This document shows positions 1 through 64,000 of a stretch of 64,000 nt of DNA, piece by piece (positions within the stretch are counted from its first letter, which is position 1; the number at the start of each line of letters is the position of its first letter). The stretch covers positions 248,001 to 312,000 of IMG/VR virus record IMGVR_UViG_3300017917_002374; one strand, 5' to 3'. Both the position numbers and the translations under genes were made by a program. The notes beneath the pieces were generated by a model that did not search any database, was not told the origin of the DNA, and saw nothing but the letters and a program-made list of their open reading frames with translations.

Positions 1-1023
1 GGTACCAGCATTGGCGGCAACCTAAATGTAAGTCAAGGCGCACGTTTTAACGACCAACAGAATGCTAATCGTGACTTTTATGTACGTGGTGGCAATGATT
101 CAACCTTGATTTGGGCCAATACTAGAAGCGCATATAACCAGGTGTTGATTGGTAACAGCGCGATTGGTGCCAACTTGATCACAGGTGCTAAGTTACAAAT
201 CAACAGTACAGACAGTATTATTATACCTGTAGGTACCACAGCACAGCGTCCAGGAGCGTCGCAAGGTTATGGCACTGCCACAGCAGGTATGGTACGATTT
301 AATACTCTTACTGCTGACTTGGAATACTACACAGGTACACAATGGTTCAGTCCACAGACATCTGCGCTTACAGTAGTCACAGATGATCAGTTCTCTGGAA
401 ACGGAGTGCAAACGGAATTTGTTATCAGTCGTCCTGCTACTACCAACGGAACATTTATTACTCTAAACGGTGTGGTACAGCACCCAAGTGTTGCTTACAA
501 CACATTCTCTGCAAACAGCACAGTGGTGTTTACAGAAGCACCGGCAGTAGGCGATGCAATTGACATTCGTACAGTAACACTCACATCTGAAGTGGTTGGT
601 TTAAGTGCGCCATTGGGATATGTTACCATTGTGGCAGAGAACGAAAGTTTAAAAATAACCACAGGTGAAACTGCTGCAAATGTACGTTACGAATTTTTAA
701 ATGACGGTGCTTTACTGTACAGACCAGCTAATCTTGCTGTTGGACAAAGTCAGACTATTGTGGATAGCTTTGACAAAGCACAAATTCGCAGTGCCAAATA
801 TGTTATCAATGTTGAGCATTTTGGCGAGTACGAAACCAGCGAAGTTATGGTGTTGCACGACGGAACAACTGCATATCGTACTCAGTACAACAAGATATTC
901 ACAGGCAATGCAGGCCTGGGCAGTGTAACCGCAGCAGTGGTAGGAGCAAACGTGTATGTTTACTACACAGGCACTTATACTGGCAATTATGTGAAGTATA
1001 AAGCGGACTACGTGGGTGTATAA
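1..1023 (+). CDS. Tail fibre/virion structural protein, C-terminal part (5' truncated by window)
   Basis: Frame is open from base 1 to TAA at 1023. Carries GTTAQRP...GMVRFNT, FSGNGVQTEF...LNGVVQHP and C-terminal DSFDKAQIRSAKY...EVMVLHDG modules typical of T4-like fibre proteins. Confidence 0.75.
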   Translation, partial: GTSIGGNLNVSQGARFNDQQNANRDFYVRGGNDSTLIWANTRSAYNQVLIGNSAIGANLITGAKLQINSTDSIIIPVGTTAQRPGASQGYGTATAGMVRFNTLTADLEYYTGTQWFSPQTSALTVVTDDQFSGNGVQTEFVISRPATTNGTFITLNGVVQHPSVAYNTFSANSTVVFTEAPAVGDAIDIRTVTLTSEVVGLSAPLGYVTIVAENESLKITTGETAANVRYEFLNDGALLYRPANLAVGQSQTIVDSFDKAQIRSAKYVINVEHFGEYETSEVMVLHDGTTAYRTQYNKIFTGNAGLGSVTAAVVGANVYVYYTGTYTGNYVKYKADYVGV

Positions 1024-1048
1024 GGTAAATAAGGTATAGGAAACACAA

Positions 1049-1234
1049 ATGGCCAATTCATATTTTGAAGTTGATGTGGGAGTAAACGTTGGTGGCGTAA
1101 GCATCAACGGTACCACTGGCAATATAACCACTTCTGGAAACATAATTCTAAATACGACCACTGTGAATTACAGTGCTAACAGCGTGACTCCAAAAAGCTA
1201 TGTAGATAACATAGCAGTGGTTTTTGGAGTATAA
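1049..1234 (+). CDS. Small virion-associated protein (61 aa)
   Basis: TAAATA (1026-1031) and AGGA RBS upstream; C-terminus paralogous to 10500..10709. Confidence 0.7.
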   Translation: MANSYFEVDVGVNVGGVSINGTTGNITTSGNIILNTTTVNYSANSVTPKSYVDNIAVVFGV

Positions 1235-1237
1235 ATA
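1230..1237 (+). promoter_or_regulatory. T4-type late promoter TATAAATA
   Basis: Exact T4 late consensus directly upstream of the 2063-aa structural gene. Confidence 0.75.
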
Positions 1238-1263
1238 GTTAAATTACTACAAGGTAGACAAAG

Positions 1264-4200
1264 ATGGCAAGAAAATCAGTTAAAAATTATATTTTTACAC
1301 CAGGCGCAGCAAATTCTGGAACAGTAACAATCCCTGATCCGTACAAACTTGGTGACATTCTAATGATCACAAACGTCACACGTAACACTGTGATTTACAA
1401 TTTTGGTGATCCTACTAGAGGGGGCAGCGTTGCGTATACTAACAATACCAACGGCACTCTTACCAGTCCTGCAGGCACAGCTCTGAGTGCTGGTAAAAAC
1501 ATCTTTAGTAATCTAAACAATGGATTTACCACAATTACCTTGGCATTTGACACCAGCACACATAATGCTGCTGATGTATTGCAAATCTTTGTTGAAAGCG
1601 AAGAACTAAAAGTTCGTCCATATGATTTTGGTGTTGACGCTGTGGAGCGTATGAAAATTGCTGCACCACAATCCTTGATTGATGCAGACTTTGAATATGG
1701 TATGCAGCCAACCAAGTGGGTGAGTTTTGCATCCATGAATGACATGCCTTGTACTTACGAACTGCCTGGTAGTGATATATCACTAGGTGGAGGTCTTGGC
1801 AGCTATGCTACATTTATTACTGGAGGCATTAACACACCAAGTACTTTTATCTCCGGCACCGCCCAAACAAACACAATATTTGTAAACCAAGGCTATGATG
1901 GCCCTGGTGGTACTCTTACACAAAATGGTCCAAGAAGTATTCTCAACGGCTACTACATGATTGTGGCACAAGGGCAAGCTGGGCAACCAAACTGTGCAGC
2001 AGGCACTACTCATATCACACACGACTTACCGGTCACTGTTAAAAATGGTGGTATGTTCCAGCGCACCTTCACTGTGGCAAACACAGCTGGATGGAGCCCA
2101 GGTGACATCGCTTGCGTGGTTGAAATGCCAGGTGAAGGTGCTGATGCAGCCGGTATAGGAGCAAAAGTAGTTGGCACAGTGGCCACTACCGCAGTAACAG
2201 CCGGAATAACAACACTAGCAGCCAATGCAGGCGTGCTCACATCCAATGCAATTGTATTGGTTGAAACAACACAGTTTGGTGTATGGGAAGCTATGGCTGT
2301 TGTGGGCGGTACGACCTCCACTGCAACTGTAGTACGTAACATATGGGGCACCAATAGTGCCAATGCTGCTATTCCAGTTGGATCAAAGATTCGTATTATC
2401 GCTGGTACTAGCACTTATGCTAATGCCAACGTGGAAACCATGCGCATTGACAGTGTGGATTCCTACAATCAGTTCACAGTAACACGTTCATGGTTCAATG
2501 TCAACGCCAGCCCAACATTTGGTGCCAACAGTATTGTGTTTAAAGTTAATCACACAGCGAACTCTGCTGCTGTTATGGATGCAGGTAATATTGAAATTGT
2601 TCGTGGAACCACAGTGAACCCAGTTCAGTTAACTGGACAAGTAATTGAACGAGGCAGACTTGGTACAAGACCATTGAGCGCAGCAGGTCCTGGTAGTCTA
2701 GTGGTCCTGCTCACAGGTGCATTTGTGGCAGGAAATACTTCTTCACAATCGGTGGTTGCTTATGTACCTAACCATGAAATTGGCCTAGTTTCAAACTCCA
2801 ACATAGCAAACTGCTATGTAAGTACTTTGAACTTTAGTCAGGCTGTGACAGTGAGTAATATTGAAGGTGTTTATTTCAATACCATTAATGACAGAAACTA
2901 CGTAAGATATTATCCAAAAGTGCAGTTGAATCAGCTGCCTGGTCATCAGTTGAATCAAAACGATCAGCAGGCTGTGATTCGTCGTGGTGGTATCTATACT
3001 GGTGCTAATATTGTGGTAGCCAACGTTACATCCAACGTGGGTTCTCCAAGTTTGATCACAGTTAACACAGTTTATTCACATGGACTAACTCCTGGTCAGG
3101 CTGTGCAAGTGATTCTAGGAACTGGTCCGCAGAGCGCAGGACAGTTTGCTAACATCTATGAAGGTGGAACTGGTCAATTTGTTATTACCAGCACTCCTAC
3201 TCCTAAGAGTTTTACTTATGTAGGCAAACCAAACTTAATCATTCCTACGCTACAGACCATTAACTCAGGCACACCAGTTGTGGGCTCTGAAATATATGCT
3301 AACGTTACCATGTTCCCAACAGGTCTGGTAAAACATCGTGCATTTGATGGCGGTAACAACATTGGTACAAACACCCCAGCACACGGTTACGAGATGACTC
3401 GTCAAACCAAGAAATACTTCCGCTACCAGTCTGGCAAAGGCACAATGTTTACCTCTGGTACACAGTTCATGCCAACTTTCCAATTAGCAAATGTGATATC
3501 AACAGGTACCACTATTGGTAGCACAATCACGATCACAACAGAAAACGAACATGGTTTGCAAATTGGTGCAAACGTAGTGCTGTTTGGAATAAATTCCTCA
3601 GGCTACAATGCTTTCTATCGTGTGGCAACAATCACCAATGTTAACCAATTCACAGTACTGGCTACAAATGTGTTGGCTTCGGCAAATCCTAACTTCAGTA
3701 GAACAAGATCGCAGGCTACGGATTACCAAGGAGTTAATTATCCACGTTTGACCATTGTAAACTGGCATGGTAGCAAAGTGCGTTCTGGTATATTTGATGA
3801 CAGTAACGGTGTGTTCTATGAATATGATGGACAAACATTCTATGCAGTAAAACGCAGTAGCACCAATGATATTGCAGGCCGTGCTAGTATAGCAGTAGGT
3901 AGCAATCTCATGATTGGTGATAAAGACTGCCGCTGGATTGATCAACTGGCATCAGGTGATCAAATTATTATCAAAGGTATGACTCATACAGTTACTGACA
4001 TTATTACACAAAATCAACTGTATGTGACACCTGTGTATCGTGGAGTCTTCAATGCCTTTGACACACGTATCTGCAGAATCAGCGAAGAACGTACTCCGCA
4101 GCATGAATTCAATCTAGATCGCATGGACGGAACAGGTCCTAGTGGCTATGTAATGGATCTCAAGAAAATGCAGATGATTGGTATTCAGTACACCTGGTAT

Positions 4201-7200
4201 GGTGCTGGCTTTGTTGATTACATGATGAGAGCTATTGATGGTCGTATGATTATGGCGCATCGTAGCAAAGGTAACAACATCAATGACGAAGCCTACATGC
4301 GTACTGGTAATTTGCCAGCACGTTATCAAGCAGTCAATAAAGGCGCTCGTAGCTGGACCAGCAAGGCAGTCACACCAGATGCAACAGAAATTCAGTTGTA
4401 TGATGTAAGCGAATTCCCAACAGCAAATGCCACATATCCTGTGACTGTTCAAATTGACAACGAACTGATTAGTTATACAGGAGTATGGCAAGCGAACGGC
4501 AACATCACAGGTATCACTCGTGGTGCTACTCTAAACAGTTATATTCTAGGCGAACAACGCAGCCTATGGAAAGGCAGCAATGCTGGAGTGGCATGGAGTC
4601 CTCGTGGTATGCCAAGCAATGCACCTTGGGCAGCACAAGCATTTAACCCACGTACAGGTACCTGGGTAGCGGTTGCAGGATACAGCACAGGCAGTCAAGC
4701 CACTGCATACAGCAAGGACGGACATAACTGGATCGCTGGCGGCAACCTGCCAGTAAGCAGCAACTGGTTCAATGTTGCCTACGGTCAGTTGAATGGTGTA
4801 GACACATTTGTGGCTATTTCCAATACCAACAGCACAGTGAGTGCATATTCACAAGATGACGGCTTGACCTGGACTTCGTTAACACTGCCTACCACTGCAC
4901 AGTGGTCAGGTCTAGCACATGGATTTGATCAAAACAATGTACCAGTGTTTGTGGCTATTTCAGGATTTTCCGGGGTCACAGGAACCACAAGTCAAGCAAC
5001 TGCATGGCTAAAGTCAATTGGTGCAGGATGGCAATCAGGTGGTAGCTTATCAACTGCTTTACAGTGGACATCAGTGGCATTTGGTAAAACCACAGCTAAT
5101 TTGAACGTTACTACCAACAATGTGAGTGCTAGAACCAACTACTTCTGTGCCGTGGGAAGTACAGCTACATTTTCTACTGGTACCACCACATTTAACTATA
5201 GTACAGATGGCGGTGTAAGTTGGAATCCAGGTATATTGGCTTCAACTGCCGCCTGGACAGATATTGCTTTTGGTAACAATACCTGGATTGCAATCGCAGG
5301 TGGTCTGGGCGGCACAGCAGGCAGTGTGGCAAACTATGTTCACGGAAATCCTGCGTTAGCGACCTGGGCATCAACCACATTGCCGGCCACACAAGGATGG
5401 CGTAGTATCATCTGGGGCGAAATTTATGGTATGAACCAATCTGGTGTACCAAACGTTGGTCAGGCAGGTCAGTGGATGGTGGTAAGCGACACAGCTTCAA
5501 CCACAACATTTGCTTATATGACCAACCCGCATTTGCTTGGCCCAGGTGTTGCACCAACATGGTTGAGCGGCACTCTAAACACAGCAGGCAGTTATACCAG
5601 CATCTGCTGGGGTAAAGGCATGTTCACAGCACTAGCAAGTGCTCAGTGGCAAGTGCCAATCAGCACATTTGGTAATACATTTGCAACCAGCGAATTCACC
5701 AGTGCAGGTAACTGGAGAGGACTGGCACAAGGCGATGGTAACGTGGTAGCAGTTGGCTTTGGTCAAACTGTGGCACAGGCTAGCTACAATGGTGGTCGCA
5801 CCTGGCAAGCAGCAGGTACCATGGCCAGTAGCCAAAACTGGATAGCAGTTGCATACGCACCAGACATGGGCTTTGGACAAAGAGGTCGTTTTGTTGCAGT
5901 AAGCAACACCAGCGGTACTACTGTTCAGTGGCAAGATGCTGTACAGTTAGGGGCTAGCTGGAACACAACAACCACAGGTGTTGCAAGTTTATCATATTCA
6001 GATATTTGTGCAGTAAACAGAACCTTTATTGCAGTGGCTACAGGATCGCAAACCAGTATATTCTCTGCTAACGGTGCACTAGGCTTCAGTCAGATAAATC
6101 TGCCAAGCAGCAGTAACTGGAGCGGAGTTGCAGGCGGGTTGTTCCCAATCTTCCAAGGCAACACAGGCAACGTGTGGATGGTAGCAGCAGTAAGCAGCAC
6201 CAGCGGAACAATTGCTGCTTACAGTAATGTACGTTCTGCAATTCAAGGCCTAAGCACTTTACCAGACAGTGGTAACCAAGGACAGAATGTTGTAAGTTTG
6301 TGGGGTAGTGCAACACTACCAGCCACAGGCACATGGACCTGTATTGGATACGGGTACAACAGTTACAACAACACCGGAAGATTTATCGCTCTGGCTGCTA
6401 GCAGTACCAGCTCAGCAATCAGTGTTGATGGTGGACGCACTTGGACAGCAGGCGGCGCACTGCCAAGCAGCAGTTTGTGGCAGCGTGTGGCGTATGGTTC
6501 TAACGGTATTTGGGTAGCGATTGCCAACGATAGAAGCACAGTGGCAGCTTACAGTTTGAATGAGGGTGCAAGCTGGATAGCCAGCACATTACCAACTGCA
6601 TGTAACTGGACCAATGTGGTTTATCAAGATCGTCATCATCACTTTGTGGCAATTTCAGGTGATGCTACCAACGCTAGTGCAAACGTTTCTTTAAGTCGTC
6701 CAACAGCAGGTGTTGGTATGGAACACACAGCCAACACAGGTGTTAAGGTAGTAAGTGTAACAGCCAGCCCAGACTTGAATCACTGGGGTAGTGCAGTTAT
6801 CATGGACGGCGGCTTCACAGTTGACCGTACATACACATTCACCTACAACGTAACCAACTATCAAGTGGCTGCGGTAGCTGGTGTACCACAAACCATGTTT
6901 ATGATGAGACTGGCACCAACAATCAGTAACTCCTTAACAGGTGAACTGGGTGGTAAAGAACTGATCAACCGTGCGCAGGTTCTGTTACAGAGCATGTACA
7001 TCAACGTTGGTGCATCCGCTGCACGTTTCTTGGTACAGGGCGTTCTGAACCCAACCAACGTGATCAGTGCTAACTGGAGACCGTTGAATGCAACTTCAAC
7101 GTTCTTACAACCTAGCTTTACACAGTTTGTGGCTAACGCATTAGCAGCATTACCAACTGCTGGTGTACGTCAAATAATCTTTGGTGCAAACACCACTGCA

Positions 7201-7455
7201 ACTGGTATTCAAATTGGTGAAGGTGCACTATCGCATGCGGCAACTGGTGGCGAACAGTTGTTCTCCATACCAGTTACACAAACCAACTCTGGTTTCTTGG
7301 ATCTAAGTCAAATCAAGGAAATCACATCCATGGTATTGCCAGGTACTGGTATATATCCAAATGGTAACGAGATTCTTGCTATTAACATCGTTCCAGTAAC
7401 TGCTGTGGCATCAAACGTTGACATTCAGTTGACATTTATTGAATCACAAGCATAA
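1264..7455 (+). CDS. Very large virion structural protein (2063 aa) with FCCH-like beta domains and BNR/Asp-box propeller region
   Basis: N-terminal YIFTP...LMITNVT...IYNF motif, RQTKKYFRYQSGKG and QYTWYGAG motifs as in T4-like phage structural proteins; repeated SxDGGxTW / W..VAYG units. Confidence 0.8.
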   Translation: MARKSVKNYIFTPGAANSGTVTIPDPYKLGDILMITNVTRNTVIYNFGDPTRGGSVAYTNNTNGTLTSPAGTALSAGKNIFSNLNNGFTTITLAFDTSTHNAADVLQIFVESEELKVRPYDFGVDAVERMKIAAPQSLIDADFEYGMQPTKWVSFASMNDMPCTYELPGSDISLGGGLGSYATFITGGINTPSTFISGTAQTNTIFVNQGYDGPGGTLTQNGPRSILNGYYMIVAQGQAGQPNCAAGTTHITHDLPVTVKNGGMFQRTFTVANTAGWSPGDIACVVEMPGEGADAAGIGAKVVGTVATTAVTAGITTLAANAGVLTSNAIVLVETTQFGVWEAMAVVGGTTSTATVVRNIWGTNSANAAIPVGSKIRIIAGTSTYANANVETMRIDSVDSYNQFTVTRSWFNVNASPTFGANSIVFKVNHTANSAAVMDAGNIEIVRGTTVNPVQLTGQVIERGRLGTRPLSAAGPGSLVVLLTGAFVAGNTSSQSVVAYVPNHEIGLVSNSNIANCYVSTLNFSQAVTVSNIEGVYFNTINDRNYVRYYPKVQLNQLPGHQLNQNDQQAVIRRGGIYTGANIVVANVTSNVGSPSLITVNTVYSHGLTPGQAVQVILGTGPQSAGQFANIYEGGTGQFVITSTPTPKSFTYVGKPNLIIPTLQTINSGTPVVGSEIYANVTMFPTGLVKHRAFDGGNNIGTNTPAHGYEMTRQTKKYFRYQSGKGTMFTSGTQFMPTFQLANVISTGTTIGSTITITTENEHGLQIGANVVLFGINSSGYNAFYRVATITNVNQFTVLATNVLASANPNFSRTRSQATDYQGVNYPRLTIVNWHGSKVRSGIFDDSNGVFYEYDGQTFYAVKRSSTNDIAGRASIAVGSNLMIGDKDCRWIDQLASGDQIIIKGMTHTVTDIITQNQLYVTPVYRGVFNAFDTRICRISEERTPQHEFNLDRMDGTGPSGYVMDLKKMQMIGIQYTWYGAGFVDYMMRAIDGRMIMAHRSKGNNINDEAYMRTGNLPARYQAVNKGARSWTSKAVTPDATEIQLYDVSEFPTANATYPVTVQIDNELISYTGVWQANGNITGITRGATLNSYILGEQRSLWKGSNAGVAWSPRGMPSNAPWAAQAFNPRTGTWVAVAGYSTGSQATAYSKDGHNWIAGGNLPVSSNWFNVAYGQLNGVDTFVAISNTNSTVSAYSQDDGLTWTSLTLPTTAQWSGLAHGFDQNNVPVFVAISGFSGVTGTTSQATAWLKSIGAGWQSGGSLSTALQWTSVAFGKTTANLNVTTNNVSARTNYFCAVGSTATFSTGTTTFNYSTDGGVSWNPGILASTAAWTDIAFGNNTWIAIAGGLGGTAGSVANYVHGNPALATWASTTLPATQGWRSIIWGEIYGMNQSGVPNVGQAGQWMVVSDTASTTTFAYMTNPHLLGPGVAPTWLSGTLNTAGSYTSICWGKGMFTALASAQWQVPISTFGNTFATSEFTSAGNWRGLAQGDGNVVAVGFGQTVAQASYNGGRTWQAAGTMASSQNWIAVAYAPDMGFGQRGRFVAVSNTSGTTVQWQDAVQLGASWNTTTTGVASLSYSDICAVNRTFIAVATGSQTSIFSANGALGFSQINLPSSSNWSGVAGGLFPIFQGNTGNVWMVAAVSSTSGTIAAYSNVRSAIQGLSTLPDSGNQGQNVVSLWGSATLPATGTWTCIGYGYNSYNNTGRFIALAASSTSSAISVDGGRTWTAGGALPSSSLWQRVAYGSNGIWVAIANDRSTVAAYSLNEGASWIASTLPTACNWTNVVYQDRHHHFVAISGDATNASANVSLSRPTAGVGMEHTANTGVKVVSVTASPDLNHWGSAVIMDGGFTVDRTYTFTYNVTNYQVAAVAGVPQTMFMMRLAPTISNSLTGELGGKELINRAQVLLQSMYINVGASAARFLVQGVLNPTNVISANWRPLNATSTFLQPSFTQFVANALAALPTAGVRQIIFGANTTATGIQIGEGALSHAATGGEQLFSIPVTQTNSGFLDLSQIKEITSMVLPGTGIYPNGNEILAINIVPVTAVASNVDIQLTFIESQA
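4588..6700 (+). repeat. Tandem BNR/Asp-box-like beta-propeller repeats (protein level)
   Basis: Recurring ~50-aa units such as YSKDGHNW, YSQDDGLTW, YSTDGGVSW, SYNGGRTW, SVDGGRTW, SLNEGASW, each followed by LP.S..W..(V/I)A(Y/F)G. Boundaries approximate. Confidence 0.75.
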
Positions 7456-7470
7456 AGCATGTGCAAGATC

Positions 7471-7496
7471 AAAAAAGGGCCTTAGGGCCCTTTTTT
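7471..7496. terminator. Intrinsic terminator (bidirectional-type)
   Basis: AAAAAAGGGCC-TTAG-GGCCCTTTTTT immediately after the stop at 7455. Confidence 0.9.
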
Positions 7497-7514
7497 GTTA
7501 TCTAGCTCTACCCA

Positions 7515-7520
7515 TAAATA
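7515..7520 (+). promoter_or_regulatory. Late promoter core TAAATA
   Basis: CATAAATA just after the terminator and before the fibre gene at 7541. Confidence 0.65.
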
Positions 7521-7540
7521 CACTATAATCTGAGATTGTA

Positions 7541-10489
7541 ATGGCACTAACTAGACCACGTTATAGCAACATTGTTGATACAGACTACAAGGCCAGCTGT
7601 AGGGTAGTAACAACCACAAATATCACACTAGCCGGGGGTGCTCCAAACACCTATGATGGTGTTAGCCTACTGGTTGGGGATAGAATACTGGTAGCAGGAC
7701 AAAGCACCGGCAGTCAAAATGGTATCTACACTGTACAGTCCGTGGGCACAGGTAGTAATGGTACTTGGACTAGATCCATTGATGCTAACGACGGAGAGCG
7801 GCTCACAGCAGGTCTACAAACTAACATTTCAGAAGGTACCTATGCTGGAAAAAACTGGCGATTGACCACCCCGGATCCAATCACAGTAGGAGTTACCAGT
7901 TTAACCTTTGTAGAATCCTCAACCGTTGCAGCAGGTATTAATCGCAATATACAATTTAACAACTCTAACGAAATTGCCGGCGCCGCTGCACTAAATTATT
8001 TCTCTGGTAACACTTCATTGGTGGCAGCAGGCAATATCTTTGCTGGAACGATCTATACCAACCAGTTAAAATGGGAAGCAAACAGTCAGCCTGTGACCTT
8101 AACAGGCAATATTAATCCTACCATATATGTAAGCAATACCGCAGTTTCAACGGCCACAACCAAAGTTGACTCTTTGCCTGCTGTTGGAAATACCTATATA
8201 CGATGGAACATTGTAGCCAAAGATCAAGTGAACAATAGATACAGATTTGTTACTATTGAATCTGTAAACGACACAGTTGATGTATACTACAATGAATACG
8301 GCAGTGTTAAATCAAATACTTCATTTGAAGTAGCTGAATTCACCAGTAACATTACCAGCGGCAATATAAATCTTTGGGCTGTAGGCAACAGTGCCACAGT
8401 GTATGTGAATTTCCAACGTACCGTATTAGGATCATATGCTCCAACCGGATACATAAACAACTTTGGTCCCATTGGGCCTGCGGGCACTGTGGCAGAGACC
8501 AGCAGTAATATTGTGACCACTGCAACCAGTGCAGCTACTAGTACTACCACAGGTGCACTACAAGTGGCAGGTGGTGCAGGCATAGCAGGCAACGCTTATA
8601 TTGGCGGCAATGCTGTGGTTGGTACAGATCTTACTGTGCTAGGCAATTTGTATGTGCAAGGCGACTTAACAAGAATCAATGCAGCAATTATCACAGTTGA
8701 AGATTTGAATATTACCTTGGCCAACGGCGCAGCCACAGCCGGTGCAGCCAACGGTGCTGGTATTAGCGTGGATGGTCCTGCTGGTGCACAGATTGTTTAT
8801 CTTGCGTCTGGCGACAGATGGAGTTTAAACAAGGATACTAAAGTCACCAATCTGTATTCAGGTGGAATCTATTGGAGTGGCAACAATGCTGTGATGCGCA
8901 CTGGTATAAACTATTATAACAGCGACACTGCCCCTATTAATGCAAATTACGGTGACAAATGGTATGATACTACAACTGATATCTTATACGAATGGCAGAC
9001 CGGCGACGGTGCCACTGGATTCTGGGTTGATGTGGGCAGCTTGGCTATTATTGCCAACGCTAATTTATCAAATCAAGCATTTAACACAGTAAGCGCAAAC
9101 AATATCACATCCACCGGTAACATCACGGCTAGTAATGTAGTATTGGGTGGTATAGGCAGCGGATATGTGTATGCCAACAATTTTATATTCAGTCAAAACG
9201 GTGCCAGCATCTTTGACTCGTTTGGTGTTAACAGCTATGGCAACGTCAACGTTGGTCAGTATCTACCAAAGCACACTGGCAATCTGCAGGCAGCAAATGT
9301 GTATGTGGTTGGTAACGACAGCCTTACCAATACCTCAGGTGCGCTGCGGGTAATTGGCGGAGTAGGCATCACTGGTAACTTAAATTTGTATCAGCCAACC
9401 GCCAGCGGGTATTTTGCTAATATTTCTGGGTACGGACGCCCAGGCGCTGGTGTACAGGCGTGGCAATTTTACATCAATAGCAGCATAGGTGGTCCTAACA
9501 GTTGGATAAACTTTCCTGATGGGACTAACCAGTTTACAGCATATCCTGGTACATCAACCACACTGACCACTTTTGATGCTAACATTGGCACACTGTTCTT
9601 AGGTAACATCAGTACACAGGCGAACCTAGGTGCATTTCAAACCTATGCTAATTCTAATCTAAGTACTCTAACAACAAATATTACCAACTTGGTTACACAG
9701 GCCAATGCTAATACAGCAGCCTACTTAACAACCTACAGTGGCAATGTATCCGCTGGCAATTTAAATGTAGGAAACTATGCTAATATTTTTATTACCACTG
9801 GGTCTACTGCAAATAAAAGTGCTTTGACTATTGCAGGCAACATATATGGCCGCGGCGGGGTAGGCTACCTAGATGCACTTCAATTGACCAATAATTACAG
9901 TTTAGGAACCAATCCTAGCAAGTACATACGTGTGGGTCCAACTGGTACTTTTGAGATCATCAACAATGCCTACACACAAAACATATTCAGTTTGAGTGAT
10001 GCTGGGGCACTTACTATCCCAGGGCAACTTTTTATTGGCGGAGCGCAAACAACCAATGGTCCTGCTTTTGCTGCCTATGCAGCCGCGGTACTACAAACTA
10101 TCACCTCAGGTAGTCAACAGAAAGTACTGTTCCAGACCGAAGAGTATGATACCAACAGCAACTATGCTAATTCAAGATTCACACCTACAATTGCAGGATA
10201 CTATCAACTCAATGCTGAAGTTAGACTTGACGGAGCCAGCGGCACAGGTGAAATGATGATTATTCTTTACAAGAATGGTGGAGAATACAAACGCGGCACA
10301 AATCAAAGCGGAACACAAATTGCTTCTAACTTCTGGGCCATGCAAGTGAGCAGCGTAGTATATGCCAATGGTACAGGGGATTATTTTGAAATATATGTTC
10401 AACAAGGTTCAGGCGGAAACGTCACTGTGACCGCGGTTAACAACCCAGCTATCACCTGGTTTAATGGTTGCATGCTACGAGGAGCATAA
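7541..10489 (+). CDS. Tail fibre protein (982 aa) with C-terminal C1q/TNF-like domain
   Basis: N-terminal DYKASCRVVTT...GDRILV..Q....NGIY motif, STTTGALQVAGG repeat, FPDGT.Q.TA motif, C-terminal PAFAAY...EEYDTN...RFTPTIAGYYQ...WFNG. Confidence 0.8.
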   Translation: MALTRPRYSNIVDTDYKASCRVVTTTNITLAGGAPNTYDGVSLLVGDRILVAGQSTGSQNGIYTVQSVGTGSNGTWTRSIDANDGERLTAGLQTNISEGTYAGKNWRLTTPDPITVGVTSLTFVESSTVAAGINRNIQFNNSNEIAGAAALNYFSGNTSLVAAGNIFAGTIYTNQLKWEANSQPVTLTGNINPTIYVSNTAVSTATTKVDSLPAVGNTYIRWNIVAKDQVNNRYRFVTIESVNDTVDVYYNEYGSVKSNTSFEVAEFTSNITSGNINLWAVGNSATVYVNFQRTVLGSYAPTGYINNFGPIGPAGTVAETSSNIVTTATSAATSTTTGALQVAGGAGIAGNAYIGGNAVVGTDLTVLGNLYVQGDLTRINAAIITVEDLNITLANGAATAGAANGAGISVDGPAGAQIVYLASGDRWSLNKDTKVTNLYSGGIYWSGNNAVMRTGINYYNSDTAPINANYGDKWYDTTTDILYEWQTGDGATGFWVDVGSLAIIANANLSNQAFNTVSANNITSTGNITASNVVLGGIGSGYVYANNFIFSQNGASIFDSFGVNSYGNVNVGQYLPKHTGNLQAANVYVVGNDSLTNTSGALRVIGGVGITGNLNLYQPTASGYFANISGYGRPGAGVQAWQFYINSSIGGPNSWINFPDGTNQFTAYPGTSTTLTTFDANIGTLFLGNISTQANLGAFQTYANSNLSTLTTNITNLVTQANANTAAYLTTYSGNVSAGNLNVGNYANIFITTGSTANKSALTIAGNIYGRGGVGYLDALQLTNNYSLGTNPSKYIRVGPTGTFEIINNAYTQNIFSLSDAGALTIPGQLFIGGAQTTNGPAFAAYAAAVLQTITSGSQQKVLFQTEEYDTNSNYANSRFTPTIAGYYQLNAEVRLDGASGTGEMMIILYKNGGEYKRGTNQSGTQIASNFWAMQVSSVVYANGTGDYFEIYVQQGSGGNVTVTAVNNPAITWFNGCMLRGA

Positions 10490-10499
10490 GGATAACACA

Positions 10500-10709
10500 A
10501 TGTCATTTCCAACATCGCCAATAAACGGACAACAAGTCACAGTAAATGGAGTCACTTATGTGTATGTAAGTGCTAAAAACGCCTGGAATAGAATTACAGG
10601 ATCATTTTCAGTAATTGGTGATATTACATTGGCAAATGTAAGCTATCAAGCCAACAGTGCCATACCAAAAAGCTATGCTGATTCTATTTCAGTAGTGTTT
10701 GGATTTTAA
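10500..10709 (+). CDS. Small virion-associated protein (69 aa)
   Basis: AAGGA RBS before ATG 10500; N-terminal MSFPTSP..GQ motif (shared with 51299) and C-terminal PKSYAD...VVFGF (shared with 1049). Confidence 0.7.
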   Translation: MSFPTSPINGQQVTVNGVTYVYVSAKNAWNRITGSFSVIGDITLANVSYQANSAIPKSYADSISVVFGF

Positions 10710-10723
10710 CAAGGTAAAGCAAC

Positions 10724-11461
10724 ATGCAAAAACTTAAAAAACTTTATAGATCGGAATACGCAGGCGAAACCATGACCACTAGCAGTACATGGGCAGGCAG
10801 CCAATGGGAATACACACAAGAATACATTCCCAATGCTATTACCAATCAACACATATCAAGACGTGCAGTGATAATAGGCAATGGTGCCAGCAGAAAAGAT
10901 TATGAAATAAATCTGCTCAAAAATCACCGCGCTGGAATACTAGGTGCTTTGGCTGTGCAAACCTATGGTTGTAATGCATTGTATAGAGATTTTGCTCCTA
11001 CTTTTCTTGTTAGTACTGGTACTGATATTAGCAAAGAAATAGCCAACAGTGGTTTCTGCGAAGATAACATCGTATATGCAAACGCAGAAATCGTAGCAGC
11101 GCATCCTCAAAAGTTTTATCTTGTGCCACAAGACATACACTACGATGCTGGTGCATTAGCAGTGTACCTGGCCTGCTTTGATGGACATAAACAGATTTAT
11201 TTACTAGGTTTTGACAATTGGTCTGGTGACGGCGATAACAGCAACATGTATGTTGACACCAATGCTTATGGGCCGCATGATCAAGAACCAGCACACAATT
11301 TCTGGACAACCACCTTAAAACATATTATGGAAACCTACTCTGAAGTGCAGTTCACACGAGTCATGCCCACATCAGGATGGTGGTGCCCACCTGCCTGGAA
11401 GAACTGTTTGAATTTTAGACAAATCACTTACAAAGAATTCACACTAGAAATTGATTTATAA
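10724..11461 (+). CDS. DUF115/MptE/Maf-like Rossmann-fold protein, possible glycosyltransferase
   Basis: IIGNGASR, YGCNALYRDF and GALAVYLA..DGHKQIYLLGFD motifs. Confidence 0.6.
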   Translation: MQKLKKLYRSEYAGETMTTSSTWAGSQWEYTQEYIPNAITNQHISRRAVIIGNGASRKDYEINLLKNHRAGILGALAVQTYGCNALYRDFAPTFLVSTGTDISKEIANSGFCEDNIVYANAEIVAAHPQKFYLVPQDIHYDAGALAVYLACFDGHKQIYLLGFDNWSGDGDNSNMYVDTNAYGPHDQEPAHNFWTTTLKHIMETYSEVQFTRVMPTSGWWCPPAWKNCLNFRQITYKEFTLEIDL

Positions 11462-11884
11462 AATTTTTTCTAGTGTTTTGATTTTGTTCACCACTTGGCT
11501 GAACTTGAAAGTTCTCCAAACTCCTGGGTGCAACGGTTTGGGATAATGCTCCAACGGAACCCAACAGTATCCATTGTGTTCATTGTTTAGTACAGGAATA
11601 AATTCATCAGATACAGGAATTAAAAATGTGTGATAACAAAAGTTATTGTCATCACTGGTGAATTTTTCTAACGGGATAATCTTGTAGCCACTGGCATCAA
11701 TGGATATTTCTTCTTGTATCTCTCTTATCAGTGCCTGCGATACAGTTTCGTTTGTCTCAACTCCGCCGCCAACAAGACCCCAAGAATGTTTGTGTTTTTT
11801 CTGACTGCGTAGTAAAAATAGATAACGTTTGGTAGTAATACTGTATATCAGTGCTCCGCAGCCGACTAGAGTATTATGGTCCAT
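11456..11884 (-). CDS. NUDIX hydrolase
   Basis: Nudix box GGGVETNETVSQALIREIQEEI. Confidence 0.9.
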   Translation of the reverse strand: MDHNTLVGCGALIYSITTKRYLFLLRSQKKHKHSWGLVGGGVETNETVSQALIREIQEEISIDASGYKIIPLEKFTSDDNNFCYHTFLIPVSDEFIPVLNNEHNGYCWVPLEHYPKPLHPGVWRTFKFSQVVNKIKTLEKIL

Positions 11885-13317
11885 TTACCTTCTCTGTATA
11901 TGCCTTCATAGCTTCTAACCCAACTTTCACCGTCCCAGTAAAACTGCACGTTTGTATTTAAGTTGGTCACATAGGCACCGTCAATATTGTTTTGACTGTC
12001 AAAACTCACTCGCCAACGAGTGCCATCAAATTCAATGATGTCATTGGCATTGGCATAAAAAGGAATGTCGTTAGGACTCCATGCCTTGGCAAAGTCAGTG
12101 TTGTTTATGTTGTTAATTGGTTTCAAGATCAAAAATCTTGTGCCTGTGGCTACCTTGTAGTTTCCTGTATTACTGTCTATTAACAGTTGATCCACATTGA
12201 CCTTTTGTGGATCAATGATGGCATTTACTGGATTCAGTGTGTTGGCTGGTAAAGTGTCTACAAATGGTTCAAACAAAAGTAAAGAATCGTCTACCGGATG
12301 AAATGCCACAGTGCCCACAATTTCTGTACCGTCGGGTTGTTGTAGTCGTATTTCACTAGTGCCATTTTTTAGCACACCGTACAAACTTAGGAATCCGCTC
12401 CAGCTGTCTGGCTTGCCTGATCTAGTAAGATTGAGTTCAGAAGTGTTCAACTGCTCGTTATTATCAATAATAATATTGAAAGGATCTTGTACGGGTTCGT
12501 CATATTTTATTAATTGTAGAGTGTTTCCGGTATACATGATACCATATCGCATGGGCACCCACGCTCTACGAGTGAGTAATGTTTCGGGATCCCCAAGAGC
12601 TTCTTCAGGTGTACTGACATTACTGCTGTCAAAAATAGAACTAATAACCTTTTGTACCACACCAAGTTTTTTAAGTTTTGCCGGCGGACTTATCCAAATA
12701 GGAATGTCAAACGTCATGGTTGCCACACTGATAGGATCGTCTGCGCCAATGGGCACAGTTCTACTGTCCCAACTAACGTCTGTTAAGGTCACAATGCTTA
12801 AACTGGTCCAATCAATATAGTTGTCTGTGCTTTGTATTTCAAGACTGGGATTGAACAGTGTACATAGTTGTTCTATTAACTGTAATTTTTGTTCAGTGTT
12901 ACTGGTCCAAACGTCTAGTTTTAAAGTAAGACGATATGGTACCGGCATGTGTCGTTCCACAGTGTAACTATCGCCTTGTTCGCTGGTTGGCATACCGGTG
13001 TTTGGATCAATGCGTCTTTGTCTAATATGCAATTTGCTAATATGAAACGGTTCCTGCATGCGTTCACGATCGTATTGCAGTCCAGTAATATAAACTGCCA
13101 TAGCAGGCACAGTGTTCATGGCATTTTCGCTCATGCCTTTGAGTATGTGCTGCGCTTGTCTGCTGGCATCGCCATAGAACACTGGTACTGTTTGCAAAGC
13201 CAGTTTGCCAGTGCCCGCGTCAGTTGTTCCAAACTGCACTTGAAAATTGCTGACCATTCTTATAAACTGTAACAAGAATCGTCTAATCTGCTCGTCGTAG
13301 AAAAATTGAACTGCCAT
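11866..13317 (-). CDS. Tail terminator/sheath stabiliser, T4 gp15-like, with C-terminal extension
   Basis: N-terminal FFYDEQIRRFLLQF, VPVFYGD, MPVPY.L...L...EQ....FNP pattern; located next to neck genes. Confidence 0.7.
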   Translation of the reverse strand: MAVQFFYDEQIRRFLLQFIRMVSNFQVQFGTTDAGTGKLALQTVPVFYGDASRQAQHILKGMSENAMNTVPAMAVYITGLQYDRERMQEPFHISKLHIRQRRIDPNTGMPTSEQGDSYTVERHMPVPYRLTLKLDVWTSNTEQKLQLIEQLCTLFNPSLEIQSTDNYIDWTSLSIVTLTDVSWDSRTVPIGADDPISVATMTFDIPIWISPPAKLKKLGVVQKVISSIFDSSNVSTPEEALGDPETLLTRRAWVPMRYGIMYTGNTLQLIKYDEPVQDPFNIIIDNNEQLNTSELNLTRSGKPDSWSGFLSLYGVLKNGTSEIRLQQPDGTEIVGTVAFHPVDDSLLLFEPFVDTLPANTLNPVNAIIDPQKVNVDQLLIDSNTGNYKVATGTRFLILKPINNINNTDFAKAWSPNDIPFYANANDIIEFDGTRWRVSFDSQNNIDGAYVTNLNTNVQFYWDGESWVRSYEGIYREGKWTIIL

Positions 13318-14723
13318 TAGTTATCTGCCTTTGGTGTTAGTGCCTTGCTCAAGCTCACACGTTCGGTCACCACATTGCCATTGGCATTGGTCCATGTGGT
13401 TGCGTTGTTTACAAAACCGCTTCGTTGAGTCTTGTTATCTGCGGCACCTGGTGTAAGGTTGGTTCTCACGCTGTCTTCAATTTTAACCCACTTGCTGCCA
13501 TTGTATCTAAAAAGTCTATTAGGCACAAAGTCTAACCTTAAAAAATAATCGCCTGATTTTGCATTGGCAGGGAATGCGATCCCCATGCTGATGTCAATTC
13601 CATTTGGAGCAGTACCGTCACCGGTCATGTAACCTTGTACTTTAGAATCAGGTGCAGCATTTCCGCTTGAACTGTTAAGAACTATACTCTTGCGCAGAGT
13701 TATTATTTCGCCGCTGGCAATAGTGATGTTACTGCTGAGTATGATTCCAGAATTGCCAATGATTCCGGTGACAGTTATACCAGCATTGGCAAGAATATTT
13801 GCAGAGCTAACCGTAGCGCCAACAATAGCTGCGCGAGCATTACCAACCAAGATTCTATTAGAATTGATTCTCGTACTGGATGCGATTAAATTGATAATGC
13901 TTGCACCGGACGCATCAATGTTTCCGGTGGCAACATTCTGTCCACTAGGTGCAGTCAGTTGTCCAGTAACCCCTCTAGTGACCACATATAAATTGGCATT
14001 ATTATACCCACTCTTAGGCAATTCAATTTCTGCCTGCGCAAGGATATTTTCGTTAATATCAAGATATTTTTGATAGGTACTGACCACATCACCAATGCTG
14101 GTAGCGTTGGCATTGGCAGTAAATGGATCGCTGTCGGCGGCAATTTTGTCCAGTATGTCTTTGTATTCCTGGCTGTCTACCAACGGTTGTAGTTTAACAC
14201 GCCAAAGGTGTGGATACCAAGTTGGTGAGAACCCTTCTGCTGCCCACGATGCATCAGTTACCACATAGTAGCGTTTGATTGCAAATGGCACACTTTGATC
14301 CAGTGCATGATAATCTTTAAGATGCATGAGCTCTAGTACATCACCTGCAACGATCTTTCGCCCTACAGTTTCTACCATGTCATTCAAGTGGAAGGTCATA
14401 AACTGAGTGCCAGCAGCTAAGAATATACCAAACTGACTTAGATCAAAATCCTGATCCTGCTTTTGATAAATGCCTCGCAGATTGTAGATATCTGGATCGT
14501 ATTTGCGATCACGATTTTCTAAAAACAGTAGATCTTGAATGTTTAACTCGCTCTGATTAGCATATTCAGGTTTGGTAGCATCTGTACCAGCGCCGTTTGC
14601 TGGCCCAAGATACTTGTGCAAATGAATGCCGGTACCGCCCACAGTGAACATTTCGCTGATTCTGCGATCCAGGAACTGGTAATCGTTACCTTTATTTTCA
14701 CGCCATAGGCTCAAACGTGGCAT
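13317..14723 (-). CDS. Neck/head-closure protein, T4 gp14-like
   Basis: ATG at 14723 (MPRLSLWR) after late motif GCTAAATA; DLSQFGIFL...GDVLEL pattern; synteny with gp13/gp15. Confidence 0.65.
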   Translation of the reverse strand: MPRLSLWRENKGNDYQFLDRRISEMFTVGGTGIHLHKYLGPANGAGTDATKPEYANQSELNIQDLLFLENRDRKYDPDIYNLRGIYQKQDQDFDLSQFGIFLAAGTQFMTFHLNDMVETVGRKIVAGDVLELMHLKDYHALDQSVPFAIKRYYVVTDASWAAEGFSPTWYPHLWRVKLQPLVDSQEYKDILDKIAADSDPFTANANATSIGDVVSTYQKYLDINENILAQAEIELPKSGYNNANLYVVTRGVTGQLTAPSGQNVATGNIDASGASIINLIASSTRINSNRILVGNARAAIVGATVSSANILANAGITVTGIIGNSGIILSSNITIASGEIITLRKSIVLNSSSGNAAPDSKVQGYMTGDGTAPNGIDISMGIAFPANAKSGDYFLRLDFVPNRLFRYNGSKWVKIEDSVRTNLTPGAADNKTQRSGFVNNATTWTNANGNVVTERVSLSKALTPKADN

Positions 14724-14742
14724 TTTTAAACCCTTATTATTA

Positions 14743-14748
14743 TATTTA
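14743..14748 (-). promoter_or_regulatory. Late promoter core TAAATA (minus strand)
   Basis: TATTTA on the + strand upstream of the gp14-like start. Confidence 0.65.
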
Positions 14749-14763
14749 GCTAGGGCACCCAGG

Positions 14764-14792
14764 TTGACAACATAGCCCAATTGTTTTATAAT
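14764..14792 (+). promoter_or_regulatory. Perfect sigma70 promoter (early)
   Basis: TTGACA-17 bp-TATAAT, followed by AGGAG RBS and ATG 14822. Confidence 0.9.
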
Positions 14793-14821
14793 TAACTGTT
14801 ACAATAACTTAGGAGCAAAGC

Positions 14822-16036
14822 ATGGCTACCAAAGCTGTTGCAAAAAAAGCAAATGCACCTGTTGCAAAAAAAGCAAGTGTGCCCGCTGCAAAAAAGAGCA
14901 GCGTCCGCCGCAAGCATTTACCGGACGAAAAGTACACCGGCAGCGAGCCGCAGTGGGATACAGAACTAGCACTCAAAATGACAGATGAGGAGTTTGATCA
15001 TCATCTGCGACGCAGTTTTTATTTTTACAACTATCATTATGCAGTTAAAGATCTCAAGCCCGAATTTGTTAAATGGCTGCAAGAACAAAAACATTTTGAA
15101 ATCAGCAAAGCAGATCTCAGCAAGATCATAAAAAGTCGTTGGGTGCCCATGACAGCTTGTAGTCTGGTCATGGCCCATGGCATGGGCATGCCACTGCGCG
15201 GTCGCACTCTTGAATATCTCAAAAACAGTGTACAGGAAGTGTGCCTGAAGTACGATTACTATAAAGAAGGTGACGACGAGCAGCCTGAGGTTGTAGTGCC
15301 CACAGCACCGTCCAAAGTGCCTACTATTCAAGATCGTTTGAACGAACGCACTAGCGAACTGTTAGGCGAGCTTGAAGGACACTATGATGAAGTATGCGAG
15401 GGTAAAACCACGTTTGATCATTACAAGTTTTTGGTTTCCAACAATGTGGTACAAGGGCAGTTGATCAAATACGAAACCTTGTACATGACAAGAAAGGTTG
15501 AACTGGATGCTGCCTACAATGGAGCAGATGCTGATCTAGTGGAAGCCTACAAACACTATAAAGCAGCTGATTGGAAGCGAATTTTTGCCTGGATAGACGG
15601 TCTGCTTACTGCAATTGAACAGTACCGTGGAGTTAAAAAAGCCAGTAAAAAAGCCAGAGTTAAGAAAGCTCCTAGCAAAGAAAAGCTGGTGAGCAAACTC
15701 AAGTATTGTAAAGATTTTCCTCAACTGAAAGTGGTAAGTATCAACCCTGCAGAAATAGTTGGAGCACAAGAGCTTTGGGTGTACAACACCAAGACTCGCA
15801 AGCTGGGCAAATACATAGCCAGCAACAGCGATGGCTTTGCTGTTAAAGGTACCACAATTGAAAACTTTACAGACAAGAGTGTGAGCAAGACTCTGCGCAA
15901 GCCTGAGCAACAACTGTTGGAATTTACCAAAAGTACCAAGGTACAACTGCGTAAATTTTTAGAAAGCATCAAAGCCACAGAAACCTTGCTTAACGGACGT
16001 ATTAACACTGACACTGTGCTACTGCGAGTACTGTAA
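14822..16036 (+). CDS. Early hypothetical protein (404 aa) with Lys/Ala-rich N-terminal tail
   Basis: Long ORF with strong promoter and RBS; AKK repeats at the N-terminus; function not recognised. Confidence 0.8.
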   Translation: MATKAVAKKANAPVAKKASVPAAKKSSVRRKHLPDEKYTGSEPQWDTELALKMTDEEFDHHLRRSFYFYNYHYAVKDLKPEFVKWLQEQKHFEISKADLSKIIKSRWVPMTACSLVMAHGMGMPLRGRTLEYLKNSVQEVCLKYDYYKEGDDEQPEVVVPTAPSKVPTIQDRLNERTSELLGELEGHYDEVCEGKTTFDHYKFLVSNNVVQGQLIKYETLYMTRKVELDAAYNGADADLVEAYKHYKAADWKRIFAWIDGLLTAIEQYRGVKKASKKARVKKAPSKEKLVSKLKYCKDFPQLKVVSINPAEIVGAQELWVYNTKTRKLGKYIASNSDGFAVKGTTIENFTDKSVSKTLRKPEQQLLEFTKSTKVQLRKFLESIKATETLLNGRINTDTVLLRVL

Positions 16037-16040
16037 GTCC

Positions 16041-16076
16041 AAACCCCCGTTTGCATAAATACTGCAACGGGGGTTT
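16041..16076 (+). promoter_or_regulatory. Hairpin with late promoter in its loop and RBS in its 3' arm
   Basis: AAACCCCCGT(T)TGCA-TAAATAC-TGCAACGGGGGTTT, ATG at 16080. Confidence 0.8.
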
Positions 16077-16079
16077 CTT

Positions 16080-17213
16080 ATGGCCACATTAAAGCCAGGA
16101 CTGAATTCTAAACAACACTTGATCACTGACAGCTTGGGCACACCAGGTCCAATAGCCTACGATGAAACACAGTACGACAGCGTGGCCAAAAAACGCAAAG
16201 AAATAGAAGACTACGTGCGTTTTCGTTTGGGCGATGGCATGGTTGATGTTGAACTGGATCCAGATCATTATAGAGTAGCTATTGATAGAGCTCTGCTGCG
16301 CTATCGTCAACGTGCTGGAAATGGCGAAGAAGAAAGTTATGCGTTTCTAGAACTTTTACCAGAAACACAAGAATACATTCTGCCAGAAGAAGTCATGACT
16401 GTACGACAGATATTCCGTAGAGGCATTGGTAGTGTAACAGGAACCACAGCTAGCCAATTTGAACCGTTTGCGTCCGGGTACTTAAACACATACATGTTGG
16501 TGGCTGGACGTGTGGGTGGATTGCTCAGTTACGAACTGTTTAGCCAATACCAAGAACTGGCCATGCGCATGTTTGGCGGACACATGAATTTTACTTGGAA
16601 TCCAATGAGCAAAAAGCTCACACTGATTCGCAAGATTCCCGAAACAGGTCATGTGTACAAGCGAATAAGTACTCTTACTGCCAGTGGTACCACAGTTGGA
16701 AGCACAATCACTGTTACATTCTCTGATCCTTGGGAAGAAATTGTGGTTGGTGGAACTTTGGTTATTGCCAACTGTCCGGTTACCGGATACAACAATGCCT
16801 ATGAAGTTCTTACTGTGGACAATGACAGCAAGGTGTTTACTGTGGAGGCACTGAGCAATCTTGGTTCCACTGCGGTAACAGGCAGCAATCGTGATCGCAC
16901 CAGAGCCTACAGTCCACTTACTGATGATCCTGCCGAAACAGTTTTGTTGCATATCTATAATAAGAAACCAGACAGCATGCTGTTGAATGACAGTAGAATT
17001 TTTCCATGGCTACAAGACTACGCACTGGCAGTTGCTAAAGACATGTTGGGTCAGGCTCGCGAAAAGTTTGCTACCATAGCAGGCCCACAAGGTGGTACTC
17101 AGCTGAACGGCGGCGCATTAAAAACCGAGGCTAAAGCAGAAATGGAAGCTCTTGAAGAAGAACTCAAGCGTTTTTACGATGGCAGTATGCCTTACACTTG
17201 GGTAATTGGATAA
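16080..17213 (+). CDS. Neck protein, T4 gp13-like, with inserted beta domain
   Basis: LGDGMVDVELD..HY..AID and C-terminal W...YALA..K..LG..R.KF...GP.GG.QLNG..L..EA..E...LE motifs. Confidence 0.85.
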   Translation: MATLKPGLNSKQHLITDSLGTPGPIAYDETQYDSVAKKRKEIEDYVRFRLGDGMVDVELDPDHYRVAIDRALLRYRQRAGNGEEESYAFLELLPETQEYILPEEVMTVRQIFRRGIGSVTGTTASQFEPFASGYLNTYMLVAGRVGGLLSYELFSQYQELAMRMFGGHMNFTWNPMSKKLTLIRKIPETGHVYKRISTLTASGTTVGSTITVTFSDPWEEIVVGGTLVIANCPVTGYNNAYEVLTVDNDSKVFTVEALSNLGSTAVTGSNRDRTRAYSPLTDDPAETVLLHIYNKKPDSMLLNDSRIFPWLQDYALAVAKDMLGQAREKFATIAGPQGGTQLNGGALKTEAKAEMEALEEELKRFYDGSMPYTWVIG

Positions 17214-17593
17214 TGAAGATAAGAGAAATTATTACTGAAGTACGAGCTGGTGACATACCTGACAATTTTAAACAGTCAAGTGCTGGCTTGCATACATTTA
17301 GTGATGCAGAAAGAGCCAATACAGACTACACTCACTACAGATTGGGATTGGCTTTGGCATGTGCAGATGGTAAAGGGCAGCTGATTGACATGGATCCAAA
17401 AACCTTTTATGGTAAGAAACACACTGCACATCCTTATACCAAAGAAGAAGAAGACATGCTCAAACAAAGCTACAAACTGGTTGGAGCAAACTATAAAGAC
17501 CTTAACAAAGGTAATTTGAATAGTATGGAAATAAGCGATACTAATAAAGTAAGCCCAACAGCCAAACCTAAGAAAAACAAATACGGTGTTTGA
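17213..17593 (+). CDS. Hypothetical protein (126 aa), capsid-targeting-like N-terminus
   Basis: TAATG coupling to the gp13 stop; starts MKIREIITE. Confidence 0.7.
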   Translation: MKIREIITEVRAGDIPDNFKQSSAGLHTFSDAERANTDYTHYRLGLALACADGKGQLIDMDPKTFYGKKHTAHPYTKEEEDMLKQSYKLVGANYKDLNKGNLNSMEISDTNKVSPTAKPKKNKYGV

Positions 17594-17618
17594 CCACCGA
17601 AGCAGTTTAGTTTATAAT
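17590..17618 (+). promoter_or_regulatory. sigma70-type early promoter
   Basis: TTGACC-17 bp-TATAAT upstream of dNMP kinase. Confidence 0.8.
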
Positions 17619-17639
17619 GCCCCTAAGGGGGCATTTTTT
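17616..17639 (+). terminator. Intrinsic terminator overlapping the early promoter
   Basis: AATGCCCC-TAAG-GGGGCATT followed by a T run. Confidence 0.7.
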
Positions 17640-18332
17640 ATGATCATAGGCATATCAGGATTTATTGGATCAGGCAAAGACACCGCAGCAAACTACTTGG
17701 TGGGCTTTCATGGATTTAGACGCGACAGTTTTGCAGGTGCGCTCAAGGATGCAGTTGCTACTGTGTTTGGGTGGGACAGAGAACTACTAGAAGGGCTTAC
17801 ACCTGAGAGCCGGGCCTGGCGAGAGCAAGTGGACACATGGTGGAGCAAACGGTTGGACATGCCGCATTTAACTCCTCGTTGGGTGTTACAACATTGGGGT
17901 ACTGAAGTTTGTCGTCAAGGGTTTCATGATGATATTTGGATTGCTGCACTTGAAAATCGTCTACGGCAACGTACCGGAAACACTGTGATAACAGATGTAC
18001 GTTTTCCTAACGAAATTAAAGCTATTCGTCGTGCTGGGGGTACTCTTTGCTGGGTCAAACGCGGATCCTTGCCCGAGTGGTACGAAACTGCACTGCTAGA
18101 AAATACCACACCTCTGGACAAGCAGTGGCTTCTAGAAGATGCGCATCAACTGATGCCACAAAAGTATCCTCGGGTGCATGCCAGCGAGTGGGCTTGGGTG
18201 GGTACACAATTTGACTACGAAATTGACAATAATGGCTCAGTTGAACAACTGTATGATCAACTTAAAAGTTTGGTTAATCCTCAGCGGCCCGCCACGGTAA
18301 ACGCTCTAGATATAATACTTTCTGGCAGTTAA
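17640..18332 (+). CDS. Deoxynucleoside monophosphate kinase (T4 gp1-like)
   Basis: MIIGISGFIGSGKDT P-loop, SFAGALKD, TPRWVLQHWGTEVCR, ITDVRFPNE, HASE motifs. Confidence 0.92.
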   Translation: MIIGISGFIGSGKDTAANYLVGFHGFRRDSFAGALKDAVATVFGWDRELLEGLTPESRAWREQVDTWWSKRLDMPHLTPRWVLQHWGTEVCRQGFHDDIWIAALENRLRQRTGNTVITDVRFPNEIKAIRRAGGTLCWVKRGSLPEWYETALLENTTPLDKQWLLEDAHQLMPQKYPRVHASEWAWVGTQFDYEIDNNGSVEQLYDQLKSLVNPQRPATVNALDIILSGS

Positions 18333-18615
18333 GACACACTGTTCTTAGATTTACTCTATCTACATTTTTTAAATTACCGTCCACATGATAAACATGCAAC
18401 TGTTGATCAGGTAATTTAGCCACAAAGCCGCAATGATCGCATGCGGCTTTTTTTCTATATCCGGCACGATACCAAGCAGGTCGTTTTGCTGGTACTTTTT
18501 TACCCTTTCTAATACAAGTGTCACACCGACTTCGGAAATGTGTGATTCCTTCTGAAATATAGTTGATTGCAACAGGACGATCGTTGCAAGCAGGGCATAA
18601 ACTTCTAATAGACAT
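18274..18615 (-). CDS. Zn-finger/HNH-like small protein
   Basis: CxxC pairs plus HVDGNLKN....NLRTVCLNC; TATAAATA immediately upstream. Confidence 0.7.
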   Translation of the reverse strand: MSIRSLCPACNDRPVAINYISEGITHFRSRCDTCIRKGKKVPAKRPAWYRAGYRKKAACDHCGFVAKLPDQQLHVYHVDGNLKNVDRVNLRTVCLNCQKVLYLERLPWRAAED

Positions 18616-18718
18616 ACGGTATTTATATACTAAACCTTTGCAAAGGGCAGTCTAGCAGCCCAAAAATGTCAGTTCCAAATAAATATCTATAACATGATTT
18701 TTGTCAAAGGAAAATAAC

Positions 18719-21700
18719 ATGGCAACTTTAGTTTCTCCAGGTCTTAGTGTAACAGTAACCGATGAAAGCCAATATGTACCAGGCGGTCCAGGAACCGTTC
18801 CGTTGGTAATTTTAGCAACTGCACAAGACAAAACTTCACCAAGTGGTGGCACCGCTACTGGCACCACAGCAGCCAGAGCAAATACTCTACAAGCATTTGG
18901 CAGTCAGCGCGAGCTGATCACAGCCATGGGATATCCCGTATTTAAAACTGCGGCTGGCAGTCCTGTACATGGCGACGAACAAAACGAATATGGATTGCAA
19001 GCAGCTTACAGTGCAATGGGCCTTGGTAACAGATGTTTTGTACTAAGAGCTGATATTGACCTCGATCAACTTACACCTACTGGAGTAAGACCAAAAGGCA
19101 ACGTTGATGATGGTTTCTACTGGTTTGATCTTACCACATCTGACTTTGGTATATTCCAGTGGAATGCATCAACACAGACTTTTACAAAACAAACAGTAAC
19201 CGTTCTAACTTCAACCGCAGACGTAAATTCTCCTGGCGGCGCCGGAGAACCATTTACTCCAAAAGACAGTGTGGGAGAAATTGGCAGTTATGCAGTAATC
19301 GCAGTAGACGACGACAATCCTCTATTTTATAAAAATGCAGACAATGCCTGGGTAGCTGTTGGATCAAAAGATTGGCAGAAGGCCTGGCCTACTGTGCAAA
19401 GTTCATATGCAACTTATGCCGGAAATGAAGTAGCAGCAGGTACTCAAGTTACTATTAATACTGTTACTGTAACAATCACAGCAGCAGGTGCGACAGCAAC
19501 AGGAACAGAAGTAGTAACTGCAATTAATGCGGCGTTCGCTGCCAACTACGGCGACGGTATCCGTGCTGAAATTGATACCAACGGAAGACTGATCATTCGC
19601 GCTACATCAGACGCAGCAAGCGATGGTAGCACAGCTGACGGTAAAGTGGTTATTGTTGACGATGCTGGTGCTGCTGACTTAGGATTAGATGGCGGTATTG
19701 AAGCGTTTGCTCCAATTCTTGATTTTGGAAAATACACAGAGGTACCAACCTTTGCAGCGTCTGAAGCCACTCCAGCACCAACTGGTAGTATTTGGGTAAA
19801 AACTTCTGTAGTAGGCAGCGGTGCTAACTGGGTAGTAAAAAGATTCAACGCATCAACTGGTGCATTTGCTACCATGGCAGCTCCGATCTACGAAGACAAA
19901 GCATCGGCCATCTATGGACTAGATCCATTAGGCGGTGGATTTAATCTAGCGGTAGGCACACTGTATGTTGACTATTCAACACTAACTGATTTTCCTGGTA
20001 CATTTAAAATTTGGCGTCGTTACAAGAGTGGCGTAACCAAGGTTACTGGATCAGTACCTGCTAATGCAAATCCATTCACCATTGGGCATACTTTTAAACT
20101 GGCTGTGACACAGCCTGAGCAAAGTACCATTGATGAATACACATTTACTATTGCTGAAACCAGTGTAGACGGTTTTGTAAAACTAATACTTGGTAAAGCC
20201 ATTCCAAATGTGTTTGCATCAAAAGAAAGTTCAGGTGCAATCAGTATCACGCACAAAGCAGGCGGAGATATCTATCTAGTAGATACTACCGCAGGGGTTG
20301 GTAATCCATTGACCAACGCTGGTTTCACCAGCAGCACCAGTGGTATTCTTGTAGAAACAGTTGGAACATATTCAGGATCTTTACTGGCCACAAACTGGTC
20401 TGTACTAGACTACACTTACAGCACTGAAGAGCCTTATGTGGCCCCTGCTGATGGTACACTATGGTACTATGGTAGTGCTGTAGAAGCAGATGTGTTAATT
20501 TGCAGTACCACTGGCTGGAAGGGATATCGCACAGTGTCAAGTGACGCTCGCGGTTATAATCTAACTCTTACAGATCCAAATGGTCCAATTTTTTCTGCTT
20601 CAAGACCAACACTACAAAGCGACGAGACAGCTCTTGTGGCAGGCGACTTGTGGGTTGACACCAGCGATTTAGAAAACTATCCTGTGATCTACAGATACAA
20701 CGGCAGCAAGTGGGTAGCCATAGATAACACAGATACCATTACTCAAAACGGTATTCTATTCGCAGACGCACGTTGGGACGCAGATGTTGATGGCAGCGGT
20801 GACAGTATTGGTGGTATCGTTGATCCAATCAGTGGCGACCTGCCAGAGATAGCAACCATGCTGTTGAGCAACTACACTGACTTAGATTGCCCAGACTATC
20901 GTTTGTATCCACGTGGTACCATTCTATGGAACACACGTCGCAACGGATTCAACGTCAAACAATATGTAAGCCAAGCATTTACAGAAGACGCTTATCCAGA
21001 TGCAGATGCCAACAGCGGAAACAATCTGGTTGGAGAAATTCCTGACATCACAGCAACTTGGGTAACTGCTAGTGGCAACCAAGATGACGGAAGTCCTTAC
21101 ATGGGACACAAAGCTCAACGTCGTATGGTAGTCAAAGCACTACGTGCGGCAGTTGACAGCAACACACAGATACGTGAAGAACAGTTCACTTTCAATCTGA
21201 TTGCTTGCCCAGGATATCCAGAGCTGTTGTCAAACATGACAGCATTAAACAATGATCGTGCAAACACTGCATTTATCATTGGCGACACTCCATTGGATCT
21301 GGTTCCAGACACAATTGAGTTAACCAACTGGAGCAATAATGTTGCTACCACTGCTGACATCTATACAGGCCTGTTCTATCCGGCAGGGTTAACAAATGAC
21401 CTAGATGGCAACGAAGTTGTGGTACCTGCAAGTCACATGGCATTAAGAGCTTTGATTCGTAACGATCAAATTGCTTACCAGTGGTTTGCCCCAGCAGGCG
21501 CACGTCGTGGATTGATTGACAATGCCACAGCAGTAGGATATCTAGACTATACCACAGGATTGTTCACTAAGATTGGTGTACGTCAAAGTCTGCGTGACAC
21601 GCTGTACACTTTAAGAGTGAATCCTGTTGCAAACTTACCTGGTTTAGGACTGGCTATTTTTGGACAAAAGACTCGTAGTCCAATTGCACAAAGCACAGAC

Positions 21701-22021
21701 CGTATCAACGTTGCACGTCTGGTTAACTATATTAGAAGCATCCTAGGTGGCATCAGCAACAGTTATCTGTTTGAACCAAATGATAAGATCACAAGAGATC
21801 AAATCAAACAGGCAATTGAAGGTGCTATGAATGATCTAGTGGCCAAGAGAGGTGTGTACGATTACCTAGTGGTTTGTGACGAAAGCAACAACACCAGTGA
21901 TCGTATTGCAAGAAATGAATTGTATGTGGATATTGCTATTGAACCTGTAAAAGCAGCAGAGTTTATTTACATTCCAATTCGCTTGAAGAACCCAGGCACT
22001 ATCGCAGGAGCAGGCACTTAA
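18719..22021 (+). CDS. Tail sheath protein (gp18-like, ~1100 aa)
   Basis: MATLVSPGLSVTVTDES N-terminus; C-terminal WFAPAG.RRG, RDTLY..RVNP, FGQKT, DRINVARL, FEPND..TR, CDESNN...I.RNEL.VDIAIEPVKAAEFIYI. Confidence 0.95.
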   Translation: MATLVSPGLSVTVTDESQYVPGGPGTVPLVILATAQDKTSPSGGTATGTTAARANTLQAFGSQRELITAMGYPVFKTAAGSPVHGDEQNEYGLQAAYSAMGLGNRCFVLRADIDLDQLTPTGVRPKGNVDDGFYWFDLTTSDFGIFQWNASTQTFTKQTVTVLTSTADVNSPGGAGEPFTPKDSVGEIGSYAVIAVDDDNPLFYKNADNAWVAVGSKDWQKAWPTVQSSYATYAGNEVAAGTQVTINTVTVTITAAGATATGTEVVTAINAAFAANYGDGIRAEIDTNGRLIIRATSDAASDGSTADGKVVIVDDAGAADLGLDGGIEAFAPILDFGKYTEVPTFAASEATPAPTGSIWVKTSVVGSGANWVVKRFNASTGAFATMAAPIYEDKASAIYGLDPLGGGFNLAVGTLYVDYSTLTDFPGTFKIWRRYKSGVTKVTGSVPANANPFTIGHTFKLAVTQPEQSTIDEYTFTIAETSVDGFVKLILGKAIPNVFASKESSGAISITHKAGGDIYLVDTTAGVGNPLTNAGFTSSTSGILVETVGTYSGSLLATNWSVLDYTYSTEEPYVAPADGTLWYYGSAVEADVLICSTTGWKGYRTVSSDARGYNLTLTDPNGPIFSASRPTLQSDETALVAGDLWVDTSDLENYPVIYRYNGSKWVAIDNTDTITQNGILFADARWDADVDGSGDSIGGIVDPISGDLPEIATMLLSNYTDLDCPDYRLYPRGTILWNTRRNGFNVKQYVSQAFTEDAYPDADANSGNNLVGEIPDITATWVTASGNQDDGSPYMGHKAQRRMVVKALRAAVDSNTQIREEQFTFNLIACPGYPELLSNMTALNNDRANTAFIIGDTPLDLVPDTIELTNWSNNVATTADIYTGLFYPAGLTNDLDGNEVVVPASHMALRALIRNDQIAYQWFAPAGARRGLIDNATAVGYLDYTTGLFTKIGVRQSLRDTLYTLRVNPVANLPGLGLAIFGQKTRSPIAQSTDRINVARLVNYIRSILGGISNSYLFEPNDKITRDQIKQAIEGAMNDLVAKRGVYDYLVVCDESNNTSDRIARNELYVDIAIEPVKAAEFIYIPIRLKNPGTIAGAGT

Positions 22022-22030
22022 TAGGCATAT

Positions 22031-22059
22031 ATTATGAAGCGGCGGTGCCGCTTCATAAT
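22031..22059 (+). terminator. 13-bp stem hairpin between sheath and tube genes (terminator or mRNA stabiliser)
   Basis: ATTATGAAGCGGC-GGT-GCCGCTTCATAAT; weak U tail; followed by TAAATA at 22075-22080. Confidence 0.6.
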
Positions 22060-22101
22060 TTGCCAAAAATGAGCTAAATAAGAATATAGGAGACAACAAA
22101 C

Positions 22102-22722
22102 ATGTCCGTAGCATCATTAACAAGATTTACAGTGCCACTGGCTTCAAGTCAGAGTGCAAGCGCACAGGGCCTTTTAATGCCAAAACTGGCATATCGTTTT
22201 AGAGTATCATTTGAACAGTTTGGAGTTAGTCAGCCAACAACAGAATTAACCAAACAGGTAATGGACTTTACTCGTCCAACTGTACAGTTTGGCGATATTG
22301 TGGTTGATGTTTACAACAGCAAAATCAAACTTGCAGGCAAGCCAGAATGGCAGGATGTTACTGTTAACTTAAGAGACGACGCAGGCGGTAATGTCAGTCG
22401 TTTGGTAGGCGAACAGTTGCAAAAGCAATACGACTTTATGGAACAAGCTAGTGCAAGTTCTGGTATTGATTACAAGTTTATCACACGTTGTGAAATGCTT
22501 GATGGCGGCAACGGCGTACTACAGCCAAACGTGTTAGAGACTTGGGAACTGTATGGATGCTATCTCCAGCAAGTAAACTATGGAGAAGTTAACTACTCCA
22601 GCGGCACAGAAATGGTTAAAATTGCTCTTACCATTAAGTTTGATAACGCAGTACAAACACCACTTGGTTCTGGTGTTGGCGGCGATGTTGGCAGACTATT
22701 AGGTATTACAGCTACTGGTTAA
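22102..22722 (+). CDS. Tail tube protein (gp19-like)
   Basis: Follows sheath; PKLAYRFRV, KLAGKPEW, LETWELYGCY, I.FDNA pattern. Confidence 0.85.
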   Translation: MSVASLTRFTVPLASSQSASAQGLLMPKLAYRFRVSFEQFGVSQPTTELTKQVMDFTRPTVQFGDIVVDVYNSKIKLAGKPEWQDVTVNLRDDAGGNVSRLVGEQLQKQYDFMEQASASSGIDYKFITRCEMLDGGNGVLQPNVLETWELYGCYLQQVNYGEVNYSSGTEMVKIALTIKFDNAVQTPLGSGVGGDVGRLLGITATG

Positions 22723-22747
22723 TCCAGACGACACACTTTTAAATTAC

Positions 22748-22770
22748 ACCCGGCTTAGGCCGGGTTTTTT
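22748..22770 (+). terminator. Intrinsic terminator
   Basis: ACCCGGC-TTAG-GCCGGGT-TTTTT. Confidence 0.9.
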
Positions 22771-22798
22771 ATGAGATAAATATCTAAAAAGAGGCATT

Positions 22799-24271
22799 AT
22801 GAGTTTAAATCCTTACCTACAGCCAATTGGCACCAACAGTACTGTTCATGATTATGCTCATGCTGACCGTGTGTTTAGAACAGATGCGTTTAGATTGCAT
22901 CCTAAACTTGCGTTTCTTTACTATGTGAGAATAAATCTTGACCCTAGCTATACCATGTTCAAAGGTTTGAAGCAAAAAGAAATTGGTGCCTTGGTTAAAA
23001 CTGTTTCGTTACCAAAATTCACAGTTGATACAAAAACTCTTAATGCCTATAATCGTGCGAACCTAGTTCAGACAAAAATAAAATATGATCCGGTACAAAT
23101 AAAGTTTCACGACGACGCCGCCAATATCATACGAGAATTTTGGTACGACTACTACAGTTTCTATTATAGAGACAGTGACCATGCAACAAGTTTGTATCAA
23201 AGTGCTCACAAATACAGTGTAAGACAAACAGATCAGTGGGGATATACACTGCGCAACTCTCCTGATTCGGGAGACAAAGAACAATTTTCATCTGTAACAC
23301 AGTTGATAACTGACATTCAAATTTATAGTTTTCACGGAAAGAGATTCAGCGAAGTTACACTGCACAATCCTATAATAACTTCATTCAGACACGGAGAACA
23401 TGATTACTCTCAAGGCACAGGCATACTAGAGCACGAAATGCAAGTCAGCTTTGAAACTGTGACCTATGCAGATGGATTTTTAACTGAAGAAGAGTTTGGT
23501 GACGACATGTTGTTAAAATACGATCGCACACCAAGCGATCTTTCTCCGCAGAGTTTACAACAGGCAGGTGCAAACACAGTTTCCGGAAGAGGAACCGATC
23601 TAACGTATCAAAACGGACAAGTGGTGCGAGCTTCTCCGCAAACCAATTATTATCGCGGCGGCAGTATACAAAAACAAAATGGATTTTCTCTATTGCCTGG
23701 ATCAGGTGGTTCTCAAGTTAGAACAAACAACAGTGTGTTTGCCACTGCCGGCAAAGCAGTGCTTGGAGGCATGCTGCAATCTGCCATTCGCGGAAGAAAT
23801 CCTTTAAGTCAATTTAATGTTGCAAATGCGTCAAACTTGCTTTATCAAGCAGGCAGTGCAGTTGGTGGGCCTGCAGGGCAACGATTGATTGCATCTGGTG
23901 GGCTAGTAAAAGCAGGACAAAGTATCATGAGAAACGGAGTTGGTCCTGGAAACTTCGGCACAGTGGCGGTAGCAGTACAAGCACTTGGGCAATTAGGTAT
24001 ACGACCTGAAAACATTCTATCGTCTGGTAAAAATATTTTCACTGGTAGAGCCACTACCAATGGATCTCCTGTGGCAAAAACACAAGGAACCTTTCCAACA
24101 GCCCAGACACCAAACTTTCCTAGTGTGACAACTGCGCCAAACAATACTACTAGTAGCTATTTTTCTAATCCAAGTTATACAGACGGTAGACCTACTGTTA
24201 TAAATGACAGTAGAAATACCACACCACCAAGTAATCAAGCTAGACCTGGACAATACGGACGGTTCGTATGA
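22799..24271 (+). CDS. Tube-like baseplate protein (gp54/gp19 fold) with low-complexity C-terminus
   Basis: KTVSLPKFTV...NAYNR...KIKYDPVQIKFHDD...L.NP.ITS....DYS tube-fold pattern; TAAATA at 22777. Confidence 0.6.
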   Translation: MSLNPYLQPIGTNSTVHDYAHADRVFRTDAFRLHPKLAFLYYVRINLDPSYTMFKGLKQKEIGALVKTVSLPKFTVDTKTLNAYNRANLVQTKIKYDPVQIKFHDDAANIIREFWYDYYSFYYRDSDHATSLYQSAHKYSVRQTDQWGYTLRNSPDSGDKEQFSSVTQLITDIQIYSFHGKRFSEVTLHNPIITSFRHGEHDYSQGTGILEHEMQVSFETVTYADGFLTEEEFGDDMLLKYDRTPSDLSPQSLQQAGANTVSGRGTDLTYQNGQVVRASPQTNYYRGGSIQKQNGFSLLPGSGGSQVRTNNSVFATAGKAVLGGMLQSAIRGRNPLSQFNVANASNLLYQAGSAVGGPAGQRLIASGGLVKAGQSIMRNGVGPGNFGTVAVAVQALGQLGIRPENILSSGKNIFTGRATTNGSPVAKTQGTFPTAQTPNFPSVTTAPNNTTSSYFSNPSYTDGRPTVINDSRNTTPPSNQARPGQYGRFV

Positions 24272-24651
24272 GTAATAATATAAATCTTGAGCCAATTGAC
24301 ATTGGGATTAAAGGCACTGAATTTAATCCTAATCGTTATTTTAATAATCTAAGTTTGCCACCAATAGAAGTGGCTACAAATGTGAGCCATGCTGTACAAA
24401 GTTTTTTTGAGTCGTACACTCAAAACAAACGCAGTGCAGAAATTTTAGCCAGTGCAGTGATATTCACCAGCTCCAGTCAAGGTATTAATCCAATGGAAAC
24501 CCTTGATGAGTTCTTGCAATTGCCACCAGGACAATTAAACGACTTTTTGGTTGCATTTTTAAATTTTAATAGAATAGGAACCAGTCTATTGGGAACTATC
24601 AATAATTTTAAAACAAGTAACCAGTTTGTTAAAAGATCTATTCTAGTTTGA
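24268..24651 (+). CDS. Hypothetical protein (127 aa)
   Basis: ATGA-coupled ORF in the late operon. Confidence 0.7.
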   Translation: MSNNINLEPIDIGIKGTEFNPNRYFNNLSLPPIEVATNVSHAVQSFFESYTQNKRSAEILASAVIFTSSSQGINPMETLDEFLQLPPGQLNDFLVAFLNFNRIGTSLLGTINNFKTSNQFVKRSILV

Positions 24652-24652
24652 C

Positions 24653-25090
24653 ATGGCGAGAAATTACGCACAAGGAAAATTTCAAATGCGTAATCCTGCC
24701 AAGTATATTGGCAAAGGACAACCTACTTATCGTTCAGGATGGGAAATGGTGTTCATGCAGTTTTGTGATAACAATCCTGCTATATTAAACTGGGCCAGCG
24801 AAAGTATCAACATTCCATACCGTAATCCGTTTACAGGCAAGAGCACAATTTATGTTCCTGATTTTTTAATCATCTACGAAGATAAAAATGGGCAAAAGCA
24901 TGCAGAAGTAATTGAAATCAAGCCCAGTACAGAATCCACAATGGAAAGTGCTCGCAACACAAGAGATCGTGCTTATGTAGCACTCAATCATGCCAAATGG
25001 GCAGCAGCGCAGGCTTGGTGCAAACAACAAGGCTTGACCTTTAGAGTAATAACAGAGAATCAAATCTTTCATCGGGGTCAAAAGCGGTAA
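24653..25090 (+). CDS. Head completion protein, T4 gp4-like (TnsA-type nuclease fold)
   Basis: NPAKYIG...YRSGWE..FM.FCD.NP.IL.WASE...IPY...Y.PDF...IEIKP...N.AKW.AA..WC. Confidence 0.88.
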   Translation: MARNYAQGKFQMRNPAKYIGKGQPTYRSGWEMVFMQFCDNNPAILNWASESINIPYRNPFTGKSTIYVPDFLIIYEDKNGQKHAEVIEIKPSTESTMESARNTRDRAYVALNHAKWAAAQAWCKQQGLTFRVITENQIFHRGQKR

Positions 25091-25097
25091 ATACCGT

Positions 25098-25586
25098 ATG
25101 ACCAAAAAACTAGAACAATTGTTTGACTTACCTAGTGTTCCTGAAGCTATAGAAACCATAGAAGAACACCGATCCACTATACAAAACATAGATCTTGCGA
25201 TAGACAAGATAGATGCAGCACTGCCCACTGTACGAGATCTTGAAACAGCTGATCAAGAAATGGACGAGTTGGCAACTCTAGCAAGAGACAAATTTGACGA
25301 CTTAATGGATCTGGGCATGAATGTAGAACCCAGATATGCAGGTGTTATATTCCAAACAGCAGGGGTGTTGCTAGGACATGCAATCACTGCCAAGCAGGCC
25401 AAATTAGACAAGAAGCTGCGCATGGTTGATCTGCAACTGAAAAAAATGCGCTTGGATCAGACTGCAGAAAAGAATTCAGATACGACATCTGCGGTAGAAG
25501 GACAAGGCGTGGTACTGGACAGAAACGCCTTACTAGCAGAAATATTGGGCAAGCGACCAGATAATCAAAAAGATAACAAAGCATAA
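25098..25586 (+). CDS. Probable terminase small subunit (gp16-like)
   Basis: Size 162 aa; helical D.L.DLGMNVEPR.A...F..A..L...AK..K coiled pattern resembling gp16; late promoter directly upstream. Confidence 0.5.
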   Translation: MTKKLEQLFDLPSVPEAIETIEEHRSTIQNIDLAIDKIDAALPTVRDLETADQEMDELATLARDKFDDLMDLGMNVEPRYAGVIFQTAGVLLGHAITAKQAKLDKKLRMVDLQLKKMRLDQTAEKNSDTTSAVEGQGVVLDRNALLAEILGKRPDNQKDNKA

Positions 25587-25608
25587 ATAGATAGTATAGG
25601 ATCCTGCA

Positions 25609-26247
25609 ATGAAAACCTTTAAAACATACTTGCAAGAAAGTGTCAAAACCTACAGTTTCCGTGTGCGTTTGGCTGATTGTGATTGCACAGCTGAACTCAT
25701 GGACAAGATAGAACAAGCACTGTCTGCATTCAAACTGGTAGATATTACCAAACCCAAGAGCTTGCCAATAGCTCGTACCAATGAATTTTATAAACTAGGT
25801 CCAGTGGGGCGTAACAGTTTTGACATAACCACAGCATACCCTGCAAATCCTCCTCAGGTACAGCAGGCCATTCACAACTGTTGCGGAGTACCAGTTAGTC
25901 ATATCTATGTGACTTACGCGGGCGCAGACGATCAGGATGCAGCAGTAGAAGCAGCACCTGAGCACACAGATAGTGGCAAAGCTCTATTAGTGGATCCTGA
26001 ACTAAAACAAGACGACAACAACGCACAAGATCACGTGGGGCTGAAAAAAATTGATAGCCTGTTAAAAGAGCTTGAGAAGAACCGCGGCGTTCAATCTCAG
26101 TACAAAGGAATCAACGACGACATTCTCGCAAAGAGTGAGGCTAAAGAAAGCGAATCTAAAACAACCAATAGCCTGCCACAAAACAATCGCAGTCCGGTCA
26201 CAGACACTGGTAGCAAAGCAACTACTAAAAAAGTAAAGGCACTATAA
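25609..26247 (+). CDS. Hypothetical, probable internal head protein
   Basis: TAAATA at 25584; starts MKTFKTYLQES (T4 CTS-like). Confidence 0.7.
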   Translation: MKTFKTYLQESVKTYSFRVRLADCDCTAELMDKIEQALSAFKLVDITKPKSLPIARTNEFYKLGPVGRNSFDITTAYPANPPQVQQAIHNCCGVPVSHIYVTYAGADDQDAAVEAAPEHTDSGKALLVDPELKQDDNNAQDHVGLKKIDSLLKELEKNRGVQSQYKGINDDILAKSEAKESESKTTNSLPQNNRSPVTDTGSKATTKKVKAL

Positions 26248-26248
26248 C

Positions 26249-29200
26249 ATGAGCAAGCACAACGACATTTATAACATCTTGGGTAAATTGAATTCACTTA
26301 AACCTCAAGAAGAAACCAAACCCAGTATTCTAAAAGAGTTTGCTGAACCAAAGCCTGCTGATGTTGTGCAGAATCTAAATGCCAAATACCAAGAGCATAA
26401 ACAGTTGAATGAATATTTTCATTTTGACATGCCTAAAGGCAAGGATCGCGGCCCTCGCGACACAGGCACAGACGAACTAGAGCGTCGTAGCAAGCTAGGC
26501 AAAGATCCATTGGTCAAGCATGGCAAAGAATACAAAGAAAAAGATCGTTACGGTAATGGATACAAAATTGCTGGACCAAAAGGTAACTTACCCGAAGGCG
26601 ATATGGAAGAAGGACCAGCAGATCTATTGGCCGCGATTGAACAAGAAATCAATAACCCAGGTGGCAGTGTTGATAACTTGAGAGATGTCTTGAATGCTAC
26701 TTTTGGTAGCGATAGATCACCTGAATTTAAAAAAGCTCGTGCAGTCATTGGCAAGTATCTTGACTTGGTAGACAACGCTGCAATGGGTAGTGAACAAGAT
26801 GGTATTGCTCCAATGAGAGGTGGCAATATTGCTCGTCATATCCAACAATATGATCTAACTGATTATCTACAAAATGCTGCTGCTATGTTGGATAAAACAG
26901 TTAAAGGTCCAATGGACGAGAGCGGTTTGCAAGCATACCTAGGTAAAAAGAAGTACGGCGAACAAGGTATGAAGGCTCTGCAAAAGGCCGGTCGTGAAGG
27001 CGCCAGCAAAGAAAAGATGGCACAGATTCGTGCCAAGCATGACAAGCTGGACGAGATCAGTCAAGAACTTGCTGGCAATTACATGACAGCAGCAGAAAAA
27101 GACATCAAGTCAAGAAAAGAAAAAGACACATGGGATCCAAAGATCAGCAAGCGTAAAGAAGGTAAGTTCAATGCAGTACTACGCAAGACAGGTACAGTGC
27201 CTACCACAGACAATCCAACACATGGAAAGTTTATTACCAGCAAGATGGATGAAGCTGAAATGGATGAAGACATGCTGAGTCCTAAGCAGAAGAAGTTTGC
27301 AGCACTAGCTGAACCAAAAGATAAAATTACCTACGCAGACAAGATTGCAGGTGCAAAGAAAAAAGACGAAGGTAATGAATTCAGCGGCGAATTAGTAAAA
27401 GCTCGTGCGCAAGGCAAAGACAGCTTTAGTGTGGATGGTAAAGAGTATCCAGTAAAAGAAGGTTTTGAAGATCAACATGATGTTACCAACAAAGGCGAGT
27501 ACGATCAAGAAGGCGACATGGCCAAAGATGATCTCAGCACCATTGAAGATGCTGCTCGTGAGCTAGACAGTATTCTTAGTGCAGACGACAATCTGCCAGA
27601 ATGGGTACAAAGCAAGATCAACAAGGCCATGGACTATCTTGACACAGCAAGAGATTACATGAAAGCCAACACAGACGATGACAATCCTGAAATCAAAGAA
27701 GGCGAATACAAAGACTCTGTTAACAAGAGCAAGGTGCCTGCGTATCAACGCAAGGCCAAAGGTGGAGATTGGAAAGTGAGCACAAAAGATCTAGAGGACG
27801 AGGCTAGCAAGAGCCCAACTGGTCGCGCAGGATTAGAGAAACTGAAACAGCGCATGCGTGATGATGGTGTAATGGAAGGCTTCCCTACTGTAGCAGATGC
27901 CAAGGCTCGTGCAGAAAAAGAAAAAGGCACAGGCAAGTTTGATAAACAAACAACCAGTACAGGAACACGTTATACTCGCAAGCCAGAAACTTATAGCGAT
28001 GATGGCGAAGAGTCAGGTACCAGCGACGCACCTAAAAAGCGCGGCCGACCTAAGAAGCACACAGGCCCAGAGCGTGTGACCAGCAAAGCATGGAAGCACA
28101 AGGGCGGACGCAAGACCAATGAGTCTATTAAGTTGGATACATTTGTTGAAGACACAATTGGCGAACTAGATGCTCTATTATTGAGTGAAAAAGCAGTAAG
28201 CAAACAGCAGCAGAAATTCATGGGCATGGTACATGCCATGCAAAAAGGCGAGAAAGTCAAAGGCGCTAGCAAAGAATTAAAAGCAGCGGCTAAAGGCATG
28301 AGCAAGAAAGATGCCAAGGACTTTGCCAAAACCAAGCACAAAGGTTTACCGTCAAAAGTGACAGAAGGAATTAACTTTGTTGAAATGATGCGTGAGACAG
28401 ATCAGACAGTAGAAGAAATGTTAAACGAACTGCATGCTGAGCTTGATGAATACAAACGTTCAGGACAGATGGGCGACAAATTACGTGACGCTCTTGAACT
28501 GCATCGTCATAGCAAGAACAAGCTCATGGGCGAAACAAAAGAAAAAGAGAGAGACGATTTTTTCTACAATCCTGATGTGCCAGACGACCAGCAGTTGCCT
28601 GCATTACCAGACGAAGTAAAAGTTGATGTAGAGCTAGATGAACTGGCCAAGCTAGCAGGACTAGGTGAAGTCAGTCGCGGTGAATATATCAAACAACAGG
28701 ATGCACAAGCTGAACGTGCAGGCAAAGACAGTTTTAATGCATTTGGTCAAAACTTTGATACAGATCAAGTGCAAGAAGCTTCATGCAACATGACAGCGGA
28801 AGGTCAGTTCTGCCCAGAACACGGTCTAGCAGAATGTGGCAGCATGATGTATGAAAGCAAACAGTCACTAGACGAGTGCGGTGACATGGGGCCTATGGAG
28901 AAGCCAGAAAGCGGCATGAGCGTGAACACCAGTTTTGATACTAAGACCGGTCGTAAAACCATGAGCGTCACAGCCGACGGCGAAGCAGCAGAACAACTGG
29001 CACAGATGTTAAAAATGGCAGGACTGGGACATGATCATTCACACGACCACGGGCCTGAACGTAAGATTGTTATGGTACCAGAAGAAGAAGTAACTGAAGA
29101 GTTTGCAAATGAGCCAAATGAACAGTATGCAGACACACAAACAATAGTGGATGCTGGTCAAGATCTCAATCGTAAGAAAAAACAGTATGCTGACAAGCCC

Positions 29201-29293
29201 AAAGCAGGCGACAATCCAATGGCTACAGAAAATGTTCAACTAGAGGATCGTTTGGCAGCACTATATGATAGTATTAAGGTAAAATCAGAATGA
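26249..29293 (+). CDS. Highly charged multi-module protein (1014 aa), putative prohead core/internal polyprotein
   Basis: K/E/D-rich; AT-hook KKRGRPKK; DUF3008-like KAVSKQQQKFMG...KDFAKTKHKGLP; many [ILVM]xE junctions. Confidence 0.75.
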   Translation: MSKHNDIYNILGKLNSLKPQEETKPSILKEFAEPKPADVVQNLNAKYQEHKQLNEYFHFDMPKGKDRGPRDTGTDELERRSKLGKDPLVKHGKEYKEKDRYGNGYKIAGPKGNLPEGDMEEGPADLLAAIEQEINNPGGSVDNLRDVLNATFGSDRSPEFKKARAVIGKYLDLVDNAAMGSEQDGIAPMRGGNIARHIQQYDLTDYLQNAAAMLDKTVKGPMDESGLQAYLGKKKYGEQGMKALQKAGREGASKEKMAQIRAKHDKLDEISQELAGNYMTAAEKDIKSRKEKDTWDPKISKRKEGKFNAVLRKTGTVPTTDNPTHGKFITSKMDEAEMDEDMLSPKQKKFAALAEPKDKITYADKIAGAKKKDEGNEFSGELVKARAQGKDSFSVDGKEYPVKEGFEDQHDVTNKGEYDQEGDMAKDDLSTIEDAARELDSILSADDNLPEWVQSKINKAMDYLDTARDYMKANTDDDNPEIKEGEYKDSVNKSKVPAYQRKAKGGDWKVSTKDLEDEASKSPTGRAGLEKLKQRMRDDGVMEGFPTVADAKARAEKEKGTGKFDKQTTSTGTRYTRKPETYSDDGEESGTSDAPKKRGRPKKHTGPERVTSKAWKHKGGRKTNESIKLDTFVEDTIGELDALLLSEKAVSKQQQKFMGMVHAMQKGEKVKGASKELKAAAKGMSKKDAKDFAKTKHKGLPSKVTEGINFVEMMRETDQTVEEMLNELHAELDEYKRSGQMGDKLRDALELHRHSKNKLMGETKEKERDDFFYNPDVPDDQQLPALPDEVKVDVELDELAKLAGLGEVSRGEYIKQQDAQAERAGKDSFNAFGQNFDTDQVQEASCNMTAEGQFCPEHGLAECGSMMYESKQSLDECGDMGPMEKPESGMSVNTSFDTKTGRKTMSVTADGEAAEQLAQMLKMAGLGHDHSHDHGPERKIVMVPEEEVTEEFANEPNEQYADTQTIVDAGQDLNRKKKQYADKPKAGDNPMATENVQLEDRLAALYDSIKVKSE

Positions 29294-29910
29294 AAAGTCT
29301 AAAAGAATATATCGCCGAAAGCGAGTTCACTTTAGAAAATCCTGTACCAGGAGATGTGTTTGGTCTTGAACTTAGTACCGACGTGCTTATTGAAAGTGTA
29401 GTAGGAGAACTATTAGAGGATGGATCTCCTGTGGTTGAGTTAGATGCTCGTGCCATTGAGATTATGGAAAGCATGGGGTGGGTATTTGAAGATGTTGCAC
29501 CTGTGCCAACTGACAGCATAAGTCCAATACACGGTAATGCATTTGCTCCTTATCATCGTGAACATGACCCACGCGAATGGTTCCGTAAAGATGTACATGA
29601 AGAAGAGCAAGACGAAGAAGCAGAAGATGAAACTGTGACCGAAGCAGAATACAGAGGTCGCAAGGTGCCGTTAGGCAAACCAATGGCAGGCGATGTAAAA
29701 AAGAAAAAAGTTTATGTACGCAAGCCCAACGGCAGCATTGTAAAAGTAAATTTTGGCCATGGCGGAACCAGTGCCAAAAAAGCAGGTCAAAAGACCATGC
29801 GTATTAAAAAATCAAACCCTGCACGTCGCAAGAGTTTTAGAGCTAGACACAACTGTGACAATCCTGGACCACGCTGGAAAGCAAGGTACTGGAGTTGCAG
29901 AGCTTGGTAA
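29290..29910 (+). CDS. Probable internal head protein with basic C-terminal domain
   Basis: Starts MKSLKEYIAE; C-terminal EAEYRGRKV.L.KP...VKVNFG...ARRKSFRARHNC...ARYWSC..W. Confidence 0.7.
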   Translation: MKSLKEYIAESEFTLENPVPGDVFGLELSTDVLIESVVGELLEDGSPVVELDARAIEIMESMGWVFEDVAPVPTDSISPIHGNAFAPYHREHDPREWFRKDVHEEEQDEEAEDETVTEAEYRGRKVPLGKPMAGDVKKKKVYVRKPNGSIVKVNFGHGGTSAKKAGQKTMRIKKSNPARRKSFRARHNCDNPGPRWKARYWSCRAW

Positions 29911-29928
29911 TATAAACAAAGGTCAATT

Positions 29929-30762
29929 ATGAAAAAATGGTTTTCAATTCTGCTACTATCTCTAGTGGCAACTCCAGCAGCAGCATGGGATCAATGGGCA
30001 CCGCAGCCTATTAATGCTTGTAATGTTCAAGCACCATACGGTTTTCCTAAAGCATCGCGAGGCGATCTTATGGGCAACAGTCAGGCAATATGCCGTCATG
30101 CCTATGTTACATTACATGATAATGTGGCAAAGATTCCTGTGTGGGTCAGCTACACATTGCAACCACAAAATGCATTAGGCTGTGTCCCACGTTCAAACGG
30201 ATTCATGCCAGACAACAGTTTGCCAAAAGGTAAACGTGCAGAATTGTCTGATTATGCCAAGAGTGGATATGACATTGGACATGTGGCTCCTAATGGCGAC
30301 ATGAGTTTTGATAATCGTGCAGAGTTAGAAAGTTTTTTGTTAACCAACATGTATCCACAACTGCCTGGGTTGAATCGTGGCATCTGGAAGTTGTTGGAAA
30401 CTGCAACAAGAGGCTGGGCGGTTCAAAGAGGACATGCGATAGTAGTATACGCTGGGGCTATATATGGCACTGGTGACAAAACCATTGGTGCGAATCAAGT
30501 GGTAGTACCACGTGCGTTTTATAAGATTGTAACAGACACCACTACAGGTGAAGTTATGGCATTCTTGTTCAAGCACGAAGGCGGGCAAGGCAATGACCTG
30601 ACCAAGGTACGTGCAAGTTTAGACACAGTTGAAAAACTCAGCGGTGTGGCTTTTAGTTTTCCTGCTAATGCTAGAGAAGTGCCATTGAATCAAATATGGC
30701 CAGTAGACTATGGAGCACTAACAAATGCAAAAAGAGCCAAATGCAAGGGAACCGGAGAATAA
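29929..30762 (+). CDS. DNA/RNA non-specific endonuclease (NucA/EndoG family) with signal peptide
   Basis: GYDIGHVAP (DRGH-like), SFLLTNMYPQ...NRGIW..LE, VPRAFYKI; N-terminal MKKWFSILLLSLVATPAAA. Confidence 0.9.
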   Translation: MKKWFSILLLSLVATPAAAWDQWAPQPINACNVQAPYGFPKASRGDLMGNSQAICRHAYVTLHDNVAKIPVWVSYTLQPQNALGCVPRSNGFMPDNSLPKGKRAELSDYAKSGYDIGHVAPNGDMSFDNRAELESFLLTNMYPQLPGLNRGIWKLLETATRGWAVQRGHAIVVYAGAIYGTGDKTIGANQVVVPRAFYKIVTDTTTGEVMAFLFKHEGGQGNDLTKVRASLDTVEKLSGVAFSFPANAREVPLNQIWPVDYGALTNAKRAKCKGTGE

Positions 30763-30791
30763 TCCGGATGACGATCGTCCGGTGATACCTT

Positions 30792-31001
30792 ATGGACAAC
30801 ATTGAAGAACTACAAGTATTGGCCGGCATAAAAAACCGGCCTTTGTTCACAGAGTACAAAGGACACTCTGGTAGCAACATCAGTGTGACTGGAAATGAAA
30901 AAGGTCAATTGATGAAAAAATTAAACATCAAACCAGGAACTGAAGAATGGTTCAAACTGTGGTTTAGCAAACCATATCTCACAGGCGAAAAGCCAGTTTA
31001 A
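30792..31001 (+). CDS. Small hypothetical protein (69 aa)
   Basis: ORF with EELQVLAGI motif and IKPGTEEWFKLWF C-terminus. Confidence 0.7.
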   Translation: MDNIEELQVLAGIKNRPLFTEYKGHSGSNISVTGNEKGQLMKKLNIKPGTEEWFKLWFSKPYLTGEKPV

Positions 31002-31963
31002 TCTAAAAATTTAACTTTACGTTTTTCAAACTTGGTGTTGGTTTCGGCGCGAGCATTTTTGAATCCCACGTCCGGACGATCAAGCATGTATCTTAACACT
31101 AGATAAGGTTCGTAATCGCCGGATGGAGTATCGCCATTGGCAAAAACCTGTTGTGCTGTTAACTGATACCCTCTTCCGGATTTTGCAATTTTAGGATAGC
31201 CTGCAAGTACCACATCAACATTGCTAATGCCCGGTTGCCCGCTAAAAAAGTTTTTTCCAAACACAACAAGATTTTTAATGTCATTGCTTGGATGCAACCC
31301 AAATGCCTGTCCACTTTGAAATACACCGCCGGTTTCGGCTTTAATTTTAGATAGCCATTGTTGAATTTCAGGCAAATTTATAAGATGATTCCAACCGCCA
31401 TACTTGGCAAAATTGTCAGCTTTTAGACTTACCCAGGCAACTGCATGACCATTTTCGTCATACACTGTCATGTCGCTTTTTGGAGCACGGCCATTAATTA
31501 ATTCTGTGGTTTTACCAAATGTAGCCGCTTGTACAACACGTTTGCCAATCTTAAGTGGGATACTGGATTTACCGAGTTTTTGTTTGATAGCTTCAAGCTC
31601 GCCAGACAGCCCGTCAATTTGCAACTGTTCTATAGCCACACGTTTGCCTGACTCTTCGCCGCCAAATTCTGCAGTCTTGATGATACTACCTAGTGGAATT
31701 TCTCGTGGAGGTTCTTCTGCTGTTTTCAGCTTTAGATTTGGTCTAGGAGAAGTTTGGGTCCACGCAGAAAAACGATCCGCTTCGGCAGGATCAATAACTA
31801 CATCTTCAACACCCTGTGTGGTTTTGACTTTAAAAGGACTGCCTGATTGTATTTTTTGAATAACAATAGGCACCCGAGCCTTTGGTGTACCTTCGTACTT
31901 GAAAAGTCCGGGTGCTAATGGAGCTTCGTTAACTGGCTCTTGGGTAACTTCTGTTATACGCAT
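30998..31963 (-). CDS. Putative PD-(D/E)xK-like nuclease, late expressed
   Basis: PKSD.....VSLK motif; starts MRITEVTQE; TAAATA 5 nt upstream of the ATG. Confidence 0.5.
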   Translation of the reverse strand: MRITEVTQEPVNEAPLAPGLFKYEGTPKARVPIVIQKIQSGSPFKVKTTQGVEDVVIDPAEADRFSAWTQTSPRPNLKLKTAEEPPREIPLGSIIKTAEFGGEESGKRVAIEQLQIDGLSGELEAIKQKLGKSSIPLKIGKRVVQAATFGKTTELINGRAPKSDMTVYDENGHAVAWVSLKADNFAKYGGWNHLINLPEIQQWLSKIKAETGGVFQSGQAFGLHPSNDIKNLVVFGKNFFSGQPGISNVDVVLAGYPKIAKSGRGYQLTAQQVFANGDTPSGDYEPYLVLRYMLDRPDVGFKNARAETNTKFEKRKVKFLD

Positions 31964-31971
31964 AAGCGTAT

Positions 31972-32502
31972 TTAGCCCGTTGCTCGCTTATCCTCAATGC
32001 CAAGATATTGATACCAACTTGGATGCTCAATATGTATAGGACGACTTTTCCACTTGTTTACCAACTGGTAATAGTCTGGTTTGTAAGGCATGCGTATGGG
32101 CTTCCATAGCTTGCTACCTTTTCTATGATTGCAGGATTTGCATGCGGTAACACTGTTTTCCCAATTGGTTTTACCGCCAGTGCTGCGTGGAATCACATGA
32201 TCCAGTGTAAGTTCGTCTCGCGGAAAAGTTTCTCTGCAATATTGGCATTGATACAAATCGCGCAGATACAGATTGCTTCTGCTGAAACGAATGTTGCGAC
32301 GTTTGGTAAAGTAGCCTTTGGTTACTGCCACAGCCGGGTAGTGAATGGTCAAATTGGAACTGCGAGCCACTAGATGGTCGTACTCTTCTAGCACAGTTAT
32401 GCGATCTAGAAACATCAGTTTAATAGCATGTTGCCAATTGATTATGCTCAAAGGAAGCACACTTATTGGCTCATAATTGCTGTTGAGTAGCAGGCAGTTC
32501 AT
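31972..32502 (-). CDS. HNH endonuclease (McrA/HNH_5-like)
   Basis: LLLNSNYEP N-terminus; RDLYQCQYC...LTLDHVIPRS.GG...WEN.VTAC..CN..KG. Confidence 0.92.
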   Translation of the reverse strand: MNCLLLNSNYEPISVLPLSIINWQHAIKLMFLDRITVLEEYDHLVARSSNLTIHYPAVAVTKGYFTKRRNIRFSRSNLYLRDLYQCQYCRETFPRDELTLDHVIPRSTGGKTNWENSVTACKSCNHRKGSKLWKPIRMPYKPDYYQLVNKWKSRPIHIEHPSWYQYLGIEDKRATG

Positions 32503-32504
32503 GT

Positions 32505-32516
32505 TAAATATATTTA
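32505..32516. promoter_or_regulatory. Palindromic divergent late promoter TAAATATATTTA
   Basis: TAAATA on both strands in the 16-bp gap between the HNH and terminase ATGs, each 8 nt from its ATG. Confidence 0.7.
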
Positions 32517-32518
32517 CT

Positions 32519-34084
32519 ATGTCAAAAAGTTTAGAAGGTGTAATTGTAAAAAAAGCTCATCAAGTAGAAAGCTACACTGAGCATCAAATTCGTGAAATAG
32601 CCAAATGTGCTGATCCTGTGACAGGTCCTCAGTACTTCATGGACAACTATTTCTACATACAGCATCCTACACAGGGTAGCATACAATACCATCCATTTGA
32701 GTACCAGGAACGCTTGATAGATACCTATCACAATTATAGATTCTCTATCAGTTTAATGCCAAGACAAACGGGGAAATCAACATCAGCTGCTGGATATTTA
32801 TTATGGTATGCAATGTTCATTCCGGACAGCACTATTCTGGTAGCTGCTCACAAATACTTGGGCGCACAGGAAATCATGCAACGTGTTCGTTATGCGTATG
32901 AAAACTGCCCGGATCATATACGAGCAGGGGTAGTAAGCTATAACAAAGGATCAATTGATTTTGATAACGGTAGTCGTATAGTTGCACAAACCACAACAGA
33001 AAACACTGGTCGTGGTATGAGTATATCTCTGTTATACTGTGACGAGTTTGCATTCGTTCGTCCCACAATCGCCAAAGACTTTTGGACCTCCATTACTCCT
33101 ACACTGGCCACTGGTGGTAAGTGTATTATCACCAGCACACCAAACAGCGACGAAGATCAGTTCGCACTGATCTGGAAAGGGGCTAACAAATGTGTAGACG
33201 AGTTTGGCAATGAAACGGAAATAGGAATTAATGGATTCAAGGCTTTTCGTAGCAACTGGAAAGAACACCCAGAGCGTGACGATGCGTGGGCAGCAGAAAT
33301 GAAAGCACAATTAGGCGAAGAACGTTTCCGCCGTGAAATGGATTGCGAGTTCTTGATTTTTGATGAAACTTTGATCAATGCAGTTACACTGTTTGAAATG
33401 GGAGGAATTGATCCTCTGGATCGGCAAGGTCAAGTGCGTTGGTATAAAAAGCCAGAAAAAGACTACACGTATGTTGTGGCGCTTGATCCTAGTTTGGGCA
33501 CAGGTGGAGACCCAGCTGCTATTGAAGTGTTTGAGTTACCTACGTTACGACAGGTTGCAGAATGGCAGCACAACAAAACTCCAGTGCAACGACAGGTTGC
33601 GATTCTTAAAGAAATTACCAGCTATCTAGCGGACACAATTGGCAGCAGCACAGAGGTGTATTATTCAGTAGAAAATAATACCTTAGGAGAGGCAGCACTG
33701 GTTGCCATTGCAGAAATTGGCGAAGAAAACATTCCTGGAATTTTTCTAAGTGAGCCACATCGTGCAGGACACAGCAAATCCTATCGTAAAGGATTTACTA
33801 CTACAAACAAGAGCAAACTAGCAGTTTGCAGCAAATTCAAAAGTCTAGTGGAAACCAAGCGAATGACCATTGCTAGTAAAAATCTCATTAGCGAGCTCAA
33901 GAACTTTGTAGCAGTGGGCACTTCGTTCAAAGCCAAAATAGGCGAAACTGATGATCTAGTGCTAGCCACGCTGCTAGTGGTACGCATGATACAGGTGCTA
34001 AAAGAGTTTGATCAACGACTGGACAATGAAGTTAGAGACACGCTTGAAGACTTTATTGCACCCATGCCCTTTATAATGATTTAG
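32519..34084 (+). CDS. Terminase large subunit (gp17-like)
   Basis: PRQTGKS Walker A, LLYCDEFAF Walker B, IITSTPN, ALDPSLGTGGD and DDLV RNase H-like nuclease motifs. Confidence 0.97.
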   Translation: MSKSLEGVIVKKAHQVESYTEHQIREIAKCADPVTGPQYFMDNYFYIQHPTQGSIQYHPFEYQERLIDTYHNYRFSISLMPRQTGKSTSAAGYLLWYAMFIPDSTILVAAHKYLGAQEIMQRVRYAYENCPDHIRAGVVSYNKGSIDFDNGSRIVAQTTTENTGRGMSISLLYCDEFAFVRPTIAKDFWTSITPTLATGGKCIITSTPNSDEDQFALIWKGANKCVDEFGNETEIGINGFKAFRSNWKEHPERDDAWAAEMKAQLGEERFRREMDCEFLIFDETLINAVTLFEMGGIDPLDRQGQVRWYKKPEKDYTYVVALDPSLGTGGDPAAIEVFELPTLRQVAEWQHNKTPVQRQVAILKEITSYLADTIGSSTEVYYSVENNTLGEAALVAIAEIGEENIPGIFLSEPHRAGHSKSYRKGFTTTNKSKLAVCSKFKSLVETKRMTIASKNLISELKNFVAVGTSFKAKIGETDDLVLATLLVVRMIQVLKEFDQRLDNEVRDTLEDFIAPMPFIMI

Positions 34085-34114
34085 AGCTAAATACGCTATT
34101 AAAACGGAATTACT

Positions 34115-35896
34115 ATGTCACGCGAAATTGAAAAAATTGCCGAAGATTTATTTGAAAAAGTTAGATCTAGATTTGAAAATGTTAACTTAGGAGACGAAGC
34201 AGCCAAGGCTACCAACGATCCTGAGAAAGCAAGATTTTTCAACTTTGACTATGTGACAAACGAAGAAAATCATGGCAATGTTACAATCAGCATAATTGAC
34301 GAAAATAATCTAAAGATTTATTTCAGTAAAAATATCAGCGACAATCTAGAAGGGCAAGAGTTAGACAACTGGTACAGTTTTCTAAAAGAGTTACGCTATT
34401 TTGCCAAACGTAATCTACTCACATTTGACACTAGAGACATCAGTCGTAGCAATCTAAACATAAAGGATCTTAAACAAGTGAGCAAAGCAGACAGTACCTT
34501 GACCACTCAAGATGTGGCAATATCAGAAAGCAGACTTTATGGCACACACATGATCAGCTACGAAAATGTTGGACCGGCCCGTATCATGATCAAACACACA
34601 GAAAGTGTGAATCCTGAACAGCGTGGTAGTAGAGCAAGACACATCAATGCAATCTATGTTGAAAATGCACAGGGCGAACGTTTTAAAATGCAACACAACA
34701 AGTTGAGCGGAGCAAGGGCCATGGCACGTCATGTGGCAGAAGGCGGTATTCCTTACGATGATGTTGGTCAGCATATCAACAGCATGATACAAGAAATGGC
34801 AGATCTTGGTCGTTTTGTGCGTGTGATGAAGCATCGTACCTTTGAAGACAACACAGCAGTCAAAATGGTAGAAGCAGCAGCCAACTATTATCAAGGCATG
34901 AATAGACAATTAAACTATCTCAAAGGTTCAAGAGCCTATAGAAATTTTGTAGAGTCATTTGAACCAAACAAACAACAACTAGACGAAGTGGATGTAAATG
35001 AATTAAAAGAACGTTTTGTTAAAAAAGTTTTTGATGATCGTATGATGGCAGCACTGCCATTGGTGAACAAGGCCTATCAGTTACAAGAACAAGCCAAACA
35101 CAAACAATTAGAAAGTGTTAAAGACATTGTTGAACACCGTGCTGATTTGCAGTTGATTGAAAATGAAGGCATGGACGAATATTTCAAGGCTCTGAGTTTC
35201 GCTCGCCCTGCAGATCTGGTAGTTCGCATTCTTGAAGACATTGCCAAACGTGGCGCAGCTATTCCAGAAGTAGCAGAATTTGCCAAACACTGGGCAGCAA
35301 ACTTCAACATGGTAAACGAAGACAGCGATAAAGAATTAAAAGAAAATCAAGCTCTGGCAGTAAAATTGGCTACGCACTACATTAGAGACCTACGTAACCT
35401 ACATGAGGGGTTACGAGTGTCTCAAACAGACTATAATCTAGTGGATTTTGACAGCGGCGAAATACTAGAAGAAGGCACTTGGGCACTACCAGAATCACCA
35501 GAAGAAGTTCAGGCTTTACAGGCATTGATGGCGCAGCCATTAGAAGTGGGCGTGGATGCTGAAAATGCTACCAGCGCACTCTACGAACTGATTGGCGACG
35601 ATGAACTGTTTGATAGACTGAATGATCTAGCAGATGCAGAAGGACCACGTGCAGATGCCAGAGACACTATCAAATACTTTTTACAACAGGAAATGCCTGG
35701 CCTAGCAGCTAAATTGAATTTTGGTGATGCAGAAATGGATCAAGCTACAAATGTCGCATCGCCTGCGCAACCCGCACCGCCTGCACAACCAACAGCAGCT
35801 AACACACCACCTGGACAGAATTCTGGCGGAGTGGTAAGCGAAGAACTACGAGCAATCGCTCGTTTGGCTGGTTTACAGTCGTTTATGGTGAAATAA
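34115..35896 (+). CDS. Conserved-type late hypothetical protein (593 aa)
   Basis: Long ORF after TAAATA (34088); ends in EELRAIARLAGL motif. Confidence 0.8.
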   Translation: MSREIEKIAEDLFEKVRSRFENVNLGDEAAKATNDPEKARFFNFDYVTNEENHGNVTISIIDENNLKIYFSKNISDNLEGQELDNWYSFLKELRYFAKRNLLTFDTRDISRSNLNIKDLKQVSKADSTLTTQDVAISESRLYGTHMISYENVGPARIMIKHTESVNPEQRGSRARHINAIYVENAQGERFKMQHNKLSGARAMARHVAEGGIPYDDVGQHINSMIQEMADLGRFVRVMKHRTFEDNTAVKMVEAAANYYQGMNRQLNYLKGSRAYRNFVESFEPNKQQLDEVDVNELKERFVKKVFDDRMMAALPLVNKAYQLQEQAKHKQLESVKDIVEHRADLQLIENEGMDEYFKALSFARPADLVVRILEDIAKRGAAIPEVAEFAKHWAANFNMVNEDSDKELKENQALAVKLATHYIRDLRNLHEGLRVSQTDYNLVDFDSGEILEEGTWALPESPEEVQALQALMAQPLEVGVDAENATSALYELIGDDELFDRLNDLADAEGPRADARDTIKYFLQQEMPGLAAKLNFGDAEMDQATNVASPAQPAPPAQPTAANTPPGQNSGGVVSEELRAIARLAGLQSFMVK

Positions 35897-35910
35897 TCTC
35901 GTTTTAGTTC

Positions 35911-35940
35911 TTGCAATCATAAATACTACTGTTATATACT
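35911..35940 (+). promoter_or_regulatory. Nested early and late promoters for ssb
   Basis: TTGCAA-18 bp-TATACT with TAAATA (35920-35925) in the spacer. Confidence 0.55.
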
Positions 35941-36002
35941 TGCACGGTGCAAGAATATATCTAGGCACAACAAAGACCATCTTAACTTAAAGGAAAATTA
36001 TC

Positions 36003-37010
36003 ATGGCTACATCATTGGCAGAAATTCGTGCAAAACTACAAGCACAAGAAAACCGCACAGGCGGCAGTCAAACAGGTGGCGACAACGCTATCTATCCACA
36101 CTGGAACATTGCAGAAGGTTCCACAGCAAAAATCCGTTTCCTACCAGACGGTAATTCCAAAAACAGCTTCTTCTGGGTTGAACGACTCATGATTCGTTTG
36201 CCTTTTGCTGGCATCAAAGGACAAGCAGACAGCAAGCCTGTTGTTGTACAAGTGCCTTGTGTGGAAATGTATGGCGAAGCATGCCCTATTCTAGCAGAGG
36301 TTCGTACTTGGTTCAAGGACGCTAGCCTTGAGGAAATGGGTCGTAAGTATTGGAAGAAAAAATCCTACTTGTTCCAGGGTTTTGTTCGCGAGAATACACT
36401 TGGCGACGACAAGACTCCGGCCAATCCTATTCGTCGTTTTGTGATCAGCCCGCAGATTTTTAACTTGGTTAAGAACGCACTTATGGATCCAGACATGGAA
36501 TCCATGCCAACAGACTATGAAGCAGGACTTGATTTCACTATCAAAAAAACTTCCAAAGGTGGTTATGCTGACTACAGCACTTCCACTTGGGCACGTAAAG
36601 AAAGTGCGCTCACAGCTGATGAACGTGCAGCCGTGGATCAGTTTGGTCTGTTCAATCTTGCAGACTTCCTGCCCAAGCAGCCAACAGATGTTGAGCTCAA
36701 GGTGATCAAGGAAATGTTTGAAGCAAGTGTTGATGGTCAAGCATATGATCCTGATCGTTGGGGTTCTTACTACAAACCAGCTGGCTTTGCTGGCGGTAAC
36801 AACAGTAGCACCGACGACGATGCAGCACCTGCAAAAGCAGCACCTGCACCGGTAGCAAAAGCAGCACCTGCATCAGCAGTGGCAGCAGAAGATCCACCTT
36901 TTGATACAGAAGATGCACCCGCTGCAACAGCACCGGTGCAAGAAGCCAAGCCTAGCAATCAACGTGCTGAGGACATCCTGGCTATGATTCGCAATCGTCA
37001 GAAGCAATAA
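36003..37010 (+). CDS. Single-stranded DNA-binding protein (T4 gp32-like)
   Basis: IRFLPDG...FWVE, CPI, PTDYE.G.DF.I.KT.KGGYADYSTS.W; acidic/Ala-rich C-terminal tail; upstream of uvsX. Confidence 0.88.
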   Translation: MATSLAEIRAKLQAQENRTGGSQTGGDNAIYPHWNIAEGSTAKIRFLPDGNSKNSFFWVERLMIRLPFAGIKGQADSKPVVVQVPCVEMYGEACPILAEVRTWFKDASLEEMGRKYWKKKSYLFQGFVRENTLGDDKTPANPIRRFVISPQIFNLVKNALMDPDMESMPTDYEAGLDFTIKKTSKGGYADYSTSTWARKESALTADERAAVDQFGLFNLADFLPKQPTDVELKVIKEMFEASVDGQAYDPDRWGSYYKPAGFAGGNNSSTDDDAAPAKAAPAPVAKAAPASAVAAEDPPFDTEDAPAATAPVQEAKPSNQRAEDILAMIRNRQKQ

Positions 37011-37081
37011 CACGACTTGGGCCTCTACACGGTTGTGTACGCCCAAGTTCTCACTTATAATATCTACGAGAGGAATCTATC

Positions 37082-38149
37082 ATGGCAAAACCATTTGATC
37101 TAAGCAAATTTAGAAAAAGCATTACAAAAAGCATTGACGGTATTTCCGTTGGCTTTAACGATCCAGACACTTGGATCAGCACAGGCAACTACACACTAAA
37201 CTATCTTATCAGTGGAGACTTTAACAAAGGCATTCCAATGGGCAAGGTAACTGTGTTTGCAGGTGAATCAGGTGCAGGCAAATCATTTATCTGTTCAGGC
37301 AACTTGATTCGTCATGCACAACAGCAGGGCATTTATCCTATTCTTATTGACACAGAGAATGCGCTGGACGAAGCATGGCTGCATGCACTGGGGGTGGAAA
37401 CCACAGAAGACAAACTGCTAAAACTTAACATGGCCATGATTGATGATGTGGCCAAGGTAATTAGTGACTTTGTTAAAGAGTACAAGACACTACCAGAAGA
37501 TCAACGTCCCAAGGTATTGTTTGTGATTGACAGTTTGGGCATGTTGCTTACTCCAACTGACGTTAATCAGTTTGAAGCAGGAGAAATGAAAGGCGATCTT
37601 GGTCGTAAACCCAAAGCACTTACTGCTCTAGTAAGAAACTGTGTTAACATGTTTGGCAGCTTGAACATTGGCTTGGTTGCAACCAACCACACCTATGCTA
37701 GTCAGGACATGTTTGACCCAGATGACAAGATATCTGGTGGACAAGGTTTTATCTACGCCAGTTCAATTGTGGTTGCCATGCGCAAACTCAAACTCAAAGA
37801 GGACGACGAAGGCAACAAGATCTCAGAAGTTAAAGGTATTCGTGCTGCTTGCAAGGTTATGAAAACACGATATGCCAAACCATTTGAAAGTGTTCAGGTT
37901 AAAATTCCTTATGAAACAGGCATGAGCCCTTATTCAGGCTTAACTGATCTACTGGAAAGCAAAGGTTTGTTGCAGAAAGAAGGCAACAGTCTTAAATACA
38001 CCCTAGCTGATGGCACAGTTATCAAACAGTTCCGCAAGGCCTGGGAACGAAATGATGACGGTACGCTTGACAAGGTCATGGAAGACTTTGTTAAAAATCC
38101 ACATCATGTGGTATCAGCTCAATTACCTGAAGAGGAAATGGCAGAATGA
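37082..38149 (+). CDS. uvsX: RecA-like recombinase UvsX
   Basis: ISTGNY.LN..ISG, FAGESGAGKS Walker A, IDTENA, VIDSLG, ATNHTY, SGGQG..YASS. Confidence 0.95.
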   Translation: MAKPFDLSKFRKSITKSIDGISVGFNDPDTWISTGNYTLNYLISGDFNKGIPMGKVTVFAGESGAGKSFICSGNLIRHAQQQGIYPILIDTENALDEAWLHALGVETTEDKLLKLNMAMIDDVAKVISDFVKEYKTLPEDQRPKVLFVIDSLGMLLTPTDVNQFEAGEMKGDLGRKPKALTALVRNCVNMFGSLNIGLVATNHTYASQDMFDPDDKISGGQGFIYASSIVVAMRKLKLKEDDEGNKISEVKGIRAACKVMKTRYAKPFESVQVKIPYETGMSPYSGLTDLLESKGLLQKEGNSLKYTLADGTVIKQFRKAWERNDDGTLDKVMEDFVKNPHHVVSAQLPEEEMAE

Positions 38150-38391
38150 GCATTGATATAGATGCACTAGTAGACACTTACACTGTGATGAAAGAGTATA
38201 TTTCCAGCAAAGATCGGCAAGCAGCAGCTGATCATGTGTTTAGTATACTCAACGACAGCGGAGTAAGTGAACAAGATCTCAAAATACTTGCTGGTGTAGA
38301 TTCTTACATGAAACGAGCATCATCAGAATATCTTGATCCTGAAGAGGAAGAAGATAACGAGGACCTGGACTACGACTACGGTGACGACTGA
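38146..38391 (+). CDS. Small acidic hypothetical protein
   Basis: Translationally coupled between uvsX and uvsY; D/E-rich tail. Confidence 0.75.
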   Translation: MSIDIDALVDTYTVMKEYISSKDRQAAADHVFSILNDSGVSEQDLKILAGVDSYMKRASSEYLDPEEEEDNEDLDYDYGDD

Positions 38392-38843
38392 TGTGGTACA
38401 ATCGGATAGTACAAGATCTTGGTAATTTACCTGATTTTATATCCTATTACGAAGCGCAATTGCAAGAAGCTAAGTCTGATGTGCGTGTGGCCGGTCTGGT
38501 AGAACGAAATCTATCAGGCCTGCCAGGCGTTACAGAACATCGTTTCAACCAGCTACAAGAGATTGAAGCTGTGTTGGAATTTTTGAACATTCAGTTGCGC
38601 AAGATACGACGCAAGCATTTTCAAAAGTATTTAGAAGCATACGCCCGAGCACTAACCAGTAGAGATGCTGAAAAGTATGTGGACGGAGAAGATGAAGTGG
38701 TTGATTTTGAAACCATTATCAATGAAGTAGCACTGCTGCGTAACCGTTGGTTGGGTATCATGAAAGGTCTTGAAAGCAAGAATTTCATGCTAGGACATAT
38801 CACAAGACTGCGCACAGCAGGCATGGAGGATGTGACTGTATGA
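38391..38843 (+). CDS. uvsY: Recombination mediator UvsY-like
   Basis: Helical 150 aa; DAEKYVDGEDE...K.LESKNF.L..I..LR..G pattern; synteny with gp32/uvsX. Confidence 0.75.
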   Translation: MWYNRIVQDLGNLPDFISYYEAQLQEAKSDVRVAGLVERNLSGLPGVTEHRFNQLQEIEAVLEFLNIQLRKIRRKHFQKYLEAYARALTSRDAEKYVDGEDEVVDFETIINEVALLRNRWLGIMKGLESKNFMLGHITRLRTAGMEDVTV

Positions 38844-39094
38844 CAGATTGTCGTGCTCGTGCAGACAAACTGATAGAAGAATTTAATCTTTGCATGCGAT
38901 CTCGCCCACGAGGAAACGCAGTTGAAGTTCAATTGGAAAAAGACGCTGTGTCGCATTGGGCAGTGTATCTAAATAGACAGCTGGCATGGGGGTCTGAAGT
39001 TGAAATCGCAGAAGCCTGTAATCAACTGGAATCAAGACTAAAAAGTCTACAAGAGAAACTAATTATTGAAATATTGACCAATGGATCACTTTAA
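38840..39094 (+). CDS. Hypothetical protein (84 aa)
   Basis: Overlap-coupled ORF in the operon. Confidence 0.65.
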   Translation: MTDCRARADKLIEEFNLCMRSRPRGNAVEVQLEKDAVSHWAVYLNRQLAWGSEVEIAEACNQLESRLKSLQEKLIIEILTNGSL

Positions 39095-39863
39095 CAATGA
39101 GTATCAAAGTCACGAACACAGTCTTGAAGTACTGAATCTCATAAATCGCTACGAAGATTTCATGGACAGTATTAGCACAGTTGCGGACATGGGCTGCGGA
39201 ATAGGTTCAGACATCGCTTGGTGGGCAAATGCTGAGTATGTTGAAACCACGGAAGATGCACAAGGCAACATCTATGAAACTGTGCGAAAAAGAAACTACA
39301 AATGTTATGCTGTGGATAAAAACACACAACAGGTAGACAAAGAAAACCTACCACCAAATGTGAACTTGATCACGGCTGATTTTGAGCGTAGAAGTCTGCC
39401 CATACCTGTGGACATGATCTGGTGTCATAACAGTTTTCAATATGCAGTAAACCCAATGGCCACACTACGACTGTGGAATGAACAAATGAATGAAAATGGT
39501 ATGTTGTACATCTGCATACCATATCAAAGTACGTATCAAAACAACCGTTTGGTGCTGCGTAGTAACAGTTTTAATTATTACAATCACAACTTTCTCAGCA
39601 TGGTGTACATGTTGGCTGTGAATGGATTTGACTGTCGTGATGCGTATTTTCTCAAGCGCCGTGAAAATCCATGGTTACATCTTGCAGTGTACAAAAGTCA
39701 TCATGCTCCTATGGAACCAGCACAAACTTCATGGTATGATCTTGCTGAACGAAATCTAATCAACGACAGCATGAAAAACAGTTTACACAAGTACGGATAC
39801 ATTAGACAAGAAGACATATTGTATGCTTGGTTAGACAAAGATTTTCACTACGTTGAGGATTGA
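39081..39863 (+). CDS. Class I SAM-dependent methyltransferase
   Basis: VADMGCGIG motif I; DMIWCHNSFQY...NP...L..W...M..NG.L.I. Confidence 0.8.
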   Translation: MDHFNNEYQSHEHSLEVLNLINRYEDFMDSISTVADMGCGIGSDIAWWANAEYVETTEDAQGNIYETVRKRNYKCYAVDKNTQQVDKENLPPNVNLITADFERRSLPIPVDMIWCHNSFQYAVNPMATLRLWNEQMNENGMLYICIPYQSTYQNNRLVLRSNSFNYYNHNFLSMVYMLAVNGFDCRDAYFLKRRENPWLHLAVYKSHHAPMEPAQTSWYDLAERNLINDSMKNSLHKYGYIRQEDILYAWLDKDFHYVED

Positions 39864-39888
39864 CAGCTATTCTGTTTTCGCATACAAT
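39860..39888 (+). promoter_or_regulatory. sigma70 promoter for tRNA cluster 1
   Basis: TTGACA-17 bp-TACAAT, 12 nt before the tRNA. Confidence 0.85.
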
Positions 39889-39900
39889 ACACACTTAATA

Positions 39901-39978
<78 letters not shown>

Positions 39979-40023
39979 GATTTCTTAATAAGTTATTAAC
40001 TTATTAAATATGTAACAAGATTT

Positions 40024-40108
40024 GCGACTGTGGTGAAACAGGTATACACAGCAGACTTAAAATCTGCCGCTGCAAGGCGTGCCGGTTCGATTCCGGCCAG
40101 TCGCACCA
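40024..40108 (+). tRNA. tRNA-Leu(TAA)
   Basis: GCGACTG/CAGTCGC-A-CCA; GCAGA-CT TAA AA-TCTGC; long variable arm. Confidence 0.93.
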
Positions 40109-40114
40109 AGATTT

Positions 40115-40191
40115 CTGACCATAGCTCAGTTGGATAGAGCAACAGCCTTCTAAGCTGTGGGTCGGGGGTTCGAATCCCTCTGGTCAGGCCA
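40115..40191 (+). tRNA. tRNA-Arg(TCT)
   Basis: CTGACCA/TGGTCAG-G-CCA; ACAGC-CT TCT AA-GCTGT. Confidence 0.93.
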
Positions 40192-40267
40192 ACAGATAAA
40201 TAAACTTATGAACAAGCTCTACACTACTGCACGAATACGTAACTATCACACTCAGTGATGGCGTCTT

Positions 40268-40357
40268 CCCACGGTAGCTCAAGGAGAGCAGGAGGCCTTA
40301 TAAGCCTTTCGTCCAGATAAGACCCAGGATGCGGTTCGATTCCGCACCGTGGGACCA
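40268..40357 (+). tRNA. Atypical tRNA with TAT anticodon (nominal Ile) and long variable arm
   Basis: CCCACGG/CCGTGGG-A-CCA; D arm GCTC-AAGGA-GAGC; GAGGC-CT TAT AA-GCCTT; ~21-nt extra arm; T arm TGCGG-TTCGATT-CCGCA. Confidence 0.8.
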
Positions 40358-40363
40358 ATTCAT

Positions 40364-40390
40364 AAAAAAAGCCCCTTTCGGGGCTTTTTG
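40364..40390. terminator. Bidirectional intrinsic terminator
   Basis: AAAAAAAGCCCC-TTTC-GGGGCTTTTT between the convergent tRNA cluster and autotransporter gene. Confidence 0.9.
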
Positions 40391-40398
40391 TTTGGCGC

Positions 40399-42729
40399 TT
40401 AGAATCCTATTCTAAGCATCACACTGCCTGAGGTGCTTTGAATATCTTGACTGTGCAAATGCACAGCACCTAGAACAACAGACACCTTTTCAGAAAGTTG
40501 CTTGCCCACACCAACACGAGACACAGTGAAGTTGGTTGAAGTTTGTGCTACTTCTCCATAAACATTCATGGTACCAAATCTTCGGTCGTAACGTAAACCA
40601 TACTCGTGACTACGTGTGTTTTGATCCACTGCTGCATAGTTCATAGCAGTGATTGCACTACCAGATTCAGCAACTGCATCTCTGCGATTGTTCTCATGTC
40701 TAGCACCCACAAAAGGTCTAAAGCCCACTAGGTCTGGAGTGTACAGTCTAGCACTGAGCCAATAGTCGTTGCCGTTGGTTCTGCTGCTGTTTGAGTAGCC
40801 CAATGCTGGCAGGCTATGACCGGCTGTGAACACATTGTTGGCATAACCCAACTGTGAACTAACAATCCAGTTTCTAGCCACCCAGGTTGAGTTCAACGCA
40901 AAAATATCCTTGGTCAAACTGCCAGTGGCATCATTGCCGCCCATGTTACTATCAAAGCGACTCAAAGATAAACCTACCACTAGGTTTTCACGCACCAGTT
41001 TGTCTAATCCAAATCCATAACGTGAACTCATGATCAGATAGTTATCAAAACTGTAGTCTGCAGTTTTCTCACCAAACGCATAGAAAGAAACAGTTCTAGC
41101 TGAATCTAAATTGCCTTTGAAACTGAGATCTCCATTGATTATAGAATGTCTATTTAACAAGTTATCAGAACTGAGTAGATTGGCCAAACTGTTTGTTTGC
41201 GACAACACAGCATACTGATCAATTCTTGTGTAATAGCTTTGATCTTCACTGGTAGTAGAAACTGTGTTAAAAGTACTGGTAGTAGTGACCACTTGATTGC
41301 TGGTACTGGTAGTTGTTACCGGAGTACCATTGGTAGTGGTAGTTGTACCATCACTGTATGTGGTAACAGTTGTCGGAGTGGTTGTGGTTGTGGTTGTTAC
41401 AGGTGTGGTCTGAGTTATAACTCTGGTCACAGGAGTTGTGGTAACCACTGTGGTATTACGATTGATTTCAAGAGTTTTTTCAGTTTGTGCACCTCTACTG
41501 TCTGTGACAGTGGTCACACTGGTTGGTGTACCTGCTGTGTCTACAGTTGTACTGGTTGTGGTACCATAACTCACTGAAGTTGACACAATGTTTGCCCCGG
41601 GTGCAGTGCTGACCACAGTAGGAGTCATACTAGATACTGAACCTGGTGTACCAGGGTTGGCAATAGTGCCAGAGCCTGTTGCTACACTGGTTGTGGTGTT
41701 GTTACTGTCATAGTAGTAGGTAACTTCACCAATTTGCACACTGTCACAGGCCAGAGTGCCTAGTGCTGCTTGACAGGCTGCTACTGAACCATACTGATCA
41801 ATGGCCTTGATGCTTGGAAATGTGATAAAGTAATACACATAAGCGTTGGTATTGTTGATAGTGATCATGCTGGTTTGGGTATAACGACCACTAACGTTTT
41901 CCAATGTGGTACTTTGGTTGGCAGTGATTTCTGTCCAAGTCACACCGTCGTTTGATCCATACAGTGTAAACTTGGTAGGGTCACGTGGTACAAAGTCGTT
42001 GGCTGTGGTAAATTTAATACCGTCAATGACCTTGCCAGCATTTAGTGTGATAGTAAAACCAGCATTGGCACGATCAAAATTTAGATACTTGCTGCCACTG
42101 GTTCCATCCACTGCCTGCCCGGCACCTTCGCCTGCTGGACTGTTGTTGCTGGTTGGTGTGATATTGGCAATCATGCTTCCAGTAATTGCTGTGGGATTTG
42201 GTGTGCTGCTTCCTCCGCCGCCGCTGCTGGCTGTTTGTCCTGCTCCTAATGGAGTGGTGCTGGCCCAGGTGTATGAGCTGGCATCAGAACTGGACACACT
42301 GGTATCCATGTTGGTGAAACTGCCACTGGATCCGTAAGCATAGCCTGCACTGGTAGTGATCACTGTACCAAAGAATCCTGATCCAATGTAGAACAGAGCA
42401 TCTGGCCCAATTGCTTGTAGTGTTCCGGTGTTGTGAACCACTTGTGCAAGAGTACCATTTGCGTTGTACAATCCTAGACCGTATGTGCCTGGATTGGTGG
42501 TTGAGTTGAAAAATGCAAAATACTGTCCACTGCTGACCGTAGGATGTTGAAAATTCATATCGTATGGGGCAATGAAATTACTAGCATTCAGGGTGGTGCC
42601 AGACCAGTAATATTGAACGTCAAAAATTTGGTTAGTGCTGAAATGTCCGTCTGTGATATCTGCTTTAGCTGGAAGAATGGATAATAGAAAAACAGCAAGA
42701 GTCACAGCGACTCTGCTGAAGAATTTCAT
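40399..42729 (-). CDS. Autotransporter-like outer-membrane protein (signal peptide, discoidin/F5-8-like domain, Thr-rich stalk, beta-barrel)
   Basis: MKFFSRVAVTLAVFLLSILPAKA signal; AVDGTSGSKYLNF...FTTAND...RDP..F.LYGSNDG..WT domain; Thr-rich linker; ~250-aa amphipathic beta-strand C-terminus ending LRIGF; AGGAG RBS. Confidence 0.8.
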   Translation of the reverse strand: MKFFSRVAVTLAVFLLSILPAKADITDGHFSTNQIFDVQYYWSGTTLNASNFIAPYDMNFQHPTVSSGQYFAFFNSTTNPGTYGLGLYNANGTLAQVVHNTGTLQAIGPDALFYIGSGFFGTVITTSAGYAYGSSGSFTNMDTSVSSSDASSYTWASTTPLGAGQTASSGGGGSSTPNPTAITGSMIANITPTSNNSPAGEGAGQAVDGTSGSKYLNFDRANAGFTITLNAGKVIDGIKFTTANDFVPRDPTKFTLYGSNDGVTWTEITANQSTTLENVSGRYTQTSMITINNTNAYVYYFITFPSIKAIDQYGSVAACQAALGTLACDSVQIGEVTYYYDSNNTTTSVATGSGTIANPGTPGSVSSMTPTVVSTAPGANIVSTSVSYGTTTSTTVDTAGTPTSVTTVTDSRGAQTEKTLEINRNTTVVTTTPVTRVITQTTPVTTTTTTTPTTVTTYSDGTTTTTNGTPVTTTSTSNQVVTTTSTFNTVSTTSEDQSYYTRIDQYAVLSQTNSLANLLSSDNLLNRHSIINGDLSFKGNLDSARTVSFYAFGEKTADYSFDNYLIMSSRYGFGLDKLVRENLVVGLSLSRFDSNMGGNDATGSLTKDIFALNSTWVARNWIVSSQLGYANNVFTAGHSLPALGYSNSSRTNGNDYWLSARLYTPDLVGFRPFVGARHENNRRDAVAESGSAITAMNYAAVDQNTRSHEYGLRYDRRFGTMNVYGEVAQTSTNFTVSRVGVGKQLSEKVSVVLGAVHLHSQDIQSTSGSVMLRIGF
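41250..41700 (-). repeat. Thr/Ser/Pro-rich low-complexity stalk
   Basis: TTPVTTTTTTTPTTVTTYSDGTTTTTNGTPVTTT-type sequence; boundaries approximate. Confidence 0.8.
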
Positions 42730-42875
42730 TTTGTAGAGCTCCTTTAAAAAATTAAGAACGGTAGTTGAAAAAGCAGAAGTAGATTGAATTGTTGTTCTTT
42801 TATATCTACAAGGATATTTAACCCAATAAAGTGTGTTATAATCTAGTGTTACAATAGCCAGGATAAGTACACTTT

Positions 42876-43301
42876 ATGGAACTTTCTGAATACGATCCCA
42901 TGCGTCATCACAGCATTGCCTATCCTATGGAAGTGGGTGCGCCTAAATTTGACTTGGTTCCTGTGACCGAGCAAAAAGATCTCATGATAAATGCTGCTAG
43001 AATGCATGCACAGCAGGAGTACGATCGTATCATGGAAGTGGTGCGTGTGTTGCAAAAACAAGCAGAAGACATTAAAAAACGCTTGGATCTGACCGATCAA
43101 GTGCATGCTGCTGCGTATCAAATGCAACTGTATCCTGGGCAAAAATATTGGTTATTTCATGATTCAAAAAAAGGCGGTACAGGACTAACCATAACTGGGC
43201 CCAAGGATTGGAGTACAGGAGTACCCGATCACTATGAATACATAACACAGATACAATGGTTAGGTGATTATACTTGGAGAGAAGTTACAGAAAATGAGTA
43301 A
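42876..43301 (+). CDS. DUF2452-like protein
   Basis: Coiled segment followed by PGQKYWLF...LTITGP.DW pattern resembling DUF2452. Confidence 0.55.
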   Translation: MELSEYDPMRHHSIAYPMEVGAPKFDLVPVTEQKDLMINAARMHAQQEYDRIMEVVRVLQKQAEDIKKRLDLTDQVHAAAYQMQLYPGQKYWLFHDSKKGGTGLTITGPKDWSTGVPDHYEYITQIQWLGDYTWREVTENE

Positions 43302-43917
43302 TTGGTATAAACTGAAGCTACCACCAGTGCCAACAAAATCAAATGTGGATTTAAGAAAATTTAGTGGCACTGGTCTGTGGAACATTTATACTAATCCTTT
43401 ATCAATTCTAAATGATGAACTGGTTAAAAACTTACAAGAACTAGGCGCAGAACCAGATATAATAGTAGTATTTGAATCCATAGAACAGCAGCGTACAAAT
43501 TTTTTTGTACACAAAGATCTGACATGGAAACAAAATAGATGGAAAACTGTACCTTGTGCTATAAATTGGGAGTTACAACCAGTTTCCACAACCGTCAGTT
43601 GGTTTGACACAAGCAATTGCAAGGAATATTGGCCAGAAGCGGATTTTTTAAATACCGAATGGCCTAGAAATTTTTTGAACAGCGTATCATATTCTGATAA
43701 CATACTGAATTTTGGAATACCTAACGGAAGTGAGTTGATACAGCAGGCAGCAATAGATGAAACAACACCAATTTTATTTAGAACTGATATTGCACATGGT
43801 GTTGAATTTAAATCTCGGACACTGGATAGATTTATGTTGAGTTTACGTTTTAAAAACATTTCAAGTTGGGAACATGCAGTTGAAATTTTTCGTAAAGTTA
43901 TTGTTGACAGCAATTAA
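43294..43917 (+). CDS. Hypothetical protein (possible cupin/2OG-Fe(II)-like fold)
   Basis: ATG 43294 overlaps the upstream stop; H.D...AINW...LFRTDIAHGV...R..LS.RF pattern. Confidence 0.55.
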   Translation: MSNWYKLKLPPVPTKSNVDLRKFSGTGLWNIYTNPLSILNDELVKNLQELGAEPDIIVVFESIEQQRTNFFVHKDLTWKQNRWKTVPCAINWELQPVSTTVSWFDTSNCKEYWPEADFLNTEWPRNFLNSVSYSDNILNFGIPNGSELIQQAAIDETTPILFRTDIAHGVEFKSRTLDRFMLSLRFKNISSWEHAVEIFRKVIVDSN

Positions 43918-43932
43918 AAATATAAGTACAAT
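43904..43932 (+). promoter_or_regulatory. sigma70 promoter for tRNA cluster 2 and the heptose genes
   Basis: TTGACA-17 bp-TACAAT, 10 nt before tRNA-Ser. Confidence 0.85.
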
Positions 43933-43942
43933 AGAAGAATAC

Positions 43943-44035
43943 GGAAACGTGGCTGAGTGGCCGAAGGCAGCGGTTTGCTAAACCGTCGATCAGCTTAAAA
44001 CTGGTCCGTGGGTTCGAATCCCACCGTTTCCGCCA
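43943..44035 (+). tRNA. tRNA-Ser(GCT)
   Basis: GGAAACG/CGTTTCC-G-CCA; GCGGT-TT GCT AA-ACCGT; long variable arm. Confidence 0.93.
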
Positions 44036-44041
44036 AACAAT

Positions 44042-44115
44042 TCCGGAGTAGTATAATGGCAGTGCGACGGTCTCCAAAACCGTTAGTGGGGGTTCGATTC
44101 CCTCCTCCGGAGCCA
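44042..44115 (+). tRNA. tRNA-Trp(CCA)
   Basis: TCCGGAG/CTCCGGA-G-CCA; ACGGT-CT CCA AA-ACCGT. Confidence 0.9.
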
Positions 44116-44121
44116 GATCAA

Positions 44122-44523
44122 ATGAAAAAAATATTTGTAAACGGTACATTTGATATTGTACATCGCGGGCATGTTGAAATGCTTAACTATGCTCGTGGCC
44201 TAGGCGATTATCTATTGGTTGCAATTGACACAGACACTAGAGTACAGCAGCTCAAAGGCCCAACTCGTCCTGTTAACATGCTTGTAGATCGCATGTTTCT
44301 GTTAAACAATCTCAAGGCAGTGGATCGTGTGGTTAGTTTTGATTCTGACCAAGAGTTATCTAGCATAATTAAACAGTATGCACCGGACGTTATGGTCAAG
44401 GGCAGCGATTATATAGGACGAGACATCATAGGTGCAGAGCATTGTGCAGCTATTGAATTTTATCAACTGGTAAATGGATACTCAACAACTCAAAAAATAC
44501 AAGATATTGTTAATCGGCGATAA
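44122..44523 (+). CDS. Heptose-1-phosphate nucleotidyltransferase (RfaE/HldE domain II, HldC-like)
   Basis: NGTFDIVHRGH (HxGH), LKGPTRP, VKGSDY, GYSTT; true start at 44122, after tRNA-Trp. Confidence 0.88.
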   Translation: MKKIFVNGTFDIVHRGHVEMLNYARGLGDYLLVAIDTDTRVQQLKGPTRPVNMLVDRMFLLNNLKAVDRVVSFDSDQELSSIIKQYAPDVMVKGSDYIGRDIIGAEHCAAIEFYQLVNGYSTTQKIQDIVNRR

Positions 44524-45244
44524 TGGTGTTGATCAGTACCAATATGGTACTGTGAATCGTATCAGTCCCGAAGCGCCTGTGCCTGTGCTAGATCTTAGCC
44601 ACACAGTAACCAAGCCGGGCATGGCTGCAAATGTTAGAGAAAATCTCCTAGCTCTGGGTTGTGATGTAATCTTTGAACATGGTCTTAAAACCTGTATCAA
44701 AACTCGTGTGATTGATCTGCGCAGCAAACAACAGTTGATACGCATAGATCAAGATCAAGAATCCAAACCAGTAAAAATAAATCATGCAACTCTGGACCGT
44801 TATGACGCCATTGTGATCAGCGACTATGCCAAAGGATCAGTTGATTATGCTACAGTGCAGAACATACGCTATCATTACACAGGCCCTATTTTTGTGGATA
44901 CCAAGAAAACAGACATGGCCAAGTTCAGCGGTTGTATAATCAAGATCAATCAGTTAGAATACGATAGACTGGTTACTCGGCCGGACTCGCTTACAGACAT
45001 GATCGTCACGCAAGGCGATCGTGGTGCAGAATGGAATGGCCGTCTAATACCAGCAGTGCCGGTGGAAGTGGCAGATGTGTGCGGTGCAGGAGATACATTT
45101 TTAGCAGCTCTTGCATATGGATATCTTGAACACAAGGACATGGAGCTAGCCATCAAATTTGCCTTGCGGTCCAGTTCTGTAACTGTACAGCATGTGGGAG
45201 TGTATGCACCCACACTAGAAGAAATTAATCAGGAGAAATCATGA
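44474..45244 (+). CDS. Heptose-7-phosphate kinase (RfaE/HldE domain I, HldA-like, PfkB family)
   Basis: YGTVNRISPEAPVPV, GMAANV..NL.ALG, KTRV, ISDYAKG, DVCGAGDTF. Confidence 0.9.
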   Translation: MDTQQLKKYKILLIGDNGVDQYQYGTVNRISPEAPVPVLDLSHTVTKPGMAANVRENLLALGCDVIFEHGLKTCIKTRVIDLRSKQQLIRIDQDQESKPVKINHATLDRYDAIVISDYAKGSVDYATVQNIRYHYTGPIFVDTKKTDMAKFSGCIIKINQLEYDRLVTRPDSLTDMIVTQGDRGAEWNGRLIPAVPVEVADVCGAGDTFLAALAYGYLEHKDMELAIKFALRSSSVTVQHVGVYAPTLEEINQEKS

Positions 45245-45402
45245 GTGTGAAAAAAGACAGTAAGCGTGATCCGATGAAACACAAGAGTGGCAAACCACGT
45301 TTAGGCCCACTGAATCTAGAGCAGTTAAACAAACTGATGGAAACAGCCCGTCCTAAAGAACGTGCTAAAATTCAGAATCGTATCCGGGCAATTTCACAAT
45401 GA
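45241..45402 (+). CDS. Small basic protein (53 aa, below the ORF-track cutoff)
   Basis: AGGAG RBS; ATGA overlaps at both ends; MSVKKDSKRDPMKHKSGKPRLGPLNLEQLNKLMETARPKERAKIQNRIRAISQ. Confidence 0.7.
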   Translation: MSVKKDSKRDPMKHKSGKPRLGPLNLEQLNKLMETARPKERAKIQNRIRAISQ

Positions 45403-45761
45403 CCAGACTATCAGGCAGAGTAGAGAAAGGCTGGGGCTCTGAAGAAATTTGGGCCACTAACGACAAATACTGTGGCAAGCTCATGCACTTTAATCAAGGT
45501 GCAAAATTCAGCATGCACTTTCATGCTGTGAAAGAAGAAACTTGGTATGTGCTAAGTGGAAAGTTTGTTGTTCGCTGGATTACCACACAAGATGCTTCTG
45601 TAAAAGAAAGAGAACTAGATGCTGGTGACACCTGGCATAATCAACCATTAGTACCACATCAGCTGATTTGCATAGAAGCAGGCACAATCATAGAAGTCAG
45701 CACTCCGGACAGTGTGGAAGACAACTACAGAGTATTACCAGGCGACAGTCAGATCAGCTAG
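45399..45761 (+). CDS. Cupin sugar isomerase (mannose-6-phosphate isomerase C-terminal/lyxose isomerase-like)
   Basis: VEKGWG.E.IW, SMHFHAVKEETWYVLSG, PH.L, EVSTP. Confidence 0.8.
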   Translation: MTRLSGRVEKGWGSEEIWATNDKYCGKLMHFNQGAKFSMHFHAVKEETWYVLSGKFVVRWITTQDASVKERELDAGDTWHNQPLVPHQLICIEAGTIIEVSTPDSVEDNYRVLPGDSQIS

Positions 45762-46416
45762 CACTATAACGAACATTGCGGTCATCAAGATAACGTTTTT
45801 TTACTTGCTCGTATTCTGGATTTGACGGCAACAGTTCGTTTTCATAAAAAACGTCCTTGGCCCAGTGCGATTTGATATACTCAATTGTATCGGGATTCTG
45901 ACATAGAACACCCAACCCGCCAGAATGCAGAAATCTAATTTTTGGTTGAGGTATGCTAAAAAACACCTGTTCAACTTCAGGAAAGCTCGTAACATCGTGC
46001 ATGAGTAGCACGGTGTTTTCGTGAAAAAATCTACTCCAATTCACAATATCGTGTGTGACTGCTTGTGCTGTGTGTAATCCGTCTAGATGCAAAAGATCAA
46101 TCGGAGAAAACCATAAGGCACATGCAGCGTCAAAGGTGTTTTTCACTAGTTGTACATTATCAAACTTATGCTTGATTTTAAAATCAAGTACTCTTTGATA
46201 TAAGCCTTGATCACGTGCGCCTGCATGAATATCACCTTCAAAAGTATCAATTCCAAACACTTGCCCAGGATTGTTTTCGGCTAGACAGAAACAACTGTAC
46301 CCATTGTCTACTCCTAGTTCAACAGTGATTTTTGGCTGTAAATATTGCACAAGCCATTGTGCAAATCCGCGGTGCCCTTTCCAGGCGCTGTCTAATTCAT
46401 CTATGTTGTGGTTCAT
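45754..46416 (-). CDS. Class I SAM methyltransferase (Methyltransf_24-like)
   Basis: VELGVDNGYS, GIDTFEGD, IDLLHLDGLHT, LMHD. Confidence 0.85.
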   Translation of the reverse strand: MNHNIDELDSAWKGHRGFAQWLVQYLQPKITVELGVDNGYSCFCLAENNPGQVFGIDTFEGDIHAGARDQGLYQRVLDFKIKHKFDNVQLVKNTFDAACALWFSPIDLLHLDGLHTAQAVTHDIVNWSRFFHENTVLLMHDVTSFPEVEQVFFSIPQPKIRFLHSGGLGVLCQNPDTIEYIKSHWAKDVFYENELLPSNPEYEQVKKRYLDDRNVRYSAS

Positions 46417-46495
46417 GATCTATTTATAAGCTGTTTTTGGGACAAGATGAATACTATGTTTTCCATAAATATAGAATAATACGGACAGCAGATCT

Positions 46496-46993
46496 ATGCA
46501 AACAATTGAAGTTTTTTGGTATAAAAATATTCTGGAAGTGCAGATTATAGATCCTGCTATTTTTACCACAAGGAACAGGATCGTGTACAGTAGAACCATC
46601 AAAGTCTATCAGGGTATAGACAATCCCATACATGTTGTGACTAAAAATCAAGATCAAAAGCAGGTGGATTTAACTGGATATGATTTACAAGTGGACATAC
46701 AGGATCCAGAAAATGAAATAACTGTGGAAACTTTCACAGTGAATTTTGTGGTACAAAACAAAGGGCTAGGCACTTTTACTATACCTGCAGGCATAGTTAA
46801 CGGACTAGATCAAAGACACTATGAACTGACAGTTAAGCTGATCAACATTAGCTCAGCAGATGAAACTCCATTGTATATAGACGATAACTACGGACTTAGA
46901 GTACCACTACAAGTGCTCAGCGGATTTTATTCAAATACTCCGGTTGGCTCCACCAACATTGAAGGTGTTATTGATGCAGGATTGCTAGGATGA
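46496..46993 (+). CDS. Virion structural protein (BppU-like adaptor?)
   Basis: TAAATA at 46466; IKVYQGIDNPI...KNQDQK.VDLTG pattern; heads the fibre operon. Confidence 0.55.
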   Translation: MQTIEVFWYKNILEVQIIDPAIFTTRNRIVYSRTIKVYQGIDNPIHVVTKNQDQKQVDLTGYDLQVDIQDPENEITVETFTVNFVVQNKGLGTFTIPAGIVNGLDQRHYELTVKLINISSADETPLYIDDNYGLRVPLQVLSGFYSNTPVGSTNIEGVIDAGLLG

Positions 46994-49900
46994 CCACAGC
47001 TAATATAAAAATAACCAAGGTATTGTTGGGCAGAGGTAACACAGCAATCAGTGCCAACTATACTGGAGTAATGGGCGAAGTGACCATGGACACTACGCTT
47101 AAAACTCTGCGAGTGCATGATGGTGTGATTGTGGGCGGAACCAGACTGGCCACCTATGCTGAATTGTCTAATGTGGCTCTTGGCAATGTTGATCTTTCAG
47201 GGTATGCCACTACATCGCAGATCACAGCAGCCAATGCTGCAATCTCAGCACTACAAAGCAATGCCGCTGCACAAGCAGTCACACTGAACACACTGTTGGG
47301 TAATGCAGTTAGTCAACAGACTACCTTGATTGATCTCATTGCCAACGCCACAACACAAGCACAACAACTGGCAAACACTGGTAGCACCTATAGCAATGCA
47401 AATGTAAAAAGTTATCTTGCAGCGTTTGATGGCAATATCTTGCCCTCGGCCAATGTCGTATACAGTTTAGGTAGTGCAACACAGCAATGGAAAGATCTAT
47501 GGGTCAGTAATGCCACAATATATTTAAACTCAGTACCATTAGGACTGGACGCCACAGGCAATTTGACCTTTGATGGCAATCCATTGGTCAGTTATATCAA
47601 TGGCAATTTGAGCGTTGGCGGCAACAATGTAAACATCAACGGTATAAGTGCTGGTCAAGTGGTTGCCGGCAATTTGATTCTGACACTTACAGATACCACA
47701 ACAATTGATGTTGGCACTGTGGTTGGACCCGCAGGTGCTACTGGAGCACCTGGTGCAGCCGGTGCCACTGGACCACAAGGACCACAAGGCAATGCCGGTG
47801 CCACTGGACCACAAGGCATACAGGGCAACACAGGTGCCGCTGGACCAACTGGACCACAAGGTATACAGGGCAACACAGGACCTACTGGGCCTCAAGGCAT
47901 ACAGGGCAACACAGGCGCACAAGGACCACAAGGCATACAAGGTCCGGCTGGTGCCACGGGCGCACAGGGTATCAGTGTTACACTGGTTGGCAATGTGGCT
48001 ACCAGTGGCAACCTACCGCTAACAGGTAATGCAGGCGAAGCATACATTGTTACTAGCAGTGGTAATCTATTTTTCTGGAACAGCAATTTAAGTGTTTGGG
48101 CAGATATTGGTCCTATCGTAGGGCCACAAGGCGAAGCTGGTCCACAAGGACCCACTGGTGCCACAGGGCCACAAGGTGAAACTGGACCTGCAGGGCCAAC
48201 TGGCCCACAGGGCATACAGGGCAATGTTGGGCCACAAGGCCCACAGGGTATTCAAGGCAATACCGGACCCACTGGTGCCACAGGACCGCAAGGCGCACAA
48301 GGACCTGCAGGCAATACCATTGTGGGATGGAGTGTGGATGTAAACAACCACCTGGTTCCTAACACAGACAACCTACAAGACCTAGGCACACCTACCAGCA
48401 GAGTTAGACACATTTATGTAGGCCCAGGCTCTATCACAGTGGGCAGTTCAGTGATCACGGAATCGGCCACAGGCAAACTGGTGTTGCCTGGGGTGACCAG
48501 AGGCGTAAGCTACACCATTGATGAAGTGGAAGAAAAAGGCGATCAGAATCATGTGTTCAACGCACCGCCTGTGATTGTTGATGGCGGGCACTTTGCTGTG
48601 CTACAGGGAGTGATTGCACCACCTGGCGGATACCAGGCACCTGAATACAGTGTGGATCAACTGAATGATGACGGTGAGATTGATGGTATTACCATAGACA
48701 GTGCTGGTGCTGGTATTGACCAAGCTGTGGCTGCCAAGATGCGTGAATTCATGCGAGCCTATGTGGGCAATGATCCGGATCCTATCACAAACTTTAATGC
48801 TTCGGACTGGATACAGATTCCGTTCACAGTGAGTACAGAAGCTGCGGATGTCGAGTACGAAAACGCAGGTGCAGACCTAGGTGACTTCTCCATAGATGGC
48901 AGTGTACTGGAAGCAGACGAAGCCACAATCAGAACCAACGATGGCGACCTGACACTGGAATCAGACAGTGATGTGTTTGTAAAATCTTCTGGTGGCACTC
49001 ACATGTGGGAATTTAGCACCAATGGCCGGCTGTATCTTCCTGCCACTGGCACAATAGAATTTCCAGACGGGTCCATACAAATCACTGCCAACGCAGGCGG
49101 GGGTGGTGGCGGCAACATAGCCGGGCTTACCAGCTCTGTGGGCAATCAAGAAGCATCTCACGGATCAACTGTTTACAGCTTGACTCTTAACAGTGGCAAC
49201 GATGACAATGCTATAATCCAGCTATATAAAGGCACCGGAAACGACAATCCAGCCATATCAATTGGACAGGAAATTGGCGGGTTCCACCAGGCCAATGTTG
49301 TGGCAATTGGTAACTACGATGTTGGGTACAACTCTCTACCAGGAGGCGTGTACATTGGCTATGGAGCAGGCTACAACAATGTAGAAAGCCCGCAAGGTTT
49401 ACATGCCATTGCTATTGGATCCAAGGCAGCTTATACCTTTGCCACAAACAACAGTATCACACTCAATGCAACTGGTAACGATTTAACCCCAGATGAATCA
49501 GGTTTGTTTATCAAACCAATTCGCGAAGAACAGTATGATGATGCTATCTTATATTATAATGTACAGAGCGGAGAAGTAACCTATGCAGCTAATCCTGGCA
49601 GCGGAGCCTCAATAGGTAGCACTGCACCAACCGCAATAAATGGTCGTTTGTGGTACAACACTGAAGATGGCCGTACCTATGTGTATGCCTTGGACACCTG
49701 GATTGATGCCAATCCCCCAGTGGTTCCGGGCAACATGGTTGGCTATGGTCAGGATGGTAACATCACACTCAACGAAGATGCCAGAATCAACTATGCCAAT
49801 GGTGCAAGCATAATAAACAGCGTTTACGGTGATGAACAAGTAGCAGAATTCTTGAGTGCGTACACTGGTAACATTGGTAAAATAGGTTCTGATCCGCTGG

Positions 49901-51267
49901 CTATCACAGCCGCTAACATTAGATTGACCAGCGACAATGAAACCTGGGCCTTTAGCTCAACAGGCAATATCGTATTCCCTGACGGAACCCAACAGGCCAC
50001 TGCCTACACAGGCGGAGATGGCGGCAGCAGCTATGGCAATGTAGAACTAGCAGCCTTTATGAGCGACTATCAAGGTAATATCTATATCAACAGCGAAGGC
50101 AGTGGCTTGATTATAGATGCCGCAGGTGATCGTCGTGTAGGCTTTATGAAATACTTTGGCATTGAAGCCGGCTTTGTTCATGCCAATGGCCCAACAAAAT
50201 CCATTCCATTCCGTATTGGGCGAGTGGCTGCGGATGATATCACACAGGCAAACAGTTCAGTATTCACAACAGAAATCTTTATCAGCAATGTTGGCAAGAT
50301 TGGTATTCACAATACCACCCCTGCATACGATTTAGATCTAACTGGAAACGCTAGAGTAAGTGGTAGCCTCCTAATAGGCACCAACTCAACAATCAGCAAC
50401 GATGGTGAGTTCAGACTCTGGGCAACAGACACAGACATCACGGTGTATCGCAATGGTCAAGATGGCTACGGCGTCAAAGCCGGAAACATTGAAACCTATA
50501 CTGACAATGTTCTAAGAACCGTAACCAATAGCCAGGGCTTTGAACTCAAGACTGGTAACATAACTATCCCCAACGACAAAGGAGTGGTGTTTGCTAACGG
50601 TGTGAACATACTCAGCACCATTGTTGGAATAACCAGCATCAACACATCAGTTACAACCAGCTCCATCAACGATGAAAGTGGAGATTTCAGCTATGGCTCA
50701 TTGTCATACGACTACGCGGTAAACGGTGTCACATCTGGTGGGTTCACCATAGACTACTCTGCTCCGCTGGTACATGGCAATGTGGATGTGAATGTTGGCA
50801 ATGTGATTGCCACCAATATCAGTGTCAGTGGCAACCTAACTGTTGATAACACATTGGTAAACAGAGTGTATTTGCTTGAAGCCTATGCCAGTGTGACCTA
50901 CACCTTGCCAGGTAGTTTCACTGAAGATGTGTGTAGATACAGCGTTGTGAGTAATGCCGTCAATGTACCAAGTGCGTGGTTCAACACCTCAACTTATACA
51001 TTCACACCTCTAAAGGCTGGCTACTGGGAAATTACCGCCGCTTATGATGTTTATAGAAATGCTGAAGCAAGTATGGTGATTAAGAAAAATACCACGATTG
51101 TGGCTTCAGCTGGCAGTTTCAATGCAGTGGCCCAACAGGTAACAAAAATCATCTATCTAAATGGTTCAACTGATTATGTACAAATTTACAATTTTGGTGG
51201 GGCCGCACTAGAAAGATCACAATATGATGGCAGGTCTTGGTTCCAGGCACGATGGGTAGGCGCATGA
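46990..51267 (+). CDS. Collagen-containing tail fibre (1425 aa) with C-terminal C1q-like domain
   Basis: N-terminal GRG...[16 protein letters not shown]; two G-X-Y blocks; FPDG.Q.TA motifs; C-terminal [11 protein letters not shown]...YLNGSTDYV. Confidence 0.85.
47725..48312 (+). repeat. Collagen-like Gly-X-Y repeats (two blocks)
   Basis: [16 protein letters not shown] units; DNA repeats such as GGACCACAAGG and CAGGGCAACACAGG. Confidence 0.95.
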
Positions 51268-51298
51268 TCACGGTAAATATGAAAATAGGATACAACAA

Positions 51299-51499
51299 AT
51301 GATATATTTTCCAACAGCACCCACACTAGGACAACGATATGTAGGCATTAACGGCGTTACATATACCTGGATGGGCACACATTGGAATGGTGCTCTGGCA
51401 CTACAACAAGGCACAGCAGAACACTATGTGGACGGCGGTGACGCTGATTTTGAATACGATCCACTGCGTGACGGATTATTAGATGGCGGAACAGCCTAA
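51299..51499 (+). CDS. Small virion-associated protein (66 aa)
   Basis: TAAATA at 51274; FPTAPTLGQ...NGVTY N-terminus; C-terminal LDGGTA. Confidence 0.7.
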   Translation: MIYFPTAPTLGQRYVGINGVTYTWMGTHWNGALALQQGTAEHYVDGGDADFEYDPLRDGLLDGGTA

Positions 51500-51508
51500 G
51501 GAAAAACC

Positions 51509-54500
51509 ATGACAACAAGAATCAAATTTAGAAGAGACACAGCGGCAAACTGGACAGCAGAAAATCCTGTGTTGGCCTTGGGCGAGCCAGGTTTTGAACA
51601 GGACACTAATAAATTAAAAATTGGCGATGGCGAAACTGCCTGGTCTGGTTTAGACTATGCCAGTGGCGGCAGTGACAGTCTCACAAGTGATCACAACATA
51701 GCCATCACAGTGGGCAACACAGAATACTTTGCCATTGTGAATCGTACCAATCCAGACGGTGACAATGGTGTGGATGCTTCAGCAGTGGCCTATGACAGCG
51801 AAGGCAATTTAATTACGCTGCATGTGAGTGAAACATACAACACTGTGACTGATGACAACATTGATCAGCTGATCATCAGCAAGTTCAGCAGTACAGGTGC
51901 AACACTGTGGCAAAAAGAAATTGACCAAGATATAGATCCAGACACTGTGCATGATGTGGCCATAGACGCAGATGACAATATCATTGTGGCTGCTAGTGTG
52001 GACAATGGCGAAGATTCTGACAGCATTGTGTTGATAAAAATGAACAGCAGCGGCACAGTGCTGTGGCAGAAAAACTATCAAGGCGGTGCTGATACCTTTT
52101 TAGAAGTGGGCGCGATTGCAATCAATGGTGACCATGTGTTTGTATCAGGCTACTACAACGATGACACCATAGCAGGAGACGACAGTGGATATCTAATGAA
52201 AGTGTTGGTGTCAAACGGCTCAATGATCTGGGCCAAGAGCTTTGACACTGGTGCCAGCTTTACTAAAATGTTTGGCATGGATGTGGGTGCAGATGGACAT
52301 CCTGTGATGGTGGGCACTGGCGGAACTGTGGGACCTAATGGTGCTGCGGTGATCAAACTCAGCGGTACCAATGGTGATGTGCTCTGGGGAGCTACACTGT
52401 TTGACAGCGAGAATCTTGACATAGAATACAACGGCGGCGATGTGGTAGTGGACAGTCAGAACAATGTGTATGTGAGTGTGAACACTTATCAAGACATTGT
52501 GCATGATGATGGTAATAACACAGGCGTGACTATTGCTTATGTGAGCAAGATCAACAGCTCAGGCACAAGACAGTGGACACGCAGAATTGGCCCAGGGCCC
52601 TGTGCCAGTGTGGCCACAGGCATAGACTGCGACGACTCGGGCAATGTGTATCTCAGTGCGTTGACTGTGGCTCAAAAGAACCCAAATCGTGAAGCGAATA
52701 ACTATTATGACACCGCTATCAATGTGCTGGCCATGGCCAAGTATTCCACAGCAGGCGCAGTGCTATGGCAGCGTTACATTGAATGCGACGGTTACTGGTT
52801 CGATGCATCTTCAGACGAAACTGGCGCTCCTCCGGGTTTTTATAACAATGGCCTCAACAGAGGTCGTAATCTCAGCCTAGGACCCAATGGCAAATTGGCA
52901 GTACAGGTGAGTGTGCGTAAGAAAGACGCAGACGACAATGTTTGGGACAGTAACTACAACGAAAGTGTGACATTCCAGATTGATCAGGATGGTCGCGAAA
53001 TGACCGTGGGGTCGGGCAGTGAAAAGTTCGCTGTAAAGGCCAGCCGTATCCCTGGCAAGTTTATCGCCCCAGACTACACATTGGCCGACCTAGAAGCAAA
53101 TCCGTTGCCTATCAGTTCTGTTACCAATGACATCACAGTAACCACTTCTGCGGTGACATTTTCAGATGGCATACTTGCACAGCAGGTGGCCAAGAGTGCG
53201 CCCTATGAGTATGTGTTTGGCAACGATGGCACACTGACCATTCCCAACGACGGTGATCTAAAACTGGTTCAAACACAGTTGGGCTGGATCTCTATATTTG
53301 GTCCAATCAAGAACAATGATGACAACATAGACATTCGTGCCAGCGTAGTAGATCCTGCAGATGGTTCAGTGTATGCTGTAGGCGAAAGCGATGACTACAG
53401 TACTGGATTTCTCACTCGTTACAACAGTGCAGGACAACTGCTGTGGAGCATTCGCTTCTCAGACAATACTGATGGCTACAACAACAGAGCCAATGCTGTG
53501 CGCATACATCCAGTATCAGGCAATGTGATGGTGCTGTTGGAATACTACGGCAGCTATGATTATACGCTGATTGTGGAAGTGGATCCAGACACTGCCAAGG
53601 TTGTGAACAGTTTTGGCATACGCGATCTAGGAGACAGCGGCGATGCTCTGGCCTATGACTTTGCGTTTACTTCTTCTGCCAATGTGGCCATTGTGGGTCG
53701 CAAGTGGGATGAGTGGAGACAGCAGTCTGTAACGCCATTGGTGAGCAGCACCACAGACTTCTTGGTGTTTAACGCATCAGACATTCAAGGCGATGCCATA
53801 ACCAACAGTTTTTATGTGAGCGGCACAGGCATTGAGGGTAGATACAATGTGGCGCAGGTGAACCGTCATGAAGGGCTCACCGGCAATACTTCAGGCTCAG
53901 GCAGCAGCTTTGTGTTTGGCATCTACAAGAACAGCAGCGACTCAACCAACTACAATCAAAGCAGTTATTTCATAACCACCGCAGGCAACAACTATCAAAT
54001 CAACGACACTATCACGGTGTTGGGCACTGAGTTATATGGCAACACTCCTGCTAACGATTTGACCGTGACTGTGACCAATGTGGACGGCAGCGGTGGTGTT
54101 ACTGCCATTGATCTAGCAGGCACACAGCAGAACAGCACAATCAATGTATGGACCAATGGCCTGGGTGTGAACTTTGGTGGTGTGGGTTCCTGGACCATAG
54201 ACAACAATCTCAGTGGCGAAGCCTATGTGCTGTCAGCCAACACCGCGGCCAATGCCACAGTGAGCTGGAGCAAACTGTTGAGTGCGGGTAGTAACAATGA
54301 CACAGAACGCTATTTCAGTGTGGTAGTAGGCGCAGACAACAGCATCTATGCCGCGGGCGAAATGATTTCAAGACATGATGCAGCTGGCGGCGATCTAAAC
54401 AGCTATTGGTGTGCAGTGATCAGCAAGTTTGACAGCGCAGGCAACCATCAATGGACCAAGGCTCTCAACGACAATCTCAACGACTGCTATGCCAAGTGCG

Positions 54501-55498
54501 TGAGCATACAGGGCAATGTGCTGGCAGTGTCACACCACAACAGCGGTAATGGTGTCACAGTGATCAGCAAGCTGGACACCAGTGGCAATGTAAAATGGCA
54601 GCGCAGAACCTACAGCATTGACGACAGTTCAGTGGTGGTAGATACCAATGGCGATATCTATGCCGTGGTTGAAGCCAACTTTGAAAATAAATTTAACGAT
54701 GTGGCCAAGGTTATTCGTTTCAACAGTGTGGGCGAAGTGATCTGGCGCAAGTTCATTGGACATCTGTCATATGAATACGGCGCAGCCAGCCTGAGATTCA
54801 AGAACGGTCGCAACCTAACTCTGGATGCAGATCACCTGTACATTTCAGGCTACACCTATGCTCAGGCAGACAACTATCGTAACGGTGTCGTGATAAAGAT
54901 TCCCAAGAGCGGAGATTTTGACGGCTACTACGGCAACTGGGCCTTGCAGCAGGAAAATTATGATGTGGACCGTGTGTACTCCACAGAAGCTACCACATTC
55001 ACTCCAGTGATTGGTACAGGTAACTTTGAAAACTGGTCACCAGATTTTGAAACACAATGGTGGGATCCTAGCAACGACGACTACTATCATACACTGTGGG
55101 AAATTGCAGATCGTGATGGCGGTGCTATTGAATTTGCCGACGGCACACGACAGACTCGTAGTGCTCAGATGATTCCGCAGAAGCGTATTGACAATGGCCT
55201 GGATCACAGACTCACACTAGAAGACATGGGCGGCCACATCTACTTTACCAATGTCAGCGGCAGTGTTGTGCATGTGCCCTATAACAATGACAATCCCTTG
55301 CCCATTGGTTTTACCGTGGTAATCGTAAACAACAGCGGCGGTACAGTAAACATTGATGCAGATGGCGGCGGGATTGACATCATTGTGCCAGGTCAAAGCA
55401 CAGCACAGTATTGGGACCTTGAGAATTATGGCATGGCCACACTGTTAAAAGTAGCCAACGATATCTGGTTTCTAACTGGCAATGTAACGGAAGATTAA
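51509..55498 (+). CDS. Tail fibre/spike (1329 aa): Mtd/hyaluronidase-like N-terminus plus beta-propeller repeats
   Basis: IKFRRDTAANW...NPVLALGEPGFE.DT.KLKIGDG; repeated KF.S.G..LWQK / VVVD..NN.Y units. Confidence 0.8.
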   Translation: MTTRIKFRRDTAANWTAENPVLALGEPGFEQDTNKLKIGDGETAWSGLDYASGGSDSLTSDHNIAITVGNTEYFAIVNRTNPDGDNGVDASAVAYDSEGNLITLHVSETYNTVTDDNIDQLIISKFSSTGATLWQKEIDQDIDPDTVHDVAIDADDNIIVAASVDNGEDSDSIVLIKMNSSGTVLWQKNYQGGADTFLEVGAIAINGDHVFVSGYYNDDTIAGDDSGYLMKVLVSNGSMIWAKSFDTGASFTKMFGMDVGADGHPVMVGTGGTVGPNGAAVIKLSGTNGDVLWGATLFDSENLDIEYNGGDVVVDSQNNVYVSVNTYQDIVHDDGNNTGVTIAYVSKINSSGTRQWTRRIGPGPCASVATGIDCDDSGNVYLSALTVAQKNPNREANNYYDTAINVLAMAKYSTAGAVLWQRYIECDGYWFDASSDETGAPPGFYNNGLNRGRNLSLGPNGKLAVQVSVRKKDADDNVWDSNYNESVTFQIDQDGREMTVGSGSEKFAVKASRIPGKFIAPDYTLADLEANPLPISSVTNDITVTTSAVTFSDGILAQQVAKSAPYEYVFGNDGTLTIPNDGDLKLVQTQLGWISIFGPIKNNDDNIDIRASVVDPADGSVYAVGESDDYSTGFLTRYNSAGQLLWSIRFSDNTDGYNNRANAVRIHPVSGNVMVLLEYYGSYDYTLIVEVDPDTAKVVNSFGIRDLGDSGDALAYDFAFTSSANVAIVGRKWDEWRQQSVTPLVSSTTDFLVFNASDIQGDAITNSFYVSGTGIEGRYNVAQVNRHEGLTGNTSGSGSSFVFGIYKNSSDSTNYNQSSYFITTAGNNYQINDTITVLGTELYGNTPANDLTVTVTNVDGSGGVTAIDLAGTQQNSTINVWTNGLGVNFGGVGSWTIDNNLSGEAYVLSANTAANATVSWSKLLSAGSNNDTERYFSVVVGADNSIYAAGEMISRHDAAGGDLNSYWCAVISKFDSAGNHQWTKALNDNLNDCYAKCVSIQGNVLAVSHHNSGNGVTVISKLDTSGNVKWQRRTYSIDDSSVVVDTNGDIYAVVEANFENKFNDVAKVIRFNSVGEVIWRKFIGHLSYEYGAASLRFKNGRNLTLDADHLYISGYTYAQADNYRNGVVIKIPKSGDFDGYYGNWALQQENYDVDRVYSTEATTFTPVIGTGNFENWSPDFETQWWDPSNDDYYHTLWEIADRDGGAIEFADGTRQTRSAQMIPQKRIDNGLDHRLTLEDMGGHIYFTNVSGSVVHVPYNNDNPLPIGFTVVIVNNSGGTVNIDADGGGIDIIVPGQSTAQYWDLENYGMATLLKVANDIWFLTGNVTED

Positions 55499-55501
55499 AC
55501 C

Positions 55502-57961
55502 ATGCCAATCACACAGGTCCTACTAACTTCAACTGTCACAGCGGCTCCACCTCCACCTCCTCCGCCCACACCTGATGGGCAGTACTACAGTGATGAAACA
55601 CTGTTGACCTGGGGCAGTGTGGGAGTGGGACAAAACAAGCCCTCATACAATTCCAGTTACAGCTATCCAGACAATACAACTGTTGCACCAATTTGGGATT
55701 TCAATGGCACCAACCAGTATATGACCACTCAGGTGACCAATGGATACACACAGATATACATGAACCTGTGGTTCTATCCCACTGCTGCTGGTCGTGTTAT
55801 TATGACCATACAAGGGTCATTGGTAGAAGACTCAGGATATACTCACTCAGCACTGGAGATAGCTGCCAACCAAACTGTGATTGGTGCTTTCTGGGCCGGC
55901 ATGAATCTAGTGAGTGTTAACACAGCCAACTCAGTCACACTCAATGCCTGGAATCATATCTATTTTAGACAGAATGCCAATGAGATACTGTTACAGTTAA
56001 ACGGCGGCACAGCGGTCACGGCCAACAACACTTGGTCGTTGCCCACGCCTGCAATGGTAATAGGTATTGGAACTACCTCATCAATGAACAGTGGATACAG
56101 TGCGAGATTTGAAGGCAGCCTGGCAGAGTTCCGCATGAACTCAACCAACACGCCCAGCAACTACACTTTCACTAGAACCAAGTATGAAGCACCGCAGCAG
56201 GTTATCTATGATGACTTTACCATTGAGTGGTGGCAGAAAGCAGAATCCATTGGTGTGAATACTCGTCCCTGGGCCATTGGCTTGTTGGGATCCGCATCTG
56301 GTCAGGTAGTATCAATCAGTTATGAAGGCAACGGTCGTGACTATTTCTGGATCAACGACAGCTTCCCTGCTCAACTGGCAGACAGACCTGTGAAGAATCA
56401 CTATGGCATTGGTTGGGAACACATGGCCATAGTGCGCAAAGACAATGTGATTAAACTGTACAGCAATGGTACCAGTTATCTGACCTGGGCAGGCGGCGGA
56501 CAAGCCATAACAGCAACCAACGCAGACCTAGTGGTAGGCACAGGTGAGATACCCAACGGCAACTTCCAAGGTTGGATCAAAGACCTGCACATCATCAAAG
56601 GCTACGCAAAATATAATGCCAACTTCTCAGTGCCAGTATTGCCCGTACAACCACAGACTGGTACTGTGTTCCTCCTGCCAGCCATGAGTTCTGGCACAGC
56701 ATTTGATGATGTTGTAAGTTACAAGGCGGCTATACTGAGCAATACACCAACTTACAGTGAAGATGATCCATTTACATATCCAGGTGCTACATTCACTGCT
56801 ATAGGATATGGTAATAATCTCATAACACCGGCGTCAACGCCACCTAATTTACGAGTTGGTCTCCTAGTCAGCGATGGAGCAGGGTGGAGCGACTATATCA
56901 TTGATCCAAATTATTTTGGTAACCTACAGTTTTCAAGCCTACCAGCAAGCACACCGCCTGAACTTGTATACACTGTGTCTGAAGACTTAACCAGTGTCAC
57001 ACAAGGTACCAATACCTACGGTGGCAGTGGTCCTAATTGGAATGTAGACTACAGCAGTACCAACTTCAATGTGGAACTGTTAAAAGTAAGAGTGGGCTGG
57101 ACAGTGGCCTATGGTGAAGATATACTAGGCACAGTGACTGGCAATGCATATCTTATTACACCAGAAGTTATCAGAATAGGTGTAGATTTTGATCCTGGTA
57201 CAGCAGGCGGTTTGACATTTACATATCTGCCTCCTACATATGGTGGTAGCATACGCTTTGACGCAGGTGACCGTATCAACTATGGCAGCAGTGTGGACTG
57301 GGCCTTTGACATAGACGCCATTACCACAGGCAACATCACACTGAATCTAGATGCCAATGACATCAGCAGCTATACCGGCAGTGGTAGCACCTGGACTGAT
57401 CTGTCAGGCAACAACAATGCCACCTTGATTGGCACTCCCTACTGGGACAACGGACCTCCGGCCTACTTTGAATTCAACGGTATCAATCAGTATGCCACTG
57501 TGCCTGGCACCAATATTGTGCCTGCTGCGGCCTATACCAAAATGGTATGGTTCCGTATCAACACATTCTCAGCAGACAACAACCTGATCAGCAGCGACAA
57601 TGGTGGACACTTCATGTATTTCAATCAGACCACCACACTGTATGCTGGTCACAGCAATGTGTTCCCCTACAATGCGTTTGGTTCGGCCACAACCTTTAGC
57701 ACCAACACCTGGTACTGTGCCACAGTCACATTCAGTGTGGCCAATGGTATCAAACTGTATGTGAATGGTGTGTTAGACGCCAGCGACCCCAGCTACCAAA
57801 CTCCACACAATCAAAACGGCAATACCAACATTGCCTGCTTTGGTATAGGTGGAAATCTGTTGAATGGTCGTATTGGACGCCTGATGTGCTATGGTAAAGA
57901 ACTCACTGCACAGGAAGTGTTGAACAACTTCAACGCCACAAGAAATCGCTATGGTGTTTGA
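55502..57961 (+). CDS. LamG/concanavalin-like multi-domain virion protein
   Basis: Three LamG-like units (WFYPT...WNHI; DFTIEWW...WEHMAIVR; LDANDISSY.GSG.TW.DLSG...NFNATR.RYGV). Confidence 0.8.
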   Translation: MPITQVLLTSTVTAAPPPPPPPTPDGQYYSDETLLTWGSVGVGQNKPSYNSSYSYPDNTTVAPIWDFNGTNQYMTTQVTNGYTQIYMNLWFYPTAAGRVIMTIQGSLVEDSGYTHSALEIAANQTVIGAFWAGMNLVSVNTANSVTLNAWNHIYFRQNANEILLQLNGGTAVTANNTWSLPTPAMVIGIGTTSSMNSGYSARFEGSLAEFRMNSTNTPSNYTFTRTKYEAPQQVIYDDFTIEWWQKAESIGVNTRPWAIGLLGSASGQVVSISYEGNGRDYFWINDSFPAQLADRPVKNHYGIGWEHMAIVRKDNVIKLYSNGTSYLTWAGGGQAITATNADLVVGTGEIPNGNFQGWIKDLHIIKGYAKYNANFSVPVLPVQPQTGTVFLLPAMSSGTAFDDVVSYKAAILSNTPTYSEDDPFTYPGATFTAIGYGNNLITPASTPPNLRVGLLVSDGAGWSDYIIDPNYFGNLQFSSLPASTPPELVYTVSEDLTSVTQGTNTYGGSGPNWNVDYSSTNFNVELLKVRVGWTVAYGEDILGTVTGNAYLITPEVIRIGVDFDPGTAGGLTFTYLPPTYGGSIRFDAGDRINYGSSVDWAFDIDAITTGNITLNLDANDISSYTGSGSTWTDLSGNNNATLIGTPYWDNGPPAYFEFNGINQYATVPGTNIVPAAAYTKMVWFRINTFSADNNLISSDNGGHFMYFNQTTTLYAGHSNVFPYNAFGSATTFSTNTWYCATVTFSVANGIKLYVNGVLDASDPSYQTPHNQNGNTNIACFGIGGNLLNGRIGRLMCYGKELTAQEVLNNFNATRNRYGV

Positions 57962-58422
57962 TGTTTACACTCAGTCAAGTTGAAGTAGACCCTGGAGTGG
58001 CAGCGCAGGTTGTTGCTCTGTTTCAACAGCTGGATCGTGGACGCGGTGGTCCAATGGGCACCTGGCACGGCCAGCGACTGCGTGACAATCCTTACCCATG
58101 GTTTCAATCCACCTTTGATCGTGTTACAGCGGCTCTGAGCCATCTGCGCATAGATGAATGGTGGTTCAACTGTGGCCAGGCAGGCGACGAATATCGTTGG
58201 CACGAGCATGTGCCCTATCCTTGGGCTGCTGTGCTGTATGTTCAAACGCCAGAAAACTCTGGAGGCATAGAATTTCGCCGCCAGGAGGAGTATGCTGCAT
58301 TTCAACCAGTAGCAGGTGATTTTCTGTTGTTTTCGGGTAATCTTGCTCACAGGGTTTTGCCCAATAAAAGTGCAGATTATAGAATAAGTGTGGCGTTCAA
58401 CTTAACCTCCAGATCTAAATAA
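57961..58422 (+). CDS. 2OG-Fe(II) oxygenase superfamily protein
   Basis: W.N...HEH...AVLYVQ.P..SG.I.F...GD..LF...L.H.V.PN.S...RISVAFN. Confidence 0.8.
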   Translation: MFTLSQVEVDPGVAAQVVALFQQLDRGRGGPMGTWHGQRLRDNPYPWFQSTFDRVTAALSHLRIDEWWFNCGQAGDEYRWHEHVPYPWAAVLYVQTPENSGGIEFRRQEEYAAFQPVAGDFLLFSGNLAHRVLPNKSADYRISVAFNLTSRSK

Positions 58423-58446
58423 ATAACATAATAATAGGTTAAAAAT

Positions 58447-61400
58447 ATGGCCAAGCAGATACAATTACGTAGAGGAACCACACTAGAGCATAGCACATTT
58501 GTTGGTGCTGTAGGAGAAGTCACTGTAGATACCACAAAAGATGTAGTGGTAGTGCATGATGGAATTACCAGTGGAGGCGTTCCTGGAGCAAGAGAGCAAG
58601 ACATTTCAGCAGCAAATGCTGCTATTGCCACACTTACAGCAAACGTTGGGCTACTACGGGTTGACGTTAATGCTCTAGATCCGGGCGGCGCAGCAGCAGC
58701 CCAGGCACAGCTTAGAGCCAACATCACAGCAGCTAATGTAAAAATTTCCAATCTAGAAAGTAATGCTGTTGTACAAGCTGTACAAATTGCTGGATTGACA
58801 ACGGACTTGGCCGGCGCCAATTCGTCTATAACCAGTTTGCAGATCTCGTTGGGCATTACCAATAGTACTCTGGTACAATTACAAAATTCTGATACTGCGG
58901 TCAATGCAGCTATTGTGAGTCTAGAAACATTTGCATATTCAAATGCAGCCACACAGAATTCTTTGATTAATGACCTAAGAGCCAACATCACAGCAGCCAA
59001 TGCAGCCATACTGGTGAATACCGATCGTGTGACAGCAGCCAATATAGAAATTGCTGCGCTGAGAGCCAACATCACAGCAGCTAATGCTGAAATCACAAAT
59101 CTTTACAGTAATGCATCTACACAATCCACACAGATTTCTAGCATCAACTCAAATGTGGCCGCAGCTAATGTTGGCATTGCACTAGGAGTCAGTAGAAGTA
59201 TTGCAGCCAATGTTGAAATTGAAGCATTAAGAGGCAACATCACTGCGGCCAATGTACAGATCGCTATTAATACCAATAGATCCATGGCAGCAAATATTGA
59301 AATTGGAAATTTAAGAGCCAATATAACTGCGGCCAATGCAGCCATAACCTCAGCTAACACCTACAACATCAATTTAACCAACAGTACCTACACCACCTTG
59401 TTGGGTGGAGCAGATAGTAATTTTAACACCTTGAACAAACTGGCCAATGCGGTGGCTGGCGATCCTGCATACAGCAGCACAGTAAATGCTACCTTTGACA
59501 GTATTAGAGCAAACATCACTGCGGCCAATGCAGCCATACTGGTGAATACTAATCGGGTAATAGCGGCCAACGCAGCAATTGTTCTAACGCAACAAGGTGT
59601 GGACGGTGCTAATACTCGTGTGGCAGCAGCCAATGTGCTGAACGCAGTAACCAATGCTAATTTAACTGCGGCCAACGCACAGATAACCAATATCAGAAAC
59701 GTGGTATCCAGTAATGGAAATGTCTACACCAGTAATGCAGTGATTGGTAATTTGTATCTAGACGATCACTTTTTTGCCAACGGCGCACAGTTTATTGCTA
59801 ACTCAACCAATTGGCTGTATGTGGTTGAATCTCCTGATGATAGTGTAGCATACAACATACCTTATATTGGTTCAGATCTTAACAGTACAGCAGTATCAGA
59901 TTCATACAAACAGTTTTACAGTGATACAAACACACTAACATTTAACCCAGGACTGAATCTTTTATTATCTCCTAACATTAGCACTACCTCAAATGCGCAG
60001 GCCACATCAACTACCACTGGTGCTCTGAGAATCACCGGTGGAGCAAGCATTGCAATTGGTAATCTTTATATTGGTGGTAGTGCAGGAAGAAGTATCACAG
60101 CCACAGGTAATATTGTAGTAACTGGTGATGCCTCAACTGCGGCCAACACTGGTGCACTGGTAGTTGCTGGCGGTGTTGGGGTATCCGGTAATGTGAATAT
60201 TGGTACATCGCTAGGATTGATCGGTGCAGGCGACCAAGCGTTCCGTATGGGACTAAACAGCCAAGGACAGTTGGAATTTGTTCCAAATCAAGTGGCCAGT
60301 GTGTCCGGCGGTGTTCCGGTACTGATCATTGATGACGATGGTGGTGCAATTTGGGCAAACATTGCATTTGTAAGCAATTCAAATCTTTCAGTTACAGCCA
60401 GTACCGTGAGCTCTTCAAGTTCAACTGGTGCATTGCGAGTAACAGGCGGTGCTGGTATTGGCGGTTCATTGCATGCCGCAGGAAACATTGTGAGCGAAGC
60501 AACCACAGCAAGCACAGACGTTAGTACAGGTGCACTGATTGTTGCTGGTGGTGCTGGCATTGGCGGAGCAATCAACATAGGCGGTATAGGAAAAATTACA
60601 GGCAATTTGGTAGCTGCTTCAACTACCAATAGCACCTCTACAACCACAGGTGCTCTAGTAGTAGCAGGCGGAGTAGGCATAGCCAACAGTGTGATTACCG
60701 GCGGCAATATAGTAGCCGCATCTGGAACAGAAAGCACAAACACAACCACAGGCGCCGTGGTAGTCACAGGCGGTGTGGGAATAGCAAACAGATTGAATGT
60801 TGGCGGAAACATTGTGGCATTGGCCACAACCACAAGCACAAACACAACCACAGGCGCCCTGGTAGTTGCAGGAGGTGTGGGTATTGGCGGAACAGTGGTT
60901 GCAGGCGGAAATATTGTGGCATCGGCTGCCACAGCCAGTGTGAATACTACTACAGGCGCATTGGTAGTCACTGGGGGTGCGGGTATTGGTGGAGCCTTGC
61001 AAGTTGGTGGCAACGCAGTATTAGGCAGTGGCACTGCAACTTCTAGCACAACCACAGGAGCACTAGTAGTCACTGGTGGTATAGGACTCAGTGGTAACAT
61101 TGTTGCTGGAGGCGGCATTGAAATTGCTGGAAACATTCTGTCAACTGCAGGACAAATTAGAGTTAGCACCGGAACAGAAAGTACCAGTACTAGTACAGGT
61201 GCACTGGTAGTTACGGGTGGTGCTGGTATTAGCGATAGATTAAATGTTGGCGGCAATGTGGTTATCACCAGTAGTGCAACCAGTACAGATACAACCACAG
61301 GAGCATTAGTAGTTGCTGGAGGAGTGGGTATTGGTGGCAATCTAGTGGTTGCTGGCAATCTCAGTGTAGGTGGAGGCAGTTTGTCCAGCTTTGTTGCTGG

Positions 61401-62592
61401 CATGGACATGGTCAACTCTGCAGACAGTACCAGCGGTCATTATGTAAAACTGGCTACTATTCCAGTTATGCAAGCAGCAGATGTTGCTGAAGTGGTAATC
61501 AGCTGTTTGGTTACTGGTAGATATCTACCAGCAATAGAAGCATATCGTGTGCTGGTACGAGCAGTTGGATCCAGTGCAACAGGTGCAGTTCCACAACTGT
61601 ATGTGGAATCTTTATTAAACAATCAAACAAAGACAACTTTTAATGCTAGCGATTTTGTTTTAAGTTATAACGCCAGTACTTACGCAGCCTACGATTTATA
61701 CTATCAGTTCAATGATGCAAATCAAAGATTATTTGCCAAATTTGATCTAGTCACCAGCGAGGACACAACCTATACTGGCAATTATTGGCAACTGTTAAGT
61801 GGTCAGACTACTTCTGCTTCGTTTACCAGTCTTGGAACCACATTGTCCGGTATTGAAATGGGCAAGAGTGTAAGTAACCTCATTGTAAGTTACAGTGCCA
61901 GTGTTACTTCGGCCAACACATCAACATCTACCAGCACAGGTGCACTGGTAGTCACAGGTGGTGTAGGCATTGGTGATCGGTTGAATGTTGGCGGCAATGT
62001 GGTATTAACCAGCGGAACATCTAGTGCTAGTACTGTTACTGGTGCGCTAGTGGTGTCTGGCGGAATTGGAGCGTCTGGTAATATCATTGTTGCAGGCAAT
62101 ATTATCAGTCAAAGCACTTTTACCACACAGATAGCCGCAGGAGCCACTGCCACTCGTCCTGGCGCTCCAGCGGTTGGTATGATACGATACAATACCACAT
62201 TGCAAAGTTACGAAGGGTATGGTGCCGGGGCAGCTTGGTCCAGTCTTGGAGGAGTTAAGTCAGTTTCTGGAAACGCTTATATCAGTGCAGAATTGTCAGC
62301 TGCCAGCGGCGACGATGTGTTAAGATTCTATTCAGGCAGTGCTGGCCCTAGTCAGCAGGTTGCTTATATGAGCGCCAGCAACGTTGGTATTATTATTAAC
62401 ACAGCAGCAACTAGTACCAGTACTGGAGCACTACAGGTTTCAGGTGGTATTGGTTTAGCAGGAAACTTATTTTCAGGTGGTAATGTGTATGTTCGTTCTA
62501 GAATTGGATTTACTTTTGGTGCAAACGCAACTAGTGCAGTTTATCAACAGTATAATCAGGCCACAAACAGTCTTGACACAATCTTTGGATAA
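58447..62592 (+). CDS. Long tail fibre (1381 aa) with coiled-coil and beta-repeat regions
   Basis: QLRRGTT...GEVTVDT.K...VHDG N-terminus; LRANITAANA repeats; STTTGALVV.GG.GI repeats; TRP...GMIRYN module. Confidence 0.85.
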   Translation: MAKQIQLRRGTTLEHSTFVGAVGEVTVDTTKDVVVVHDGITSGGVPGAREQDISAANAAIATLTANVGLLRVDVNALDPGGAAAAQAQLRANITAANVKISNLESNAVVQAVQIAGLTTDLAGANSSITSLQISLGITNSTLVQLQNSDTAVNAAIVSLETFAYSNAATQNSLINDLRANITAANAAILVNTDRVTAANIEIAALRANITAANAEITNLYSNASTQSTQISSINSNVAAANVGIALGVSRSIAANVEIEALRGNITAANVQIAINTNRSMAANIEIGNLRANITAANAAITSANTYNINLTNSTYTTLLGGADSNFNTLNKLANAVAGDPAYSSTVNATFDSIRANITAANAAILVNTNRVIAANAAIVLTQQGVDGANTRVAAANVLNAVTNANLTAANAQITNIRNVVSSNGNVYTSNAVIGNLYLDDHFFANGAQFIANSTNWLYVVESPDDSVAYNIPYIGSDLNSTAVSDSYKQFYSDTNTLTFNPGLNLLLSPNISTTSNAQATSTTTGALRITGGASIAIGNLYIGGSAGRSITATGNIVVTGDASTAANTGALVVAGGVGVSGNVNIGTSLGLIGAGDQAFRMGLNSQGQLEFVPNQVASVSGGVPVLIIDDDGGAIWANIAFVSNSNLSVTASTVSSSSSTGALRVTGGAGIGGSLHAAGNIVSEATTASTDVSTGALIVAGGAGIGGAINIGGIGKITGNLVAASTTNSTSTTTGALVVAGGVGIANSVITGGNIVAASGTESTNTTTGAVVVTGGVGIANRLNVGGNIVALATTTSTNTTTGALVVAGGVGIGGTVVAGGNIVASAATASVNTTTGALVVTGGAGIGGALQVGGNAVLGSGTATSSTTTGALVVTGGIGLSGNIVAGGGIEIAGNILSTAGQIRVSTGTESTSTSTGALVVTGGAGISDRLNVGGNVVITSSATSTDTTTGALVVAGGVGIGGNLVVAGNLSVGGGSLSSFVAGMDMVNSADSTSGHYVKLATIPVMQAADVAEVVISCLVTGRYLPAIEAYRVLVRAVGSSATGAVPQLYVESLLNNQTKTTFNASDFVLSYNASTYAAYDLYYQFNDANQRLFAKFDLVTSEDTTYTGNYWQLLSGQTTSASFTSLGTTLSGIEMGKSVSNLIVSYSASVTSANTSTSTSTGALVVTGGVGIGDRLNVGGNVVLTSGTSSASTVTGALVVSGGIGASGNIIVAGNIISQSTFTTQIAAGATATRPGAPAVGMIRYNTTLQSYEGYGAGAAWSSLGGVKSVSGNAYISAELSAASGDDVLRFYSGSAGPSQQVAYMSASNVGIIINTAATSTSTGALQVSGGIGLAGNLFSGGNVYVRSRIGFTFGANATSAVYQQYNQATNSLDTIFG
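58713..59690 (+). repeat. LRANITAAN coiled-coil repeats
   Basis: Repeated AGAGCCAACATCACAGCAGC-like DNA units; boundaries approximate. Confidence 0.8.
60000..62090 (+). repeat. ~30-aa STTTGALVVxGGxGI repeats
   Basis: More than ten copies of T.TGALVV.GG.GI.G..(N/V)VGGN, interrupted by a non-repetitive domain (~61400-61880). Confidence 0.85.
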
Positions 62593-62595
62593 TGC

Positions 62596-64000
62596 ATGAG
62601 TTACCTAGTCCATAGATTAACATCCACTGGTGATCTGATTCTTTATGAAGGAAGTTTAGACGAAATTTCTTCTTCTAACATAAAGATCAGTGACACAGCT
62701 ACTACATCGGCTGAATTTGACGAAGTTAGTCTAAACGGCGCATTAAATGGTGTTGTTAAAAAAGAATATTCTAATGGTAATTTGTCCATAGCAGGTACAT
62801 TTAACGAACTTGAATACGAAAACGAGGAGGTTTACACTGTACCAGGCGTTTATTCTTGGACATGCCCTTCTGGAATTTCGTCAGTAAGTGTGGTATGTAT
62901 TGGTGCAGGTGGTGCAGGCGCAGCTCCTGGGCCTGGTGGTGCTGGTGGCGGACTACGATACATAAATGATCTTACAGTTACGCCAGGAACCACATATACC
63001 GTGATTGTTGGTGCCGGCGGGCTCGCTGGTAACGGTAATTCGCCTGGTGGGTACAGTGCATTTGGATCTAATATTGTGTTTGCCACTGGAGGGGAATCTC
63101 TAACAGCAGGATCATTGCAAACTCCACTTGGCGGCACTGGAAGCACTATAGGTGGTAATATAGGTGGCGCCGACGGTGGTGCTGGTGGTGCTTATCGTGG
63201 TGCTCAAGGCGGCGGCGGTGGCGGAGGTGGTGCTGGTGGGTATTCCAGCAACGGAGGTGCTGGTGGTGCTGGTGGAACATTTTCCCCACTAACTAACGGA
63301 GTTTCAGGACAGAACAGCACAAACGGTGGTGCTGGCGGCTCTGGTGGTAGCGGAGAATATGCTGGTAATCCAAATGGACGAGGCGGCGGAGCAGGTGGTG
63401 GTGTAGGCGTATTTGGATTGTCAGGTACCACAGCCACGGGTGGAAATGCAGATGCCTTTGGTAACGGTGTTGGGGGGCTTGGAGGATCAGCTGGTACTAG
63501 CGGAGCAAACTATACTGGATCACAAACTGCTGCGGGTGGATTATACGGTGGTGGCGGTGGTGGCGGTGCTATAGCAGGACATGGTGGGCCTGGAGCAAAT
63601 GGTGCAGTGAGAATCATGTGGAGTTTGAGACAATTAAACAGACAATTTCCAAGCCTCAATACCAAGCGTATTTTGACTAATGAAATAATGAATACAGCTT
63701 TAGTCTCAGGGGTGACAGGTAGTTATAGTTTAGATTGGAAAACATCACTAAGACATCGGGTGGCGGTGGAGTTTAATAGTGTTGAAGATATTAGAAATTT
63801 TTTCAAGCTAGGCGGCAGTATTCGTATTGATGCCGGAGCATCGGGCGGGGGAATTATTGGATCTAAAACCAGCGATTGGCTTACTTTTCTTTCTGCTGTG
63901 CAGCCAGTCAGTTACACTGCAAGCAGTTTTCGTAGAGGCGGAAATCTAGTTGTAAGATCCAAAACTTTTGTAGGAGGCTATTATAGTGCCAACTATATTC
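62596..64000 (+). CDS. Glycine-rich tail-associated protein (3' truncated; missing from the ORF track)
   Basis: ATG 62596 opens a frame without a stop to the window end: MSYLVHRLTSTG...YTVPGVYSWTCPSGISSVSVVCIGAGG...GANGAVRIMW. Confidence 0.8.
   Translation, partial: MSYLVHRLTSTGDLILYEGSLDEISSSNIKISDTATTSAEFDEVSLNGALNGVVKKEYSNGNLSIAGTFNELEYENEEVYTVPGVYSWTCPSGISSVSVVCIGAGGAGAAPGPGGAGGGLRYINDLTVTPGTTYTVIVGAGGLAGNGNSPGGYSAFGSNIVFATGGESLTAGSLQTPLGGTGSTIGGNIGGADGGAGGAYRGAQGGGGGGGGAGGYSSNGGAGGAGGTFSPLTNGVSGQNSTNGGAGGSGGSGEYAGNPNGRGGGAGGGVGVFGLSGTTATGGNADAFGNGVGGLGGSAGTSGANYTGSQTAAGGLYGGGGGGGAIAGHGGPGANGAVRIMWSLRQLNRQFPSLNTKRILTNEIMNTALVSGVTGSYSLDWKTSLRHRVAVEFNSVEDIRNFFKLGGSIRIDAGASGGGIIGSKTSDWLTFLSAVQPVSYTASSFRRGGNLVVRSKTFVGGYYSANYI

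Follow-up and report, generated by a model that had tools for sequence, protein, structure and literature searches.

A conserved phage tRNA for the AUA codon that carries an extra hairpin

A giant freshwater phage (IMG/VR record IMGVR_UViG_3300017917_002374) carries a real and strongly conserved tRNA with a plain UAU anticodon, whose best reading is that of an isoleucine-accepting, TilS-independent decoder of AUA, and which bears an extra small hairpin that is apparently undescribed. The loop of this hairpin reads YAGAUAA in all members of the family and resembles the anticodon loop of the main isoleucine tRNA, tRNA-Ile(GAU). The gene was studied within a window of 64,000 nucleotides (positions 248,001 to 312,000 of the record), where it closes a promoter-to-terminator tRNA operon that starts with a tRNA-Ile2(CAU)-like gene. 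An earlier note, made from the sequence alone, had described it as a UAU tRNA on a class-II-like body, lying beside a conventional tRNA-Ile2(CAU), and had proposed that it could be a TilS-independent AUA decoder, an allo-tRNA charged with another amino acid or a decoy for anticodon nucleases. The observation itself is confirmed, while the interpretation is supported only in part: the first of the three proposals is the best supported one, but the body is not of the class II type.

ARAGORN called a tRNA-Ile(tat) of 90 nt, with the anticodon at position 32, and the Rfam tRNA model (RF00005) scored the same gene at 48.2 bits against a gathering score of 29 (E = 2.2e-08). The minimum free energy fold corresponds to the cloverleaf, at -35.1 kcal/mol (z = -3.56 against shuffles). 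The sequence shows a 7-bp acceptor stem (CCCACGG/CCGTGGG) that includes A4-U69, followed by U8 A9, a D stem GCUC/GAGC closing the 5-nt loop AAGGA, a T stem UGCGG/CCGCA, A73 and an encoded CCA. The features of the operon are given in the table below.

Features of the tRNA operon and of the 90-nt tRNA(UAU), in window coordinates
Coordinates	Strand	Feature	Support
39860..39888	+	sigma-70-type promoter-like site, TTGACA-17 nt-TACAAT, 12 nt upstream of the first tRNA of the cluster	11 of 12 consensus matches; a consensus match only, function not shown
39901..39978	+	tRNA(CAU), tRNA-Ile2-like (needs lysidine from host TilS to read AUA); has G27.U43	ARAGORN; Rfam, 59.5 bits; 81.3% identity over 100% of its length to the E. 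coli gene annotated tRNA-Ile, that is ileX/ileY
40024..40108	+	tRNA-Leu(UAA), ordinary class II	ARAGORN; Rfam
40115..40191	+	tRNA-Arg(UCU)	ARAGORN; Rfam
40268..40357	+	90-nt tRNA(UAU): acceptor 40268-40274 with 40347-40353; D arm 40277-40289; A73 at 40354; encoded CCA at 40355-40357	ARAGORN; Rfam; fold; family alignment
40291..40291	+	G that pairs with C40325 (a 26:44-like closing pair) and encloses both the anticodon arm and the extra hairpin	GC 36, GU 3, AU 2, CG 2, unpaired 3; a single pair with few independent changes, so moderate support
40292..40308	+	anticodon arm: 5-bp stem whose first pair G27.U43 never varies, loop CUUAUAA, anticodon UAU at 40299-40301	G.U in 46 of 46; the other four pairs covary; U34 in 105 of 105 tRNA-like metagenome hits when position 34 was left free
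40311..40323	+	extra hairpin: 3-bp stem (40311-40313, GUC, with 40321-40323, GAC) and 7-nt loop CAGAUAA (40314-40320), YAGAUAA in all members	100% paired; 3-4 pair types at each position; loop unchanged in searches that did not specify it
40324..40329	+	tail CCAGGA; its last five nucleotides are read here as the ordinary variable loop 44-48, with a nearly invariant G at the position-46 equivalent	family alignment
40330..40346	+	T arm, 5-bp stem and loop UUCGAUU	Rfam; family alignment
40370..40393	.	terminator-like hairpin AGCCCC-UUUC-GGGGCU followed by UUUUGUUU and preceded by an A run, between the tRNA operon and the convergent gene 40399-42729 (-)	sequence; -16.8 kcal/mol, z = -3.7; not listed by the consensus scan that gave the promoter-like site

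The gene is not a one-off, since more than 90 distinct relatives were found in uncultivated phage and metagenome contigs and in five betaproteobacterial MAG contigs. Conversely, none was found in cultured phages, as blastn of the tRNA against 50,697 phage records returned no homologue, and there was no match in E. coli genomes, whereas the cluster as a whole matched only generic tRNAs. A strict hairpin/T-arm pattern found nothing in 185,579 bacterial species genomes, and a looser pattern found 16 places of which only 5 are real, all lying in tRNA arrays on the betaproteobacterial MAG contigs, which may be phage DNA. The earlier note had named homologues with an unconserved anticodon or unconserved stems as the outcome that would count against it, and the comparison went the other way. 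In an alignment of 46 distinct homologues, 97.7-98.1% of cells paired, against 69% in shuffles and 36-48% with slid partners, with a covariation score of 0.73 against 0.16. All five helices covary, including the three pairs of the hairpin. A further 48 distinct sequences came from metagenomes.

Anticodon and hairpin are coupled in both directions. A search on the hairpin and T arm, with no anticodon specified, gave 76 loci that were all UAU, and a search on the D arm and anticodon, with no hairpin specified, gave 57 loci that all had the same hairpin. When position 34 was left free, the 15 chance hits carried A 5, G 5, T 3 and C 2, in contrast to the uniform T of the tRNA-like hits. The possibility of a decaying or non-functional gene, a pseudo-tRNA with a chance insertion, could be invoked because its Rfam score is the lowest of the six tRNAs in the window and because no transcripts were seen. 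However, this view is already contradicted by the conservation of helices, anticodon and hairpin loop across phages whose flanking genes differ, and was considered extremely unlikely.

The alignment led to one refinement of the structure. The possible sixth anticodon-stem pair of the earlier note (G24-U42) is less well supported, being 83% paired with no double changes, and the better model is a long-range pair between G24 (40291) and C58 (40325). This leaves a 5-bp anticodon stem and places the hairpin between positions 43 and 44, with five to six nucleotides following it, and not at the class II site. The remainder is a class I body, with a 7/5 acceptor/T branch and a UAGCUC...GAGC D arm, and only the extra hairpin recalls class II. 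Moreover, when the anticodon loop was excluded and the hairpin excised, the cores of the family were closest to ordinary class I phage tRNA(UAU) genes, which were the best hit in 24 of 46 cases and were 5.9-fold enriched among the top ten. The family differs from these genes by a 13-nt hairpin, apparently inserted, and by a D loop cut to 5-7 nt. Since plain class I tRNA(UAU) genes are common in phage contigs, the unusual part is the architecture and not the UAU anticodon. Descent from the neighbouring 90-nt tRNA-Ser(GCU) was considered because the two are often adjacent, but the D arm and the nearest-neighbour analysis point to class I tRNA(UAU) instead.

The codon usage of the phage is in line with an isoleucine meaning for AUA. 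The codon occurs 294 times, that is 14.6 per 1000 codons and 25% of the AUN isoleucine codons. In relatives that also carry the tRNA, AUA aligns with ATA 87, ATT 58, ATC 35, Val 11% and Leu 9%, and the isoleucine profile beats that of valine by 91 and that of leucine by 203 log-likelihood units. AUA exchanges with AUU and AUC, not with Leu (UUA or CUA) or Ser codons. It should be considered that the alignment positions are not independent, because several relatives are counted per site, and that the test shows what AUA is meant to encode and not what this tRNA carries. Of the isoleucine identity nucleotides outside position 34 in the E. coli set (PMC9976931), A73, A35, U36, A37 and U12-A23 are invariant in the family, while A38 is present in most members, with some U or C. 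G27.U43, also invariant, is found in E. coli tRNA-Ile2 (PMC2500205), but it is not specific, as it occurs in 16% of the other tRNAs in these loci. Several minor E. coli IleRS determinants are not conserved or are absent: 4:69 and 29:41 vary freely (C4-G69 and C29-G41 in E. coli, A4-U69 and G29-C41 in the window), and of the D-loop elements G16, D20 and D21 the 5-nt loop of the window lacks positions 16, 17 and 20. Charging by IleRS and the reading of AUA but not AUG were not assayed, nor were isotype-specific tRNAscan-SE models applied, and a U34 anticodon could misread AUG.

An allo-tRNA, as proposed in the earlier note, or a mischarged tRNA, in which the extra arm would let an anticodon-blind synthetase (LeuRS or, less likely, SerRS) charge it so that AUA is read partly as Leu or Ser, is not supported, although it is not excluded biochemically. 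In its favour, the tRNA has A73 and an extra arm, and E. coli LeuRS ignores the anticodon and depends on A73 plus the D/T-loop tertiary contacts G18-U55 and G19-C56 (PMC9976931), whose G18 G19 and T-loop nucleotides are present here. In addition, the nematode nev-tRNA-Ile(UAU) is charged only with Leu (PMC3333845), and IleRS of the E. coli type dislikes U34. Nevertheless, the hinge determinants of E. coli LeuRS are not conserved: position 15 is A, U, G or C without a matching change at 48 (A15-U48 being required), and A20a is absent. Serine identity in bacteria involves G73, G1-C72, G2-C71 and a long variable stem, whereas this family has A73 in all members, C1-G72 in 36 of 46, C2-G71 in 38 of 46 (an antideterminant for E. 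coli SerRS) and a hairpin stem of only 3 bp. TyrRS needs U35, and here the residue is A35. The class I body and its relatives, together with the codon data, also argue against this view, and proteome-wide substitution at 1.5% of codons would burden the phage. It was judged very unlikely.

The genomic context gave no dedicated partner. All-against-all clustering of ORFs in 93 family loci and 111 control loci found no protein present in more than 26 of the 93 family loci (some top clusters may be spurious ORFs across conserved tRNA genes, which was not checked), and no defence or partner gene is consistently nearby. No aaRS or tRNA-modification gene was found among 40 of the 48 ORFs of the window scanned against Pfam, the eight left out being short (77-120 aa). 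Four RNA runs gave zero coverage of 40204-40347, and the coverage on the neighbouring tRNAs comes from similar tRNAs of other organisms; this result is uninformative and is not evidence of absence. In the absence of RNA reads, splicing of the arm, named in the earlier note as a way to obtain a normal tRNA-Ile, was not examined, but the 13-nt hairpin has no features of a bacterial group I tRNA intron. The tRNA-Ile2(CAU)-like gene in the same operon makes the UAU tRNA look redundant in this phage, although only about 20% of the larger family loci show such a partner, CAU tRNAs having been sorted into Met, fMet and Ile2 only by a crude similarity cut-off.

For the nuclease decoy of the earlier note there is no evidence for or against. 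In a broader form, the RNA could be tRNA-shaped but mainly not used for decoding, acting as a decoy, sponge or inhibitor for a host tRNA-targeting defence nuclease or as a ligand for another tRNA-binding protein, with the hairpin loop as the bait because it mimics the tRNA-Ile(GAU) anticodon loop. Compatible with this are the conservation of the hairpin loop, stricter than that of positions 32 and 38 of the real anticodon loop, the documented phage tRNAs that neutralise tRNA-cleaving defences (for example PMC11464382 and PMC10264068), the judgement that most allo-tRNA(UAU) species are not used in translation (PMC5389517), and the presence of the tRNA-Ile2(CAU)-like gene. Against it, everything needed for translation is kept under selection (UAU in all members, A37, a canonical T loop, the 7/5 branch, A73 and usually an encoded CCA), the gene sits inside ordinary tRNA arrays where it is often the only visible AUA reader, and the phage uses AUA heavily. 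This alternative was considered unlikely.

Altogether, the best explanation is that of a functional phage tRNA that decodes AUA, most likely as isoleucine, with a probability of roughly 0.65. In this model, it would be transcribed with tRNA-Ile2(CAU), tRNA-Leu(UAA) and tRNA-Arg(UCU) from one unit, these tRNAs reading A-ending codons that the 43% GC phage uses heavily, and its genomically encoded UAU needs no lysidine, making it independent of host TilS. It belongs to a conserved lineage, seen so far only in uncultivated phage contigs and phage-like tRNA arrays, that appears to derive from ordinary class I phage tRNA-Ile(UAU). The analysis demonstrates the gene, its fold and covariation, the strict coupling of the UAU anticodon with the hairpin, the invariant hairpin loop, the class I ancestry and the isoleucine-like behaviour of AUA codons, whereas expression, charging by host IleRS (from A73, A35-U36-A37-A38, U12-A23 and G27.U43) and use on the ribosome are deduced. 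The suggestion of the earlier note that such a tRNA escapes tRNA-Ile2 limitation is plausible, but it was not put to the test.

No role could be assigned to the hairpin, whose loop must be read sequence-specifically. The leading guess, held with low confidence, is that it presents a second isoleucine-type "anticodon loop", GAU-A-A in the correct register but with A instead of U33, which would help IleRS, or an anticodon-loop enzyme such as the t6A37 machinery, to accept a tRNA whose real U34 is a poor IleRS determinant; E. coli IleRS charges tRNA-Ile2(UAU) at about 1% of the LAU form (PMC3575796). A structural brace replacing the lost D-loop nucleotides, or a shield against tRNA-targeting nucleases, are the alternatives. 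In its boldest form, which is improbable though not excluded, the hairpin is a cis-acting mimic of the tRNA-Ile(GAU) anticodon loop, whose positions 32-38 its loop equals at six of seven places, in the same register; only U33 is replaced by A, which would prevent a U-turn and so use as an anticodon. Linker plus stem spans about five levels, the same as the 5-bp anticodon stem beside it, and the two loops could therefore lie side by side at the tip of the anticodon branch. The mimic would then supply the G34-type identity signal that IleRS (or the t6A37 machinery) wants while the true UAU loop would do the decoding, so that a phage could deliver a TilS-independent AUA reader into hosts whose IleRS rejects U34. 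Such splitting of identity and decoding loops was not found described for any tRNA. Kissing between the hairpin loop (AUAA) and the anticodon loop (UUAU) was rejected on geometry, since the two hairpins are joined by a 1-2-nt linker and cannot stack end to end, and the hairpin was also rejected as an alternative true anticodon arm because its stem never exceeds 3 bp and position 33 is A.

AUA is the one sense codon for which bacteria normally depend on an essential anticodon-editing enzyme, TilS, and the known ways around it need a co-adapted IleRS and ribosome. The large family described here, most of whose contigs are probably from fresh water (sample types were checked only for this phage), suggests a portable, tRNA-borne solution to that problem, or a new way to protect or disguise a tRNA during infection. 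It also adds a tRNA architecture, an insertion between positions 43 and 44 combined with a minimal D loop, that gene finders label simply "tRNA-Ile" and for which full-text literature searches found no description, although the literature covered was incomplete and this is not proof of novelty. If the hairpin proves to be an identity or shielding element, it would give a compact design rule for engineering orthogonal or nuclease-resistant tRNAs and would bear on how tRNA identity can be separated from decoding. If it proves to be only a structural brace, the finding remains a well-supported new structural variant within a known functional class.

Among known systems, the ordinary class I phage tRNA-Ile(UAU) genes (74-79 nt), found here in at least 112 IMG/VR contigs, share the UAU anticodon in a CUUAUAA loop, A73, the 7/5 branch and a similar D stem, and some share acceptor and T stems with members of the family. 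They have, however, a 4-5-nt variable loop, a normal 7-9-nt D loop and a mixed 27:43 pair (G.U in 14 of 99). The bacterial tRNA-Ile2(UAU) of Mycoplasma mobile, lactobacilli and Bifidobacterium (PMC3575796) is likewise a TilS-independent AUA decoder with a genomically encoded UAU, but those are cellular class I tRNAs, and in M. mobile a co-adapted IleRS (Arg865) and ribosome do the work, whereas the present tRNA is phage-borne, has an extra hairpin and must work with whatever IleRS the host has. The E. coli-type tRNA-Ile2 (CAU to LAU; ileX/ileY) reads AUA and has G27.U43, A37, A38, A73 and U12-A23, but it needs lysidine from TilS for both charging and decoding, with no extra hairpin and a normal D loop; the claim of the earlier note that a tRNA of this type lies beside the UAU gene holds. 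The nematode nev-tRNA-Ile(UAU) (PMC3333845) also places a UAU anticodon on a tRNA with an extra arm and targets a rare codon, but nev-tRNAs are eukaryotic, derive from tRNA-Leu, have a true class II body and are charged with Leu, while the tRNA studied here is of phage origin and has class I tRNA(UAU) genes, not tRNA-Leu, as nearest neighbours. The allo-tRNA(UAU) species (PMC5389517) are long-armed bacterial or phage tRNAs found in metagenomes with a non-Leu/Ser/Tyr anticodon, UAU being a predominant one. They have a defining 12-bp acceptor branch arranged 8/4 or 9/3, with a tRNA-Sec-like long D stem with a tetraloop, a long variable stem and Ser identity, in place of which this tRNA has a 7/5 branch (both stems covarying), a 4-bp D stem with a 5-nt loop and a 3-bp hairpin. 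Finally, class II tRNAs (Leu, Ser, Tyr) also have an extra stem-loop between the anticodon and T arms, but their arm lies after positions 44-45, leaves one to three nucleotides before the T stem and has a short and variable loop, and their D loops are large, whereas here the hairpin lies before position 44, five to six nucleotides follow it, the D loop is minimal and the 7-nt loop is invariant.

A 90-nt tRNA gene with the anticodon TAT was called by ARAGORN, as one of six tRNA genes in the window, and the Rfam tRNA model matched positions 40268-40354 with 48.2 bits (threshold 29, E = 2.2e-08), its alignment treating 18 nucleotides of the variable region as an insertion. The single-sequence fold is the cloverleaf at -35.1 kcal/mol (z = -3.56). 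No RNA reads were found to cover the gene, but each structural detail listed in the earlier note is present in the sequence, namely the 7-bp acceptor stem with A4-U69, the 5-nt D loop AAGGA, the anticodon loop CUUAUAA, the hairpin GUC-CAGAUAA-GAC, A73 and an encoded CCA. The feature is real, and what the note described was accurately observed.

The window is 100% identical to part of a 354,959-bp IMG/VR contig (L004; numbers preceded by L are the labels given here to contigs and loci). It encodes gp32-, UvsX- and UvsY-like proteins, a T4-type large terminase, a tail sheath, a gp15-like protein and collagen-like tail fibres. UvsX is 60-70% identical to that of jumbo myophages of Sinorhizobium, Agrobacterium, Vibrio, Xanthomonas and enterobacteria, and although the host was not identified, near-identical DNA occurs in pond, lake, river, freshwater and soil metagenomes. 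The tRNA(UAU) is the last gene of a compact unit that starts with a promoter-like site, followed by tRNA(CAU), tRNA-Leu(UAA), tRNA-Arg(UCU) and a 76-nt spacer, and that is closed by a GC-rich hairpin with a U tract. The tRNA(CAU) shares 81% identity over its whole length with the E. coli gene annotated tRNA-Ile (ileX/ileY), which makes the description of this neighbour in the note as a conventional tRNA-Ile2 a reasonable one. The spacer is conserved among close relatives and contains GAUAAAUAAA, which recalls the T4 late-promoter box TATAAATA. The UAU tRNA might have its own late promoter.

Coordinates of the tRNA unit, of other genes in the window and of unusual tRNA and tmRNA genes in other contigs
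Contig	Position	Strand	Feature
Window	39860-39888		Promoter-like site, TTGACA-17-TACAAT
Window	39901-39978		tRNA(CAU)
Window			tRNA-Leu(UAA)
Window			tRNA-Arg(UCU)
Window; same place in L001, L007, L020, L031	40195-40204		Late-promoter-like motif in the 76-nt spacer
Window	40268-40357	+	tRNA(UAU), 90 nt
Window	40291		G preceding the anticodon stem (G24)
Window	40325		Second tail nucleotide (C58)
Window	40370-40393		GC-rich hairpin with a U tract
Window	31972-32502 (-), 24653-25090 (+), 29929-30762 (+)		HNH endonuclease gene lying directly upstream of, and overlapping the start of, the large terminase gene (32477-34084); the structural region also holds a TnsA-like endonuclease and a non-specific DNA/RNA endonuclease
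Window	26249-29293		1014-aa ORF, highly conserved
Window	46990-51267, 51509-55498, 58447-62592	+	Three very large proteins (1329-1425 aa) with the N-terminal domain of the major tropism determinant (Mtd_N), one also with collagen repeats
L096; L103; L104; L106; L111; L112	12674-12762; 6648-6736; 1338-1426; 684-772; 2792-2880; 1269-1357	-; -; +; +; +; +	Second kind of long tRNA(UAU), 89 nt
L095, L097, L100, L105, L109, L110, L115, L119-L121, L123, L126, L127, L129, L131	L097: 5160-5236		tRNA-like genes with no D arm on the 5' side (L097: Rfam 31.2 bits)
L099; L113; L118; L128; L102	6654-6745; 5582-5673; 345-437; 5746-5837; 1281-1373	-; -; +; -; +	tRNA(UAU), 92-93 nt, with a different extra arm
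L015; L023; L082; L089; L083; L088; L090; L094	12859-12948; 4143-4242; 614-701; 6002-6089; 7744-7827; 1598-1682; 428-512 and 520-605; 1069-1165 and 2302-2384	-; +; -; -; -; +; +; +	Other long-armed tRNAs with anticodons that are not Leu, Ser or Tyr
L002, with similar genes in L006, L010, L046	L002: 3632-3709	L002: +	tRNA-Leu (UAG, CAA, UAA) of only about 78 nt
L133, L240			tRNAs with a CUA anticodon, called tRNA-Pyl by ARAGORN
L011	6552-7061	+	tmRNA with the tag ANDEQFLMVA
L097	11699-12047	-	tmRNA, 93 bits in Rfam

The note had proposed that homologues and covariation in the extra arm be sought, and had named an unconserved anticodon or unconserved stems as the mark of a pseudo-tRNA; neither was observed. 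Pattern searches were performed in four ways, each leaving a different part of the molecule unspecified. The D arm plus CUUAUAA returned 11 viral contigs, all with a 90-nt tRNA(UAU), and the hairpin loop plus tail plus T arm, with no anticodon specified, returned 76 loci with 30 distinct sequences, all UAU. The D arm plus UUAUA, with no hairpin specified, returned 57 loci, all of which, including the one new locus, carry the same hairpin. When position 34 was left free, every genuine viral hit had U34, and in a partial scan of metagenomes 105 of 105 tRNA-like hits had T, while the 15 matches lacking the flanking helices, which serve as an internal control, had A 5, G 5, T 3 and C 2. In a fifth search, which specified CUUAUAA, U43, a long variable region, the T loop and ACCA but not the hairpin loop, every molecule recovered with this architecture had YAGAUAA. 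On 46 distinct sequences, 97.7-98.1% of base-pair cells are standard pairs, against 69% in shuffles and 36-48% with slid partners, and 20 to 21 of the 25 pairs show changes on both sides; the three hairpin pairs are 100% paired, with three or four pair types each. No member was found among 50,697 cultured phage records or in E. coli. Among 185,579 species genomes only five contigs carry it, all dense tRNA arrays (13-28 tRNAs) on betaproteobacterial MAG contigs, three of them labelled Azoarcus, which may be phage DNA binned with a host.

The note had placed the anticodon on a class-II-like body, but the anatomy is that of a class-I tRNA with an insertion. The acceptor/T branch is 7/5 and the D arm is UAGCUC-loop-GAGC, as in Ile, Met and Val-type class-I tRNAs. 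After removal of the hairpin and exclusion of the anticodon loop from the comparison, the cores are closest to ordinary 74-79-nt phage tRNA(UAU) genes (best hit in 24 of 46 cases, 5.9-fold enriched among the top ten), some pairs sharing the whole acceptor stem. Pair counting also revises the 6-bp anticodon stem considered possible in the note, because G24 pairs better with C58 in the tail (GC 36, GU 3, AU 2, CG 2, that is 93.5% paired) than with U42, the nucleotide after the stem (83% paired, with no double changes). If this is the 26:44 pair, the 13-nt hairpin and its short linkers lie between positions 43 and 44, and the last five tail nucleotides are then the normal variable loop, with a nearly invariant G at the position-46 equivalent. 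This placement is moderately supported, since it rests on a single pair with few independent changes. The D loop is 5-7 nt throughout the family, against 7-9 nt in the class-I relatives.

Other kinds of tRNA(UAU) and tRNA-like genes were seen in phage contigs. The 89-nt genes, called by ARAGORN but below the Rfam threshold, have a 3-bp D stem with a 4-nt loop, and a 4-nt spacer appears to pair with the tail (for example CAGC with GCUG) so that it encloses two hairpins, the UAU arm and a 4-bp hairpin with the loop YAGAUYR; the shared YAGAU suggests a link with the family studied here. The genes without a 5' D arm, which ARAGORN does not call, have a CUUAUAA loop, a normal T arm, acceptor pairing and ACCA, and a D-arm-like hairpin (GUAR-NUGG-UUAC) instead follows the anticodon arm. 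The 92-93-nt genes (Rfam scores of 58-59 bits) have a normal D arm and the extra arm CCCU-NNCA-AGG. Long-armed UAU tRNAs thus exist in several unrelated designs in phage contigs. The same phage tRNA arrays hold long-armed tRNAs with the anticodons Pro UGG and GGG, Glu UUC, Lys UUU, Thr UGU, Cys GCA and Asn GUU, and a 97-nt UCA tRNA that may be an opal suppressor. The short tRNA-Leu genes lack the long variable arm expected of tRNA-Leu, the CUA tRNAs, also found in phage tRNA arrays, may be amber suppressors, and the phage-borne tmRNA genes lie near the tRNA arrays.

The meaning of AUA in these phages was examined through codon usage and substitution. The 48 long ORFs of the window use AUA 294 times, that is, 14.6 per 1000 codons and 25% of the AUN Ile codons, and UUA and AGA, which match the other tRNAs of the operon, are also used heavily. 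The Mtd_N proteins are rich in AUA (17-28 each), whereas highly conserved genes such as gp32, UvsX and the 1014-aa ORF have 0-1. When window genes were aligned codon by codon with seven related contigs that also carry the tRNA (70-83% nucleotide identity), the 288 AUA pairings included ATA 87, ATT 58 and ATC 35, together with Val 11%, Leu 9% and Met 3%. With ATA partners excluded and with substitution profiles taken from the same alignments, the Ile profile fits best, by 91 log-likelihood units over Val and 203 over Leu; the positions are not independent, but the margin is large. This shows that these phages "intend" AUA as Ile, although it does not show what this tRNA carries. The note had suggested three possibilities, namely a TilS-independent AUA decoder escaping cleavage or limitation of host tRNA-Ile2, an allo-tRNA charged with another amino acid, perhaps Leu, and a decoy for anticodon nucleases. 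Its interpretation is partly supported: the first is the best-supported reading, the second is disfavoured and the third is not excluded.

The extra hairpin combines a freely changing stem (for example GUC/GAC, AUC/GGU, GGG/CCC, CGG/CCG, GGC/GCC, CUA/UAG, CAA/UUG and CGA/UCG) with a loop that is YAGAUAA in every member seen, while positions 32 and 38 of the real anticodon loop vary. Part of that sample was collected with the loop in the search pattern, but the searches that did not specify it agree. The loop equals the anticodon loop of tRNA-Ile(GAU), which reads Y-U-G-A-U-A-A, at six of seven positions and in the same register, differing only at U33. Linker plus stem spans about the same number of levels as the 5-bp anticodon stem beside it, and the two loops could therefore lie side by side. 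Three explanations can be considered, which the present data do not separate: an identity or modification-enzyme mimic that compensates for U34, a structural brace for the reduced core, or a shield or bait directed at tRNA-targeting defence nucleases. No partner protein is conserved nearby, and no aaRS or tRNA-modification gene was found among the 40 window ORFs scanned.

While the gene, its fold and its conservation come directly from the analysis, the amino acid that it accepts is inferred from its sequence; charging, modification and decoding were not assayed, and tRNAscan-SE isotype models, which the note had suggested, were not applied. A73, U12-A23, A35, U36, A37 and G27.U43 are invariant in the family, and A38 is usual. 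These features agree with the E. coli Ile identity set, but the minor determinants C4-G69 and C29-G41 are not conserved, and D-loop G16, D20 and D21 are absent. A73, C2-G71 (an antideterminant) and the 3-bp stem argue against Ser, the E. coli hinge determinants for Leu (A15-U48 and A20a) are not conserved, and Tyr would require U35, where A35 is found here.

In comparison with known systems, the family fails on the 8/4 or 9/3 branch that defines allo-tRNA. The G27.U43 pair also occurs in E. coli tRNA-Ile2, but it is found in 16% of the other tRNAs in these loci. E. coli IleRS charges a UAU version of tRNA-Ile2 at only about 1% of the lysidine form, and a UAU tRNA entering a host with such an enzyme therefore has a charging problem to solve. 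Ordinary class-I tRNA(UAU) genes are common in viral contigs, with at least 112 found, so that a UAU anticodon is not unusual in phages. It is the architecture that is unusual, and no description of it was found in the literature searched, which was incomplete. "Class-II-like body" should be replaced by class-I tRNA-Ile(UAU) with a hairpin inserted before position 44 and a minimal D loop, in which the main interest is the strict coupling of one anticodon with an invariant extra loop that looks like the other isoleucine anticodon.

Follow-up and report, generated by a model that had tools for sequence, protein, structure and literature searches.

The region at 40399-46416 of the 64-kb window (i.e., the whole stretch of phage DNA that was analysed) is probably a mosaic in which two accessory units, an autotransporter and a heptose cassette, are independent of each other and the cassette would produce ADP-heptose for use by GT9 enzymes encoded outside the window. 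The autotransporter is adjacent to the heptose cassette but functionally independent of it, and the HldC-HldA-cupin unit represents a cassette that is widespread among phages and comprises HldC, HldA, cupin and HldD, in some cases together with GmhB.

Genome and gene content

The phage genome is that of a 355-kb freshwater jumbo myophage with direct terminal repeats, the terminase of which has its nearest relatives in PA5oct-like phages of Proteobacteria, and the sequence was found in DNA sequencing runs only. The gene order is reproduced on either side of tRNA-Trp in contigs of other freshwater studies, which break there, and a second IMG/VR contig, G006 (loci L005 and L006), spans this breakpoint. 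Every element that a preliminary description had placed at 40399-46416, including the cupin, the methyltransferase and the interleaved tRNAs, was found by ORF, Pfam and ARAGORN analysis, and the distance between the autotransporter and the HldC-like gene, given there as ~1.4 kb, was measured to be 1.39 kb from the autotransporter start codon to 44122. The features of the region, followed by related genes outside the window, are as follows.

39860..39888, plus strand: sigma-70-like promoter 1 (TTGACA-N17-TACAAT), 12 nt before the first tRNA cluster
39901..40357, plus strand: tRNA cluster Met(cat), Leu(taa), Arg(tct), Ile(tat) (ARAGORN), just past the 3' end of the autotransporter gene
40399..42729, minus strand: type Va autotransporter, 776 aa (Pfam, AlphaFold2 model, Foldseek)
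42876..43301, plus strand: DUF2452 protein, 141 aa (PF10504, 44 bits)
43294..43917, plus strand: ~207-aa viral protein, probable double-stranded beta-helix (2OG-Fe(II) oxygenase-like) fold
43904..43932, plus strand: sigma-70-like promoter 2 (TTGACA-N17-TACAAT; pattern match)
43943..44115, plus strand: tRNA-Ser(gct) and tRNA-Trp(cca) (ARAGORN), between p217 and HldC
44122..44523, plus strand: HldC-type heptose-1-phosphate adenylyltransferase, 133 aa (TIGR02199, E=4.5e-36; phrog_7878)
44474..45244, plus strand: HldA-type heptose-7-phosphate kinase, 256 aa, shortened form (TIGR02198, E=1.8e-44)
45241..45402, plus strand: small basic ORF, 53 aa, within the heptose cassette
45399..45761, plus strand: metal-binding monocupin, 120 aa (phrog_7851)
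45754..46416, minus strand: Methyltransf_24 SAM-dependent methyltransferase, 220 aa (PF13578, 64 bits)
46496..51267, plus strand: 165-aa protein and 1425-aa collagen-repeat tail fibre, where the fibre block begins, adjoining the cassette
Genome 114.6-116.1 kb: TPR-GT9-like protein, weaker candidate (sub-threshold PF01075 match)
Genome 141 kb: HldD-like epimerase, outside the window
Genome 325.3-326.3 kb: GT9 enzyme, 327 aa (PF01075), 32 kb downstream, outside the window

The autotransporter

The 776-aa protein, previously described as combining a signal peptide, discoidin, a Thr-rich segment and a beta-barrel, was identified by structure and Pfam as a type Va autotransporter, made up successively of a signal peptide, an N-terminal beta domain, the discoidin domain, a Thr-rich beta-hairpin stalk, a linker helix and a 12-strand barrel. 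The F5/8 type C (discoidin) domain matches PF00754 at 34.8 bits (cut-off 28.2), PF03797 was matched at 43 bits (cut-off 26) in a six-frame search, and the last residue of the C-terminal barrel is Phe. The AlphaFold2 model (pLDDT 77) places the linker helix at 505-519 and the 12-strand barrel at 547-775, and the best PDB matches found by Foldseek are the translocators EstA, NalP (TM 0.81), Hbp, EspP, BrkA and AIDA-I. The product of this stand-alone minus-strand gene would be inserted in the outer membrane by the infected Gram-negative host, and its passenger would present a lectin-like discoidin domain atop the Thr-rich stalk. Homologues of the autotransporter number more than 1377, and many of them lie on phage contigs 237-367 kb in length; the genomic surroundings of the gene differ from relative to relative.

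The preliminary description had paired this autotransporter with hldA/hldC and suggested, as one option, that phage ADP-heptose may serve to O-heptosylate the Ser/Thr-rich passenger of the phage's own autotransporter, on the model of AAH with AIDA-I and TibC with TibA. Consistent with this suggestion, the distance between the two units is 1.4 kb both here and in one close relative, and the passenger includes a long stretch rich in Thr. However, the pairing fails on co-occurrence, the very test put forward with it: the autotransporter is present in 1 of 81 IMG/VR loci with an HldA-like kinase, namely the near-identical relative on contig G006 (L005 and L006 are the same contig), and in none of 79 GT9 loci. 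Conversely, a kinase is found on only one of 12 independent autotransporter contigs, again G006. In a complete 367-kb relative (G001), the autotransporter occurs without kinase or GT9, whereas no family of autotransporter is represented in the GT9-bearing genomes G007, G008, G011 and G020, and in a set of ten near-complete genomes of jumbo phages the autotransporter and the kinase are distributed independently of each other (2/2/3/3). In addition, the modelled passenger is not a beta-helix, unlike the AIDA/TibA type, and 35 kb separate the GT9 gene from that of the autotransporter, whereas aah and tibC adjoin their substrate genes. Heptosylation of the autotransporter specifically is thus most unlikely.

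The heptose cassette

The split HldC- and HldA-like genes proved to encode heptose-pathway enzymes, as judged by PDB matches, identity to HldE and diagnostic motifs. The best PDB match of HldC is Burkholderia HldC (5x9q), and the protein shares 43% identity with the C-domain of E. coli HldE, retains HxGH and LVNGYSTT and has Leu in its motif in place of the Arg that is associated with use of CTP/UTP. HldA best matches Burkholderia HldA (4e84, 7.7e-21, vs. 1e-7 for ribokinases) and is 29% identical to the N-domain of E. coli HldE, relative to which it has two deletions. One may ask whether the kinase and nucleotidyltransferase instead use a non-heptose sugar, the heptose label being an annotation artefact, given that both fall under the NCBIfam equivalog cut-offs (124 vs. 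181.5 for HldC, 152 vs. 345 for HldA), that the kinase is ~60 aa shorter than HldA, and that 4,6-dehydratase, C-methyltransferase and O-methyltransferase neighbours suggest an unusual final sugar. However, the HldA/HldC-specific motifs (RISPEAPVPV, GAGD, HxGH, GYSTT) are retained, HldA and HldC are the top PDB matches by wide margins, matches between the cassette epimerase and E. coli HldD reach 2e-61, the linked transferases fall within the heptosyltransferase fold group, and viral homologues of the same class are reported to make ADP-heptose (PMC11461863); a non-heptose substrate is very unlikely. According to commentaries on Tang et al. 2024 (PMC11461863, PMC11573728), viral heptose enzymes yield ADP-heptose in vitro, and synthesis of ADP-heptose by such enzymes is, on their account, already known.

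Among the 81 kinase loci, HldC is present in 79, the cupin in 75, the HldD-like epimerase in 69 and GmhB (E. coli phmmer) in 16. The preliminary description was correct that GT9, GmhA and GmhB are absent from the 64-kb window, as profile searches confirmed. Elsewhere in the genome, where it had suggested looking, the GT9 enzyme, the weaker TPR-GT9-like protein and the HldD-like epimerase were found, while neither a GmhA homologue nor a GmhB or other phosphatase was found; GmhA is also missing beside all 81 kinase cassettes. The best PDB match of the cupin profile is D-lyxose ketol-isomerase, with L-ribose isomerase, D-lyxose/D-mannose isomerase and PMI also among the matches; PF01050 is matched by 9 of 16 cupin family members, and the cupin scores 22.0, under the cut-off of 23.6. 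From pathway hole-filling and these sub-threshold family matches, we infer that this mannose-6-phosphate-isomerase-like cupin may be a sedoheptulose-7-phosphate isomerase replacing GmhA.

The cassette is syntenic with the "LPS" cluster of T4-like cyanophages, for which the order in S-CAM1 and P-SSM2 is GT9-like, carbamoyltransferase, HldC, kinase, small HAD-like protein, cupin, reversed epimerase and tail fibre. The 53-aa ORF holds the slot of the small HAD-like protein, with no homology between them, and the Methyltransf_24 gene fills the position of the HldD-like epimerase. The Methyltransf_24 protein is probably a glycan O-methyltransferase, and its sole GenBank phage homologue lies within a glycosyltransferase ORF of Synechococcus phage S-SRM01.

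GT9 transferases and the proposed pathway

The GT9 enzyme matches PF01075 at 45.6-46.6 bits (cut-off 22), whereas the TPR-GT9-like protein alone reaches 20.6-20.7 bits. The former lies in a glycan island with a dehydratase (4,6-dehydratase), a C-methyltransferase, Glf and 2OG oxygenases, two of which, of the prolyl-hydroxylase type, flank it. Its predicted structure (pLDDT 91) gives VIA Z-scores of 26.1 for 3tov, 23.4 for WaaF, 23.2 for TibC and 21.4 for WaaC, with the next fold at 12.8. Alignment of the phage GT9 family revealed four invariant C-terminal cysteines (Cys4), placed like the iron finger of TibC (C339, C342, C358 and C370; PMC4358343), whereas E. coli WaaC, WaaF and WaaU have no such cluster. 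This placement, together with the presence of TibC among the top structural matches, would fit heptosylation of the autotransporter; however, the phage GT9 lacks the N-terminal beta-barrel of TibC, the alignment beginning at TibC residue 80.

In the present genome, GT9, epimerase and cassette are separated by 32-180 kb, and their link is drawn from neighbourhoods in other phages. The cassette is linked to GT9 in relatives, where GT9- and epimerase-type genes lie directly next to it. On contig G015 (locus L077), a single operon of dehydratase, p240, C-methyltransferase, GT9, GT9-like, HldA, cupin, HldC and HldD unites the two clusters that are kept apart here. A GT9-type gene occurs in 23 of the 81 kinase loci (median distance 2.1 kb), a kinase lies within 10 kb of GT9 in 23 of the 79 GT9 loci, and TPR-GT9-like homologues adjoin the cassette in 6 loci. 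The kinase is absent from all four near-complete genomes selected by GT9, so GT9 needs no phage cassette.

The cassette might also be a plain metabolic booster that maintains or increases host ADP-heptose for the LPS core while infection proceeds, with no dedicated phage transferase. Heptose genes of marine phages are commonly regarded as host-envelope auxiliary metabolic genes (PMC9238414, PMC12379486), the complete genome G021 has the kinase and no GT9 match, and 58 of the 81 cassette loci have no GT9-type gene within the sequence of each locus, which is weak evidence because many loci are short fragments. However, many loci, and cyanophages too, show the cassette directly fused to GT9 genes, and the present genome encodes one above-cut-off GT9 and a second, weaker candidate; this role is unlikely.

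In the preferred explanation, with ADP-heptose used by phage GT9 enzymes, the cassette would begin at a sigma-70-like promoter, followed by tRNA-Ser, tRNA-Trp, HldC, HldA, the 53-aa ORF and the cupin, with the methyltransferase on the opposite strand. The cupin would turn sedoheptulose-7-P into D-glycero-D-manno-heptose-7-P, HldA would phosphorylate C1, a host phosphatase would take off the 7-phosphate, since the phage has no GmhB, and HldC would make ADP-heptose, to which the HldD-like epimerase could then give the L,D form. The ADP-heptose would be consumed by the GT9-family heptosyltransferases, i.e., the 327-aa GT9 and perhaps the TPR-GT9-like protein.

The acceptor

LPS remodelling is the long-standing usual interpretation of such genes in cyanophages (see also PMC12379486), and a host envelope glycolipid or glycan (LPS core) is a reasonable, if tentative, candidate for the acceptor. 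A somewhat more doubtful candidate is protein, most plausibly the virion fibres, to which the TibC-like Cys4 GT9 and the TPR-GT9-like protein would add heptose, so that the virion would be glycosylated. The combination of TPR and glycosyltransferase, as in the latter, is typical of protein-directed transferases, e.g., OGT. The Cys4 finger common to GT9 and TibC and not to the E. coli LPS heptosyltransferases, the GT9 N-lobe, which on its acceptor-binding side is shorter than in cellular GT9 rows, and the two oxygenases beside GT9 point the same way, as does the tail fibre that adjoins the cassette here, in S-CAM1 and in P-SSM2. However, cassette-to-fibre adjacency is not general, with collagen-like ORFs near 2 of 81 cassettes and none of 79 GT9 loci, and ORFs of at least 800 aa near 17 and 1, respectively. 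Moreover, the GT9 model is equally near WaaF and TibC, the Cys4 motif is shared by distantly related cellular GT9 proteins without known function, and the GT9 match of the TPR protein is under the cut-off.

Promoters and flanking ORFs

The exact pattern TTGACA-N17-TACAAT occurs twice in the 64-kb window, vs. 0.04 copies expected by chance, both directly 5' of a tRNA cluster. HldC starts 7 nt past the end of tRNA-Trp, and a single transcription unit read from promoter 2 could comprise tRNA-Ser, tRNA-Trp and the heptose cassette. A Pfam search gave no match for the ~207-aa viral protein; its ESM Atlas neighbours are 2OG-Fe(II) oxygenases, PhyH and Asp/Asn hydroxylases (TM 0.5-0.59), which offers a lead to a 2OG-Fe(II) oxygenase-like fold. 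The DUF2452 protein occurs alongside the heptose cassette in 7 of the 81 kinase loci.

Phage genome and contents of the region

The virus record spans 354,959 bp with direct terminal repeats (bases 248001-312000 form the window), and sheath, tube, large terminase, SSB and UvsX genes are encoded in the phage genome. The terminase is 54% identical to that of the Pseudomonas jumbo phage PA5oct and its relatives. A cyanophage host was set aside, since no psbA gene was found in the phage genome and the terminase has its nearest relatives in PA5oct and other jumbo phages of proteobacteria; judging from these genes, the host is probably a proteobacterium rather than a cyanobacterium. Several independent studies recovered near-identical DNA, in metagenomes of ponds, lakes, rivers and soil, and a megablast search of the region against GenBank phages gave no match. 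The gene order on either side of tRNA-Trp is repeated in contigs from other studies; short-read assemblies break at this point, and the break is bridged by the IMG/VR contig G006. Outside the window, the ORF list includes one open reading frame of 6288 aa (genome 194894-213760, minus strand).

The gene inventory of the preliminary description was recovered in full, with every element present where it had been placed:

40399-42729, minus strand: 776-aa ORF, the autotransporter
DUF2452 protein
between the DUF2452 gene and tRNA-Ser: ~207-aa protein (p217) without Pfam match
tRNA-Ser and tRNA-Trp
44122-45761: HldC-like protein, HldA-like kinase, 53-aa ORF and 120-aa cupin
minus strand: Methyltransf_24 protein
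tail-fibre block, the first gene of which bears collagen-like repeats

The exact sequence TTGACA-N17-TACAAT occurs at two sites in the 64-kb window (39860-39888 and 43904-43932) versus 0.04 expected, both of them 12 nt upstream of a tRNA cluster, suggesting that the phage relies on host RNA polymerase for its tRNAs. The second site is so placed that it could act as promoter of tRNA-Ser, tRNA-Trp and the heptose cassette (HldC, kinase and cupin); no RNA run was shown to contain the sequence, so we infer the co-transcription of tRNAs and cassette from this position.

The sole GenBank phage homologue of the Methyltransf_24 gene lies within a glycosyltransferase ORF of Synechococcus phage S-SRM01, and a role in glycan methylation would fit. 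For p217, the structural neighbours in the ESM Atlas point to a 2OG-oxygenase-like fold, which we treat as a lead only; a proposed homology of p217 with P0241 of locus L077 was dropped, the BLASTP E value of 0.87 not being significant. Among the tail-fibre genes, a 154-aa ORF (window 57958-58422) resembles cyanophage 2OG-Fe(II) oxygenases (E ~5e-6, PSSM2_314 and PSSM2_319 of P-SSM2).

The heptose cassette

HldC aligns over its full length with the C-domain of E. coli HldE (43% identity), and its motifs FDIVHRGH and LVNGYSTT correspond to FDILHAGH and FEDGCSTT in the latter, with HxGH and the C-terminal (F/L)xxGxSTT kept. The best PDB match is Burkholderia HldC. The score against NCBIfam TIGR02199, 123.8 bits, is below the equivalog cut-off of 181.5, although this is still the best family. 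The kinase is 29% identical to the N-domain of E. coli HldE and contains two deletions, giving a length of 256 aa versus ~315; it keeps the N-terminal GDxxxDxYxxGxxxRISPEAPVPV and the ribokinase-type GAGD, both of which align with HldE and show no variation across the phage alignment. In the PDB the kinase matches Burkholderia HldA best (7.7e-21 versus 1e-7 for ribokinases), and its TIGR02198 score of 152 bits is below the equivalog cut-off of 345. The kinase and HldC genes overlap by 50 nt.

The bacterial ADP-L-glycero-beta-D-manno-heptose pathway consists of GmhA, HldE or HldA plus HldC, GmhB and HldD, and homologues of HldA, HldC and HldD with their catalytic motifs are also present here, the split HldA/HldC being the form of Burkholderia and Neisseria. 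We note the following differences. First, the phage genome contains neither a SIS-type GmhA nor a GmhB. Second, a cupin is a constant extra partner of the phage genes. Third, HldC precedes HldA in the phage and the kinase is shortened.

Five residues before STT, this HldC has Leu and E. coli HldE has Phe, whereas 55 of 79 phage HldC homologues (loci L106-L184) have Arg. As we read a commentary (PMC11461863), this Arg is the "STTR5" state, tied to the use of CTP or UTP and to CDP- or UDP-heptose. Because Leu rather than Arg is found here, ADP-heptose is the likely product of this HldC; by the same reading of this residue, CDP- or UDP-heptose could be a further product of many phage cassettes.

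In vitro synthesis of ADP-heptose by viral heptose enzymes is reported in the commentaries on Tang et al., Science 2024 (PMC11461863, PMC11573728), and the phage cassette is of the same enzyme class as those viral NDP-heptose enzymes. Heptose genes also appear in marine virome papers, as envelope-related auxiliary genes (PMC9238414, PMC12379486). Since ADP-heptose genes of phages are thus already on record, their carriage by a phage is not new, and the cassette belongs to a known class of phage genes. The usual entry for such a gene is "LPS" auxiliary gene, with neither pathway nor target defined.

The closest parallel in gene order is the "LPS/heptose" cluster of T4-like cyanophages (P-SSM2 PSSM2_307-313; S-CAM1 SXBG_00216-222), which in both S-CAM1 and P-SSM2 reads GT9-like gene, carbamoyltransferase, HldC, kinase, small protein, cupin, reversed SDR epimerase and tail fibre. 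The HldC-kinase-cupin order is common to the cyanophages and the present phage, a tail-fibre gene adjoins the heptose genes in both, and the amino-acid identities are 40-47% for HldC, ~42% for the kinase and 35-40% for the cupin. However, the cyanophage cluster includes its GT9-like gene, whereas here the GT9 and epimerase genes are scattered elsewhere in the genome; the carbamoyltransferase has no counterpart in this phage; the place of the epimerase is taken by the methyltransferase, and that of the small HAD-like protein by the unrelated 53-aa ORF. A reading of this ORF as a remnant of the cyanophage "phosphoheptose isomerase" was rejected on comparison. The cyanophage gene of that name (L002:6731-7054 in S-CAM1, L003:6716-7060 in P-SSM2; 107-114 aa) opens with DxDGT and closes with GKP...DD. 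These motifs suggest a small phosphatase of the HAD type and not a SIS isomerase, which makes the protein a candidate GmhB analogue and its annotation probably wrong.

The cupin and the missing isomerase

When the whole genome was searched for GT9, gmhA, gmhB and hldD, as the preliminary description had proposed, GT9 and HldD-like genes were found and GmhA and GmhB were absent. The models PF13580 and TIGR00213 matched control genomes and nothing in the phage genome, phmmer with E. coli GmhA and GmhB gave no match in the phage genome, and the E. coli GmhA query likewise found none within 10 kb of the 81 viral cassettes (phmmer). Passages of the commentaries on Tang et al. (PMC11461863, PMC11573728) describe the phosphatase as absent from viruses; however, ORFs similar to E. 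coli GmhB do occur in 16 of the 81 viral cassette loci (phmmer), and a small HAD-like protein is found in 9 more.

Among the 81 kinase loci, HldC is present in 79, the cupin in 75 and the HldD-like epimerase in 69. With the cupin as the constant fourth member and GmhA never adjacent, the cupin is a concrete candidate for the missing isomerase. Its family ligands H40, H42, E47 and H87 are invariant, and the metal-binding His/His/Glu/His site is shared with type II phosphomannose isomerases (PMI) and D-lyxose/D-mannose isomerase cupins. The best PDB match of its profile is D-lyxose ketol-isomerase, with L-ribose isomerase, D-lyxose/D-mannose isomerase and mannose-6-phosphate isomerase also matched, and in the ESM Atlas it neighbours viral clusters that carry the automatic name ManC/mannose-6-phosphate isomerase. 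PMI-type cupins convert a ketose to a manno-aldose, which is the chemistry that the cassette requires. Unlike them, the phage cupin is a stand-alone domain of 120 aa that falls just under the PF01050 cut-off (22.0 versus 23.6, with 9 of 16 family members matching at E<=0.01), and its proposed substrate is sedoheptulose-7-P.

The GmhA reaction has a six-carbon counterpart in the conversion of fructose-6-P to mannose-6-P, and by filling the hole in the pathway we infer that the cupin is the sedoheptulose-7-P isomerase of the cassette, replacing GmhA, an assignment that we regard as evenly balanced. No paper describing a cupin-type sedoheptulose-7-P isomerase turned up in a literature search. If the assignment is right, the cupin would be a non-orthologous replacement in the heptose pathway, which is an antibiotic target under study and the source of the ALPK1 agonist ADP-heptose.

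A GT9 transferase and a weaker candidate outside the window

The preliminary description saw no heptosyltransferase in the window, which holds, but the rest of the genome encodes glycosyltransferase family 9 (GT9) candidates in addition to the epimerase:

325298-326281 (genome): GT9 enzyme, 327 aa; PF01075 45.6-46.6 bits versus cut-off 22
114633-116108 (genome): TPR protein with GT9-like C-terminus, 491 aa; PF01075 20.6-20.7 bits alone
141069-141950 (genome): HldD-like epimerase, 293 aa; E. coli HldD match 1.2e-24

The model of the 327-aa enzyme (pLDDT 91) gives Z-scores of 26.1 (3tov), 23.4 (WaaF), 23.2 (TibC) and 21.4 (WaaC), the next fold scoring 12.8, and residues G34, D35, D229, S230, G231 and P232, i.e., the GD catalytic and DSGP-type donor motifs, are invariant or nearly so. 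By its PF01075 match, these motifs and its predicted GT-B fold, this enzyme is a family 9 glycosyltransferase, and the model groups with heptosyltransferases only. A tblastn search with it against GenBank phages gave no match. The surrounding GT9 island encodes an SDR epimerase, UDP-galactopyranose mutase, a 4,6-dehydratase, two 2OG oxygenases, a sugar C-methyltransferase and a DUF5672 protein. The TPR-GT9-like protein reaches 22.1 bits, against the PF01075 cut-off of 22, only when neighbouring in-frame matches are included. It is the last gene of a stretch (genome 110495-116108; L022:4495-10108) in which a ClpB-like double AAA+ chaperone (763 aa) and an Anp1-like putative glycosyltransferase precede it.

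The HldD-like epimerase lies in a cluster (genome 134249-141950; L004:8249-15950, outside the window) with a GDP-mannose-dehydratase-like SDR, GTP cyclohydrolase I, a phosphoribosyltransferase, a second cytidylyltransferase, a QueD/PTPS-like protein and a HIT protein, in which FolE and QueD suggest a 7-deazaguanine (DNA modification) pathway.

A functional link between cassette and GT9 is drawn because neighbourhoods in relatives join them. On G015, a contig of a related large phage, one operon unites the heptose cassette and the GT9 glycan cluster, in the order dehydratase, p240 (a phage protein), C-methyltransferase, GT9, second GT9-like gene, HldA, cupin, uncharacterised gene, HldC and HldD-like gene. 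A kinase lies within 10 kb in 23 of 79 GT9 loci; conversely, a GT9-type gene is found in 23 of 81 kinase loci (median distance 2.1 kb), and in 6 loci the cassette has a homologue of the TPR-GT9-like protein directly beside it. The kinase is missing from all four near-complete genomes selected by GT9, which is the more widespread of the two. Kinase-less GT9 phages must draw on host ADP-heptose, and the cassette is thus an optional supply module.

The autotransporter and its distribution

A PDB sequence search with the 776-aa protein gave no match, so structure prediction was needed. The ORF comprises a signal peptide, an F5/8 type C domain, a Thr-rich stretch and a C-terminal barrel, ending in ...RIGF, and its PF03797 match reaches 43 bits (cut-off 26; six-frame search). 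The AlphaFold2 model, built from 28 homologues (mean pLDDT 77), shows a signal helix, two beta-rich passenger domains (a beta-sandwich and a discoidin domain), long Thr-rich hairpins, a linker helix (505-519) and a 12-strand barrel. The best Foldseek matches are the translocators of EstA, NalP (TM 0.81), AaaA, Hbp, EspP, BrkA and AIDA-I. On this model and sequence, the protein is a type Va (classical) autotransporter, all tested hallmarks being present, from the predicted signal peptide through the terminal aromatic residue.

The family comprises more than 1377 hits, with many members on contigs of 237-367 kb. A tblastn search against the cultured phages of GenBank found only one weak barrel match, in Synechococcus phage DSL-LC03, and no relatives were found in 185,579 cellular species genomes, for which patterns from the Thr-rich stretch are a weak test. 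Many family members (P0015, P0020-P0030) are ~578 aa long and align to only about half of the query, and in these Pfam recognises the barrel and not the discoidin domain, so the passenger appears to be modular. The type Va autotransporter with a lectin-like passenger is widespread in uncultured freshwater jumbo phages and little described, and phage-directed changes to the surface of the infected cell, as via an autotransporter, are poorly documented. Another phage-encoded outer-membrane protein, a phosphate-selective porin O/P, is found with a PstS-like phosphate-binding protein on G015 (L077:3308-5839), immediately upstream of the glycan/heptose operon.

The preliminary description proposed that this autotransporter is paired with heptose synthesis, and itself named co-occurrence across relatives as the measure of that pairing. 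The autotransporter is present in one of 81 kinase loci and in none of 79 GT9 loci. Among 13 IMG/VR loci with autotransporter homologues, only L006 also has the kinase, the cupin-side genes and DUF2452, and L006 lies on contig G006 (which also holds locus L005), a near-identical relative (84-91% amino-acid identity). Ten near-complete genomes were then scored for both genes.

Autotransporter and kinase in ten near-complete genomes
Autotransporter present, kinase present: G000, G019
Autotransporter present, kinase absent: G001, G009
Autotransporter absent, kinase present: G020, G021, G024
Autotransporter absent, kinase absent: G007, G008, G011

The two genes show no association (2/2/3/3) and are distributed independently, and no autotransporter of any family was found in the GT9-bearing genomes G007, G008, G011 and G020. 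In 5 of the 12 other autotransporter loci (L009, L010, L014, L016, L017), a distant cytidylyltransferase, ~31% identical to HldC, lies ~2 kb upstream without any kinase.

AIDA-I/AAH and TibA/TibC (the BAHT family) combine a type Va autotransporter with an ADP-heptose-type GT-B transferase bearing a C-terminal Cys4 cluster, and the phage genome likewise encodes an autotransporter of this type and an ADP-heptose-type GT-B transferase with four Cys residues at a comparable place. However, the phage GT9 is 35 kb from the autotransporter rather than adjacent to it, and the two do not co-occur across relatives. Unlike TibC, the 327-aa GT9 has no N-terminal beta-barrel, and the structural alignment covers TibC residues 80-393 only; unlike the AIDA-I and TibA passengers, the modelled phage passenger has no beta-helix. 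The adjacency is best read as two accessory genes landing by chance in one plastic region beside tRNAs. Thus, of the proposed heptose-donor system, donor synthesis stands and is joined by a GT9 transferase and a second candidate, whereas the link to the autotransporter is not supported and should not be carried forward on present evidence.

Acceptor of the heptose

Four C-terminal Cys residues (C276, C279, C292, C302) are invariant in the phage GT9 and lie at a place comparable to the iron finger of TibC (PMC4358343), while this Cys4 cluster is absent from E. coli WaaC, WaaF and WaaU; it is also found in distant cellular GT9 rows of uncharacterised function. The N-lobe of the phage GT9 is shortened, prolyl-hydroxylase-type oxygenases are encoded on both sides of it, and the second candidate transferase combines TPR repeats with a GT9-like domain. 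These features argue for a protein acceptor, which we consider possible but doubtful; that the acceptor is specifically the autotransporter is very improbable. The literature search found no paper on phage protein heptosylation. It is unlikely, although conceivable, that the phage has a self-sufficient ADP-L,D-heptose pathway, with the cupin in place of a SIS-type GmhA, and a TibC-like Cys4 GT9 (with or without the TPR-GT9-like protein) that O-heptosylates proteins, i.e., fibres or the autotransporter. If true, this would be a phage-borne protein heptosylation system whose acceptors are virion fibres or a phage-encoded autotransporter. Gene neighbourhood ties the cassette to this distinct phage GT9 family with its Cys4 finger, whose members could reveal what phages heptosylate.

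LPS or another envelope glycan, to which GT9 enzymes customarily transfer, is a quite possible acceptor, though short of an even chance. The GT9 model is as close structurally to WaaF as to TibC, and p252, the most constant neighbour of GT9, gives a weak lead to WavE (LPS core). Fibre adjacency as a general rule was rejected by counts across loci, the cassette and GT9 showing no general association with fibre genes, which also points to the envelope.

Follow-up and report, generated by a model that had tools for sequence, protein, structure and literature searches.

A predicted type Va autotransporter with a lectin-like head encoded by a freshwater jumbo phage

Introduction

Autotransporters are typically bacterial proteins, and a gene for one in a phage that kills its host raises the question of what a virus would gain from placing such a protein on the cell it is about to destroy. 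The question arises from a 64,000-nucleotide stretch of the IMG/VR record IMGVR_UViG_3300017917_002374 (hereafter the window), in which a minus-strand coding sequence at 40399..42729 specifies a protein of 776 residues, as read from the open reading frame. A preliminary description, made from the letters of the window, took the product for an autotransporter-like lectin. Here we combine profile searches, structure models, comparison of related viral loci and the published work on phage curli genes to ask whether the protein is an autotransporter, when it is likely to be made, which of its parts has been retained by selection and what it may do.

The Phage and Its Genome

The phage that carries the gene is a 355-kb freshwater jumbo myovirus with a CheckV completeness of 100%. 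It encodes a T4-core set comprising a Gp23-type capsid protein, a T4-type terminase, gp32, UvsX, UvsY, a contractile tail and a gp55-type late sigma factor, and it occurs in ponds, lakes and rivers (metagenomes of 11 studies). By terminase its nearest cultured relatives are PA5oct (54%), Phosso and Serratia BF; this distance to PA5oct, together with the size of the genome, indicates that the phage is not a member of the Tevenvirinae. No tyrosine integrase and no serine recombinase or resolvase was found in the CheckV-complete genome, and the phage is apparently virulent, although the lack of these families alone is no proof of a lytic lifestyle. The preliminary description had spoken of an apparently lytic T4-like phage, which holds as far as the missing integrase and resolvase and the T4-core genes go, but at 355 kb this jumbo virus is no ordinary T4-like phage. 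Many sugar-nucleotide and methyltransferase genes and HldE-like genes adjoin the autotransporter gene, and the genome has a GT9-like ORF. We considered on this ground that the stalk might be heptosylated, but found no support for it: the GT9-like ORF matches a generic GT9 structure weakly and matches no TibC-type enzyme.

Architecture of the Protein

The protein starts with a signal peptide (residues 1-23; 42661..42729, minus strand) that was recognized by rule from the residues K2 and R6, a hydrophobic core of 13 residues with a mean Kyte-Doolittle value of 2.86, and the A-K-A before D24, giving a predicted cleavage at A-K-A/D. The junction A-x-A/D-I-T-D-G is conserved across nearly all full-length homologs, and the Sec signal that had been read from the window, with its n, h and c regions and A-x-A site, is thus upheld by the same rule-based reading across the family.

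The modeled part of the passenger consists of two beta-sandwich domains that together form a head. The beta-rich tip domain (residues 24-175; 42205..42660, minus strand) is modeled at a pLDDT of ~90 and belongs to no assigned family; a profile search of PDB and Pfam returned no match to it, and an ESM Atlas feature search gave no usable one. The second is a discoidin/CBM32 domain (residues 176-345; 41695..42204, minus strand). PF00754, whose cut-off is 28.2 bits, reaches 34.8 bits in a scan of the whole protein and 39.5 bits when the domain is scanned by itself, and the modeled fold matches CBM32/discoidin structures with Z of 13-16, among them galactose/GalNAc-binding CBM32 modules. The carbohydrate-binding-type discoidin passenger of the preliminary description accordingly has both a profile score above gathering and a beta-sandwich of the CBM32 kind behind it. 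We infer from the models that the head binds glycans, a prediction made in the knowledge that a shared fold shows no function and that CBM32 folds bind many sugars. The only two cysteines of the protein (residues 319 and 328) lie in the discoidin domain, eight residues apart; this is the one hint in favor of the predicted translocation of the passenger.

Between head and barrel runs a Thr-rich stalk (residues 346-505; 41215..41694, minus strand) made up of 38% Thr and 12% Ser. It had been described as mucin-like, which fits its richness in Thr but would misrepresent it as a freely evolving linker: across 55 homologs it keeps to 159-164 residues, and it is the second most conserved region of the protein. 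A search with the stalk returned a single weak match, 3pdd, which is probably compositional.

The C-terminal part assigns the protein to its class. A linker region with an alpha-helix at about residues 505-519 (41095..41214, minus strand), seen in the model and in the match to the NalP translocator, precedes a 12-strand autotransporter beta-barrel (residues 546-776; 40402..41094, minus strand). PF03797 scores 43.3 bits on residues 490-776 alone against a cut-off of 26 and was also found, at 43 bits, in a six-frame search of the genome; a Pfam scan of the whole protein did not detect it, probably because of the composition bias of the stalk. The AlphaFold model of this part (pLDDT 88, pTM 0.82) shows one helix followed by 12 long strands, and its best PDB matches are the type Va autotransporters NalP, EstA, EspP and AIDA-I, with TM scores of 0.72-0.79 for the NalP translocator and 0.70 for EstA; a single-sequence search of the PDB with the barrel gave nothing meaningful. 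The protein ends V-M-L-R-I-G-F, a C-terminal beta-signal of alternating hydrophobic residues whose terminal Phe is present in 115 of the 128 family members. The barrel ending in Phe that the preliminary description had proposed thus appears in profile, model and C-terminus alike, and both Pfam families that it had named exceed their cut-offs. As judged from sequence and models, the protein is a genuine classical (type Va) autotransporter with a lectin-type passenger. Searches of the whole protein against PHROGs and NCBIfam gave no match.

A Self-Contained, Apparently Late Gene

The gene has its own control signals. TAAATA, the core of a T4-late-type promoter, lies at 42815..42820 on the minus strand, 85 nt before the ATG, and is followed after a few bases by a conserved GTAGA (42805..42809, minus strand) that may mark the region of transcription start. 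The putative 5' untranslated leader (42730..42814, minus strand) contains a strong AAGGAG ribosome-binding site (42739..42744, minus strand) with a 9-nt spacer to the ATG. In the preliminary description TAAATA had been placed at ~42814-42819 and called the only recognizable upstream motif. The motif is there and exceeds chance, but its position on the minus strand is one base off that (42820-42815), and its claim to be alone fails on the AAGGAG at 42744-42739.

Genome-wide, TAAATA is the most enriched upstream hexamer, preceding 58 of the 166 gap-bearing genes against 3.6 expected, and the genes so preceded include those for the sheath, tube, adaptor and fibers of the phage. The enrichment concerns the TAAATA core only, since the full T4 octamer TATAAATA occurs 12 times on the plus strand against ~18 expected. 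A sigma-70 scan found no promoter upstream of the autotransporter gene. TAAATA is retained upstream of the autotransporter homologs in the related loci L003, L005, L006, L008 and L014, which lie at different genome positions; GTAGA follows it in the window and in all of these except L006, which has TAGTA instead. The distance to the ATG is 85 nt here as against 10-30 nt for most late genes, and TAAATA is missing upstream of many homologs that carry a curlin tail (see below). With a motif of the type that precedes virion genes and a gp55-like late sigma factor encoded in the same genome, the late expression class first proposed for the gene is sustained, and the gene is apparently switched on late in infection. 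Searches for expression or localization data on the gene found none; the single run that might have been RNA probably holds DNA and covered the gene in fragments only.

Directly after the stop codon, between it and a tRNA-Ile, stands an intrinsic terminator hairpin of bidirectional type with A/T tracts on both sides (40364..40389, minus strand; -15.9 kcal/mol, z -3.46). A consensus terminator scan missed this hairpin because its T-run pairs into the stem, and the preliminary description had also overlooked it. The gene, a cassette with promoter and terminator of its own, lies antisense within a tRNA island: genes for tRNA-Met, -Leu, -Arg and -Ile flank it on the opposite, plus strand at 39901..40357, an arrangement repeated in locus L014, and tRNA-Ser and tRNA-Trp form the other edge of the island (43943..44115, plus strand). 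It has the features of a moron-type cassette, its orientation being independent of its neighbors and its relatives occupying at least four different genomic contexts. It is intact in metagenomes of other studies, and the between-sample substitutions listed fall mostly at third codon positions.

These features also bear on whether the gene belongs to the phage at all. Given that autotransporters are typically bacterial, and that the 50,697 records of deposited phage genomes hold one distant match to the protein, a bacterial gene might be suspected of having entered the record by misassembly or mis-binning. The results refute this, and we give it practically no credence: in independent studies the gene and its phage flanks lie together on single contigs, L014 shows the same synteny, homologs sit on viral contigs of 330-383 kb, the gene uses the late promoter motif of the phage itself and has an unremarkable GC content, and among 185,579 prokaryote species genomes virtually none contains the head.

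One Head on Exchangeable Anchors

We searched for related loci with an alignment of the passenger, since the barrel alignment is too divergent for a locus search. The head (tip plus discoidin) is widespread in viral contigs and, with its near absence from prokaryotes, appears to be a virus-specific family. A match in a Rubrivivax MAG was examined as a possible bacterial origin of the head and set aside, as the ORF concerned is giant (>4,100 aa) and has the discoidin module alone in common with the head. In most phages that possess it, the head gene takes fifth place in a curli operon: in about 65 of the 80 IMG/VR loci the head bears a curlin-repeat tail and lies inside an operon ordered CsgF-CsgG-curlin-FecR-head-cyclase. 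That these tails are curlin domains follows from Curlin_rpt, which 26 of 42 match, and from tail profile matches to PDB 8c50 (5.5e-22) and to the CsgA structure 8enq (1.2e-3). Neither Curlin_rpt nor CsgG has a match in the protein of the window or in the whole phage genome, and this phage would thus have lost its curli genes and kept the autotransporter form alone. The curli form of the same head is a context that the window sequence by itself does not reveal.

On the tree of heads, tail type changes only 2-3 times and the two clades with barrels branch from within the curlin-tailed forms, which suggests that in at least two clades the curlin tail was exchanged for stalk and barrel. The barrels themselves fall into 16 types with 24 changes on the same tree, and in one homolog a head that is 91% identical is joined to a barrel that is 43% identical. 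Conservation is highest in discoidin domain and stalk and lowest in the barrel. It is therefore the head that selection appears to have retained as payload, the anchor being an interchangeable part.

This pattern weighs on the idea that the barrel is the functional part, its mass insertion late in infection weakening or perforating the outer membrane and so aiding lysis. The late promoter class is compatible with such a role, and a lysis-timing role has been proposed for the curli pore in Melnitz (PMC9004378), but what is conserved is head and stalk, whereas the barrel is the least conserved region, comes in 16 interchanged types and is even replaced by a curlin tail; moreover, the linker helix precedes the modeled pore, and such a helix plugs the pore in solved autotransporters. 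We regard a lytic barrel, which is argued by analogy, as very improbable.

The preliminary description had called autotransporters unusual cargo for virulent myophages. This is true of the deposited genomes, with their single distant match, but not of the freshwater lineage to which this phage belongs, where autotransporters are common (>1,200 protein clusters). Deposited phage genomes yielded no homolog of the head at E <= 1e-5, and a search of the literature for phage autotransporters found no relevant paper.

Proposed Function

The reading we favor, and hold to be probable though well short of certain, is that this virulent freshwater jumbo phage uses a type Va autotransporter for late display of a glycan-binding head on the surface of the infected cell, most likely for adhesion in trans. 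Late in infection, host Sec would export the protein and the host's BAM, assumed to be compatible, would insert the barrel, after which the nearly Cys-free passenger would be threaded out. The stalk would keep the lectin head at a distance from the outer membrane, and the head would stick the infected cell to neighboring hosts or to polysaccharide-rich particles, so that progeny may be released next to new hosts, an idea put forward earlier for phage curli genes as 'sibling capture'. A long stalk, or the mounting on a fiber in sister forms, would carry the head outward, as suits binding in trans. Tethering and receptor masking had both been proposed as roles in the preliminary description.

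The outward projection of the head speaks against a role in cis. Were the lectin to bind the host's own glycan, on the cell or on debris, it might mask receptors and block superinfection or spare virions from being wasted on fragments. The T5 lipoprotein Llp acts in this manner for FhuA, protecting progeny from fragments of lysed cells. A head of glycan-binding type could cover a polysaccharide receptor, the adjoining sugar-nucleotide and methyltransferase genes suggest remodeling of surface glycans, and late timing suits the protection of progeny, but it comes too late for classical superinfection exclusion, and a conserved 160-residue stalk or a curli-fiber mounting pushes the head off its own surface, which a mask in cis does not need. 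We consider masking unlikely.

Adhesion in trans could also be directed at non-host polysaccharide, such as lake snow or algal and cyanobacterial sheaths, rather than at siblings, placing the lysing cell among dense hosts or holding it in the water column. The nearest structural matches of the discoidin domain are CBM32 modules of glycoside hydrolases, which bind environmental as well as host glycans, and the recovery of the phage from pond, lake and river samples of 11 studies is in keeping with such a target; the present data do not separate it from host-to-host tethering. We rate attachment to non-host material as decidedly unlikely.

Beyond the single gene, we tentatively suggest, as a possibility that we would back at rather less than even chances, that freshwater jumbo phages share a late 'lectin display' in which one virus-specific head travels by interchangeable routes, either a curlin tail through phage CsgGF (type VIII) or a type V barrel that permits the loss of curli, with barrels repeatedly re-matched, perhaps to the BAM of their hosts.

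Significance

Whether phage curli genes serve host-capture fibers or a lysis-timing pore was left undecided by two papers on marine T4-like phages, both of which noted the lack of a fiber subunit (PMC7029224, PMC9004378). The relatives of the window phage supply the missing piece, namely curlin-repeat proteins, one of them fused to a lectin head, and the same head re-mounted on an autotransporter. The fusion, the re-mounted head and a phage that has done away with curli together point to surface display of a glycan-binding-type head, rather than to a pore, as what selection has favored. Should the head indeed tether neighboring hosts, this would give 'sibling capture' direct genetic support and settle the purpose of phage curli operons. 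What is new here, as far as sequence comparison can tell, is a head that is widespread in viral contigs, mostly as a curli-operon gene, and whose tail appears to have been replaced by stalk and barrel in two clades or more. One cargo would then be served interchangeably by secretion of types V and VIII; both this and the frequent swapping of barrels are of interest for the matching of outer-membrane proteins to BAM and for the engineering of surface display. Being simple and self-contained, the gene lends itself to expression and assay with no need of the uncultured host.

Comparison with Known Systems

With NalP, EstA, EspP, Hbp, AIDA-I and BrkA the protein shares a Sec signal, a helix followed by a 12-strand barrel, a terminal aromatic residue, PF03797 and a passenger with few cysteines. 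It differs from the solved type Va examples in barrel identity, which is 9-16%, and from bacterial type Va autotransporters in general in that its gene lies in a virulent phage, behind a phage late promoter, and belongs to a virus-specific family. A beta-helical passenger with an autochaperone is typical of type Va but not universal, EstA being without it; the modeled part of the passenger here is no beta-helix but a pair of beta-sandwich domains carried by the Thr-rich stalk. A further phage-associated autotransporter adhesin, one that causes cell aggregation, is antigen 43 (flu), encoded by the cryptic prophage CP4-44 of E. coli K-12; we liken the two by description. Ag43 differs in residing on a defective temperate element, in its beta-helical, self-associating passenger and in being expressed by the bacterium.

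For the head, the closest relatives in fold are the CBM32 modules of Clostridium perfringens GH89, GH31, GH84 and NanJ and of a Micromonospora sialidase (Z 13-15, rmsd 2.2-2.6 A over 132-142 residues), to which identity is 14-21% and from which the present module differs in having no enzyme attached.

Among phages, the sole deposited genome with detectable similarity is that of Synechococcus phage DSL-LC03, likewise an aquatic T4-core myovirus, whose WJZ47857.1 is annotated as an autotransporter beta-barrel protein and is 21% identical in the barrel region (E 3e-7). It differs in its length of 549 aa, in a similarity confined to the barrel, in its place beside endolysin genes and in belonging to a 173-kb cyanophage. 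Three UniProt entries from uncultured Caudovirales phages (A0A6J5R861, A0A6J5L9T3 and A0A6J5KUW0) have predicted structures that match the barrel with TMq of 0.64-0.67 at an identity of 16-20%. All three are auto-annotated 'Autotransporter beta-domain containing protein', so that such viral genes already bear the label, and the literature searched contained no analysis of these entries.

Pelagimyophages and the Methylophilales phage Melnitz carry curli (type VIII secretion) genes, for which no CsgA/CsgB-like substrate has been reported; 'sibling capture' was earlier proposed for these genes, and a pore or lysis-timing role for phage CsgGF (PMC7029224, PMC9004378; the latter role PMC9004378). 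Infected cells of the curli-bearing cultured phage Melnitz were not seen to clump (PMC9004378), and Melnitz has no detectable homolog of the autotransporter protein at E <= 1e-5. The window phage resembles these curli phages in being an aquatic T4-core myovirus that encodes outer-membrane secretion parts, and differs from them in having an autotransporter and no curli. In its relatives CsgF-CsgG adjoin the head gene, and their operon, unlike published phage curli, includes curlin-repeat proteins and a lectin-curlin fusion.

An autotransporter with a predicted lectin head

The 776-residue protein P0001, encoded on the minus strand at window 40399-42729, is a classical autotransporter by every defining feature that can be tested, and its passenger is atypical in being a predicted lectin head on a Thr-rich stalk. 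Each element listed in the preliminary description (signal, discoidin-like passenger, stalk and C-terminal barrel ending in Phe) was found. The N-terminus has basic residues at two positions, a hydrophobic core of 13 residues (mean Kyte-Doolittle value 2.86) and A-K-A before D24, and the junction at which A-x-A meets D-I-T-D-G is conserved in nearly all full-length relatives. Both proposed profile matches exceed their Pfam cut-offs: PF00754 (F5/8 type C) scores 34.8 bits when the entire protein is scanned and 39.5 bits when only the domain is (cut-off 28.2), and PF03797 scores 43.3 bits on residues 490-776 alone (cut-off 26) and was recovered also by a six-frame search of the genome. The autotransporter domain was not reported when whole-length P0001 was compared with Pfam, probably because of the composition bias of the Thr-rich middle.

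As the preliminary description had supposed, the C-terminus models as a 12-stranded barrel: an AlphaFold model of residues 487-776 built with 48 relatives (pLDDT 88, pTM 0.82) has one helix and then 12 long strands, and its top PDB matches are all type Va, namely EstA, the NalP translocator (TM 0.72-0.79), AaaA, EspP, Hbp, AIDA-I and BrkA. The protein ends in L-R-I-G-F, and Phe is the last residue in 115 of 128 relatives. A separate barrel type (homologs P0014, P0019, P0071-P0078 and P0090, and locus L022) ends in R-W-V-F-N or R-W-Q-F-N, an unusual beta-signal variant with Phe second-to-last, not last. The passenger model (residues 1-350, pLDDT 81.5) comprises two beta-rich domains, of which residues 175-346 resemble CBM32/discoidin modules for galactose, GalNAc and related sugars (Z 13-16); the tip domain (residues 24-175) gave no match in PDB and Pfam sequence searches. 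Export would proceed by Sec and barrel insertion by BAM, and the passenger, aided by its having only two Cys, eight residues apart, would then be translocated outward to display the head at the stalk end.

The stalk (residues 346-505) is 38% Thr. AIDA-I-type autotransporters are O-heptosylated, so this stalk may be glycosylated too. A split HldE/RfaE-like pair, one gene cytidylyltransferase-like and the other for a PfkB kinase, adjoins the locus on the plus strand at window 44056-45761, together with a cupin gene. A GT9 heptosyltransferase-like ORF lies elsewhere in the full genome, G000, at 325.9 kb (L009 898-1881); its match is weak and to generic GT9 only, with none to TibC.

A virus-specific head on two kinds of anchor

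A scan with patterns from the passenger alignment, which rests on two conserved peptides and could thus miss very distant cellular relatives, yielded at least 112 loci in IMG/VR, on contigs of up to 383 kb, and just two among the genomes of 185,579 prokaryote species. Both prokaryote loci match the discoidin part alone (35-37% identity), and one belongs to a giant ORF exceeding 4,100 residues. The ESM Atlas agrees independently: its nearest cluster has 291 members, all viral and with PF00754, and Curlin_rpt is present in 16%.

At the 80 viral loci fetched, classed by their C-terminal residue with Pfam and PDB verification covering the non-identical tails, about 15 genes join the head to a barrel and about 65 to a tail ending in the motif Cys-x-x-x-G-Cys...Q-G-Q. 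Curlin_rpt matches 26 of 42 non-identical tails (best E 8e-14), and the tail profile finds in the PDB the solved curlin-repeat protein 8c50 (E 5.5e-22) and CsgA 8enq (E 1.2e-3), which identifies this tail as a curlin domain. Nearly all curlin-tailed loci share one operon order, namely CsgF, CsgG, a curlin-repeat protein, a FecR-like protein, the head gene in fifth place, a CHASE2-cyclase and often a peptidase S11. Seven barrel-tailed genes (L017, L018, L019, L021, L022, L023 and L025) occupy that same fifth slot. G000 has no homolog of CsgG, CsgF, the curlin repeat or the cyclase.

The CHASE2-sensor class III nucleotide cyclase and the FecR-like protein are conserved members that flank the head gene (L003 10416-12458 and most of L017-L093) and suggest signal-dependent control of the phage curli operon; the FecR-like protein, too, is absent from G000. 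The head gene of L050 (3962-4849 and the ORF next to it) is broken into two ORFs, with products of 296 and 361 aa; this copy may be frameshifted or decaying, or the sequence may contain an error.

Replacement of the anchor

On a head-domain tree (136 rows, FastTree, no outgroup), tail type changes three times, against 36 times for shuffled labels, and the barrel-tailed proteins fall into two clades with good support (87 and 7 rows), both embedded among proteins with curlin tails. This pattern points to at least two swaps between the curlin tail and the stalk-barrel tail; as the root was not inferred and the word-search protein set is enriched for barrel forms, we claim this number and not a direction. 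Barrels themselves fall into 16 types at 55% identity, and the type changes 24 times on the head tree. In one homolog a head sharing 91% identity with that of P0001 is joined to a barrel sharing just 43%, and others pair heads of 77% identity with barrels of undetectable similarity. By column conservation the discoidin domain (0.81) and the stalk (0.80) rank above the tip (0.71) and the barrel (0.63), and the stalk is almost free of indels (159-164 residues in 55 proteins). Since no part of the protein is less conserved than the barrel, an action of the barrel in lysis is unlikely.

A virus-specific head has thus been conserved and its anchor replaced; in some phages that anchor is a curlin tail served by a type VIII pore of the phage itself, in others one of many autotransporter barrels. 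The phage under study keeps the type V form alone, which is self-sufficient, as a cassette with a late promoter.

The family and its genomic contexts

A word search places relatives of P0001 in more than 1,200 protein clusters, many with precomputed PF03797 matches, in length classes of about 578, 670, 717, 776 and 1,100-1,250 residues. All inspected contexts resemble phage DNA, and contigs of 353 kb and 367 kb share blocks with G000. The gene occupies at least four different genome positions: within the curli operon (L003 and others), in an HSP20-ClpS-Rv2179c block without curli genes (L008 and L042), between the genes for an IF-1-like protein and superoxide dismutase (L005), and antisense in a tRNA island (the window, L014, whose synteny is the same as in the window, and L020). 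Misassembly as the source of the gene was excluded. A contig from a different study covers the entire gene with 27 substitutions, of which those listed mostly affect the third base of a codon.

Of 50,697 deposited phage genomes, that of Synechococcus phage DSL-LC03 is the only one to encode a protein similar to P0001; that match, annotated there as an autotransporter, differs in covering the barrel only, at 21% identity. Three UniProt entries in BFVD, all from uncultured phages, carry an automatic annotation as autotransporter beta-domain proteins, and a literature search found no paper on phage autotransporters.

The phage and its habitat

The window belongs to a single virus record of 354,959 bp with direct terminal repeats, rated 100% complete, which encodes a Gp23-family capsid protein (337 bits), a T4-type terminase, gp32, UvsX, UvsY and a contractile tail. 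By terminase, its nearest cultured phages are the jumbo myoviruses Pseudomonas phage PA5oct (54%) and Sinorhizobium phage Phosso (51%), followed at 46% by Serratia phage BF with the Erwinia SNUABM phages. Tyrosine integrase and serine recombinase genes were looked for in the genome and none was found. The earlier designation as T4-like and apparently lytic therefore holds only in a broad sense. Near-identical DNA occurs in metagenomes of ponds, lakes, rivers and other fresh water from 11 studies, and we regard the phage as a freshwater jumbo phage with a T4 core and a putative Gram-negative host. In one study, several runs labelled soil metagenome contain 31-62% of the words sampled from the locus; every other positive run is freshwater. 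Wet soil, a labelling error or a broader habitat could account for these runs.

Conserved blocks of this jumbo-phage group (G000 13-23 kb and 75 kb; L003, L005 and L008) encode ClpX, ClpS, HSP20, ribosomal protein S21, an IF-1-like protein, Fe superoxide dismutase, UvdE and peptidase S11, to which L008 adds HSP70. A related 83-kb phage contig bearing a short form of the autotransporter (L006) has at 3758-3834 an ARAGORN tRNA with a CTA anticodon, labelled Pyl, a possible amber-suppressor tRNA.

Transcription of the autotransporter gene

The autotransporter gene lies between two tRNA clusters, antisense to its neighbours in a genome whose plus strand holds 323 of about 380 called ORFs. The TAAATA reported upstream of it is indeed present (window 42820-42815, minus strand), 85 nt 5' of the ATG, which AAGGAG precedes by 9 nt. 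Immediately 3' of the stop codon is a ten-pair hairpin with A and T tracts on both sides (-15.9 kcal/mol, z -3.5), which a simple terminator scanner missed because the T-run pairs into the stem. TAAATA is the top-enriched upstream hexamer genome-wide (before 58 of the 166 genes that have an upstream gap, against 3.6 expected), with a peak 10-30 nt upstream of start codons, so that the spacing here is longer than usual. Within the window, the hexamer stands ahead of genes encoding virion structural proteins, the head-tail adaptor, the tail sheath, tail tube proteins and a product of 1,381 aa that matches structural and tail proteins. The complete T4 octamer TATAAATA shows no enrichment in the genome, and the promoter core in this phage is therefore taken as NTAAATA. 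A homolog of the T4 late sigma factor gp55 is encoded (phmmer E 1.5e-8).

Despite differing genome positions, TAAATA is conserved 5' of the homologs in L003, L005, L006, L008 and L014, followed after a few bases by GTAGA in all of these except L006. It occurs in sense in 11 of 38 non-identical upstream regions of head-bearing genes, all 11 from closer relatives (4.7 expected from shuffles, one antisense). Its enrichment, its placement before virion genes, the gp55 homolog and its conservation together make late expression of the autotransporter gene a well-supported reading. A second upstream class, GTTGAC...TATAAT, in fuller form (G)GTTGAC(C)-N17-20-TAnnnT, stands ahead of 36 genes, mostly in the first 160 kb of G000 (in the window at 14822 and 17640), and looks like host sigma-70 early promoters.

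Several neighbouring features deserve mention. An antisense 220-aa methyltransferase gene (PF13578; window 45754-46416, minus strand) has TATAAATA 4 nt before its start codon, too close to be a promoter for that start, and the start may therefore be miscalled. A DUF2452 gene (44 bits; window 42876-43301, plus strand) lies divergently beside the autotransporter promoter and adjoins the gene in L014 too. Two tRNA genes are long for their kind, tRNA-Ile(TAT) at 90 nt (window 40268-40357) and tRNA-Ser(GCT) at 93 nt (window 43943-44035); the former ends 7 nt from a bidirectional terminator apparently common to it and the autotransporter gene.

Probable role of the head

Both kinds of anchor would push the head outward, by a long conserved stalk or by fibres, and we infer that the most likely role is adhesion in trans, to sibling host cells or polysaccharide particles. 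The same reading has been proposed as sibling capture for pelagimyophage curli genes (PMC7029224). Against adhesion, phage Melnitz gave no clumping (PMC9004378); the search of 50,697 deposited phage genomes detected no P0001 homolog in Melnitz. Receptor masking or protection of progeny by the displayed head is possible. The autotransporter gene renders the function of phage curli operons directly testable.

Relation to known systems

Autotransporters as a kind and their presence in phages are already on record, since such genes have been auto-annotated in databases. The lectin head, its alternative type V or type VIII mounting, the turnover of barrels and the curli-less state of this phage appear to be undescribed. 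The P0001 family differs from typical autotransporters in being viral, and P0001 itself represents an evolutionary alternative to the curli-borne form of the same head.
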